Source: the human T2T-CHM13v2.0 reference genome, Homo sapiens
Length of the DNA: 64,000 nt
NCBI RefSeq assembly: GCF_009914755.1
Contig: NC_060934.1
Reading direction: 5' to 3' (one strand)
A program made the translations under genes and the position numbers. The number at the start of each line of letters is the position of its first letter. Position 1 is the stretch's first letter. A model generated the notes under the pieces. The model saw nothing but the letters and a program-made list of their open reading frames with translations. It did not search any database and was not told the origin of the DNA. Below are positions 1-64,000 of the stretch, in pieces.

Positions 1-62
1 CTGTAGCATCTCCAGGGCCTAGCATGGTGTTTGGTACACAGCAGGTGTGCAATAAATGCTAC
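1..62 (+). mobile_element. L2 3' end fragment
   Basis: ccagggcctagcatggtg..ggtacacagcaggtgtgcaataaatg resembles the L2 3' terminus (gtgcctggcacatagtaggcgctcaataaat). Confidence 0.55.
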
Positions 63-1559
63 AGGCAGCAAAGGAGGAGCAACATATCTAGTGTCTATCG
101 AATTCTTGTTTTTCCCTTTCCTCCCAGGTTGGTGGCCACCTTGAGCTTTCCTGGTCCTGTGAGTCTTGTCCCTTCTCTGAGACCTTTAGTCCTAGCTCCC
201 CAGCTGTCCCCTGCCCCCGGCATGCTCTAGAGTCCTGAGTGCCCCCAATCTGATCATCTGTGCTGAAGGCCAGGTTATGCAGAGGCTGTTCTAGGAACAG
301 GTAGGACAAGCAGACCCCATGCCCAGGAGACTCTTGACCTGGGGAGAACCAATTCAGGCAAATCCCCTAATTCCCTGGACTGTGGTCACCAGCGACGATG
401 CTGCTTCTGCCTCCTTCGATTACCTGCCTTCCGCGGCTGCCTCCACCTCCCTCCAAAGCTGGCTTTAGGAAAATCCCAGCAGCCCAGGCTGCTCCTTCCT
501 TTGCCCTCCCCTCCATCCTTGATCCTGCCTGAGGCAGGCCAGGCCTAACCTGGACTCATACCACAGCCCCGCCCTGCCTTCCCAGCTCTGTGCTGCTAGC
601 CCTGCAGTTTTCTCCCCAAAATTGAAGCATCATCACTGTGGGAGCTTCAGCTGAAGGGAAGTTTCTCTGAGAGTCTGCAAACTGAAGCATCCCTGGGACC
701 TGGGCTTCAGCAGAAGAGGGGAGTCTGGAGGCTGTCCTGGCTCTTGCTGCTCTGGAGAGATATGTTTTCCATGAGAAAAAGCATGTCTTGCGGTGTCCAA
801 CTCAAAACCTAACTGAAGCTACTCCTGGAGGCCCTGTAGACACAAAGCTGCTTGGCCCCCAGCCCTGCCCTGGAGGCAACTGTCGGGAATCCTGTGCTGG
901 ACAGACAAGGGCTAGCCTAGAGCAGACCATCTCTGGGAGGCAATGCACCAAAGGCCTCCCGGAGGAGATGGCACCTGGGGGGATCTGCACAGATGTGCAG
1001 GAGGACATGGGTGCGGAGGGAAAGGGTGCTCCAAGAGGGAACTGTGTGAGTAAGAGCTGGGTTTGGGAAACACTTGGTCACCGGCAGAGCGTTGGCCAAC
1101 AGGAGCCTGGAAAAGATGAGCTTTCATCTACTCTGCACAGGCATTTAAATAGGTACCCCGTGCCCAGGCCCTCCTGAGTGGTGGGCACAGATGACATGAC
1201 ACCCGCCCTACCCTCAAGGGGTTCTCTCTGTCCAGGGAAGGAGGCCATGAGATTCACTGTGCCTTAACATAGTAGGTGCTCATCAAATGTGGCTGCTGGG
1301 CAAGAGCAGAGATATGTGCTGCTATTAACTTCACAGGGGCCCAGGGAGGAAGGAGAGTCCCCAGCAGGCTGGCAGGCAGCTGGGAGCCTTCCTCGGGGAA
1401 GCAAATCTGTGCTGGGCTTGGAGGGATTCTGCCCGGTGATGAGATTTGGGGAGGGAGATGAGAAGTGGCTTCTGCTGGGATGTGTCCATCCTTGGGAGGT
1501 TATCACTGATATGACAGGACTGGGAGTCTCAGTGCATGTCACTGATATGACAGCAAGTG

Positions 1560-1880
1560 CATGACAGTGTGAGCTTGCGTGTGTTTTACATTAGTGTATA
1601 AGTATGCAGTGTGCATAGGTGCGTAAAACTGTGTGTGTGTGAGCAAGAGCAAGTGCAAGTATATGTGAGTGTGTGAGATTGGGAGCACAAATGCATGTGA
1701 GAGTGCATGAATCTGTGAGCTAGTGTGTGCATGCAGTGTGCATATGTGTGTGAGGCTGAGGCTGTGTGAGTGTGAACTGGTATATGTGTTTGGATTTGAA
1801 TGTGCGTGAGTGTGCATGCCCGTGTGGCTGAGTGTGTGAGCCTGCAGGGGACTGTGACAGCGCATGTGGGTTTGAGCGTG
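1560..1880. repeat. Degenerate (TG)n-rich low-complexity tract
   Basis: Interrupted tgtg/gtga/gcat units; source of the His/Thr-rich minus-strand ORFs. Confidence 0.85.
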
Positions 1881-2489
1881 CACTGCACATCACCAGAGCC
1901 GTGCTCTGCTTGTTTTTGCAATCACTATGATTTGCTGGATTTCAGCCGAGCATTCAATCCTCCGTGAGACATAAAGAAAATGAATTTTATTCCCTGGGGA
2001 CATTGCATCCAGCCCAGGGGGACAAGTGCATGGCGTGGTCAGTGGTTACAGAGCAGCTGGCATGCTGACTTTGCTTATCAGGAGTGATGGCTCCTCTGGG
2101 GAGCACCACGGCTGGGAGCCAGAAGCCTACTGTGTGACCTTGGCCTGGTCTCTGGCCCTCTCTGGGCTTGGCTGTTTGCCCAAGTGAGAGAAGGATGCAG
2201 AGAAACAAGACTGGCAGGAGAGACCGGAACCACAGGCATGGCCTTTTCCAGGTCCACATCCTCAGCTTTGGGCTCTGTCTAGACAGGCACCCACTCCCAC
2301 AGGCTGTGGGTCTTCCCAGGAGGGCCCATGGAGCCATCTTAAGGACTTGCACTAGCAGTCAATTGGCATGCAGGAGTGTGGGTAGAAGAAAGGCAATGAG
2401 CCTCCGAGCCAGGCATTCCTGGTTCAGACCCCAGGACCACTGCTCACAGTAATACGAACTGAAGCCATCACCTAACCACCACCCCAGCA

Positions 2490-2640
2490 CTCACTCTGAG
2501 CTGCAGCTGAGTGCTCTACCTCCACCACCTCATGTGCATCTCCCAACAGCTCAAGGAGGAAGGTAGAATTAGTCCCATTTTATAGGTGGGAAAACTGAGA
2601 CTGAAAATGCCTCAGTGACATGCTCTGAGCTAAGGGGTGG
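2490..2640 (-). mobile_element. MIR SINE fragment
   Basis: cccattttataggtgggaaaactgagactg, reverse complement of the MIR core. Confidence 0.6.
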
Positions 2641-4090
2641 CTCTGACCACCTGCTGAGCTGCCTTCCTGGGCTTCACATCTGCGGAATGAGAGTAGTGAT
2701 GTCAGCTTGGTGGACTTGTCTTGGGCTGAATGAGACACTGTGGGTGGGGAGGGGCCAGCACGGAACCTGGCTCTCAGTGACCATGCTGTGAGTGGCCCCG
2801 GGCTCCTCTGGGTAGGAGAGGCCCTGGGAGGAAGGAAGGAGGCCTGGACCTCTGGGAGCCCCACTTGCTAGCTGCCTCAACCTGGATGAGGACTGGGCTG
2901 AGATGAGGGCTGAGGGTGGGGTCCCAAGGGAGGATCGGGTCTTATACTATCCCCTTCACCGTGGTGAAAACAGACACTGAAGCCTTCAGAACACAGCCCT
3001 GAAGCACGTTCCACCCCAGGGTGCTGACCAGGGGCAGGAGGAAGCAGCCCTGTGTCCACAGGCCTTGTCTCCCCAGTGGCCTCCTGAGAATGGCACAGAG
3101 CAGAAACCTTCCCCCTGCCCCCAGCCCACTGAGGATCCAGGTGCCCCTAATTAAACCCCAGGAAGGGAGGTGGCAACAGGAGAGGTTAATTGGCCGGGCC
3201 TGGTATGGCCTGATAAGCCTCTGTCTATGTTCCTGGGGAAGGTGGGGTGTGAGTTGTGAATGTGCTCATGCATCTAATTGCGGGGTCACCCACCCCCCGG
3301 CTCTGTAATCTCCACGGAGCCCGAGGCTACCAGCTCCCCTACCACAGGGCCCCCTTGGTCAGTCTCCCCGCTTCCAACCTAGAAATTGGTCACCCCTCTG
3401 CAGCCTTGTACTGAGAGCCACCTGCCCCCAACCTCAGTCACCTGGCCCCGCACACAGCTCCAGCTAATCCTTGACCTTGAGGGGATGCTTGATTACAGTC
3501 AGGGCTCTGGCTATCAGGCCCAGGTCTTCTCTCCGGAGGTCCCTTTCTCACTGGAATGGTGTGTGGATGTGGGGGCATTTGGGGGAAAGCTGGGGACTCT
3601 GTTCAGGGATGTCCTTGAAAATCTCAAGATAAAAACATATGTGAATGGAGCAAAGATAGTCTTTTCAACAAATGGTGCTGGAATAACTGGACCATCCACA
3701 CGCAAAAAAAAAAAAAAAAAAAAGGATCTAGACACAAATCTTATACTGTTCAAAAAATTAACTCAAAACCGATTAAAGACTTAAATGTAAAATGCAAAAC
3801 TATAAAACTCCTAGAAGATAACATAGAAGAAAACCTAGATGACCTTGGGTATGGCAATAACTTTTTAGATATGAAACTGGAGGCATAGTCCATGAAAGAA
3901 ATAATTGATAAGTTGGCCTTCATTAGAATTAAAATAAAAACTTCTGCCCTGTGAAAGACACTGCCAAGAGAATGAGAAGACCAGCTACAAACTGGGAGAA
4001 AATATTTGCAAAAGACACAGTTGATAAAGGACTGGTATCCAAAATATACAAAGAACTCTTAGAACTCAACAATAAGGAAACACAAACAAT

Positions 4091-4377
4091 GGCCAGGCAT
4101 GGTGGCTCATGCCTGTAATCCCAGCAATTTAGAAGGCTGAGGCAGGTGGATTACTTGAGCTCAGGACCTGGGCAACATGGCAAACCCCCAAAATCTCTAC
4201 AAAAAAATGCAAAAAAAAAAAAATTAGCCAGGCATGGTGACATGTGCCTGTAGTCCCAGCTACTCAGGAGGCTGAGGTGGGAGGATCGTTTGAGCCCAGG
4301 AGATAGATAGAGGCTGCAGTGAGTCAACTTCGTGCCACCACACTCCAGTCTGGGTGATGGAACTGAAACCTTGTCTC
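4091..4377 (+). mobile_element. Alu (AluJ-like)
   Basis: ggccaggcatggtggctcatgcctgtaatcccagc start; ggaggatcgtttgagcccagg (J-type); dimeric. Confidence 0.93.
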
Positions 4378-4408
4378 AGAAAGAGAGAAAGAAAGGAAGA
4401 AAGGAAGA

Positions 4409-4459
<51 letters not shown>

Positions 4460-4509
4460 AAGAAAGAAAGAAAGGAAGGAAGGAAGGAAGGAAGGAAGGA
4501 AGGGAGGGA

Positions 4510-4573
<64 letters not shown>

Positions 4574-4724
4574 AAAGAAAGGAAAGAAAGGAGAAAGAAA
4601 GGAAAGAAGAAAGAAAGAAAGAAAGAGAAAGAAAGAAGAAAGAAAGAGAGAGAGAGGGAGGGAGGAAGGGAGGAAGGGAGGAAGGGAGGAAGGGAGGAAG
4701 GAAGGAAGGAAGGAAGGAAGGAAA
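4378..4724 (+). repeat. Compound pure-purine microsatellite (GAAA)n/(GA)n/(GGAA)n from the Alu tail
   Basis: 347 nt containing only A and G on the + strand. Confidence 0.97.
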
Positions 4725-5390
4725 CAACCCATTTTAAAAATGGGCAAAAGACCTGAACAGACACCTCACCAAAGAAGATGTACAAATATCAAATAAGCAT
4801 ATGAAAAGATGTTCAAAATCATACATTATTAAGGAATTGCAAACTAAACCAACAATAAGATACCACTCCACACCTCTTAGCATGGCAAAAATCCAAAAAC
4901 ACTGACAACACCAAATGCTGGCAAGGATGTAGAGTAACAGAAACTCTCATTCATTGCTGGTAGGAATGCAAAAAGCTACAGCTACTTTGGAAGACAGTTT
5001 TGACAGTTTCTTATCAAACTAAACGCACTTTTATCATATATCCAGCAATCGTGCTCTTTGATATTTACTGAAATGAATTGAAAACTTATGTCTGCACAAA
5101 AACTTGCACATGGCTATTTATAGCAGCTTTATTCATATGTGTCAAAATTTGGAAGCAACTAAGATGTCTTTGAGTAAGTGAATGGATAAACTGTGATACA
5201 TTCAAACAATGAAAATATTATTCAGCACTAAAAAAGAATGAGTTATGAAGCCATGAAAAGACATGGAGGAAACTGAAGTGCATTTTAATAAGTGAAAGAA
5301 ATCAATCTGAAAAGGCCACGTATTGTAAGATTCCAGCTACATGCCATTCTGGAAAAGGCAAAACTATGGAGACAGTAAAAAGATCAGTGG

Positions 5391-5742
<352 letters not shown>

Positions 5743-6154
5743 TTAGGAAAGTGAAATTACCTTGCATGATAAAATAATTGTGATTGCGTGTCATTATACA
5801 TTTTCCAAAACCCCTGGAATGTACAACACCAAGAGCGAAGCCTGCTGTAAACTGTGGACTCTGGGTGATGATGACATGTCATCATAGGTTCATCGATCAC
5901 AACAAATGTACCACTCTGGAGTGGGATTTTGATGGTGGGGAAGGTGGAAGGGACAGGAGGTATATGGAAAATCTCTGTACCTTCTGCTCAATTTTGCTGT
6001 TGAGTCTTAAACTGCTTTTGAAAATAAAGTCTATTTTAAAAAATTATTGCATTAAATATACTTAAATTTGATTCCTGTTTTGATCTTAAATCCATGCAAC
6101 ATGACCCAGTAACATTTCCTCTGACAGGTCATTGGAACTCTATTATTCCTGCTG

Positions 6155-6390
6155 GGATTATTATTACTAAGTTATTGAATTATCTGTCAGGCACTGTGCT
6201 AAGCAGTTGACTCTGATCATCTAATCTGACCCTCATAACGTGCCCTGAGGTCGGAACTGGTGCCCCACTTTATAGATGAAACAACTGATGCCTAGAGAGG
6301 TGAGCCGACATGCCCACAGTTGCACAGGTGTCAGTGATAGAGCTAGGATTTGAACCAAGGTTTGTCTGGGTCCAGAGCCTGAACACCACA
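6155..6390 (-). mobile_element. MIR SINE
   Basis: caggcactgtgctaagc..cccactttatagatgaaacaactgatgcctagagagg..ggatttgaaccaagg. Confidence 0.8.
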
Positions 6391-7031
6391 TGCCATGCAA
6401 ACAGAACAATAACCATTCATAGTGATAAACACTGCATTTTTTTCATCGTGCTCTCATTTGTTTTCATTGTTCCCATTTTAGAAGGTGGACACTAGCCAGA
6501 GAGCTGAGGTACCTTGCCCTGCTTAGTTCCTTTGCAATCACACCCTTGTTTCTGGAGCTCTCTCCCCAGTCTCTGGAGTCTCAGAGGTGTCATAGGAGTG
6601 AAGGAAAATGTCAAGAATATTAAATTTATAATTGAGTAAAACCTGGGGAGAATGGTTAAATCATGATCTAATATTTCCCAAATGGTTCATCGACATTTTA
6701 AAGACATGTCGAATTCTACGGCTTGCACATCCTGAGAGTGCAGATGAAAAGTTGGATGTTTATACTGGAGGCGAGCTGCTGAGCGGCACTAAAATGCCAG
6801 CAGCACAGATTTGAACCCAGAGCAACACTCCTCACCCTTGCAGTGACCTTTCAAGTTCATTCTATGGGTGAGGCTCAAGTGGGACATGGAGATCCAGATG
6901 TGTTTACATAAGCATACTTAATTGCAAAGGTATAAGAACACCTGATTATGACTGATGCCAATCCATTTCTAGATATCAAGTTCCAGATGTCTTTCAGTAT
7001 AAAAACTGACTTCAAAAATATGTGCCTTCCT

Positions 7032-7330
7032 GGCCGGGCATAGTGGCTCACGCCTGTAATCCCAGCACTTTGGGAGGCCGAGGCAGGTGGATCACCTGAG
7101 GTCAGGAGTTTGAAACCAGCCTGGCCAACATGGTGAAACCCTGTTTCTACTAAAAATACAAAAATTGGCCAGGCGTGGTGGCGGGTGCCTGTAATCCCAG
7201 CTACATGGGAGGCTGAGGCAGGAAAATCGCTTGAACCTGGGAGGCGGAGCTTTCAGTGAGCCGAGATTGCGCCACTGCACTCCAGCCTGGGCGACGGTGT
7301 GAGACTCCATCTAAAAAAAAAAAAAAAGTC
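7032..7330 (+). mobile_element. Alu (AluSx-like) with 19-bp TSD
   Basis: gatcacctgaggtcaggagtt; TSD caaaaatatgtgccttcct at 7013-7031 and 7331-7349. Confidence 0.96.
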
Positions 7331-7349
7331 CAAAAATATGTGCCTTCCT

Positions 7350-8243
7350 AGCACCCAGGTCTTGGTTTCCAAATACTGTTTGCCAATAAAAGGAACCAGG
7401 ACTCCTTGGAGAGATGGCTGGTCCTAGGGCTGGTAAGAGATTGTACTAGATGACCCTGGAGGATTTTGTGGGGCCAGAAAGTAAGGTAGTGCAAAAACAA
7501 ACAAAAATACAAAAAAAAAAAAAAAACAAATGAAAAGCAGCAGTATGATTGACATATATGTATATATATGATGGGGCTCATGTCAAAAGAACAGAGGAAT
7601 CCATCTGCAAGAGTTTTGAAGGCCCAAGCTGCAACAATCTGAGCAACACAATATATAACAAGAGTACTGAATCCTAACAAATAATGTAGAAGGAATGAGA
7701 AATCAAAAGTCACCATTAGGACACACAGTAGGAACGTCTGCAGGCCGGATCCAGCAGTGGAAGGTAAAGTTAGTGGGCAAATCTTCAAGGAGAAGCAGGA
7801 CACTGCAGAGCCTCCAAGTGTCTCCCCCAAACATATTAATCACTGCGGTAGTTTTAACAGATGTGTACGCATTAATATATACGAAGGTAGAAGTAGAGCT
7901 GAAGCTTAATTCCTCTATTCTTGAGTGTGGGCTACTCTTAGCAACTTGCTTCTAATAATAGAATAAGAAGAGGGGAAAACAACACCGCAGTGGAGAAAGC
8001 TGGCAGATACGGCTTAGCCCAGCGATCAAGGTTAGCGTCACCAGTGCTAAGTCCTGTTGATGTGTGCACCCCTGCTGTGATGTGAAAGAGATCCACAGTG
8101 AAACCCACAGTGTTGCACCAGGAGAAACACTGTGAACATTAGCAGGAGCATTAGGGGGAGCTGGGTGAAGAGTGCACAGGAACTCTGTGCTATCTTTGAA
8201 CCCTTCTGTAAATCTAAAATTATTTTAGAATAAAACATTTTAA
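7350..8243 (+). mobile_element. L1 3'UTR fragment (L1MC4/L1MD-like)
   Basis: tagcacccaggtcttggtttccaaatac..aaaggaaccaggactccttggaga; ends ctgtaaatctaaaattattttagaataaaa. Confidence 0.75.
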
Positions 8244-8709
8244 AGAAACACATGCCTTGTTCTGGGTTCAGGATCTCCAAAAGGTTGAAATATTGGCCTT
8301 AAATGAGGAGAAGAATGTAAAAAAAAAAAAAAAATAGCCAGGCTATTTCAAAAGCAGTAAATCCAATCTTTGGTTCCCTCTGCAATATATACTTTGCATA
8401 CATATAACTATGTATCAGTAAAATGGGATCATGCTATATGCACTGTTTTACAGCCTGCTTTATTAGTAACAAACCATTGTGAGAGATCCGTAAGGTTTAT
8501 CACAAACGTTGCCAGGGACTACAGTTTAGAGGGGCTCTCCAAGACTTTCTGGAAACCTCCTTGTGCTCTGTGGAAGTTCTGTGGCCTCCCCACCTAGCAT
8601 TGCCCCAGCCCATGTTATAGAGATCAGCACCCCATAACACAGGACAAAATCCTGGAGATGCTGTCTGGGAGCTGTCCTGAGAACTTCCTGAAAAAAAAAA
8701 AAAAAAAAA

Positions 8710-9090
8710 AAGACTCTGAGCCAGAAGTCAGGAGACCTGGCAATGCATCCCTAAGGGAAGCCACGTGCTCTCTCTGAGCCTGTTTCTTCATCTGTGAAAT
8801 GCAGAGATGATTTCAGGCTTTGCTTCTCTCCCGGGACCCCTGGAGGTTCCAAAGTAGGCTGGCCATGAGGAAAATATGACATCAGCTCTACCTCTGAGCA
8901 CCAGGATTCAAAACCCTAGTTTGCCCCTTCCTGCCTGGACACCATTAGTGAGTGGTTTAACCTCTGGGCCTCAGTTTCCTCACCTACAAGTGGGGCTGAC
9001 ATCAATACCCACTTCACGGGGAGTGAATGAGCTCTCTTGTGTTCAGAAGGCTGAGCACGGTGCCTGGGAGAAGGTGGTTGCCATCAGTGG
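8710..9090 (+). mobile_element. Two MIR fragments
   Basis: ctctctgagcctgtttcttcatctgtgaaatg and aacctctgggcctcagtttcctcacctacaag..gcacggtgcctgg. Confidence 0.7.
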
Positions 9091-12000
9091 CAGATACAGT
9101 GATAGCTACTTTGGTGTTGACCGAGCGCCCCACAGCAAGCCTGGGGCTTCCCAGCACAGCGGTGTGGCACTCTGTGATGCCAGTGGTGGCGGCAGCCCTG
9201 CCTTCTCCTTGGAACCAGCCCCAACTGGCATAGTCTGTGATCCACTCACTTGACGGCCAGCTCCCAGATGGCCTGTGTCTCCTGGCCCAAGACCCAGCTC
9301 CTGTGGGCATCTCAAAGCTGCCAGCGTGGACAGAACGTGGGCTGCCCAGAGAACAGGCCTATAGGGGCTGTGCGCCAGGGCTGGAGAGGGCTGGGGAGGG
9401 ACAGGCCAACCCCAAACCTCTGCCAGCCTCCCTGGAGATGTCACAGGTTTAGCAGGGGCTGCTTGACACATGTCGGATAAAATAAGAAAAAATAAATAAC
9501 AATGTTTATAAGAAGATTAGCGAGAAGGCGGCAAAATTTCTCTAGGGAGCCTCCTTGGCTGCATCTCAGAATGACAGCTCCCATTGCCTTATCAGAGACA
9601 TAATGAGTTGCCAGGATTTGGGGTCATTAAAAATCCTCCTGGGCTGGGCCCCCTCCCTCGCCCATTGCCTTTGATGGTGGAGACAGGGGGCCTCGTGGTG
9701 GCTCAGGTCCCCTGCCCCCACTGCGCTGTCTGCCCATCACTGTCCCTGTCTGCAGGGGTACAGAGGTGAGATGGTGGAGCCCAGCTTGGCGGAAGTAATG
9801 CAACACGACGGCCCAATTTGTGCCCTTGGCCCCTCGGGCAGAGAACTCGTCTCCCTGGTGCGGATTAGGCTCCGTTTTATCTCCGCTCCTTCAGAGACAA
9901 AAGGGGGGCTCTGCATAGGCGCATAGCCATGAGGCATCCGCGACTCCAGCCTGCGTTGTGCGGTAAGGAGCCTGCCACCCATATTATCCAATGCCTCGCT
10001 TGGCACATGGGGAAACTGAGGTTCGGGCAGAGGCAGTGTACATAGGTTGCAGCATCGTGGGGGCAGAGTCAGGCTTTGGACACAGGTCTCGGGATTCCCA
10101 GCCCGAGGTTGGGTGTGTGCTCATGAATGACTGCATGTTTGTACAGGGAGCAGAATGGAGGAGCGCGATGATAGGATGTACAGAAAATTGAATTCAGCGA
10201 GAACAAATGTGTATTGATCTTCTGCAAAGTGCAAGTCACGGGGAGAGACATGGAGGGGCTCAGAAACAAGGGAGACACAAGCTTCAGCCCCCAGTCCAGC
10301 AGGAGGGATGGATGCTAACGCCAGTGTCCAGAGGCCAGTATCTGCCATGCACACATGCAAATCCCCATCCCAGACAGCCTGACCCGTTCCTCCATCCCTA
10401 TCAGTGCCACAGAGAAAGAGCTCCTGCCTTTAATCACCTCCCTCTTGGTCACAAAGCTTATCTTCAAGGAGCTCAAAGCACTTGTAGTGTATTGATTTTC
10501 TCAACCACTCACTGGCCCCACTTCCCTTGAGGGATGAGGAGTTTGGAGGAGAGAGGATTACCCTTGTGTTTCAATTCAGCAAGCTGAGGCTGGGGGCAGC
10601 TCCACTGGGTGGCCCCCTATGGCACCACTGGCCCACATGGTACCTTTGTGCTCTCGGTAGATTGTCCCACACTGGGGAGTGTGGCTTGGCGACAAGAGTG
10701 AAGCTGGATTCCAGCCCCCATAATCACCCCCTCAGACAAGCAGCTTTGTGCAGTTAACAACCTGCCCAACTGTATGTGGCAGGCTTGCTGTCGAAACTAA
10801 CTGCCCAGGTTGGTCCTGAGGTCTCTCCCAGCCAGACGAGGGCCTCTGGTAAAATGGTAAAAGCAGGAGGGTCCTCTTGATTCTGGGAAGAACCCTTAAC
10901 CCCCTCTGGCATGAGTTTTCTGATGTGTAAACAGGGTGTGATAAGAGGTAGTTGGGCTGATTTGATGAGATGCTAGATGTTTCTACGTTTTAAACTACAA
11001 AGTGCTACATAAATATTAATTTTGGTTAGAGCTGGTCACCCACATGCTCCTTCTCAGACCTGTACCTGCCACGCTCCAGGGTGTGTCTACCAGGTTTCAT
11101 CCCAGAAGACCCAGCCCAGCTCAGGTCTCCCCTGTCAGCAGGCTGGGGTCACTAAACTCACAGAAGCCAGGAAGCTGAAGTCCCTGTGTCATTCTCCATC
11201 GTGGCCACACTGAGGAAGGACAGGGACAGCTCCCTTTCCCAGGCAGGAAAGCCAGGCCCCTGCCTGCCAGGTCAGGTCCACCCCACCCCCAGCAGTGACC
11301 TCCTCAAATCTGCCGCCCCTCCTCTCTCAGCCTTTGCTGCCACAGCTCCTCAGCGGTTTCGGCTGGAGGGGATCTGAAATCACAGGGGAGCCGTAGTCCA
11401 ATCTTTCCTTCTAGAGTCAGGGCAGTAGAGTAGAGGGAGCATACGGTCCCACCACGGAGTGAAGACCGGAGCCCAGGCCCTGACCAAGAGCCCTGCTCTT
11501 TCTGCAGCTCCGGGGACTCCTCCAGGGCAGGGCCACAAGAAGATGTCACTTTTCTCAGCAGAAATCTGTTTCAGTGTCTTCCAGTCTAATTCCAGAGCTC
11601 AGAGTCTCTCTGCTTACTTTAGCCCAGCCCTGAGGCATTGCAGAGGGCTCTGGGATGTTCCCAGAAACTCAAACCTGGGCTTCCATTGTGGGGGAAGGAA
11701 GGACACCCCAGGCTCAGAACAGGTAGATGGGCTGGCCAAATCCCCATTCAGGACTGGGGTCAGCCAGCTGCATCTCACTCAGGCCTGGTCTCTGTCGATG
11801 CAGCTTGCTTCATCACAGACCCAGGCAAGCCCCTCCAGGACCCCCACGCCCAGCTGGGATGGCCAAAGCAATGCAGCCACCTGGGGACACTGAGGATTTC
11901 AGGGCTGCTGGGTGGTTTCCTTTCTGAAGCTGTAGCTCACAACCCCTGGCTCTCTGGTGGCCTGGGGCAGCCAGCCTGGCCCTCAGCCCCGGTGCTGGGC

Positions 12001-12189
12001 CCTATGCCGGCTCTCCATCAGCCATGAGGGGTTTCAGTGCCATGCTCACCAGCAATCACAGAATGGCAGAGTTAGCATATAATTTACTTTTGAAAAATAA
12101 ATTAGAGTTGATTCAAGGCCACCCCTGGAATGCTGCCCCTCTCAACTGCTTGCATTCTGATGCTAACACGGGAGACCTTGATAATAGCG

Positions 12190-12395
12190 ATAATAAGCAA
12201 TAGCTGGTATTTATGGGGTACTTACTCCGTGCCAGTCACTATGCTGAGTGCTCTGTCTGCAGGATCTTGACTCTTCCTCTAACAATGCTGAAAGGCAGTG
12301 ACTACTGCTACCCCCATTCTTCAGATGGGAACACAGTCTCAGAGGCATCACCCTTGCCAGCAGCTGCAATAGGGTTTGGACCCAGGCCTCTCAGT
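12190..12395 (-). mobile_element. MIR SINE
   Basis: tatttatggggtacttactccgtgccagtcactatgctgagtgc..cccattcttcagatggg. Confidence 0.75.
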
Positions 12396-13605
12396 CACTG
12401 GGTGGAGTCCAGGAAGACTCCAGAAACTGTTTCTGACCCAGTGCCACAGTGTGCGCTGCACTTGGGAGGGTCACCGTGCTGGAGGTCTTGATAGAAGGCC
12501 CGGCCCCCCTGCAGTTCCCTGGGCAGTGCCAGAGTCCGGGGAGCCCCTCCATGGTGGAGCCCCTGCCTCCTCCCAACAGCCTTTCGCTCCCTATCTGTTT
12601 CAGCCACTCAAATACTATCTTCCTTCCCTCTTCTTCCCCCATGACAACACGAGTCATGGCCTGCACGGCGGGCTTTGCGTATCTGCTTGAGAGAGACCAG
12701 CTGACAAGTTCTGTTCTGTTTGGGGATCCAAAGCTCATTAACTTCACAGAACATTCTAGCTGCTTTGGTCTGGTGGGACAGGCACAGGTGGGGTGCGTTC
12801 CAGGAGACAGTGAACATGTGGAAGGCCTGAGCTTCACCACTCTCTCCCTCCCACCCCCACCAGGGCCTGAAAGCACTTTTCTCTTTCCAGGGCTTCCTGG
12901 GAATTGCTTATCTTAATTTACGTGGGGAAACTGAGGCTGTTTTCCCTGCAATCAAGTGCCTCCTCCTCTTTGTCCTAGAGATGGCCAGAGAAAACCCTGG
13001 CCCCTACATTTCTCAGGGCTGAGGAGGAGAGAGAGGAAACAGAGGACATAGAGCTGGGAGCATTTGTTTTTCCTCCACAAAGCAACTCATTTCTTTAGGC
13101 AAATGAGCTGGAGAGGGGAAGACACCGCTGGAGACCAGCAGTGATTAATTACAAAGGAAATGAGTGGCCAGCACAGCCAGGGCTTGGGGCGGGAGGCAGG
13201 GACAGGAGGGTGGGCTTGGGGCTGGCTTGGCAGCACCAGGGCCCAGGGAGGCCTGAACAAGTGCAGGCTGAGCTCAAGGAGTGCCTGCCTGGCGGACCAA
13301 GGGACACAGGGGCCGGCCTCCAGGAGGCAGAGAGGACACACTCACACAGAGCAGGCGAGACCCGAGGCTGAGAGGAGGAGGCAGGAGGGTGTGCAGGGAG
13401 CCCGGACATTTCCTTCCAGGATGTCCACTTGCTGCCCACCCAGGTCCCAGGCCACCAGCATCTCCTCCAGGTCCTGCCTTGTCCAGATGCTTCTCTTGCC
13501 TTTACATCTAGCTTTGCCCCATCCAGCATTGTCACACTACTCTCACTTAGATCCCAGGCCCTCTTGTGCCATTCCCTGACAAATGATATTAGAAGGATAA
13601 TGTGA

Positions 13606-13908
<303 letters not shown>

Positions 13909-15129
13909 TCAGGGTTAAGTAAGAACAGGGAATAAACACTCGTTCGATCAATGACTTCTAGTGGCAAAAATAAATGACCTGGCAGCTCACGCTAGGGGGT
14001 CACAGTCTTGGGTGTTGCTCTCAGCTCTTACCCCACGTGGGGTTGAGCAGAGGAGTTAGGGAGTTTAACTGCCTCATTCGTAGACCAAAGGCCAGAGAAG
14101 GGCTGTGGTTTGTCCCCAGCCACGTAGCTTATCTGTGGTAGAGACAGGAGTGGATTTGGTCTCCTGATGCCCATCAGGACTCTTTGCATATTCTCTTAGA
14201 GTGCCTCCTTCTGGAAACTTCCTGCAGAGCATGCTTGGCTGCTGTCCCCTTAGAAAGCCACCTAGCTCCCCCTGCAATTCCTGCTTGGGGAGCCTTAGTT
14301 ATTGCATCCATCCCATAGGTATTGACGAGTGTCTCCCGTGGGGTGCCCCTTCGACTCCAGCTCCGTCCAACTCACATTTCCACCCCTCCCCAAGAGGCAG
14401 CAGGTTTCTTCTCCAGTTCTTTGCAGCACTCTGGCCCTTGCAGGGTTAAATGCAGCAGCTCCTCCCTCACTCCCCACTAACGACAAGCTTCCCTCCACGT
14501 GATGGGACACTGACTAAGAATAGAGTTTACCACTCCTGGGCTCTGCTCGGAAACGCTGCCATGACACAAGAGTTTTCCATGTCTGCCGCTCCTCGGTGTC
14601 CCAGGTCCAGGGCCCTGGAGCCTCCTCCTCAGCCTCACCAGGCCATGAGGCTGAAGGCCAGCACCATGTCAGCCTGCTTCTGAAGCCCAAATGGGGCCCA
14701 GGAGGAGTAAACAAGGGGGAACTCGCCACCTCAGAAAACTTGGTGATTTGGACTATTTGAACAGACACTATTGAGAGTCCCTCCGCGTGCACCAGGACAA
14801 CCCGAGTGCCCTTTGTGCATCGGATCCTCTCAGCCCATTGCTCGGCAGAGGCAATTGAGTCAGAGAGGCAAGGGACATGTCTGAGGTCCCCCAGCTGCTA
14901 AATGGAGGAGCCAGGATTTGACCCCAGGGCTCGTTCCTTTCGTGGAGGCAACACCCACAAAGTGAAACTGGGTTTCCTTTTCACCTCTCCACTGCCCAGT
15001 TGCAGCCTCCTTACTGCCCTTTCTCCATCCCACCCCAACACTTGCCAGTGACCCTGACAATGAAGGCCAGGTTTGGTCGACAGCAAGACCATAGAAACCT
15101 TGTCTGGGCGGATGAACATTTTCATGGTG

Positions 15130-15305
15130 GCGGTGTGTGCGAGGCGGTTAGGAGCACAGACTCCAATTGCAGATTAGCTGGGTTGGAATCCTGGCTCTAC
15201 CACTTAGAGCTGTGTAACTTTGGGTGAGTTATTTCACCACTCCGTGCCTTATTTTACTCAGTTGACAACTGTAAAATGGGAGCGTTCTAGGTTGTGAGGA
15301 TTAAC
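15130..15305 (+). mobile_element. MIR SINE
   Basis: gcggttaggagcacagactcc..ggttggaatcctggctctaccacttagagctgtgtaactttggg..ctgtaaaatggg. Confidence 0.8.
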
Positions 15306-15467
15306 AGAGGGCCCCACATCTCTGTGCTCTGTTACTACTGCTTGGTTGGCAGAATGAGGGTACACAGTGTCAAGTCCCTGTGTGGTAGTGGTGCACAGAG
15401 AGGGGCTGGCCAGGCACAAAGAAGCCTCCTTCTCCAAGCTTCCTGGATGACTGGGCAGTAGCAGCCA

Positions 15468-15474
15468 GTGTGTG

Positions 15475-15514
<40 letters not shown>
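15468..15514. repeat. (TG)n microsatellite
   Basis: About 23 TG units with one CG interruption; abuts the outer end of inverted repeat 1. Confidence 0.95.
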
Positions 15515-15515
<1 letters not shown>

Positions 15516-16484
15516 CTGCCTGTGTACATGCACCTGTGAGCATGGTTGGATACTTAGACTCCTAGAATGAGAAGAGACCCCGGGGGGGTCACATCCTATC
15601 TCCCCTCTACTGCCACACCCAGTTCAGAAATCCCCTCCACATCATCTCTGACCTGTGTTCCCTCAGGCCTCGCTCACCTGCCTCCCATGACAAGAAGCGT
15701 GTCCCCTCCAAAGGCAGCCTGTCACCTACTGAGAGGCCCTGGCTCTTAGAAGGAACTTCCCTGTGCCTTCCTTCCTCCCTTCACCTGAGGGCCCCAAGTC
15801 AGTGCAGGCTTGCTGGCAAGGAGGAAGGGTCTGAGCGAAGCCCCTGCCTCTCCCAGGAACCCATCCTGGGTCACCCCGGCCCACCAAACTGTCTCCCTCC
15901 TCTGACTTTCCCACTGATAGCAACTGTCTCCCCTTAAGAACGTTTCTGTTTCTCACCAGGTCTCCTGTCACATGGGTCCTGTTTCCCCAGCCAGACAAGG
16001 AGCCTCACGAGGACAGAGGCCTGCCTTCTTCCTCACACCCTCGGCCCTGAGTGAGAAGAGAAAGAGAGAGAGAGAGTGCTTAGAACAGTGCCTGGCCCGT
16101 GATAAGCGGGTGCCAGCTATTATAATAAGAAATACTGTTGTTACTCTTCTTATTTCCATCATCATAACCTCCACCCCCATCTGCCATGGTCTCCCCAGTG
16201 GCATAAATCAGTGCGCCCCATGGTGAGCTCCCATCCTGCCCCTCATTCAGCCAGGCGGGCAACAATAGGGGTGGAGCTATGGGGCCCTCCCCACCTGCCA
16301 GGTCCTGTTCTAAGCATCGGTCCTCGCCCCTGAGAATACTTCCATTTCACAGATGAGTAGACTGAGGCACAAAGTGGTGAAATCACTTGCCTGAGGTGGG
16401 CGGCTATAGTGGCAGAGCCGGCAGGCCGTAGCTAGAGTCCGTGCTTATAACCACATCTCTCTCCACCACTGCAAGTGCTCAGAG
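15490..16484 (+). repeat. Inverted repeat 1, left arm (~1 kb; contains MIR pieces)
   Basis: Reverse complement of 17352-18330; 15599-16167 matches 17670-18238 with no difference found; paired ORFs 15726..15998(-) and 17839..18111(+) translate identically. Confidence 0.97.
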
Positions 16485-17351
16485 AAAGGTTTGGCCCTCG
16501 GGAGACCACGTGTAAGCAAGACAGAGGTGCATCCAACACTTAGGGCCGGTTCTCCAACACTGAGTCTCCTGAGCCTGGACTGGAATTGAGCTGTCATTGG
16601 GCTCATCCTCCTGCCCCAATCCTGGTAAAAGTCCTGGAAGTCCAAAGGGAGCCTTTGGAACAGGGTGACTTTGTCATGTGTCCCCTGCCTCCCTGGGGGA
16701 GGTGTGAGAGGGAGGGGAGTTCGATGAGTGGGAATGTGTCAATGTCGCTCCTAGGTGAGGAGATTAAGACCTTCCTGGGAAAGCAGAAACAGTCCAGCTC
16801 TGGAAACATGTTCCCCATCACACGGTGACAGCCTGCACCCGACCTGCAGACACTGCTCTACCAGCGCCATCAGCCAGCCCAGAAAGCGCACACACCCACA
16901 CACGTGTGGGTGATATTAAAGTCATATTTTTGGTTGCTGGGGAGGCGCGGTCGTCACTTCCCCTGCCCCAGGCAACCCGCTGCCAGCTCCCCTTTTACTT
17001 CCCCACCCCACCGTGGAGTGCTTGCCGTTTGTATTTATATAGATAAATCGGCCGGGCTAATTAAAGTTCTCTTGCTGGAGAGTGAGGGAATTAATAAAAG
17101 AACTTGGAAAGGAGCCAACTGAAAGCTGGGGCGCTCAGAGCTGCAGCCAGGACCCACTGCACAAAGGAGGCCGGAGGATCCAGCAGACATGAGAGCTGCC
17201 TGGACCGGCCCGCTCCCACCTTCCTCAGGGAAAGCCAAGGATGTTCAGGGGCCCCAGGAATGAAGATGCAGGCCGCAGACACTCACTGTGTGTCTTGTGC
17301 TACAATGCCACATAACATGCATTCTCTTACCTTCAGGAGGTGTGGCTGCAG

Positions 17352-18330
17352 CTCTGAGTACTTGTGGTGGCAGGGAGAGATGTGATTAGAAGCATGGACT
17401 CTAGCTACAGCCTGCCGGCTCTGCCATTGCAGCTATGCCACCTCGGGCAAGTGATCTGAACGCTCTGTGCCTCAGTCTACTCATCTGTAAAAGGGAAGCA
17501 TTATCGGGTGCAAGGATTGATGTTTAGAACAGGACCTGGTAGGTGGGGAGGGCCCCGTAGCTCTGCCCCTGTTGTTGCCCGCCTGGCTGAATGAGGGGCA
17601 GGATTGTGAGGTCCCCATGGAGTGCACTCACTTGTACCATAGGGGGGCCATGGTAGATGGGGATGGAGATTATGATGATGGAAATAAGAAGAGTAACAAC
17701 AGTATTTCTTATTATAATAGCTGGCACCCGCTTATCACGGGCCAGGCACTGTTCTAAGCACTCTCTCTCTCTCTTTCTCTTCTCACTCAGGGCCGAGGGT
17801 GTGAGGAAGAAGGCAGGCCTCTGTCCTCGTGAGGCTCCTTGTCTGGCTGGGGAAACAGGACCCATGTGACAGGAGACCTGGTGAGAAACAGAAACGTTCT
17901 TAAGGGGAGACAGTTGCTATCAGTGGGAAAGTCAGAGGAGGGAGACAGTTTGGTGGGCCGGGGTGACCCAGGATGGGTTCCTGGGAGAGGCAGGGGCTTC
18001 GCTCAGACCCTTCCTCCTTGCCAGCAAGCCTGCACTGACTTGGGGCCCTCAGGTGAAGGGAGGAAGGAAGGCACAGGGAAGTTCCTTCTAAGAGCCAGGG
18101 CCTCTCAGTAGGTGACAGGCTGCCTTTGGAGGGGACACGCTTCTTGTCATGGGAGGCAGGTGAGCGAGGCCTGAGGGAACACAGGTCAGAGATGATGTGG
18201 AGGGGATTTCTGAACTGGGTGTGGCAGTAGAGGGGAGACAGAATGGGACCTGTGGGTCCCTTCTTATCCTAGGGGTCTAAGTATCCAACCATGCTCACGG
18301 GTGCATGCACACGCGCACACACATACACAC
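17352..18330 (-). repeat. Inverted repeat 1, right arm
   Basis: Reverse complement of 15490-16484; paired core coordinates sum to 33837. Confidence 0.97.
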
Positions 18331-20734
18331 AGGATTAAAAAAGAAAGTGGGATAAACACCTTTTGGAGCGATGGCTTCTCGTGGGCCAAAATAATGCAAA
18401 ATAAAGATTCTGTTTAGTTGTGTTGCATAGGGAAGAGGCCTTGCCATGAGCGAAAATACCTCCTTCTCTGAGCATCCCAGATAACTGGGCAAGAGCAGCT
18501 TTCAGGCTGCCAGGTCAGGCCTCCACCCTTCAGACCGGAGACCCAGGGGCCGCAGTGCCAGGATCCTCCCAGCTGGGCTCCCAGCAATACTTTCGGTGCC
18601 CACAGCTTCCAGGACAGGCCATTTCCTCCTGCCTAATGAGTCAGCTGCCAATCCCTGCCAGAGGCCTGGGGAATTGCCTGCGAAATAAGTCCCGACTAAT
18701 CCCTGTAGTTGGGAGTCAGGGATGCGGGCTCTCCAGGACAGAGCAGGCCTGGGGTTGTTGGGATGATGCCCCATCCTGTCTCCTGGCCTCTTTCCCACCA
18801 CTCAGGCTTCAGTGACTCCTGGTGTCCCTGCTGCCCTCCAGAAAGGCTGCCTGCTGAGCTGTATTCCCCACAACACCTCCCTTTGCACTCCCTAAACCTT
18901 TGTCTGCAGAAGGCAGGGAGCCAGTGGGAAGCACTCTACGTGGGGGCAGGGACCCCTGGACAGTGCCTGCCCTGCTGCTGGCTGGCTGTGTGACCTCGGT
19001 CATGTCCAGCCCTGTCTACAAGAACTGGGCTCTTCTCTAGGAGCCGCCTTGTAGCTCAGCCCTTTGGGATTCCAAAATCAACTCCCAAAGGGCCAAGAAG
19101 GAAAAGCCACCATTGCAGGTCTGCATTTATTTACCCAGAGGAGCCAATTGGCTCAGAAACGTCAGTCCCGTGAAGTCTTGGACTCCAGCTCAGATTTCTC
19201 CTAAAGCTCCCAGAAGCTTCCTCAGCCCTACAGAGGGGAGAATGGTGTGGGCCGAGTTCCTGAATCCCCAGGGTTCCCCCAGTCTGTCCTCAACACAGTG
19301 AGGCTCCTCACCCCCAGAAGCCCAGTCCTCCAGGAGGGGCACACAGCCCTCCCTGTCAGTCACAGTGTCCCATGTCCTAACCCGCCCTCCCTCCCATCAC
19401 GTAGGCCTCAGCTCACCCATGCTGTCCCTCACCATCTTCTCAGAAGCAGCCACCCTGCTGCCCACCTCAATGCTATAAGCCTTTTCTTGTGTCTTCATAG
19501 CACTTATCTTTATCTGAAACTTCTCTATTTGGTTGTGGTGTTGTGGTCTGTTTCCTCCAATGAGAAGGAAAGCTGCTCATCTGTTCACTGCCACAGCCTC
19601 AGCACCTGGCTCCCGAGGAATTTTGTAAATGAGTAGGTAAGTAAATGAGTGGATAGACATATGGAGGAAGCCCCTGAGGAGATGGCCGCCAGCGCAGCCT
19701 GCAGAGGCAGGGGTCAGGCCGGCCAGGCAGAGGCCAGGGCACCCCAGGAAACAGCTGGGCCTGTTGGAGCTGGGCCCTGGGCCTGCCACCTCCTGTTTGT
19801 CAGCCCCTGCGGGTGACGGCCAGGTCCCCTGAGCCCTAAGAGAATAGGGAAACTGGGTGGGGGCAGTCGGAGGAGGAAGGATGAGCCACATCTAACTTTG
19901 GGACAATGAGAAAGCGAAGGCCACAGGAAGAAGCAGAGGAGGACAGGAAAGGTGTGAAGGACCATCACTCATCAGCGGGACGGCTGTCCAGGTGGCTCTC
20001 CAGGCGGCGCATCCTTCCCGTTATCTCAGCGCCGTGACGCCAGGAACACCCCTCCCTCCGGGCCAGCCCTATGGCCCCCGCCGCTGGAAACCTCGGAGAT
20101 TGGGGAGCTCATTTAGTCCTAACCTCCATTGTGTCTGGGCCGGAAGGTGAGGCACAGAGAGGGCCAGGGACTTGCCCAAGGTCACAGAGCAGACGTGGCT
20201 CTCCTCACACCCCAGCCCATGGCAGGGATGTGCACATCAACACCCCGACCTCAGCCCACCACCCCTGCTCACTGCCAGCCCCGGCAGAACCCTGCTCAGG
20301 CACCAGCCACCTATTTCTAGGCAGCACTTTCTGTCCAGGGCCTGGTGTCTGAGCCACAAAGCCTAAAAATAAAAAAGACAGATTGTCCACTTCGGCTGTA
20401 AATACTGCCTAAAAAGACCCAGTGGGGAAAAAAAGAGGAGGAATGAAGGGGAAAAAATCCCAGAGCTGAGCATCCATCACAGGCAGACAGGCACTAGAAG
20501 GGAGGGTCTGTGGGCATAGCAAAGGGGCTCTCAGGTCTCCTGTCCCCAGCCCTCCCTCTCAGCTTGCTGAGCAAGCAGGCCCTGGCCACTGCCACCAGCC
20601 CCTTGGACTAGATGGAGATAGAGCAGGCCACGTGGGGGAGCTGGGCCAGCTTGGCTGCCCCCAGCTGTGTAACCATCACCAAATGGCAGTCTTTGCTTGG
20701 GACTCAGTTTTTTTCACCTGTACAATGGGGTTAT

Positions 20735-21900
20735 TCATTTACTCAGCTTATATTGAGTGTCTACTGTGTGCTGGAGAAGCCATTGGAAACAAGAAGGACA
20801 AACCCTCTGTTCTCACGGAACGTATGTCTGTGCATGTGAGAGCAGGGTTACGTCCTCAAGCGGCAGGGAAAAGCCCCTCTAGCCTGGGGGACAGGGCAGG
20901 CCTGAAGAACCGGGGCAGAAGCCTCTCAGCAAAGGAAGCCCATAGGCAGGAAGGGACCAGGCATGCTCAGGAGACAGTGAGAAGGAAGGCCTCTGTGTCT
21001 GGGACCCCGTGCATGAGCTGGGAAAGAGGGGCTGTTTGTAGAAGCAGCTGGGTCAGATCCAGGAGAGCCACGTAGGCTCCAGGGAGGAGTTGGCCTGTTA
21101 TTCTAGGTGCCATGGGAAGTCACTGGAGGGTGCTAAGGATGGGAGTGACGTGCCCTGACTCAGGTGTATTGAGGGGGGTTATTCCTACAGTCATGAGGAG
21201 AAATGGCAGCGGCCTGGACGGGGGTGAAGGCAGTGACAATGGAGAGGAGAGGATGGTTTGGAGCTATACCTCAGAAATTGAGCCACAGCCTTCTGATGGA
21301 TGGGATGTGGTGGAGGTGGGGAGAGAGGAACTGAGGATATCCACCAGGTTTGGGCTAAGCAGTAGGGTGGATGGCAGTGCCCGTTACCAAAAGGCGGAGG
21401 CTCTTTCCATTGAGAGGTGATGGGTGCGCTGAAAGTTCTGTTTTGACTAGGATGACTTTCAAGGCTGCATGGGGATGCGTCCGTGTGAATACACTGGGCA
21501 GGTATTATAGCAATGAATGTGGAGTTAAGTGTCGTGGCTTGAGCTGCAAACCAAGTTTGGAAGCCATCACGGAGGGGGTGGTCTTTAAAACCATGAAACT
21601 GTGTGAGCTGATCTGGGAGGAGAGTGGCTGGGATAGAGGAAAAGGATGAAACTGTGTGAGCTGATCCAGGAGGAGTGTGGCTGGGATAGAGGAGAAGGAC
21701 TCGGACTGGGGCCTGGTGCTTCCCAACACTGAGAGGCTGGGCAGGGGAAAATCCACAAGGATCACCCAGGAGGCAGTGAGGCAGGAGGAGGACCAGAGCA
21801 AGAAGCCAAGGAAGACTGCCCAGAAGGAGGGAGTGGTCAACTGAGCAGGACATTGCTGGACATCAGAGATCATGAGGACAGCAGCGGGAGCATTGGGTGG
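20735..21900 (-). mobile_element. L2 LINE fragment
   Basis: attcatttactcagcttatattgagtgtctactgtgtgctgg (L2 3' end, reversed); gggaagtcactggaggg, agttctgttttgac, aggagggagtggtcaactg. Confidence 0.8.
21593..21698 (+). repeat. 53-bp tandem duplication (49/53 identical)
   Basis: atgaaactgtgtgagctgatc..ggatagagga[a/g]aagg at 21593-21645 and 21646-21698. Confidence 0.95.
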
Positions 21901-24900
21901 GGCAACCTCCAGTGACTGGAGATCTCGACAAGAACCCACATTCACTGCAGTGAGGGAGGAGAAGGAGGAGCGGGGATTAGGAGCCAGAGATTCCAGAGAT
22001 GACTGCAGGCGACGTGCTGCTGTCCAGACAGTGGAAGGGGAACCCAGGGCCAGTGGAGAGCTATTGTTAGGAGGAGGAGCAGAGCACCTGCAAAGGCCAA
22101 AGAGAATGAGCCAAGGGCAAGAAAGAGACTTGTGGAGCCGGAGAGAGGGCAGCACTGGAGGTGGAGGCTGGGAGGATCAGGGGAGTCACGGAAGGCGGTG
22201 AATGGGACGCTGAAGCCGGGAGGGGTGGAGATGAGCATCTTTCTTGGGCTGTCAAGGAGTCCAGGGGTGAAGGTGCTGAACATATTGGGTCCCAGGGACA
22301 GCAGGGCCTGAAGGAGGGGATAGACTGTGGCCGCTCCTGCCACACTCAGGATCCAGGCTGCTCTGCTGGGACTCTGGGCCCAGGAGGCCACTAGGATAGT
22401 CCTGGGTAGATAGCTGGTTCTCTGGGAGCTGAGGAAGGGGTGGGAGCCAACAGGAATGACAGAGTCTAGGTCAGGGAGGGCAGAGGCAGGACGCCTGGGG
22501 CCAGGTGTGCCAGAGTGCCTGGAGCAAAGCCGGACAGCGCCACTTCCTACTGGCGGACCTGTGGGAAGACCACCGAACTCTTCTGAGGCAGCCCTTCAGC
22601 CTCACCCAGCTTTACTCTCCATTGCTGGGGCACTGACTCCTGCAGGCTGTGTCTCCCAGGCCCTGGCTCAGCTGCCTTCCAACCATGAGAGGCACAGGGG
22701 GAGGCTGAGGGCTGGAGAAAGGGAAGCCCAGGGCTTCTCCCCTCCCTCTCTGCCTTGGGCAGTAGGCCCCACAGCAGCTGTCTTCTCTGTGACTCCAGCT
22801 CCACAAAACAAACCCATGAGACTCCAACTCTCCTTGCATCCCTCCGGTATAGGGTGGCGGTGGCCTCGTGCCATCGCTGATCTGTTTTAAAGGCTGCATG
22901 GGGATACGTCCATGCGAATTTGCCTCTCAGCTCCTCCATCACCTGTGAAATGGATTTCCTGCACATAACTCCCCTGTCTTTTCTGCCTCTTTTCCTAGTT
23001 AGAACCAGACTGGAACAACAAATAGTGTGGCTTCCTAGCTTGCTTCTTCACCTGTACCAAGTGGACAGCACCTCCCTCAACGTTGTCCTGAGGAAGAAAT
23101 TTGGCAATGGATTCAAACATGCAGCGCTGGGCTCAACACACACAGAGTGAGGGCTAATGGATGCTGGAGGAAGACAGGAGTTCAATGTGCACTCATTTCA
23201 CGCTGATTTCTTCAGGTCCTGGTCTGTGATGCATGCTGGGGACACAGCCAAAATCCATCCCTGGCCCTGGCTTTTGGGTCTCAGCACCTGGAAGAGCAGG
23301 CAGCCATGGAGCAGCAACACCAGCTATGATAGACACAGCAGGAGGACCCTTACCTGCAAGCTGCAGTGGGGTGGGGACTTCAGAAGAGGCCACTTGTGAG
23401 CTGGCCATGTTGGGGGAGCAGACTTTGCGCTCCTGGAGAGCAGGGACTGTGCATCTGTGCTCACTTCCCAGTGCCGTGGCACAGGGCAGTGACGCCAGGA
23501 CAGATAATGCCACACGCGGCTGCTCTTTGCAGAGTGCTCCCCGCCAGGCACTGGGCTCAGTGCTCTCCCTGCAGGCCTTCTCTCAGCCACGATCCGAGTC
23601 CTGGTAGGTAGGTGCTATTGTCATCCCCACTTCTTATGGATAGGGATTCAGGTGCTCAGGGACTGCATGACAACCAGGGTGTGGGATTAAGAGTCAGCTT
23701 AGAAATCCAGGGGCAGAGTCTGCCTTGGGCACAAATGCCTTCAAAGCCAGGTGGGAATGGTGGCTGCCAGGGTCCCACCAGTGTGCCCTGGGCGACTCCA
23801 GGGTGCATTCGCATCCTGATCTGTGTCAGTGATGCTCCTTGGCACTGGGCATGCGCAACTTACAGGAAGGGAGGGTGGGAGGGAGGGGTCTCTGCAGGTG
23901 GGGTTGGGAGTGCCCCATAGCGGTCAAGGCTGAGCTGCTCCAGTGTGGGAAGGAGGCAGAGCCACACTAACTAGTGCCTGGGGAGATCCAGTCCGTGCCC
24001 CTTGGTCTTCGGGGTCAGAAAGCTGGAGTGACAAATGACCAAGCCATCAGAGTGTCCCTTGCAATGGGCTTTTCCCACTGTTGGCCCCTAAGCTGGTTAA
24101 CAGAGCCACAGCAGAAACTGTGCCTGACCCTGCACTGACAAATTCTGGAAACTCCACAGCCTCGGAAGGTGGTCAAACAACAAAACCACTCCTTCCAGCC
24201 CCAGGGCATTCAAGATACTATCTCTGTGGCTTTCTGCTCATGATTTTCATTACAAATAAGCAGTGCTCAGTAAAAGCTTTCAATACCTTATAGCTCCTCT
24301 GTGGGCCTCCATTTCCTCATCTGTAAGATAGGCCTATTTAATTCTCCTGTTCTGCCTCCACTCTGGGGCTGCTGACAGCCGCAGATGACAAGAGGTGCCT
24401 GGAAACAGGCTGGGAGCTGAAGCGGGGCCCCAGGTGCACTCCATTCTGCTCTCCAGGACTCTGTCTTGTTCCTCTCTATGCCCATCTCCTCTCAGTTCCC
24501 CCACAGAACTGCAGTGAGTATCAGCCGCATGCAAGTCACCCAGCTTTTCTCTGCCTCAGTTTCCCATTCCGTGCACTGGAGAGAGGGCCCCATCTCTGTT
24601 TCTCCAGATGCAGCCAGAATTCAATAATGGGTACAGAGGATATCAAGCCCCAGAAAGCAAACAAGGGGCGATTAGTAAGGGGCTGGCAGGTTCGCTCTGT
24701 ATTCATAGCAGGCGTGGCTCCCCCTGGAGTTGTGGGAGGTGGCAGAGCTGGGGCCGGGGTTCTCTCTGAGCTGCCCAGTAGCAGAGATGCTCTTGCTGCA
24801 GTCACAGCCCAAATACAGCAAGACTGCACCGCCTCACCCCTCCCCACCTCCCAGAGGGTGCAGCTAAGGACAAGGCAGGCCTGTCTCTGAGCCAGTGCTC

Positions 24901-25349
24901 CGTCCCCAGGCCCCTGCTGCTCTACTTAGTGATGAATGGGCTGGGCACACGGTGTCAAGCAGGGGATGGCTTTAGAGCCGCCGACATTTATCAGCCCAGG
25001 ATCTGGCCCTCTTCCAGGAAACCTGGTCCTCTGGGCTGTCCCCACTGTGCCCCCATCCTCAGCAGTGCCAGCCCATACTTGACACACAGTAACCCTTCCC
25101 TGGACAGAGCCAAGAGGCTTTTAGAGCTGAAAGCACCCTTAGAAATTATCAAGCCCCAACTTCTACATGTTTAAGAGAAACTGAAGCCCAGAATCCTTGC
25201 CACGGAGCCTGCCTGCACTTGCCAACTGGGCTTTGTCCTGTTCTTTCCTGCTGCCTCAGCAAGTCCAGTCCTGGGTCACCTTCCAGGAGGCACAGCTGCT
25301 GTTGTTTAGACAAGGGCTCCCAATGCAGCCCACCACATGGATGGGTAAA

Positions 25350-25500
25350 AATGAAATGTCTCATCAAATCCTCACACAACCCCATGAGCTGGTCCTATTA
25401 TTAGCCCCATTCTATAGATGAGGAAACCGAGGCTCTGGGAGGTTCAGTAACTCGGCTGAGACCACACAGTGGAGTGACGCATCCAGGAGCCCAGCCCATG
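25350..25500 (-). mobile_element. MIR SINE
   Basis: aatcctcacacaaccccatgag..attagccccattctatagatgaggaaaccgaggctctg. Confidence 0.75.
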
Positions 25501-26526
25501 TCTGCCGGCCTCTGTGACGGTGGCCCCACATGGCTGAGGCATAGGGGAGCCTGGGCTGGGGGCTGCAGTAGCTGCTGGGTCTTCATCTTCCTCCTAAATA
25601 ACCATTTTTTAAAAAGACCTGCTCTATGCCAGCCCTGACACCGGACGCTGGGGTGTCAGTGACAAGTAAAATCCAGTCTCAAGTCTCAAGGGGGTTAAAT
25701 CTCTGGGGCAAGGCCATGTAGGTTTGGTTTTGGATAAGGAACTTGTGGAATTCTGTTCAGATCAACCCACCAGTTGACCTTTAACATATCACTTCATGGG
25801 TCCCTGCCCCACCCCCGTCTGCAAAATGGGCCTCGAAGGCTGGAGCTAATGAGCTAATGGCTGGGACCAGGACCTCAGAAACGTGTTAAGTACACTACGT
25901 GCAGGGCCCCCATTAAAGCCATAATCTGCCGGCTGAGCGGGCACCACTTTGCAAGTGGACTCTGAGTGACCACAGATGGGCACCCGACGGAGGGCTGTGG
26001 CTGCAGGACAGGGGCATCCCTCCCCTTTTAAAGTAGTGCTCACCTTGGGGGCCCCAGCCTCCCTGACATTCTCAGGTAAACCTCCCTCAGGCCCCAGCCC
26101 CAGTCCCAGCCAGCAAGAGCGTTGTGTCTCTGCTCAGCCACCATCCTGTAGTTTCGCTAATGCCCTCTAATGGGCCCATTTAGCAGCCCTGTCTCAGCTG
26201 TCACTGCAGCAGCTAATTGCTACTCCTCCTCCAGCTACACACAGAGCTCTGCAATCAGCCTGACGATTCCACGCCGCCCAGCTCAAACTAGCTGAGGCGC
26301 TGCAGACCTCAGCCAACAAGGAGCTTCTCCAATCCCCCAGGTGCCATGTTCTTGCTGTTGTTTCCTGGGGCCCCTGAAGTGCCTGACCCTGAGCAAGTTC
26401 AAGGAGCACACAGGGAGGAGGAGCCAGGGACAGAGTCAGAGTCAGTAGGCACAGAGCTCTTGGCAGCCTGGGATGAGGAGGGGAGTCACAGGGACCCTGA
26501 ATGGGAATAGAGTTCCAGTCTCGCAA

Positions 26527-27010
26527 CTGTGTCTTGTCTTATAGCAGGAGCTCCCCAAAGCAGACTCTGGGTCAAAGATTCAACTGCAAGTAATTTGCTT
26601 AGGAGATGCCCCCAGGAAGTGCTACGAGAGAGGCAGAAGGCAGGCAGGGAGGCAGGAAGCAGGGAGAGCCATGAAAATGTGTGGTAAGGAGGTTACAGCT
26701 CAGGTCCTGGCTTGGGCCCCCAGGGAGTGCCCTCTGAGAGCCTATGTGGAAGCAACCTCAGAGCTTTCTCTCTGGAAGGTCGATGAAGCTGTGTTGCTAA
26801 CCCACCAACTTCCACCCTCATAGGTGAGGGCTGCAGCTTTTCTGGCACTTCTGGCTTGCCCTGGGCTTGCCCTGGCAGAGTGAGAGCCCTGAGTCAGGGA
26901 GACTCTGGGAGCCAATTGCATGCTTGGGAACTGCCTGCCCATGACACCCAGGGGAACCCGATGGGCCGGCATGGACAGCTTCTGCCACTGGCTCCCAAAA
27001 CAGCAGTGCA
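26527..27010 (-). mobile_element. Old ERVL LTR (LTR33/LTR41-like)
   Basis: cccaaagcagactctgggtcaaagattcaactgcaagtaatttgcttaggagatgcccccaggaag resembles this family's consensus as I recall it. Confidence 0.5.
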
Positions 27011-30000
27011 CACATAGGAGGAGGAAGCAGGACGACTTCTGGATTAGAGCCTCTGGGCTTACAGGAACCAACTCTGAGCTGAAGCCACTGGCCAGGCTCT
27101 TGAATATGATAAGAGAATCACAGCATGCGGCTCAGCACGTGGCTCAAGGCGGATGTCAGCCCCGCTGGACACCATGCTCCCCTCAGCCCTGCATCTTCTT
27201 TCAGGCTGTCCCTTCTGCCCGGACAACGCTCTCCCACTCCCCTCCCCTCCTCACCCCTAGTCCCTTCACCTAATTAACTCCTGGGCATTCCTCGGGGCTC
27301 TGTCTTAATGTCACCTCCTCTGAGAGCCCTCCTTGATGCTCCAGATTGGGTCAAGCATATTATGAACCATCACAAGGCCATGCATTCCTCCTGCAGAACC
27401 TGAGCTCAACAGAAATAAATCAAAACTTCACTCACCAGGGTATCCTCAGAGTTCATTGCCACATCTGCCTCATCATAATTTTTCTTAAATGAGTGAATGA
27501 ATGAATAGGTTTCAGGGGGCCTGTTCTGGGTCAGATACAGAAGGAGAATGTGTGTGATCCAGGGTCCACCTGGAGTTGCAGTGGATGGACCAGGAGGTAA
27601 CCAGTTGGCGATATGCTGGAGGGGACAGGGACTGTTACCCTTCCCAGCTGGCTCTTCCCTGGAGTGTACAGAGGGCTGGGGTGTGCCCACCCCTTTCCCC
27701 ACAGCTTCTGCACCCTAGGCCTGGCACCGTGGTGTGTGCTGTACCCTCTCCAAAATCCACCACCCTCCAGTGATAACAGACTGCAGTGTCGGGGATTCAA
27801 AGACACCTCTGGAAGTTTGTGCTCAGGTGGACACCCCTGCAAGGCCAGGGCCCTTAAAGGGGAGGCAGTGCTTTTGAACAGTGGGTCTAGGGGTGTAGAG
27901 TACACTTCCCTGCAGGGCTCTAGCCCTGAAAAGTCAGGGGAGCCAGAGGGCTTTGCTCCCAGCCACAATGTGGGCCTGGGAATCCATGGCTGCCCTGGGC
28001 CTCAGTCCCACGCTGCCTTCTCACAGGCCAGTGAGAGGACAGATGGGACCCCCTGCAACCTTCACAAGATGGCATTGAGTCAGAGGGACCTGAGCTTCCA
28101 CACTATTAGGGGAGGCAAAGACACATGAACTGGCAGCTACTTAGCACCATCCCGGGAGCCAACCTGTATAAGGAAGAAGGCTTCGGTCACCTCCTGGGTC
28201 CTGGCTGGGGGTTCCCCAGGGTTTGTTGACCTTGAGTGGCCGAGGCTTCTCAGATTCCCTCTTTCTGCTCACCTCATCTGCTGCATTTCCCTCAGAAGGC
28301 CAGGCCGGCCTTTCTCCTCTCCTCACTCTATCTCCTGCCTTCTTCCTTGGCAAGCTCTTCTACTCTTGACCTCACCACCTGCCATGCGGATGGCCTCAAA
28401 TCTCTTCACCTTCAGACCCCACATATTTGGCGGTAAGGAGACATCTCTACCTGGAGGTCCCTCAGCAACCTCCAACCCCACCTGTCCCCAGGTGACCACA
28501 TCCTCTCCTTGTCCAAAGTCTGCTAACTTCGTGCACCATCCATCTGGTCACCCAAAGCGGAACCCGAGGACCACTCTTGACTTTCCCACCTGCTCCCCAG
28601 CCCAGCGGCACAGTATGCATGTCTCCCCTGTTAGATGTCCGTCCTCATCTTGTCACCTCTGTGACCACACCCCTAGCGCGCGTCCTCATCACCTTCACTT
28701 GAATAAATGCCTTGGCCTCCCCCTAACTTAAGCCTTGCCCCTGTTCCCATTCCCTTTCACTCTGTATGACACATCAGAGCTGAAGGTCTTTCCAAAACAT
28801 CACCTTCTTTTGAAAACCCTTCGATAATAGACTCTTGACCAAGGATGAAGTCCAAGCTCCTTGGCATGTCCTATTTGGCAGCGCAGCCTCCTCCCATGGC
28901 GCCCTGACCCTGACTCCACACTCCAGCCATTCTTTCCTCTGAGTGGGCCACGCTTTCTCACCTACAGGGCTTTGCATTTGCTGTTCCCTTTCCTCTGAAT
29001 GCCTGGGCCTTGGGACTTCCTAATAATTCCCCAAACCCTCATGTGCTATCAGAGGTGAGTAAGTGTGGAGCAGTCATTACAAAATGCTTCCTTAGCAAGC
29101 GAATGTTGGGTGAGGGTGTGAAAGGGGCAGCACCACCAAGGAGTTAAGAACTCAGGCTCCAGCATCAGAGGGAGTCCAACAGGACACATCCTGGCCCTGC
29201 ACTTAGCTGCAGGTGGGAAAGTCAAGCGTGACCCTAGGGTTCTGCTTTGGGTGACTGGATGGATGAAGTTAGCAGACTCTAGACAAGAAGATGTGGTCAC
29301 TTTGGGACAGGTGACTTCTTTAAGCCTCCATTGCCTGACATGAGATGAGAGAGACCATATGCATCTTTTGGGGTGCTAGTGGGTTTAAATGAGGTGATCT
29401 AGGTCTTCTGGTGTCGGGTGTGATGCGGGTCCTCCCTTGGCCCCATCCTCTCTGGGGCTGGCCAGAGAAACACTGCTGTTGGCCATTGGCCTCCCTCTCC
29501 CCTCAGCCTGGCAGAGTCCTGCCCAAGCAGCTGGAGAGATCTGAATATCACTGCGGCCTTCCCAGGAGGACAGCAGGGAGGACCAACCGTCACGGCTGCC
29601 CCCCACAGAGGGGCAGCAAGGCCCTGGGAGGGCAGGTCCGTCAGAGGAGAGGCTCCGCATGCTGCCCCGGGTGGGCCACACAGCTTCCCAAGAACACAGA
29701 CAGCACAGCGCGTGAATGCAAAGGCCTCTTTGAGTTGTGCTGATGTGTCTGACAGTGACAGTCTTGGGGCTGGCAGCTGATGTGTCCTGACAACCCCCTT
29801 CGCTCCTGGAATCCTGAGAGTAAGGGGTTGAGCACGTGAGGGTTTGCCAACTCTGGAGGCCCCAAAGGACCAGTCAGCTGAGTGTTGGCTGGGCTGGGAT
29901 CCTCTGGGAGGCTCAGGCTCTGCTGTCCTCTCCCACTCCCCACCTTTGTCCCTGGGATGGTGGCTGTGCCAGACCAGCCCTCAGGCTCAGGGCTGGTCTC

Positions 30001-31233
30001 TGAGCAAGCATGAAGAGCCTCGCAGTCACCTGCCCATCCCTCATATGTGGCAGAGACCCAGAGAGACGAAGAGACTGACCTGTCACACCCTGCAAGGTCA
30101 TAGGCTAGCCCAGGCCTCCAGGCTCCCCACATCAGGGTCCAGGACTCACTGCATGGCAGGGGGATAAGCAGCCATCACAGGACATCTTGACCAGCCCAGG
30201 CTGGCCTCCCCGAAGGGTCCCCTCAGCCCATCTGCTTTCCATCATCACATGTTCTAGTAACATAAAGCCGGGATTGTCCAACCTCAAGAATCCACTGGGT
30301 GTGGCCAGGCTCCACCCACCCTAGGCCCTGTGGTCTCAAAATAAAAACAACCCTCAACATCCTCTTTGTCAGAACTCCCTAATACCCTCTGCTCACTGAC
30401 AGCCAAGGTAGCGCTCTGTTCCCAGGGCCACATCCTCAGGTCTTTCTGGGCAGAGCCTGACAAAGGTCTCCAGGGAAGCCACCCCTCCAGGTGCCTGAGC
30501 CATGTCATGTGGCCACAAGGGCCCACCCTGTTCCCAGCCTGGCCTGAACAGCACAGTCCTCCTGCATGTGGCTGGCCCCCTCCTCCTGGGCTCCCCTCCC
30601 TCACATCCCTCTGAGACAGATTTTGTCTCTTCGTGCATCAATTATTAATTTGCTCCAGCTACATTAAGCCTGGGTTGGTCTGTTGGCTGCTTCATCATTC
30701 TCCCTGGGGTGCAGGAGGCAGTGGTTGGGGCTGGAGGCACTGAGGCAGAGAGTTCAAGAGAAGCCAGGACTCCAGCCCTGCAGACGCCCTAAGTGCACAA
30801 AGCCTGAACCAAAGGACCCTTCAAGATCAGGGGTCTTGAAGACCTATTAATAACAGATAGGGAAACTGAGGCCCAGAGAGGGGACGGTGCCTGCCAAGGG
30901 CAAACAGTGGTCTGTGCTCAGCTCTTCCCAGGACACTTGATCTTCCATCAGCCACATGGCTCTGACCCTCTCTTTTCTGTTTGACATCCTCCATCCTGCT
31001 GCTCTAACTGACCCAAATACACCCAGGGGACGCCCTACGAGTCATGAGGGGTCAAGTGGGCTTTACAAGGTCACAACCGAGTGATACAGAAAGCAGAGAT
31101 TGCATCGTGATGACCAAGAAACAGCCCCATCCACCAGACTAGTTTCCCAAGCCTCTTCACGTTAACAAGGGTCTCTCCCACCAAAAACGCCTCTGGTCAG
31201 TAAGTTAGGAAACACTTCAAACCACAGACTTTC

Positions 31234-31594
31234 TGCCTTAGTCTGTTTGGGCTACTATAACAAAAATACCTTAGACTGGGTAATTTATAAACAGCATACA
31301 TTTATTGCGCATGGTTCTAAGGGCTGTAAAGTCTGAGATCAAGGCGCCAGCAGCTTTGGTGTTTGGTGAGGGCCCATTCTTCATGGACGGCACCTGGTTG
31401 CTGCACCCCTACATGGCAGAGGGACATGCAGGATCTCCCAAGCCTCTTTTCGAAGGGCATTAATTCCATTCATGTTGTTAGAGCCCTCATGCCCCAATCA
31501 CCTCCCAAAGGTCCCACCTCTTAATACAATATTGAATTTGGTATTAATTTTCAACTATGAATTTTGAAAGGACACACATATTCAGACCGTAGCA
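31234..31594 (-). mobile_element. MaLR solo LTR (MLT1A-like)
   Basis: tgccttagtctgtttgggctactataacaaaaatacc..ttcagaccgtagca; imperfect 5-bp TSD ctttc/ccttc. Confidence 0.85.
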
Positions 31595-31959
31595 CCTTCT
31601 CAGGGAGCCACAAGATGCCTCATGGTGTAGTGAAGGCTCTGAGAAGGTCTGCAGGGGAGAAACCAGTGCAGCTGTGACAGACCCAGGGTGTCTCAAATTG
31701 TTTGATGGTGGAATGCTTGAGACTCACTGTGTTCTGCAGACCCCAGATCTCACTGGGTTCTGTGGGACTTTTCGAGGAACAAGCTGAGATCCTATCAATC
31801 TGCTCCCCACCAAATGCAACTGGCAAGTGGCCAAGTAAAGGAGCTGCTTGGGTGATGACCCCAAGGGAAGAGAAGTAGGAAGAGTGTGGCTAGGCTCCCT
31901 GGTGATGCCCTCCTTGGCTGTGGGCCTGAGTAAGTCACTCAACTTGATGGGCAAGGTAA

Positions 31960-32390
31960 TGGAGTGGAAAGAGCTGGAGCTTTGGAGTGCCACAAACCTG
32001 GTCTCAAGTCTGCCATTCGTTCTACCAGATGTACTCATCCTAATAAATAGTTACCATGCATTCAGTCTTCCTAAAGTTCCATCCCACATATTGTCGGTCA
32101 TAATCCCTATTTTTTTTTTTCTGTTGGGGAAACAGGCTCAGAGAGCTTGAGTCTCTTGCCCAATGTCACAAACATTATTGGATCCTCCTGCAGTCTGGCT
32201 CCAAAGCCCATGCTGCTAACCATAATGTTGTACAGCCTCTAGGAATAAATCAATGCCTCTCTCTGGGCCTCAACTTCTCAGCTGTCAATGGGGGATTAAG
32301 GATACTTCTTTCTCAGGCTTGTTATGAAGCAAGCACCTCCCCGTGGTGCCTAGTACATAGTAGGAGGTTAATAAATGGTGGATTTCTTTT
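31960..32390. mobile_element. Nested MIR fragments in both orientations
   Basis: gggaaacaggctcagagag..cttgcccaatgtcaca (-) and ctctctgggcctcaacttctcagctgtcaatgggg..gtgcctagtacatagtagg (+). Confidence 0.65.
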
Positions 32391-32886
32391 ATCTTCCTTT
32401 TGGATTCTATCCATAAAAATAGGATGAAGTCTTTACTCCAACAAAATGGACTGAGCCTCTTGGGTGCTACTGTCAGGGGGACTGGGGTATGTGGAGGGAG
32501 AGGTTAGGGGATGGGCGTCTATCTATCCCCAGGCCTGTAGACTGCAGGCTGACTTAAGGCAGCCTCAGGGGAGGCCTGGCTCTAAGACACATTTTTAAGG
32601 TGTCTTTCTCCTCCCCATTTGCAAAACTGAGTTTTGAATTGCAAGTGGTCAGACTGCAATAAATATCCCTGGAACCCACAGCACGTAATGGTTTATAAAT
32701 TGTGGCTCATAATTCAACTGGTGCCTGGGTCGCCGGCTCCCGCTGCCACCGGTTCTCCAGCCCTGCAGCCTGCACAAGTGCCTGGTGAAGTCATGAATCA
32801 GGAATAAGGATCGCCCTGCTAACTCAATTTCACTTGTCAGCTTTAAGCTTTCATACTGCACTCTAAGTTCACACAAATACCACAAA

Positions 32887-32950
32887 ATGTGTGTGCATGC
32901 ATGTATATATATATATATATACATATGTATATTTACATATATAAATAAAC
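32887..32950. repeat. (TG)/(TA)n microsatellite
   Basis: tgtgtgtgcatgcatgtatatatatatatatatacatatg. Confidence 0.85.
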
Positions 32951-35900
32951 TATACTGCTGTTATGTAATTCCCTCAGGACACAAAAACCTTTTCTGGCAA
33001 GAGCCTCATGTTTCCAGCCTTTGAGAGATGTTGACACGTTAAGTTCCCCATCTTCACTCCCCAGCATCCCTTCCCCCCGCAATTCAGGACTTTCCTCTGG
33101 TTTAGTACAGGAGTTCCTCTCCAGTGCAGTTGGAGAAACTCATATTAGCTCTAAGCAGGAACTTCCCTAGGCAAGTTTCAGTGCCTTAGAGTGACAGCAA
33201 GCCTGAGTGTGGGGAAGGAGACTCAGGGGCCTCCCGTCCCACCCTCTGGTTCCAGAGACTCTGTGATGCATCCATACGCAGAAGTTCAGCAGATAGGTCA
33301 GCAAAGAAACCCAAACTCTCCAAGCCAGGCTGCCTGGGGAGTGTCCACGCCAGTACCAGAGCTTCAGAGCCTTTCCAGAGCCCTGTCTTGGGGAAGCTGG
33401 AGGCCCAGTGCCGAGTGGTGACTCGACCCTTGCAGTGGCCTCTCACCACAAACTCTGAGACCGCTCCTCTGAGGGCAAGTTGGCTGTTCCTGAATCAGGT
33501 ATTTTGGCTTTCCTTTCACATTTAGTTGTAAAATTAGGAATTTTCAAATTGTTGGATCCAGTGAACTGTGCGTGTATATATATATATATGGGGCTCTAGG
33601 CAGGGGTAGGGGGGAGGCGCCTATATTTTTTTCACCCACCCACTTTGTGACTTTGGGAAAGTGGTTTGGCCTCTCTGAGCCTCCATCTCCTCGTGTAAAA
33701 GAGAAGGCAGTGACAGTCAAGCAGAGGGTGGTGACTATGTGGGTTCAATGCAGGGATGCCAAGCACAAGGCCCAGCCCTCGGAGAAGGCAGAGAGCCAGT
33801 GCCCTCAGGATCTCTCACCTATGGGCAAAGACAGCCATCTTACAGCCTGGGGGAGGAGGCACCAGGCCTGCCCAACCCATCAATCCCACCAATCCCACAG
33901 CCCCGCCTGGGCGCTGTGAAGGGAACAAGTGTGTGTTCATGCTGGGTAATGAGAAGCGTCATCAGTAAATGAAGAATCTCCTAATTACCCAGACGTCCCT
34001 GGGAGGATTTGTGAGGCTGCAGGTGGTGGCTAAGGCCCTGGTGCTGAGCGGTGGGGAGGGAGAGGGTGGCGGAGTTTGTGGGCAAGGGGTTCTGTGTTGC
34101 CCAGAGCAGACCCTGACCCTTGTGGATAGATCCCCAGAGCCTGGGAAAAAGCCACCAGCCAGTGGTCCAGTGCTGGAGCTGGGTGCCTGGGGTGTGTCAT
34201 CTGCAAAATGAGGAATGGGTGCCAGGGCATGGCTAGACTCAGGACTCAGGGCCATTGAGCTTGCTCTGCCTTGAAAGAACACGCTGGCCTTAAGCAATTA
34301 CTTTTTCCTCCCTGAGCCTCAGTTTCCTTACCCGCCAATGGCAATGATGGCAATTGCCTTGTCAACTTGATAGGTTGTGGGGGGCCAAGGCCCAAACAAA
34401 CACAGACTGGAAATGTACATGCCAGACTGCAGAGGGCCCACACAGTCGGAAGAGTTGGGGGCAGCCACCCCAGGCCTCCCACCCATGTGACTCAACTCAA
34501 ACTCAATCATGGGAACCCTGCAACTGCTGCAGGAACTGCGTTTTTCCCAGGAGGGTTTTGGAATCTTCAGGATCATATCTGAAGTTCCCCTGGAAACCTC
34601 CTGAATCCCTGGCAGAGCTAAGGTAGGGCCACCCACTTCCTATTTTCTGACTGTGGTTTTTGACTAGTGTGTTCCCAAAGCACTTCTGTAGGGAAGGGGT
34701 GGGGAGGGATGCTGGGGCCTTCTGTGTGAGAGTTCACTTGAAAACCTTTAGCTGTGGGGCCATTTTCAGACATTTTTATTAAGTGATATCTTGTATCAGA
34801 TGATCATTATCACTGTCCTGTTTGGCAGGTGAGAAAACGGAAGCACAGAAAGGTCAGTGACTCACCCGGGGTCACACAGCAGTGCCCGTTTCTCCAATTC
34901 CCCTGCTGAGCTCCTGTGGCCTCACCTTCTAGATCTCCCATCAGTGTCTTCCCCTTCCTGAGCTATGGCTGTTGGAGTAAAGAATGTTCATTGACATGCT
35001 CCTCCCCCATTTGACAGACAGGGAAACTGAGGCACAGAGCAGGGCTCTCTCAGGTGAGAGCTGGGCTGAGATGAGGCAGAGCATCTGTGGCCACTCCTGT
35101 CTGCACCATTACCCAGCAGTCTCCCCATTCGATGCCCTGCCCTGCATCCCATCTCCATCTCTCCCATCGGGTGGGGTGGTCCAGGAAGACACGGTAAAGA
35201 CAGAGTGATGACAAACAACTGCCTGGGAGAGATAATCCACTATTGAAACACACCTGCTGTTCTAATTATAAAGGAGACCAAATTGGGTTTAAATTGGAAT
35301 TAATTGGATGCCTCCTTATCCACGCCATCTATCTTGCACTCGCCAGCCCTCTGGACGAGCAGGATGGAAGAAAGAGGAATCTCATCTTCTCGGCCACTGA
35401 ACACGTGTCCCTGAAGGCGGCCTGCGCCCAGCCCCCAACCCCTAATCCCTTTAAACGTTTCAAGGAGCACAGACAATGGGAGCTGGGGTGCCTGGACCCC
35501 TCCTCTGTCTACCTTGCCAGAGGGGGATGAAAGGGGATTAGGTGACTCTGGAAGCGGGTGGGAGGGTCATACCCCAAAGGACCAGCCCTGCAGGAAGCAG
35601 GCGGGGCCAGGGCAGCTTGGAAATGCTCGCTGGAGTGCTGTGTTGGGCTGGGAGATGACAGGTCTGGACATAAAGCAAAACAGCCTGGGAGCAAGTTGGG
35701 GAGGGGGACTTTGTAGATGGGTCCTCAGGTTGAAGGCCTTGAAAAAGAGGGAAAGAGGTCCTCTAGCAAGCAAAATAGGAGGCCAAGGCCAACGGTGCTG
35801 AGGGTACAATCAACTATTAGCTCTTTGTATTAATAACAAGATGGTGGGTAATACCCCATCCAGAAACGACTGTTCCCTTGTGATCCTTGGCAGGCGACAC

Positions 35901-37299
35901 CCTGTGTTATTAAAGAATTTCCTGCTTCAGTTGGGCTGGGCATTCAAGGCCTTTGTCATATGCCTTTAGTCAGCCAAAGCACTCGCTATTCCCTTGGGGC
36001 CTCAAACGGGTGGCCCACGGGCCAGACATAGACACACACGCACACAAATACACACATGCACACAAACACAGACACACTTACCTTCGTGTCCCCATTCAGC
36101 ACACCTAGAATTCTACCCTCTCCACAGATATCCCACATCTAGAATTCTATTCCCAGTACACGGACCCAGAATGTCCCCACCCACATCTAAATTTGAGTGC
36201 TCCACCCACATCTAAAATTGCCCCACACCTAGAGCCTTCCATTCAGCCTTATGCACACTGGAACCTTTTCCCTGTCTCACTACTTCTGCATTGCTTTGGG
36301 ACACCGTCCCTCTCCTCACTCCTGGAACCATGCCCCCCACATCTGTAACATCTCCCTCTCCCTCTATTATCACATCTGGCTCCTACATCCACACGGAGTC
36401 ATCATCTCAAACCCCAAATCCACAATACTGGGAATATTGCCCTTCCCCCTGCACATAAAACAGGACCCCGGAAAGCCTGAGCCCCCTCGTCTTCTTGCCT
36501 CCCACCCTGAGCGCTGGCTCCTCCAGACCCATGTCCCTCCCCATGCCCTAGGGAAAAAGTGCTTTCGGGCTCTGCCCGAGTGAATGAGACACACCTGCAG
36601 GGGGATATTAGGACTCATTTCCAACCGAGGAGATTTCCTTCTCTTCTATGCATGAAGTAAATATTTGCTTAATTTCCTAGTTCTGAGCATGATTCATGGA
36701 GCATTTTAGGCAGGCTGAGGGTTGGGCAGATGCTGGGAGATCTCAGCTCCTGGATGGCAGGAGAAGGAAAAATGGAGAGAGCAGAGTACTGGCCTAGGGA
36801 AGAATATTTCCAGCTTCCAGGCCTTGTGAACTGTGCAGGTAATTCAGGCTCCCTGACCAAAAACTGCCATGTTAAAATAAAGCATCACCCTTGAATTAAA
36901 CAGTCTATGAGATCCTCTAGCAAGCAAAATGTGGGTCTGAGACCAGCTGTGCTGGATCTACCATAAACTCTCAGCTCCTTGTAACTGAAAGGTGAGTAAT
37001 GCCCTGCACAGAAACCATTGCTATTCCAGGCAAAAGGGAATGGAATCCTTTTTTCCAGAGATTGGAACCACAGTGGGTTAGAGATGGTGCAAACACAGGC
37101 TTCAGGCTTTGGAAAGCCAGGAGCTAGGATGGTGGGGACAGCTACTATATGCTTCTAAAGAAGTGAATGCACGTTTTGGTGAGAGGGAGTGAGGCTAAGA
37201 GAAGCTCCGTCATGGCTGGCAGGTAGACAGGAGAGAGGCTGATTTCTGAGGATGACTTAAATGATAGGCCAGACCAGATAAAATCTACCAGCCAGATAT

Positions 37300-37860
37300 G
37301 CGTTCAGCAAATTCTTGAGCATGTATCGTTTGCTGGGCCTGGTGCAGAGAGTCTGGGATAGAAAGGTGAGGCTGCTGTAGCTGAGGGAGGAGAGAGGAGC
37401 TGTGTGGTGTGGGGCTGTGGACCTGTGGGAGCCCAGAGGGTCAGGAAAGTCTCCAGGAAAGGGGGCCGTTGGACTGGGTGTGGAAGACGGGGCACTTTGC
37501 CAGACAGAGGAGTGGAGGGAGTGAAGGTGGGTAGGGCATTTGCAGAGGCATAGGGGAGGGATGGACCAGGGCTGGTCAACCTGAGGCCATGTTAATGAGC
37601 TTGGTCTAGACACTTGAGTACAATGGGGAACCTCCAAGTGGTGTGGGGGATTGGCAGGTTTAATGTGGCAGCAGAGAGATCTGTGAGAAGCTGGTACCTT
37701 GATTCAGAGATGAAGGTCTGATAAAAGCCACAGCGGTGGTATGGAAATAAGTGAATGAACACAATTCTGAGCTAGCATTGGTGATTCACAGGCTGTAGAG
37801 GGGAAAGGATGGAGGAGTTGAAGATGACGCAGAGGCCTCTAGCTAAGGCAACCAAGTGGA
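37300..37860 (-). mobile_element. L2 LINE fragment
   Basis: ttcagcaaattcttgagcatgtatcg..gggtcaggaaagtctccagg..ggagttgaagatgacgcagagg. Confidence 0.6.
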
Positions 37861-38393
37861 AAGAATCTACTCCGCATTTTGCCAAAGAAAATGAATGAAA
37901 TCAGCCATGCTTCCGACAGGCCAAGCATACGCTGCCTCCCCCATCCAGGCCTCAGCATCTCTCCCGGTCACGCCGATACCTGAAAACAGTGTGCAGAGGG
38001 GACACGGGCCTCAGCCCTCCCATAACATCCCAGAAGGAAAAGTTTAATCTTTAGAAACATGATAGAATTGTCAAAAGCCCATACATTGAGAAGCGAGAGG
38101 CCTGATTTTATTTCTGCGGCAACAGTTTAAAAAAAAATCTTCCATTAAAAAACTAAATAACAAAAAGCATGAGTCCTGGGGAAGGTTGGAGAGGAGTAGA
38201 CAAAGAATAAGAGAAACCACTCACCCCTGAACCAAAGGATGCTTCAGCATCATGGACAGCAATACACCAAAAAAGGTGGCAAAACATTTCGTCATGCAGC
38301 ATCATGGGCTCACAGTAGAAGATAACTGTCAGCCACCTGCAGCTGTATGCAAAGTCGTATAATAGGCTGAGTCATTAAGAATTCGGTATTGTA

Positions 38394-38696
38394 GGCCAGG
38401 CACAGTGGTTCATGCCTGTAATCCCAACACTTTGGGAGGCCGAGATGGGTGGATCACCAGAGGTCAGGAGTTAGAAACCAGCCTGGCCAACATGGCAAAA
38501 GCCTGTCTCTACTAAAAATACAAAATTAGCCGGGAGTTGTGGTGCGTGCCTGTAATCCCAGCTACTCAGGAGGCTGAGGCAGGAGAATCGCTTAGAACCT
38601 GGGAGGTGGAGATTGCAGTAAGCCAAGATCACACCACTGCACTCCAGCCTGGGCAACAGAGGGAGACTCTGTCTCACAAAAAAAAAGGAAAAAAAA
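38394..38696 (+). mobile_element. Alu (AluSx/Sz-like)
   Basis: Full Alu; imperfect TSD aagaattcggtattgta / aagaattcaatattgta. Confidence 0.95.
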
Positions 38697-39409
38697 AAGA
38701 ATTCAATATTGTAGATGCTTTAGTATTTTCTGTCTATCCTCAGGAGAGGATGACCTTGGAGGCAGAGAGCTTACCACCATGCAGAGGGGAGAAACTAACT
38801 GCTGTGTTTCCATGCCACTCACCTCCCCAGTAAAGGTAAACAAGCTCCTCCAAGGTTCTAGGCTGGGACATGATGCTCAGGATCATCCAGCACTTTGAGA
38901 AAGAAAAGAGCAGTGGGAAGGAAGACTATGTGTGTTGGGATTGAGAGGCACAGGACAATTGGCACCTGAGTGTTATTGTGATGGGAACAGTCCTTCAGCC
39001 TCCCAGGAAGGGAGAGAACATGGACCTCCCACAGGCTCACTAGGCGAGGCTGTGATGACTGTATGGTCACTGTATGGCAAGGCCAAGGACCTTTGGCCTA
39101 CCTGGCAGTGAAGGGATGGACTCTCCAGTAGAGCCACCAACCTTGGAAGGGAGTGTGTACTTGATTAAGGCTAAGCAAGGAGGAATGGTGGTGAAGACTC
39201 CATACATCTAGCAAAGCCGTGGGGCCCAGCCTGCTGTTGCAGGACTCTTATAAGCCTGGGACATATGTTCAGCCCAAGGCTTGGGAGGAAATCTGGAAGG
39301 TTATTGGTATTATTTGGTGGTCACAGAAGCTGGATTTAATTTGGTTTAGAAAGGCTAAATAAATGTGGCACTAGGTATACCTTTAGCATTGTGGAATAAT
39401 TATACATCG

Positions 39410-40260
<851 letters not shown>

Positions 40261-40289
40261 GTGGGAGAGGGGCATTTTGGGAAGTTCAC

Positions 40290-40730
40290 TGTTTCCGCCT
40301 GGGTACCCTCCAAAGCAGGGCCTGAAGGAAGGAACTGTGTGCAGGCAGTTGATGTGGAAGGTGATCCCAGGTATCTAAGATGAGGGATGAGGGAGAGGAA
40401 AAGAGGGAGGAGAAAAGCCAATCCAAGGGTGCATTACTGAGATGTTCCCCATCATGGGAAACCAGGACTGTTCGCCATCATAGGGCCAGGTGATCCCTGT
40501 ACCTACCTCTGTGCAGGACATTGAATGCCTCTTGGAGTTGTCCACACCGCGACCCATGGGGGGATGCATTCATGCATCGGCTCCTGTCCCGCATTGACCA
40601 AGGGTTCCCCAGGGCGGTGGACTACCCCACGTGCGTCCAGACTGCACATGCCCATGCCATGTAGGCTCCTGCTGGGGTCCCATGCTGTGGCATCAGAGAA
40701 GCCCTAGCGCAGAAAGCAAACATCACACAT
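40290..40730 (-). mobile_element. Old ERVL LTR (LTR33/LTR41-like)
   Basis: ccaaagcagggcctgaaggaaggaactgtgtgcaggcagttgatgtggaaggtgatcccagg..aaagccaatccaagggtgcattactgag; same family as 26527-27010. Confidence 0.5.
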
Positions 40731-41028
40731 CCTGTCCTTGAGGTAAGATATTCTTGGCGGAAACTATCATGGACATGGAGGCTGCCATTTCTATGATGGT
40801 GGGAGTCAGAGACAGGCTGAGAGGCTGTTCAGCAGAGACTCTGAGACACTGCTTTGGCTGCAGAGCCTACTGAGGGTGAGGAAGGAGGGTGGCTGTGCAG
40901 ACAGAAATGAGTTAGGAGATGTGAAGATGGAAGGTTTGGGCTGTATTTTGGAGGTTGGGCCAACAGGACTGGCTGATAAAGCATCTGTGGAAGGGGATGA
41001 GGGGGAAGTGGAATCAAAATGGCCGACA

Positions 41029-41866
<838 letters not shown>

Positions 41867-41873
41867 GATTTGT

Positions 41874-42213
<340 letters not shown>

Positions 42214-43690
42214 TCACTGTGTTAGATGGCATGGGAGTTGTTGGGGAACCAGGAGGTTTGGATGTGGCGAAGAAAGGAAAGGGGAGTCAAGGATGACACC
42301 TGAGTTTTTCAGCATAAGGAAGTGGGTGACAGTGCCGCTTACTGAGATGGGGAGTAGGTTTTGGTAGCAGGATCAAAAGTTCTGTTTTGGCTCCATTAGG
42401 CTTGAGAGAAATGTGAGACACCATTGCTGCTAAAAATGGCACGGCCTGATGAAATCTAAGCCCAAATGTCCATGCAGGGCCTTGAAAAAGCCACAGGGTA
42501 ATGCCTACTGGTTATGCAAGGAAAGAGAACTAGAAAGATTCGGAGGCCCTTGTCCAGAGCATACCAAATGTCTGTGCATGTGCAAGAAGGGAATTCTTCC
42601 TGCACCAGAGCAAGTGCCGGCTCATGCCAGGGCTGTCCCCAGGCATTCCAGAAATAACAGTCGGTGCCAGGGGGTCACAATGAATGCTAGGCAAGTTAAC
42701 TTGATACTAGGGATGTAGCAGTGCATGCCAGAAGACAGACAATAGAAGCTGAGAGGAGTAACAAAGGAGTAGCTTTGGCATGTTGGGGAGGATAGTGAAT
42801 GCAGGGAGTGACTTTGTATGTCAGGGGAGTGACCTGGCATGTGAGGGAACCAGAGGGGTCAAGGAATAAGCCTGGGACAGGCCATGTGCCATTGGACTAG
42901 CCATGGATGCAGCAGGAGTGAGATCCCAGCTGCCTGAGCCAAGCAGGGGTCTGTCAACACCTGGCTCTGAGAGCCCAGGGCTGCTGCTTTCCTGCCTCAC
43001 CCCTGTGTCCTCCCTTTTCAGAAGAAGCTCGAATTGCAAAGACCCTTCCTGTCTCTGGAACCATTTCCATGTGCCTGAGCAAGACAGGCCCCTGCTCAGA
43101 GGGGATCAGCTCTCCCAGGAACCAACTACTGGAGTGAGAGGAGGTTCAAGGGTCCTGGAAAAAGTTCCAACTTTCCTCCTCCCCTTAACACACCTGGGAT
43201 GGGGCCCTCACTTGTTCTCACCTACTTTCAGGAACCAGGAAGAGGAGAAATGTAAAAGGGGGATCAGATGGCCAAAAAACCACCATCAGGCCCTGAGGAC
43301 TTTCTGAGCACCAACTGTGGGTCTGGGCCTGACCTGGGAGCTTGAGAGGCCAGTACGTGCCAGAGTGGAAGCAGCAGATCATGGGGCAAGGAGGGAGCAG
43401 GGAGGGGCAGGACAGTATGTGCCAGCAGCCAGCAGCTTCGGGGTTATTTCACACCTGCCTTTTCCTTTTCTCTATTATGTTAGGTAGGCTAACAGGAACT
43501 CTCCTTGTGCCCATGTTACAGATGAGAACAGTAAAGCTCAGGAAAGGGAAGTAACCAACCCAAGGTGACTGGCTCTTGACTCCCCCAGTCCAGCATTCTT
43601 CTCTTTATGGCTTGCTGCCTCTGGAGAAGAATCAGACGTGATCCCTGGCCTTGGTTCCCTCCTCAAGCCCCTCAAATTTTGCAAAGTCTT

Positions 43691-44071
43691 TGTTATGGTT
43701 TGGCTCTGTGTCCCCACCCAAAACTCATCTTGAATGGTAATCCCCATAATCCCCATATGTCAAGGGAGGGACCAGGTGGGAGGTGGTTGGATCATGGGCA
43801 TGGTTTCCCCCATGCAGTTCTCATGATAGTGAGTGAGTTCCCATGAGATCTGAGAGTTTCATAATGTGGTTTTCCCTGCTCTTTCCCTGCTCTTGCTCAC
43901 TCTGTCTTGCCTGCCACCATGTGAGACGTGCCTCTTCCCCTTCTGCCATGATTGTTTGTTTCCTGAGGCCTCCCTAGCCACGTAGAACTGTGAGTCAATT
44001 AAACCTCTTTTCTTTATACATTACCCAGTCTTGGGTATGTCTTTATAGCAGTGTGAAAAAGGACTAATATA
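43691..44071 (+). mobile_element. THE1D-like solo LTR
   Basis: tgttatggtttggctctgtgtccccaccc..ggactaatata; perfect 5-bp TSD gtctt. Confidence 0.9.
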
Positions 44072-44082
44072 GTCTTCTACTA

Positions 44083-44212
44083 GAGTACTTCTCAAGCTCT
44101 AAAATGCAGATTCTGATTCAGTAGTCTGGGGTGAGGCTTGAGGGTCACATTTCCAGCAAGCTCCCAGCTGACGTGGATGCTTCTGATCCAGATGACACTC
44201 TGAGTAGCAGAG
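44083..44212. mobile_element. MER5-like hAT DNA transposon fragment
   Basis: aaaatgcagattctgattcagtagtctggggtgaggc..tttccagcaagctcccagctgac..actctgagtagca. Confidence 0.7.
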
Positions 44213-44701
44213 TTCTACTCCTTCTCACGAGTCCTAATCCATCCATTCAGCCTCACCTAGCTGGGGACCCAAAGCTTGGTGGGGAAGTTTAGAGGTGGCC
44301 AGGTCCACCATACCAGGCCAGTAGCTCAGATTCCTGACCTGGTCCCCACCTACCCTGATGAGGGCCACACATTGTCTCCGAGGCTGCTCTGACCCTGTAT
44401 TTACCTACCTCCATTAAGAGCCAATTCTCAAATCTTCTTTAATTTTAAAGCAAGGAAAAAGATCTTCTGAATACAAGATGACGTAATTCTAGTGTTTAAT
44501 CTGCCATGATCTTATTCAGTCATGTTATTCACCAATTCATTCACCACTCACTGAAAAGACATTGACTCAGTCTTCTGGGTACTTTCCCTCCCCGAGCCTT
44601 GGTGGTTTCCCACCAGTACAATAAGGGAGTGAGTCTGGATTAGTGATCTCCACCCTGGCTGCATATTGAAATTACTGAAATTACCTAGGGAGCTAATTTG
44701 C

Positions 44702-45913
44702 TTTATTGAGATATAATTTACAGACAATAAGAGTCACCAACTTTAAATGTACCATTTGATCAGTTGTGCCAAATATATATAGTCATGTACCACCACCACG
44801 ATCAACATATAGAACATTTCCATCACCACAAACCACACCCTCTGGCAGTCCACACCCACTTCAACACCAGCCTCTGACAACCACTGGTTAGCTTTTTGAC
44901 ATTATGGTTTCAATGTTTCTGAAATTTCCTAAAAATGGAATCATACAAAATGTAGTCTTTTGTGTCTGGTTTCTTTAACTTAGCATAATGCATTCTAAAT
45001 TCACCCATGCTGTGTGCATGGGTAGTTTATTCCTTTCTACTGCTGACTAGTATTCCATTGTGTGGATGCGCCACAATTTGTTTATCCATTCACCAGTTGA
45101 GGAATATCTGGGGTTGCCCATTAGGCACAAGACTGTTACGAACATTCAAGTAAATTATTTGCGTGAACATGAACATTTGTTTGCATTTCTCTTGCATAAA
45201 TACCTAGGGGTGAGATTGCTAGGTCACGTTGGGTATATGCTTAATTTTATGAGTAACTACCAAATGGTCTTTCCAAAGTAACTGCACCATCTTATACCCC
45301 CATCAGCAATAAATGAGCATTTCACAGCCTTGCCAACACTCGATATTGCCAGACTTCATCAATTTCACCATTCTGGTGAGTGTATAGAATAATATTGTAA
45401 TTTAGTTTGAATCTCCCTGATGATTAATGATGTTGAGCATCTTTTCATGCTTGAGCATCTTTTCATGAGCATCATAGCACTGTCACTAATACTTTATCTT
45501 CCATTTTTGTATCCTTGCTGAAGAGTCTATTTAAATCTTTTGCTCGCATTTTATTCAACTGTTTGCCATCTTATTATTCAGTTGTAAGAATTTATACATC
45601 CTGGTTACAAGTCCTTTATAAATATCTTATTATACAAATATTTTTTACAATCTATAGCTTGCCTTTTTAACTTCTTATTAAATTTTGAAGAACAAAAGGT
45701 ATGCTTTTGTTTAACTTTGGTTAAGTCCACCTTATTTAAGTTTTTTCTTTTATGGTTTGTGCTTTTTTTAAAATTAGAGATTTAGGAAATCTCTGATGAA
45801 CCGAAGATCACACTAACTTTCTCCTATGTTTTGTCATATAAGTTTAGAGATTTAGCTCCCACATTTAGCTCTGTGATCCACCTTAAGTGTGTGTGTGTGT
45901 GTGTGTGTGTGTT

Positions 45914-45951
<38 letters not shown>

Positions 45952-47420
45952 TGTGAGGTAAGGGTTTATGTTTTGGCCCATGAATATCTAATTACTTTAG
46001 TATTATTTGTTGAAAAGGTTATTCTCTCCCCATTGGCTTACTTTACCTTTGTCAAAATCAACTGACCATCTATTTTAGGTCTATTTCTGAACTATCTATT
46101 GTGTTCCACTGAGCTAATTATCTATAATTGTGCCAATGCCTCAGGGTCTTCTTTATTGTAGCTTAATATTAAGTCTTGAAATCTGATACGGTAATATCTC
46201 CAAGTGATCTGTTTTCTTTCTGAAAATTGTTTGGGCTATTAGAAATCCTTTGTATTTCCATGTGAATTTTAGAATGGGCTTGTCAATTTCTTTAAATATC
46301 CTAGTGGGATTTTGATAGCAAACACAATGACTCTTTTAACACTACTGCATCTTCTGATTCATGAACATAGACTGTCTCTCTGTTTATTTAGATCATTTTT
46401 TAAATTACTGTAAGCAATAATTTATAGTTTTAATGTACAGGAATTGCACATATTTTATCACATTTATTCCAAAGTATTTCATACTTTTCATGCTATTGTA
46501 AATAGTATTTTTAAATTTCAATTTCCAATTATTTATTTCTGGTATACAGAAATACAATCAGTTTTTGTATATTAACCTTGAATCTTGTTACTGTGCTAAC
46601 CCCACTAATCAATTCTAGTAGATTTTTTGTCGATCATTCAGGATTTTCTGCATAGACAGATGATTATGTAATCTGCAAGAAAAGATAGTTTTTTCTTTCC
46701 AATCTGTAAGCCTGCTATTGTTTCTTATTTTTCACTTTTTGCTTGCTTACACTGACTAGGACCTCTCTTACACTGGTCAACAGAAATGATGAGAATAAAA
46801 AGCCTTGCCTTGTTTTTAATCTTAGGGGGAAACATACACTCTTTCACCATTAAGTGTGACATTAGCTCTCAATTTATTATATATGCCCGTTCTCAGGGTG
46901 TGAGAAAGTTCTACTCCTGCTTTGCTGAGATTGTTTTTGGTTTTTCAGTCTTTTAAAATTATGAATGAATATGCAAATTTTCTCTAATGCCTTTTCTATA
47001 TCTATTAAGATAATCATGTTTCCTTCTCATGGTCTATTAAGCTGGTGAAATATACTGATTTTTGAATGCTAAAATAACCTTGCATTCTTGAGATGAACTC
47101 CACTTAGTCATGATATGTTAATTTTTTCATATATTGCCAGATGCAGTTCACTAATACTTTGTTAAGGTATTTTGCTTTTTGTTGATGTGGGATATCAGAC
47201 TGTAACTTTCCTTTCTTATAATGTCTTTGGTTTAGGTATCAGGATAATGCTTGCCTCATAAAAGAAATTAAGTATTCCCTCCTCTTGTGTTTTCTGGAAG
47301 AGTTTCTGTAGAATTGGTATTATTTTGTCTTTAAATGTTTGATATAATTAACCAGGTAAGCCATCTGGGCCTGGCATTTTCTCTATAGGAATGTTTTTTA
47401 ACTACAGAATTGATTTTAAA
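44702..47420 (-). mobile_element. Old L1 (L1ME/L1MD-like), 3' part
   Basis: ctttattgagatataatttaca..agaacatttccatcacc (L1 3' end, reversed), followed by reversed ORF2 text. Confidence 0.9.
45887..45950. repeat. (TG)n microsatellite split by a duplicated ttaag
   Basis: ttaag(tg)n ttaag(tg)n. Confidence 0.9.
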
Positions 47421-47444
47421 AACAAACAAACAAATACGAACTGG

Positions 47445-49995
47445 GCTCTAAAATCAGGAAGAAGAACAATGTTGTCTGCATCCACTACTTCTTTTCAACA
47501 TTGTACTAGAGATTCTAGCCAGAGAAACTAGGGAGGAAAAAGAAATAAAAGGCATCCATGTTGGAAGGAAGATGTGAAACTATCTCTATTTGCAGATGAC
47601 ATGATCCTGTAGGCAGAATATTCTAAAGAATATGCACACACGCACACATACACACAAACTACTGGAGCTAGTAAATGACTAGGAAAAATGTGGGATACAA
47701 AATCCAAATATAGAAATCGATTGTATTTCTGTAGTCTAGCAAACAATTATCAGAATATAAAATTTAAAAATAATTCCACCTACAATACCATCAAGAAGAA
47801 TAAAATACTTAGAAATAAATGCAACCAAAAAGTTAAAGATTTGTACACTAAAAATGACAGAACATTATTAAAAGCAATGAAAGGGAACCTAAATAAATGG
47901 AAAGATATCCCATGCTCCTGGATTGGAACACTTAATATTACTAGGATAGCAGTACTCCTGGAGTTGATCCTCAGTGAAATTTCTATCAAAATTCAAATTG
48001 CCTTTTTTTTTTGTGGAAATGGACAAGCTGATCCTAAAATTCATATGAAAAATGCAAGGGACTCAAAACAGTCAAGGCAGAGTAGATAAAGAAGAACAAG
48101 CTTGAAGAAAGCTTAAAAATCACACTATCTGATTTTAAAACTTATTACAAAGCCACAGTAATCAAGACAGTGTGGTACTGATATAAAGACAGACATATAG
48201 AACAACAGAATATAATTGAGGGTCTAGAAATAAACCCATACATCTATGGTCAATTGATTTTCAACAAGGGTACAAATATCATTCAATGGGGGTTGAAAGA
48301 CTGAGTTTTTTAACAAAAGGTGCTGAAACAACTGGATATCCACATGCAAAAGAATGGATGAATCCTATCTCATGCCATACATAAAAATTGACTTAAAATA
48401 CATCAAAGACCAAAATATAAAGGTGAAAATTATAAAACTCTTAAAAGGAAGCATAGGTTTGCATTTTCTTGACCTTGGATTAGGTGTTGGTTTCTTAGAT
48501 GTGACACCAAAAGCACAAACAACCTAAGAAAAAATAGAAAAATTGTATTTCATAAAAATAATAAATGTGCATAAAAAGACACTATCAAGAAAGTGCAAAG
48601 ACAATCCACAGAACGGGAGGAAGTATTCGCAAATTATATGTCTGATAAGGACCTAGTATCCAGAATATATAAAGAACTATTACAACTCAACAACAAAAAG
48701 ACAACTCAATCTTATAAATGAGCAAAAGATTTGAATAGACATTTCTCCAAAGATATATAAATGGCCAACAAGCATATGAAAAGATGCTTAACATCATTAG
48801 CCATTAGGGAAATGCAAATCAAAATCACAATGAGATACCACTTCACACCTACTAAGATGGCTACAAAAACAAATACAAAAAACAGAAATAACAAGATGTG
48901 GAGAAACTGGAACACTCATTCATTGCTAGTGAGAGTGTAAAACAGTGCTGCTGCTTTGGAAAACAGTTTGGTAGTTCTTCAAAAAGTTAAACATGGGTTA
49001 CTATATGACCCAGAAATTTTACTTCAAGGTATATGTAACTGTGATGGTTAATACTGAGTGTCAACTTGAATGGATTGAGGGAAACAAAATATTAATCCTG
49101 GGTGTGTCTGTGTGGGTGTTGCCAAAAGAGATTAACATTTGAGTCAGTGGGCTGGGGAAGGCAGATCTACCCTTCATCTGGTGGGCACAATTTAATCCGC
49201 TTCCAACAAATATAAAGCAGGCAGAAAAGTGTGGAAAAGGGAGACGGCCCTGCCTCCAGGTCTACATCTTTCTCCCATGCTTGATGCTTCCTGCCCTCAA
49301 ACATCAGACTCCAAGTTCTTCAGTTTTTGGATTCAGACTGGCTTTCCTTGCTTTTCAGCTTGCAGACAGCCTATTGTGGCACCTTGTGATCATGTAAGCC
49401 AATACTTAATAAACATATATATATCCTATTAGTTCTGTCCTTCTAAGAGAACTCTGACTAATACAATAACCAAGAGAAGTAAAAAGCATATGCTTACACA
49501 AATACTTGTTAAGGAATGTTAGTAGCAGCATTATTCATAATAGTTGAAAAGGCAAAACAACCTAAATGTCCATCAACTAATGACTGAATAAACAAAATGT
49601 GGCATGTCCATTCAATGGAATATTAGTCACAAACAAGAATGAAGTACTGATACATGCTGCAACATGGATGAATCTTGAAAAGTTATTCTCAGTGAAAGAA
49701 GCCAGACACAAAAGGTCATATATTATATGATTCCGTTTATGTGGAATGTTCAGAATCTGCCATAGAGACAGAAAGTAGATTAGTGATATCAGAGGCTGGG
49801 ATAGGAGAGTATGGATAGTGATTGCTAACAGGTATGGGGATTCTTTTTAGGTTGATGAAAATGTTGGAACTAGATGGAGGTGATGGTTGCACAACCTTGT
49901 GAATATGTTGAAAACCATTGAAATGTACACCTTAAGATGGTGAATTTTATGTTACATAAAATTTTATTATATAAATTATCTCAGTAAAAAAATAA
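47445..49995 (+). mobile_element. L1MB-like element inserted in the older L1
   Basis: ORF2 remnant (LNKWKDIPCSWIG in ORF 47688..48089); 3'UTR gtgaaagaagccagacacaaaagg..gatggttgcacaac. Confidence 0.9.
49040..49465 (+). mobile_element. MLT2A1-like (HERV-L) solo LTR
   Basis: tgtgatggttaatactgagtgtcaacttg..ctgactaataca; imperfect TSD gtaac/ataac. Confidence 0.88.
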
Positions 49996-49996
49996 A

Positions 49997-51712
49997 GGGC
50001 TATTCGGAATTTGATTTCTTCTAATGTAAACCTTGATCATTTGTGCATTTCAAGTATTTTGTCTATTTCATCTAAGTTGTAAAATTTATTGGGCAAAGTT
50101 TGTTTATAATATTCCTGTATTATTCTTTTATTAACTATAGAACTCATTGTGATAGTACCTTTTTCATTCTTGATTTTGGTAATTTATGTCTCCTCTCTTT
50201 CTCCCTTATTTTTTCCTGACTAGTATGGCTAGGGGTTTGTAAATTTTATTCATATTTGCAAAGAACCAGCTTTTGCTTTCACTAAGTCAGTCCCTCATTC
50301 TCTCTCTCTCTTTCTCTCTCTCTCTCTGCCTCTTTCCCTCCCTCCGTCTCACTCTCCCTCCTATCCCACTCTCCTTCCCACCTCTATTTTTAAAACTTTC
50401 TTCTCTTATTTTTATTATTTTTCTCCCGTTTACTTTTGATTTAATTTTCTTTTCTTTCTCTAGTTTCTTGAAGTAAAACTTACATCATTGATTTAAGATC
50501 TTTTTTCTTTTTCTAATACAACCATTTAATGCTCTACATTTCCTTCTAAACACTGTTTGAGATGTATCCTGCAAATTTTGATATGCTTTGCTTTCATTTT
50601 CTTCCAGTGCAAAATATCTTGTGATTTCCCTTGTAATTTCTTCTTTGACTCCTTGTTTATTTAGGAGTACATCACTTAATTACCAAATATTTGGAGATTT
50701 TCCAGACATGTTTCTGTCATTGACTTAAAATCTATTTCTGTCATGTTCAAAGAACATACTTTGTATGATTTCAGCCTTCTTGGTTTTGTTTTATGGTCCA
50801 GAATATGCTTGCTCTATCTTGGTAAATGTTCCATGAGCACTCGAAAAGAATGGGCATTCTGCTGTTGTTAGGTGTTCTATAAAGGTCAATTAGGTCAAGT
50901 TGATTGATAGTGTTGTTAAATTTTTCTCTATTCTTACTGATTTTTTGTGTACATGTTCTAGCAACTACTGAGAGAAGAATGTTGACATTTCCAACTTTAA
51001 CTGTAAATCTATTTTTTATCTCTATCAGTTTTTATTTCATATATTTTGAAGCACTAATGTTCAATGCATACACACTTGGGATTGCAATGTCCTTTTGATT
51101 AATTGATCCATTTATCATTATGAAATGTCTCTCTTTATGCCTGGTAATATTCCTTGTTCTGAAGTCTGCTTTGTATGATATAACCACACTAGCGTTCTTT
51201 AGATTAAGGCTTACGTGGTATATGTTTGTCCATCTTTTTACTTTTAACCTATCCTCATCCTCAAACGTAAAATAGGCTTCTTATAGCAACACATAGTTTG
51301 GTCTTGCCTTTTTAATCCTACCTTAACATGTCTGCCTTTTAATTGGAGTGTTTAGATGACCTTAAATTTTATGTAATTATTGATATCTCTAAATTTAAAC
51401 TTACATCAATGCTATTTTAATTTTTTTGCCATGTGGTTTTTTGTTTTTTGGTTGTAATTTCCTGTATGAGCTTTTGCTTTTTTGTTTTATTTTTTCTTAG
51501 TTGCTCTAGGATTTACATTATACATGTTAAACTTATCATAGTCTACCTTCAAGTAATATTATAGCACTTCACTTATATTACTTAAGAATCTTACAATAGT
51601 ATACTTCCATTTCTCCTCTCTCAGGCTTTGTGTATTGTTGCCATACATGTTATTTCTGCATATCTTTTAAACCCCAAATATGTTATTATTATTTTATCTT
51701 GAAATAGTCAAT
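49997..51712 (-). mobile_element. Old L1, continuation of 44702-47420
   Basis: Reversed ORF2 5' text: ttgcaaagaaccagcttttg, ccagaatatg..tcttggtaaatgttcc. Confidence 0.85.
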
Positions 51713-51855
51713 TATAAGCCCAAGAAGGAATATCAGGAACCAGATTTACCCTCCCATCCAACACAATAAATTTTTTAAAACATACACAAAATATAAAAAA
51801 CAACACTTTGAAAGACATTGGACACCAGGCACTTAAGAAGTATTATCTCTGGGAA
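51265..51855 (+). repeat. Inverted repeat 2, left arm (~590 bp)
   Basis: Reverse complement of 52318-52902; about 20 substitutions and 2 small indels by eye. Confidence 0.96.
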
Positions 51856-51990
51856 ACAGGAAATAAAGCAGGCGAGCCCTCCCTTTGCTGCAGCTTATTT
51901 CCCTGAAAGAGTTTTCAGGCTTTGATGCAGGGAGGAAGAATCCAGGCAGAACCTAGTGGACTCCCTAAGTTCAGAAGACAAAGCTAACAT
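51713..51990 (+). mobile_element. L1 5'-region fragment (L1M/L1MD 5' end-like), opposite strand to the adjacent L1
   Basis: ccagatttaccctccc..aagacattggacaccaggca..gagttttcaggc..ggactccctaagtt. Confidence 0.6.
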
Positions 51991-51991
51991 C

Positions 51992-52132
51992 TTAATCTTT
52001 AGAAACATGATAGAATTGTCAAAAGTCCATACATTGAGAAGTGAGAGGCCTGATTTTATTACTGCAGCAACAGTTAAAAAAAAGAAAACCTTCCATTAAA
52101 AACTAAATAACAAAAAGCATGAGTCCTGGGGA
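51992..52132 (+). repeat. Dispersed direct copy of 38044-38182
   Basis: ttaatctttagaaacatgatagaattgtcaaaag..ctaaataacaaaaagcatgagtcctgggga present at both sites. Confidence 0.97.
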
Positions 52133-52317
52133 CTTACATCATTACCAATACTAGATGTTATCTTTTTACTGATTTGTCTACTCTGAAAGATAAGTCAAAT
52201 CATCTCATTTTCTGTCATCAAATTCCCATTTTGATTTCTTCTTTGACCCAAAGGTTATTTTGACATATATTATTTTTCAAATATTTGGAGATTTTTCATA
52301 TTTCTGTTATTGAAACC

Positions 52318-52902
52318 TTCCCCAGAGATAATACTCCTTAAGTGCCTGGTGTCCAATGTCTTTCAAAGTGTTGTTTTTTATATTTTGTGTATGTTTTTAA
52401 AAATTTATTGTGTTGGATGGGAGGGTAAATCTGGTTCCTGATACTCTTTCTTGGGCCTATAATTGACTATTTCAAGATAAAATAATAATAACATATTTGG
52501 GGTTTAAAAGATATGCAGAAATAACATGTATGGCAAAAATACACAAAGGCCGAGAGAGGAGAAATGGAAGTATACTGTTGTAAGATTCTTACAATATAAG
52601 TGAAGTGCTGTAATATTGCTTGAAGGTAGACTGTGATAAGTTTAACATGTATAATGTAAATCCTAGAGCAACTAAGAAAAAATAAAACAAAAAAGCAAAA
52701 GCTCATACAGGAAATTACAACCAAAAAAAACTGCTTGGCAAAAAAATTAAAATAGCATTGATGTAAGTTTAAATTTAGAGATATCAATAATTACATAAAA
52801 TTTAAGGTCATCTAAACACTCCAGTTAAAAGGCAGACATGTTAAGGTAGGATTAAAAAGGCAAGACCAAACTATGTGTTGCTCTAAGAAGCCTATTTTAT
52901 GT
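52318..52902 (-). repeat. Inverted repeat 2, right arm
   Basis: Reverse complement of 51265-51855. Confidence 0.96.
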
Positions 52903-53784
52903 AAGGAAAGGGGCATTATGATGTTGGCAGGAATATGAAACTGTGTGATTTTTTAGGAGTTATTTGGAGGTATATATCAAAATTTAAAAGGCCCTTGCCC
53001 TCCGATCCAGCAGTTTCACTTTCAGGAATCTATCTTCCAGTATGGTTGTAGAAATTAATAGGTATGTAGAGACTCATAGCTGTATTATATAGTAAAAAAT
53101 AGAAAATATTATCGCTGTCCGTCAGTAAGGGATTGGGTAAATAAAGCACATAGAGGGTCAAAATATCTAATATCCTGAACAAAATTACCAAAAAAAACCC
53201 CAAACTTACTTCTTTAGCCTTTGTTCCTGCCAATTTTCTTTCTCTAGGCTCTGGATACCTTGCCCCATGTGTACCTTTATTTTTAGAGGGACCAATGGAG
53301 GAGCTGGTTGTCTTTTAACTTCTATCCATTCTAGGTATTTCCCCCTTCATAATACTTGGGCCAGAAACAGGGAGTTGGCCTCTGACTAAAGCTCCAGTTT
53401 AGGCCTTAAACAGAAGCACTTGAATGTCTCTTGTCTCATCTGTCCCCTGTAAAGAAGGAGGCCCCAACCACCAATGCTCTCACCTTCACACAGCATTGCC
53501 TCTGAGGCAGCCTGCAGCTCACAGCAGAACTGAGAGATCTAGGTTTATCAGTGCCTGGCATGGAAGACAAGCTCCTTGTGGGTGAGCTGTTTGCTTGCTG
53601 TGGTACCTTCTCTTCAGCAACAACTTAAAAGCCAGAGTTGTCACCAGTAAAGAGCCTGAAGGCCTTCTCTCCATTGCCTCCTGTTTCTGTGACATAAAAT
53701 CACCTGGGAACTTTACAGACACTGCCTCAGCTAAGTGATTAAGGCCAATATCTACAGTCATAAATCATGCTGATAGTATGGACC

Positions 53785-54240
53785 TGTATCCATTTCCTAG
53801 GCTGCCGTAACAAGTACCAAAGACTGGGAGGCTTAAAAAAACAGAAATTTATTGTTTCACAGTTCTGGAGGCTAGAAGTTTGAAATCAAGATGTCGACAG
53901 TGTCATGCTCTCTCTGACAGCTCTAGGGGAGAATCCGTCCTTGACTATTCTAGCTTTTGGTGCTTGCCAGCAATTCATGATGTTCATTCTACATGCACCA
54001 CTCAAATCATACGGCTGTCTTCTCCCTGTGTATCTTCACATAATCTTCTCTCTGTACCTGTTTCTGTGTCCAACGTTCCCTTTTCTATAAGGACACCAGC
54101 CATATTGGATTACAGCCAGGGGATATCGTTGAATAATTTCATTATCTCTGTGAACACCTTATTTCCAAATAAGGTCACATTCTGAGGTACTGTGAGTTGG
54201 AGCCTAAACAGATCTCTTTTGGAGGGACACAATTCAACTT
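53785..54240 (-). mobile_element. MaLR solo LTR (MLT1B/C-like)
   Basis: tgtatccatttcctaggctgccgtaacaagtacc..atttccaaataaggtcacattctgaggtact..ggacacaattcaac. Confidence 0.85.
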
Positions 54241-54672
54241 TTGATATGCTGTGATGAAAATGGCTCTTTACCTTTCTGTCTTCCTCTTAATAATCCATAA
54301 CTCCAGTATAATGATGAGAAAATCATCACACAAATTCTGACTGAGTAGAGTAGAGAGGCGTCCTACAACATATGTGGCAAAACTCCTCAAAACTGTCAAG
54401 GTCATTGAAAACAAGAAAAGTTTCACCTCCTTTGAGAATGAAAGGAAAAAAAAAAAGAAAAGCATGAGAAATTGACATCGCCAAGAAACCTAAGGAGATA
54501 TGACAACTAAATGCAATGTAGTATTGTGGATGGGATCCTGGAACAGAAAAAGGGCACTAGTAAAAATTAAGAAAATCTAAATAAACTGTAGACTTCAGTT
54601 AATAATAACATATGAATATTGGCTCATTAATTATAGTACTGTAAGATGTTAATAGGAAAAACTAGATGCAGT

Positions 54673-54877
54673 TTGACTTCTGTGCACCCACAGGCTGAAC
54701 ACCACGTGGAAGCTGCCAAGGCTTGGGGCTTCCACCCTCTGAAGCCACAGCCTGAGCTCTATGTTGGCCCCTTTCAGCCACAGCTGGAGTGACTGAGACA
54801 TGGGGCACCAAGTCCCTAGACTGCACACAGCATGGGGATCTGTGTTGACTGCCCTGCTGGATTTCAAACTTGCATGG
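54673..54877. mobile_element. Orphan THE1-internal fragments (one inverted, one direct)
   Basis: 54673-54838 is the reverse complement of 56822-56984; 54845-54877 matches 57404-57436 (32/33). Confidence 0.9.
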
Positions 54878-54942
54878 TGCAAAACTCTGTGTACTACTTA
54901 ATTTTTCTGTAAAGTTAAAATGTTCTAAAAAATAAAATTTAT

Positions 54943-55235
<293 letters not shown>

Positions 55236-55239
55236 TTAT

Positions 55240-55645
55240 TTTTAAAAAGGGAATTTGATAGCATATCAGAATTTGTGGAAGGCTGCTAAAGCAGTACTTG
55301 GGAAGTTTATAGCAATAAACTACATCTCTTTATATTGGAAAAGGAGAAAGTTTTCAAATCAATAGCTTCAGCTTCCAATTTTAGGACACTAGAAAAAGAA
55401 GAGCAAATAAAACCCAAAGAAAGAAAATAATAAACATTAAAGTGCATATCAATGAAACAGAAAACAAAAAGAATAGAAAAATTTAATGAAACCAAAATTT
55501 TGTTGTTTTAGAAGATCAATAAAGTTGCTAAACTCCAGCAAGAACATTCAGGAAAAAAAAAGCAGGGAATATACACAAATGACCAATATCAGTAATCAGA
55601 CTTGATATCACTACAAATTCTAAAGATATTAAAAGGTAATGAGAA
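55240..55645 (+). mobile_element. Old L1 ORF2 fragment (continues at 63121)
   Basis: ctagaaaaagaagagcaaataaaacccaaag..gaagatcaataaagttg. Confidence 0.8.
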
Positions 55646-55647
55646 TA

Positions 55648-55791
55648 TATTTTTATTGATAAATAATATCTGTACATATTCTTATAGTATATGTGGTAAT
55701 GTGATACATTTATATAATGTGTAAAGATAAAGTCAAGGTCATTGGGATATCTATCACCTTAAATATTTACCTTTTCTTTATGCTAGGTACA
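55648..55791 (-). mobile_element. L1MA-like 3' end
   Basis: ttttattgataaataata..gtacatatt..aatgtgtaaagataaagtcaaggtcattgggatatctatcacc. Confidence 0.75.
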
Positions 55792-58046
55792 TGATATGGT
55801 TTGGCTGTGTCCCCACCCAAATCTCAACTTTAATTGTATCTCCCAGAATTCCCACGTGTTGTGGGAGGGACCCAGTGAGAGGTAATTGAATCATGGGGGC
55901 CAGCCTTTCCTGTGCTATTCTTGTGGTAGTGAATAAGTCTCACAAGGTCTGATGGTTTTATCTGGGGTTTCCGCTTTTGCTTCTTCCTCATTTTCTCTTG
56001 CCACCACTATGTAAGAAGTGACTTTTGCCTTCCGCATGATTCTGAGGCCTCCCCAGCCATGTGGAACTGTAAGTCCAATCAAACCTCTTTTTTTCCCAGT
56101 TTCAGGTATATCTTTATCAGCCACATGAAAATAGACTAATACAATAAATTGGTACCAGTAGAGTGGGACATTGCCGAAAAGATACCCGAAAATGTGGAAG
56201 TGACTTTGGAACTGGGTAACAGGCAGCGGTTCAAACAGTTTGGAGGGCTCAGAAGAAGACAGGAAAATGTGGGAAAGTTTGGAACCTCCTAGAAACTTGT
56301 TGAATGGCTTTGACAAATATGCTGATAGTGATATGAACAGTAAAGTCCAGGCTGAGGTAGTCTCAGATGGAGATGAGAAACTTGGAGAGTGCAGCAAAGG
56401 TGACTCTTGTTATGTTTTAGCAAAAAGACTGGCAGGATTTTGTCTCTGCCCTAGAGATTTGTGGAACTTTGAACTTGAGAGAGATGATTTAGGGTATCTG
56501 GCAGAAGAAATTTCTAAACAGCAAAGTGTTCAAAAGGTGACTTGGGTGCTGTTAAAAGCATCCCATTTTAAAAGAGAAACAGAGCATAAAAGTTCAGAAA
56601 ATTTGCAGCCTGATGATGCAGTCGAAAAGAAAAACCCATTTTCTTAGGAGAAATTCAAGCCGGCTACAGAAATTTGCATAAGTAGCAAGGAGCCTAATGT
56701 TAATCCCCAAGACAATGGGGAAAATGTCTCCAGGGCATGTCAGGGACCTTCATGGCAGCCCCTCCCATCACAGGCCCAGAGGCCCAGAAGGAAAAAGTGG
56801 TTTCGTGGGCCAGGCCCAGGGTCCCCATGCTGTGTGCAGCCTAGGGACTTGGTGCTCTATGTCCCAGTCACTCCAGCCATGGCTGAAAGGGGCCAACGTG
56901 GAGCTCAGGCTGTGGCTCCAGAGGGTGGAAGCCCCAAGCGTTGGCTTCCATGTGGTGTTGAGCCTGTGGGTGCACAGAAGTCAAGAATTGGGGTTTGGGA
57001 ACCTCCGCCTAGATTTCAGATGTATGGAAACACCTGGATGCCCAGGCAAAAGTTCACGGTGGGGTGGGGCCCTCATGGCGAACGTCTGCTAGGGCAGTGC
57101 AGAAGGGAAATGTGGGGTCAGAACACCCATATAGAGTCCCTACTAGGGCACTGCCTAGTGGAGCTGTGAGAATAGGGCCACCATCCTCCAGACCCCAGAA
57201 TGGCAGATCCACAGACAGCTTGCACCATGTACCTGGAAAAGCCACAGACACTCAGTGCCAGCCTGTGAAAGCAGGCAGGAGAGAGGCACCCTGCAAAGCC
57301 ACAAGGGTGGAACTGCCCAAGACCATGGAAATCCACGTCTGGCATCAGTGTGACCTGGATGTGAGACATAGAGTCAAAGGGGGTCACTCTGGAGCTTTAA
57401 AATTTGACTGCCCTGTTGGATTTCAAACTTGCATGGGGCCTATAATGCCTTTGATTTGGCCAACTTCTCCCATTTGGAATGGCTGCATTTACCCAATACC
57501 TGTACCCCCATTGTATCTAGGAAGTAACTAGCTTGCTTTTTATTTTACAGGCTTATAAGCAGAAGGGACTTGCCTTGTCTCAAATGAGACTTTGGACTGT
57601 GGACTTTTGGGTTAATGCTAAAATGAGTTAAAACTCTGGGGGACTGTTGGGAAGGCATGATTGATTTTGAAATGTGAGGACATGAGATTTGGAGGGGCCA
57701 GGGTGGAATGATATGGTTTGGCTGTGTCCTCACCCAAATCTCAACTTGAATTGTATCTTCCAGAATTCCCACGTGTTATGGGAGGGACACAGGGGGAGGT
57801 AATTGAATCATGTGGGCCAGTCTTTGTTGTGCTAGTTTCATCATAGTGAGTAAGTTTCATGAAATCTGATGGGTTTATCAGCAGCTTCTGCTTTTGCTTC
57901 TTCCTCATTTTCTCCTGCTGCTGCCATGTAAGAAGTCTCTTTTTTCCTCCTGCCATGATCCTGAGGCCTCCTCAGCCATGTGGAACTCTGAGTCCAATGA
58001 AACCTCTTTTTGTTCCCACTTTTGGGTGTGTCTTTATCAGCAGCAT
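55792..58046 (+). mobile_element. THE1A MaLR provirus: 5' LTR 55792-56143, internal 56144-57708, 3' LTR 57709-~58046 (3'-truncated)
   Basis: Both LTRs start tgatatggtttggctgtgtcc; interior starts aaattggtaccagtagagtggg; MaLR ORF remnant EGSEEDRKMWESLE. Confidence 0.95.
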
Positions 58047-58314
58047 TCCTGGGTGACAGCTGGACCACTCCAGAGATCTGCTCTACCTCCCATCTCTAAG
58101 CTGATATTAAGCTAATTTTATGACTCTTTGCCTACTGTGTGTGTGAGAGATGAAATTCTTTCCTTGGTACGTTCCCAGTTATGCCCCAGGATGTATAGGT
58201 TCTCAGAGACACCTGCTCCTTGGGTGGGCACCATGGCCTTTGCACATTGATCAGACTTCAGGGTTCAAGCGATGGACAAACATGCTTAAATAACCAGGTG
58301 GGGGACTTATCACA
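58047..58314 (-). mobile_element. Partial ERVL LTR (MER54-like)
   Basis: Reverse complement begins tgtgataagtcccccacctggttatttaag..ttgaaccctgaag..aaggccatggtgcccacccaaggagcaggtgtctctgagaacc. Confidence 0.6.
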
Positions 58315-58329
58315 CTATAATGGTGAATA

Positions 58330-58574
58330 ATTTTTTTTTTTTTTGAAATGGGGTCTGGCTCTGTCACCCAGGCTAGAGTGCCATGGCTCGATCCTCTTGA
58401 GTAGCTGAGACTACAGGTGCACACCACCATGCCTGGCTAATTTTTTGTATTTTTAGTAGGGGCAGAGTTTCACCATGTTGCCCAGGCTGGTCTTGAACTC
58501 CTGGGCTCAAGCAATCCACCCACCTCAACCTGCCAAAGTGGTAGGATTATAGGCGTGAGCCACTGTGCCCAGCT
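58330..58574 (-). mobile_element. Alu (AluJ-like) with internal deletion
   Basis: Reversed Alu lacking ~55 bp after gctcgatc; imperfect TSD ggtgaataat / ggtaaataat. Confidence 0.9.
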
Positions 58575-60184
58575 GGTAAATAATCTTTCTAATGTGTTGT
58601 TGAATTCTGTTTGCTAGTATTTTGTTGAGGATTTTGCATTATGTGCATCAGTGATATTAGCCAATAGTTTCTTTTTTGTTTGTTTTTGTCTGATTTTGGT
58701 ATCAGGGCAATGCTGGCCTTTTAGAATGAGTTTGGAAATATTCTCTTCTCTTCCATTTTTTCAAGGAGTTTGAGTAGAATTGGTATTAGTTCTTTAAATG
58801 TTTGGTAGAATTCAAATGTGAACGCTTCAGGTCCTGAGCTTTTCTTTGATGGAGACATTTTATTATGGCTTTGATCTTGTTACTAGTTATTGGTTTGTTG
58901 AGATTTTCTGTTTATTCATGATTCAATCTTGGTAGGTTGTATGTGTCCAAAAATTTACCCGTTTCTTCTAGGTTTTCCAATTTGTTGTTTGTGATAGCCT
59001 CTAATGATTCTTTGTATTTTTGTGGTCTCAATTGTTATGTCTCTTTTCATTTCTGATGTTCTTTATCTGAGTCATCTCTCTTTTTTCTTAGTCTAACCAA
59101 AGGTTTGTCAATATTGTTTATCTTTTCATAAAACCGACTTTTCATTTCATTGATCTTTTGTATTTTTCAGTCTCAATTTCTTTTATTTCTGCTCTACTCT
59201 TTATTGTTTATTTTCTTTTAGTAATTTGGGGTTTGGCTTGTTCTTGCTTTTCTAATCCCTTAAGGTGCATTGTTAGGGTGTTAGTTGTTAGACTTTTTAC
59301 TTTTTTCATGTATGCATATATTGCTATAAACTTCCCTCTTACTAATGCTTTTGCTATATCGCATAGATTTGGGTATGTTGTAGTTCCATTTTCATTTGTT
59401 TCATTAAATTTTTTAATTTCCTTCTTAATTTCTTCATTGACCCATTGGTTGTGCAGGAGCATGTTGTTTAATTTCCAGGTGCTCGTATAGTTTCTGAGGT
59501 TCCTTTTGTTATTGATTTCTAGTTTAATTCCATTGTGGTCAGAAAAGATACTTGAAATGGTTTTGACTTTTTAAAATTTGTTGAGATTTGTTTTGTAGCC
59601 TTAAATATGGTCTATTACGGAGAACATGCCATATGCTGATGAAAAGAATATGTATTCTGCAGAAGTTGGGTAAAATATTCTTAAATGTCTGTAAGCTCCA
59701 TTTGGTCTATAATGCAGTTTAAATCTGAGGTTTGTTGATTTTCTGTCTACATGATCTGTCCATTGCTGAGAGTGGGGTGCTAAAATTCCCTAATGTTAGT
59801 GTATTGCAGTCTCTCTCTCCCTTTAGATCTATTAAAGTTTGATTTATTTACTTGGGTGCTGTGGTATTGGGGGCATAGATGTTTATAATTGTTTTATTCT
59901 GTTGCTGAATTGACCCCTTTATCATGATATAGTGACTTTGTCTTTTATTACAGTCTTTAACTTGTAGTCTATAGTCTATTTTATCTGATATAAGCATAGT
60001 TACTCCTGCTTTTTTTTTGGTTTCCACTTGCATGTAATCTTTTTCCATCCCTTCAATTTCAGTGTATGTGTGTCTTTATAGGTGAAGTACATTTTCGTAG
60101 GTAGCATATGGTTGGGTCATGTTTCTTTATCTATTTAGCCATTCTGTGTCTTTTAACTGGAGAAATGAGTTGACTTACATTCAA

Positions 60185-60489
<305 letters not shown>

Positions 60490-61105
60490 TCTGTTACTAT
60501 TGATTAGTAAGGATTTACTACTGCCATTTTGTTGCTTGTTTTCTGGTTGTCTTGTAACTCCTCTTTCCCTTTCTTTCTTTTATTTTTTATTTTTTTTTAC
60601 CGTCTTCCTTTGTGGTTAAGTGATTTTCTCTTGTGGTATGTTTTAATTCACTGCTTTTGATTTTTATTAACTATATTATAGGTTTTTGCACTGTGGTTAC
60701 CAAGAGACTTACAAAAAACATCATATAGGTACAACAAGTTATTTTAAAGAAGTGACAACTTATATCACACACACAAAAATAGAAACTATAAAACTTTAAA
60801 AATAACGCTACATTTTAACTTCATCTCTCCCACTTTTTGACCTTCTTTCTTTTTCAATTTATATGTTTTATATTGCCTATCCCTTAACAAGTTGCTCTAG
60901 TTTTTACTGTTTTTGATAGATTTGTCTTTTAGGCTTCATACTACAGTTACGAATGGGTTGCACACTACAATTACAGTAGAGTATTCTGTTTGTCTATATA
61001 CTTCATTTAGCCAGTGGATTTTATACCTTCAAGTGTTTTCTTTTTGCACATTAAACTTTTTTTTCTTCTTTCAGACTGAAGAATGTGCTTTAGTATTTCT
61101 TGTAA

Positions 61106-61520
<415 letters not shown>

Positions 61521-63120
61521 CAGGCTATAGTATTCTAGAATGGCAGAGGTCTCTTTCTTTCAGCACTTTGAAAACATCATCCCACTCCTGTTTTTGTTGA
61601 GAAGTGTGTTGCAAGATAAATTGGAGCTCCTTTATATGTTATTTACCTCTTTTCTCTGCTGCTTTTAGGATCCTCTCTTTCTTCTTGACCTTTGAAAATT
61701 GGTTATTATATGCCTGGGTATAGTTTTATTTTGGTTGAATCTGTTTGGTCCTTCTGACCTTCTTGTACCTAGATATATATTTTTTCTCAAGTTTTGTAAA
61801 ATTTTAATTATTTCTTTGAATAAGCTTTCTACCCTTTGCTGTTGCTCAGCTCCCTCTCAAACACCAATAATTGTATTTTTTTGGATTTGGCCTTTTGAGG
61901 TAATTTTCTATATCTTTTAGGCAATCTTCATTCTTTTCTCTTTTTTTTTTCTTATTTCTCTGCTGACTGTGCATTTTCAAATAGCCTATCTTCGAGATCA
62001 CTGATTCTTTTCTCCACTTGATTCATTCTGCTATTGAAAGCCTCTAATGAATTTTCCAGTTCAGCAAATGTATTTCTGTTTTAATATTCCTGTTTGATTT
62101 TTTAAAAATTATTTTAATCTCTTTGTTAAATTTCCCTGATAACTGTCTGAATTGCTTCTCTGTGTTATCTCGAAGATCACTGCATTTCCTTAAAACTGCT
62201 ATTTCAAATTCCTGGTCAGATACCTCACAAATTGTTGTTTCATTAGGGTTAGTCATCAGTTCCTTACTTTGTCCATTCAGGGATGTCATGGGCCCCTGTT
62301 TGCTGTTGTTCCTTATGGATATAAATCTATGTCTTGCATTGAATGATTATTTATTTATTCCAGTGTTCTCTATCTGGCTTTTTAAAATTTTATTAAATAT
62401 GTCAGCATAGAGAGTCTTTGTAATTTACCTGTTGAATTTTTTTCACAAGGTCTCTGCCTCCTTGTTGGCCTCTGATGGTGCCTTAAGCCCAGGTTTGCCT
62501 CAGCTCTAGTAAACAATCAGCATGATGCTAATCTCAAATGGGGGAGCACCCAGAGGGAATATCCCAGCTGTGTGGGGAGACTAACTAGGAGTTCATGCCT
62601 AGGAGAACTCCTACAGCATGGTGCTGCTGAACAGCCACTCTGACTTGGCATCTCCTTTGCACAAGTTACAGAACAGAGTTTCCAGGGCTGGGAATGGTAG
62701 TCCTATATCCCCCATTGTTCTGGGTGACCTTAGGGGTATTTCTCACCTCAGACACTTGCAATTCTTCCCATGGGTTGAAGTAGAGACAGGTCACCTGCCA
62801 GGGAACCCAAAATAATGAGGAAACTAATTGCCCAACTTGACCTCACTTATTCCAGTGTAGAAACTGTGAGTCAGGGGAAATTTTCCACATGGTTAGTGCT
62901 GGGCAGACTGAGGTGAGAGGCATTGTGGATGTGTAAGTTTGATTCTTTTATCATCTTCTCAGTTTTTTCACTTCTCTGTGGCCCCAAGAAGAGTCTCATT
63001 CTCATATTTCAGTTCTGATATATGGCTGGTGATAGTCTTGGTACTGTATACTTGTTTTGGGGCTTTTTGTGGGGGTGAGTTGTAAAGCCAGCTTGCTTCT
63101 ATGCCACCATTTTGGAACCC

Positions 63121-64000
63121 AATAAGGGAATATTATGAAAACTTTTCTGTCAATAAATTTAACATAGATGAAATTGACAAATTCCTTGAAAGACAGATTA
63201 CCAAAGATCACTCAAAAAGAAATAGATATCCTGAATTGCCTTATATCTATTAAAGGAATTTAATTCCTTCCCATAGAGAAAACTCTAGGTTCAGGTGTCT
63301 TCACTATTGAATTCTACCAGGAATTGATTGACAAAGTAACTTCAATTCTACAGAAAACTCTTGCAGAAAATAGAAGAAGAGAGAATACTTCCTGTCTCAT
63401 TTTATGAGACAAGCATTGCCCTAATACCAAAATCAAAGATAAGAAAGGAAAGCTATAGTCCAATATCTCATATCAATAAAAGGCAAAACACCTTAACAAA
63501 ATACTAGTAAACCAAATCTAGCAATACATGAAAATGAATTATACCATGACTAGTGGAGGTTATCCTAAAAATGCAAAGTTGTTCAGCATTCAAAAAACAA
63601 AGTATTTAACTAGCTCAAAAGACTGAAAAAGAGAAAGAACATTATAGTTACCTAAATGGGTACAGAAAAGGCATTTGAGAAAATTGAACATGCATTCATG
63701 ATGTTAAAAAGCAAACTCTCAGCAAACTGGGGATAAAAGGAAATTTTTTCAACCTGATAAAAGGCATCTATGGAAAAACTAAGCACTAAAATCACACTTA
63801 ATGGTGAAAGGCTGAATGTTTTCCCTAATGTTAAAAAACAGGGCAAGGATTTCCACCCTCACCATTTCTGTTGAGCATTATAATGGAGGTACTAGCCAGT
63901 GCAACCAGGCAAGCAGGCAATAAAAAGAAATAAAAAGCATACAGATTGGAAAGGAAAAATTAAAGCTGTCTTGTTCACAGATAACATGATCACATTTATG
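63121..64000 (+). mobile_element. Old L1 ORF2 fragment (runs off the window)
   Basis: gatgaaattgacaaattccttgaaaga..gaaaaggcatttga..ataacatgatc (RT-domain region); continues 55240-55645. Confidence 0.88.

What the first reader, a model, noticed from the sequence alone, without database searches (positions are those of the whole stretch)
51992..52132. 140 bp of unique DNA from 14 kb upstream captured in the spacer of inverted repeat 2
Seen: direct copy of 38044-38182 (~94-95%), with no poly(A) tail or TSD. The 38-kb copy keeps CpGs (aagcgaga, ctgcggca) that read tg/ca here, pointing to 38 kb as the donor. Divergence is similar to that between the arms, consistent with one event. The next 12 nt, acttacatcatt (52132-52143, overlapping by one base), also occur at 50478-50489, a possible further switch. 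The donor is AT-rich and motif-bearing (CCATTAA, TAAATAAC). Inference: a multi-jump template-switch event that duplicated a possible regulatory fragment and records physical proximity of the two sites.
Basis: partly seen in the sequence, partly recalled or inferred. Interest (0 to 1): 0.7.

Follow-up and report, generated by a model that had tools for sequence, protein, structure and literature searches.

The report
Old DNA-repair scar with copied patch
A 141-base piece of otherwise unique human DNA has a second copy 14 kb away, inside a small patch of flipped and duplicated old LINE-1 sequence; this is likely a neutral scar of error-prone DNA repair in an ape ancestor, a known kind of rearrangement.

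Summary
The copy is real: 51992-52132 matches 38044-38182 at 132 of 142 columns, with exactly two hits in the genome. The donor's end reappears reversed at the right-arm junction (52314-52325 = reverse complement of 38176-38187), joined to the arm by a 5-nt microhomology. The 181 bases between (52133-52313) are not a further jump to 50478: they are native old LINE-1 that has been flipped. Turned back, they run on into 52906+ (21.2 bits; 0 of 1000 controls reach it) and restore a continuous 144-bp donor copy. Reconstruction: a templated insertion likely replaced about 2-3 kb of old LINE-1; a reverse-strand template switch then likely flipped 186 bp and wrote the 579-bp inverted arm. Pooled divergence is 3.3%, about great-ape age. 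Direction 38 kb to 52 kb is supported by the junctions, not by CpG decay. One episode or two cannot be decided without ape orthologues. Nothing supports a regulatory role or special 3D contact. This is a new instance of known complex deletion/inverted-duplication variants; interest is low.

The parts
38023..38029 (+). 7-nt stretch upstream of the donor, identical to 51985-51991 at the left junction
   Evidence: about 0.0015 by chance in a 30-nt stretch
38044..38187 (+). donor: single-copy AT-rich DNA; 38044-38182 copied forward, 38176-38187 found reversed at the right-arm junction
50209..51355 (-). old LINE-1 ORF2 5' part in which the left arm is embedded
   Evidence: tblastn with a young LINE-1 ORF2, E 7e-43
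51268..51853 (+). left arm (original position): LINE-1 ORF2 start, inter-ORF region and the head-to-head join to a LINE-1 5' piece
   Evidence: paralog coverage continues across both ends
51720..51985 (+). old LINE-1 5' piece, cut off where the copy begins; its last 14 bases match donor 38031-38044 at 11 of 14
51985..51991 (+). 7-nt junction insert, most simply templated from 38023-38029
51992..52132 (+). the 141-bp copy of 38044-38182
52133..52313 (-). piece X: native old LINE-1 mosaic, flipped; its reverse complement is colinear with 52906 onward
52314..52325 (-). 12 nt of donor end (38176-38187) in reverse; last 5 nt shared with the arm as microhomology
52321..52899 (-). right arm: inverted copy of 51268-51853, 18 substitutions in 579 aligned bases
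52899..52905 (+). 7-nt overlap, reverse complement of 52133-52139: return point of the reverse copy
52906..53124 (+). very old LINE-1 3' remnant, the native right flank

Best explanation
The 141-bp copy, a flipped 186-bp piece and a 579-bp inverted duplication sit together at five sharp junctions, and are likely the neutral scar of one linked episode of replicative template-switch repair (FoSTeS/MMBIR-like) in the germline of a probably great-ape-age ancestor. Shown: the pieces, their orientation and their junctions. Inferred order: (1) the strand left the old LINE-1 at about 51985, guided by an 11-of-14 match to 38031-38044, copied the donor to 38187, and rejoined LINE-1 at what is now 52313, replacing roughly 2-3 kb; (2) synthesis left 5 nt short of the donor end, entered the opposite strand at the 52905 position, ran back through piece X and 12 nt of donor end, skipped 277 nt between two CTGGG words, ran back through the left arm to about 51268 and returned at about 52900 (four-point order 3-1-4-2 with one internal skip). 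An equivalent one-pass version has two break ends both using the same donor end.
For: Two genome hits only. LINE-1 paralogs break exactly at the copy's edges: 25 of 25 listed alignments end at or before 51990, and 11 of 22 end exactly at 52313 and all 11 continue with TTT, unlike the window. The 12-nt reversed donor end occurs only twice in the window; the 7 bases beyond the shared word have p about 7e-5 at a fixed place; 24 of 28 paralog columns show that the base at 52320 is not the arm's. Flipping 52133-52318 adds 5 donor-matching bases. Flipped X joined to 52906+ scores 21.2 bits across the join against 11.4 for the present order; 0 of 500 shuffles and 0 of 500 natural controls reach it; 14 of 19 single references give z of 2 or more (the references are related). 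52133-52139 is the reverse complement of 52899-52905. In one chr7 paralog the two LINE-1 parts flanking the copy lie 3.0 kb apart, 0.3 kb of it an Alu. Ages agree. For linkage: the step-2 exit lies 5 nt from the step-1 junction (inference), and PMC4617611 found no intermediates for such complex sites (passage).
Against: No outgroup genome could be read, so every ancestral state is reconstructed from paralogs. Two of five junctions (52132|52133 and donor end to X) show no microhomology, which fits end-joining as well. Step 2 as drawn needs the step-1 product as a template, which a separate later event supplies just as well. The age test is weak (copy 1.6-9.2%, arms 1.9-4.9%). The size and timing of the deletion rest on one paralog, and X is a mosaic that may not belong to the same element as the 5' piece. 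The 7-nt left insert has two other possible sources (a 7-of-8 match to 52133-52140, or decayed LINE-1). 5 of 19 references gave z under 2. Neutrality was not tested.
Confidence: 0.55

Rival explanations
1. Two independent events: an older deletion with templated insertion, then, possibly millions of years later, a local four-point template switch that flipped X and wrote the right arm.
For: The reconstructed intermediate is a clean, simple allele with a continuous donor copy; the reversed donor end then needs no second visit to 38 kb; the copy is nominally more diverged than the arms (4.3% against 3.1%).
Against: The difference is not significant (p about 0.6); it needs two rare events in the same kilobase with a switch point 5 nt from the older junction (inference).
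Confidence: 0.3
2. End-joining repair (non-homologous or polymerase-theta type) patched a break with DNA or cDNA fragments, as in class 2 templated sequence insertions, without processive fork switching.
For: No poly(A) or perfect target-site duplication; two blunt junctions; a short templated insert at the left junction; class 2 features as in PMC5110952 (passages).
Against: Copy-number gain of two local templates, 7-nt overlaps at both ends of the flipped piece and a microhomology skip fit continuous reverse synthesis; the donor is 14 kb away in cis, not a random distant locus.
Confidence: 0.1
3. The 141-mer was native at 52 kb and was copied to 38 kb.
For: The 38-kb copy is AT-rich (32% GC in the copy) between flanks of 53% and 45% GC; CpG decay does not fix direction.
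Against: At 52 kb both ends coincide with breaks in LINE-1 homology; 38 kb holds all donor-derived pieces contiguously and in order, with the 14 skipped bases.
Confidence: 0.03
4. LINE-1-mediated insertion (transduction or class 1 templated insertion) of a transcript from 38 kb.
For: A 7-of-8 near-repeat flanks the copy; the surroundings are LINE-1.
Against: No poly(A) tract or sense signal; the right half of the near-repeat belongs to the flipped native piece; the local LINE-1s are 65-75% identical to their paralogs, far older than the 3-4% event.
Confidence: 0.02

Closest known systems
Complex deletions with duplicated inserts ('Ins with MultiDup and Del') and inverted duplications in 1000 Genomes phase 3 (PMC4617611; passages)
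   Same: Deletion with templated insert; inverted duplication under 1 kb within 5 kb of its source; template switching proposed; 41 of the 1,651 complex sites had a template over 10 kb away, as here.
   Different: Those are polymorphic in living humans; this one is about 3% diverged and presumably fixed, and combines insertion, flip and inverted duplication.
Four-point short-range template switch (PMC7954356; passages)
   Same: Step 2 maps to switch order 3-1-4-2, an inter-strand switch with reverse synthesis and inverted repeats at both ends.
   Different: Reverse tract about 770 nt with an internal skip; their gold-standard tracts have median 12 and maximum 128 nt; their model has no distant template.
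Local n-jumps and templated insertions in cancer genomes (PMC7025897; passages); FoSTeS/MMBIR complex insertions (PMC5120786; passages)
   Same: Copy-and-paste of local templates, mixed inverted and direct junctions, microhomology at some junctions and blunt ends at others.
   Different: Germline, ancient, sub-kilobase, no gene affected.
Class 2 templated sequence insertion polymorphisms (PMC5110952; passages)
   Same: Intact donor, no poly(A), no perfect target-site duplication, deletion at the site.
   Different: Donor is nearby in cis, accompanied by inversion and inverted duplication; polymorphism and RNA origin not shown.

Membership tests
Complex template-switch structural variant (FoSTeS/MMBIR-like, local n-jump) | Extra copies of genomic templates with donors left intact | tested here: met
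   Donor and left arm both intact, each with one extra copy
Complex template-switch structural variant (FoSTeS/MMBIR-like, local n-jump) | Clustered direct and inverted junctions on one chromosome | tested here: met
   Five junctions within 51985-52905
Complex template-switch structural variant (FoSTeS/MMBIR-like, local n-jump) | Microhomology or short templated inserts at junctions | tested here: met
   5-nt microhomology at the arm, 11-of-14 match plus 7-nt insert at the left junction, imperfect 4 nt at the right; two junctions blunt
Complex template-switch structural variant (FoSTeS/MMBIR-like, local n-jump) | Formed in a single event, no intermediate alleles | not testable with these tools
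   No primate genomes held; divergence test inconclusive
Complex template-switch structural variant (FoSTeS/MMBIR-like, local n-jump) | Excess new point mutations in the copied tract | tested here: inconclusive
   5 right-derived, 1 left-derived, 13 unresolved of 19 arm differences, p 0.22
Class 1 templated insertion / LINE-1 transduction | Poly(A) tail with upstream signal | tested here: not met
Class 1 templated insertion / LINE-1 transduction | Target-site duplication of 5 bp or more | tested here: inconclusive
   7-of-8 near-repeat with a 5-nt exact core, but its right half is flipped native sequence
Class 2 templated sequence insertion polymorphism | No poly(A); end-joining-like junctions; donor intact | tested here: met
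Class 2 templated sequence insertion polymorphism | Polymorphic in humans | tested here: inconclusive
   No row found for this place in two supplements (inversion tables, second file cut); 4% divergence argues for fixation
Interspersed repeat family | Many dispersed copies | tested here: not met
   2 matches from 2 candidates; no Rfam match in 37500-53500
Duplicated enhancer | Constraint or enhancer chromatin at donor and copy | not testable with these tools
   Motif counts unremarkable; hub annotation lists no element there

The most novel reading that the evidence does not exclude
A fixed fossil of one repair episode in which two nascent strands both copied up to the same end of a donor 14 kb away (38182 and 38187), marking a stalled fork or shared displacement loop, so that insertion, flip and inverted duplication arose at once with no intermediate allele.
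Probability: 0.3. Interest if true: 0.4.

Novelty: new member of a known kind. Interest (0 to 1): 0.22.

Why it matters
It is a base-resolved ancient example of a complex rearrangement with a template over 10 kb away, a minority class (41 of 1,651 complex sites in PMC4617611). Ape genomes could settle here whether such complexity comes from one episode or from repeated events, and the structure would serve as a clade marker. It does not change a mechanism or touch a gene, and no function is indicated.

Tried and rejected
Multicopy repeat: rejected. A second donor for piece X: none; the best non-self hit is 86% over 77 nt among 40 scored of 126 candidates, and its first 93 nt have no other hit. 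Switch to 50478: rejected; X and 50624-50723 are only 73% alike, old LINE-1 paralogy, and the first 10 of the 12 bases also occur at 51399 and reversed at 52759. A separate later micro-inversion of X through the 7-nt inverted word alone: dropped once the overlap with 52899-52905 tied X to the right flank; micro-inversions in PMC8755829 are 17-33 nt (passages). Twin-priming origin of the head-to-head LINE-1 join: considered, not resolved. Gene conversion between the arms: no sign (longest identical run 99 nt, p 0.45). Special hairpin at 52110-52340: z -1.24. Protein-level test of the X join: no useful signal. Published calls for this place: none found in supplements of PMC10150506, PMC12350169 (file cut), PMC11794170; the supplements of PMC12058530 and PMC8755829 were unreadable scans and may bear on ape distribution. 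Text searches: UNC5B + inverted duplication + chr10 gave 0 papers; LINC02622 gave 1 unrelated listing. A paper on 1000 Genomes deletion breakpoints that I recalled was not held and is not used.

Full report
Observation. 51992-52132 is a direct copy of 38044-38182: 132 matches, 6 substitutions and two gaps. The whole-genome search returns these two places only, as does a 690-bp query around the donor; the tool skips common words, so this supports rarity without proving it. There is no poly(A) and no Rfam match. The copy lies between inverted arms of about 590 bp at 95%.

Setting. The left arm sits in old LINE-1: ORF2 on the minus strand at 51355-50209, joined head to head to a LINE-1 5' piece at 51720-51985, which in a chr7 paralog lies upstream of ORF1. 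Paralog coverage runs across both ends of the left arm, so the right arm is the new copy.

Left junction. Of 25 paralog alignments that reach 51970, none passes 51990 and none continues into the 141-mer. 51972-51985 matches donor 38031-38044 at 11 of 14, a level reached by 7 positions in the window. 51985-51991 equals 38023-38029, 14 nt upstream of the copy start (about 0.0015 by chance). These 7 bases could also come from decayed LINE-1 or relate to 52133-52140, which they match at 7 of 8 with one more base.

The donor end appears twice. 52314-52325 is the exact reverse complement of 38176-38187, 5 nt beyond where the forward copy stops. Eleven of 22 paralog alignments of the LINE-1 piece to its left end exactly at 52313 and all continue with TTT. 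The last five bases, CTGGG, are shared with left arm 51849-51853; the apparent arm mismatch at 52320 is donor-derived, since 24 of 28 paralog columns carry the left-arm base.

Piece X (52133-52313) is native and flipped. It has no close copy in the genome. Its first 7 bases are the reverse complement of 52899-52905. I built a profile from 15 of the top 18 non-self hits (39 in all; three whose match ended early were left out; fetched). Reverse-complemented 52133-52222 joined to 52906+ scores 21.2 bits across the join, against 11.4 for the flank alone, the antisense join or the present order; 0 of 500 dinucleotide shuffles and 0 of 500 natural controls reach it (maximum 14.5). With single references, 14 of 19 give z of 2 or more and 5 do not (they are related). 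Flipping back also makes the donor copy continuous to 38187. The 12-mer shared with 50478 lies inside this native stretch and needs no switch; 1.9% of old-LINE-1 positions have such a match within 2 kb and 5.5% somewhere in the window.

Reconstruction (inferred). Earlier state: LINE-1 5' piece, 7-nt insert, donor 38044-38187, reversed X, right flank. In one chr7 paralog the LINE-1 parts on either side of the copy are 3.0 kb apart including one Alu, so about 2-3 kb were probably lost, if loss and insertion coincided. Then a reverse-strand switch: out 5 nt before the donor end, in at the 52905 position, back through X and 12 nt of donor, a 277-nt skip between CTGGG words, back through the arm, return near 52900. 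This is four-point order 3-1-4-2 in the scheme of PMC7954356 (passages; the assignment is mine). A one-pass version in which two break ends both copy the same donor end gives the same sequence. I favour a linked episode (0.55) over two separate events (0.3) because a switch point lies 5 nt from the older junction; this is inference.

Direction and age. CpG decay (2 of 2 in the copy) does not fix direction. The junctions do: both ends coincide with LINE-1 breaks at 52 kb, and 38 kb holds all pieces contiguously. Divergence is 6/138 for the copy and 18/579 for the trimmed arms (Fisher p about 0.6); pooled 24/722, 3.3% (2.1-4.9%). Against recalled values (human-chimpanzee about 1.2%, orangutan about 3%, macaque about 6%) this suggests a great-ape or hominoid ancestor. 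No gene conversion (p 0.45) and no significant excess of new changes in the right arm (5 against 1, 13 unresolved, p 0.22) were seen.

Function. The two motifs are not notable: 6 against 8.5 and 6 against 2.6 expected. The hub's annotation places no element on donor or copy. Conservation and chromatin could not be tested. A template 14 kb away in cis needs no special contact (inference).

Comparison. PMC4617611 (passages) describes complex deletions with duplicated inserts, 41 of 1,651 with templates over 10 kb away, and inverted duplications under 1 kb within 5 kb of their source as the commonest inversion class. PMC7025897 (passages) and PMC5120786 (passages) describe local n-jumps and iterative template switches. 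PMC5110952 (passages) defines class 1 and 2 templated insertions; class 1 fails here on poly(A). This place was not found in the supplements searched or by text search; two supplements were unreadable, so absence from print is not established.

Verdict. A real, well-resolved, probably neutral complex rearrangement scar; a new member of a known kind; interest 0.22.

Noticed in passing
window 15499-16484 and 17352-18331: A second inverted repeat with a 609-nt core at 99% and outer parts at about 87%, suggesting conversion or recurrent inversion. It is a listed rare inversion polymorphism: chr10:71936140-71937699 in Table S1 of PMC10150506 and chr10-71935600-INV-2638, 1 heterozygote of 65, in PMC12350169.
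   Followed up: partly
window 54673-54838 and 56822-56984: A third inverted pair, 166 nt at 91%, about 2 kb apart, with a 36-nt direct match 54845-54880 / 57404-57439 at 94% next to it; possibly another old complex rearrangement.
   Followed up: no
window 28479-28593 and 29209-29313: Inverted pair of about 110 nt at 82%, just downstream of the annotated enhancer 27270-28220.
   Followed up: no
window 51432-51443 / 52728-52735: Three substitutions and a 5-nt gap within 12 bases of the arm alignment; looks like one multi-nucleotide change.
   Followed up: no
window 51719-51720: Head-to-head join of a minus-strand LINE-1 (inter-ORF onward) and a plus-strand LINE-1 5' piece, as twin priming would give; the join is copied into the right arm.
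   Followed up: partly
L016 (chr12) and L017 (chr7), L007 (chr17) and L008 (chr7): Pairs of old LINE-1 paralog loci with nearly identical sequence, probably segmental duplications.
   Followed up: no
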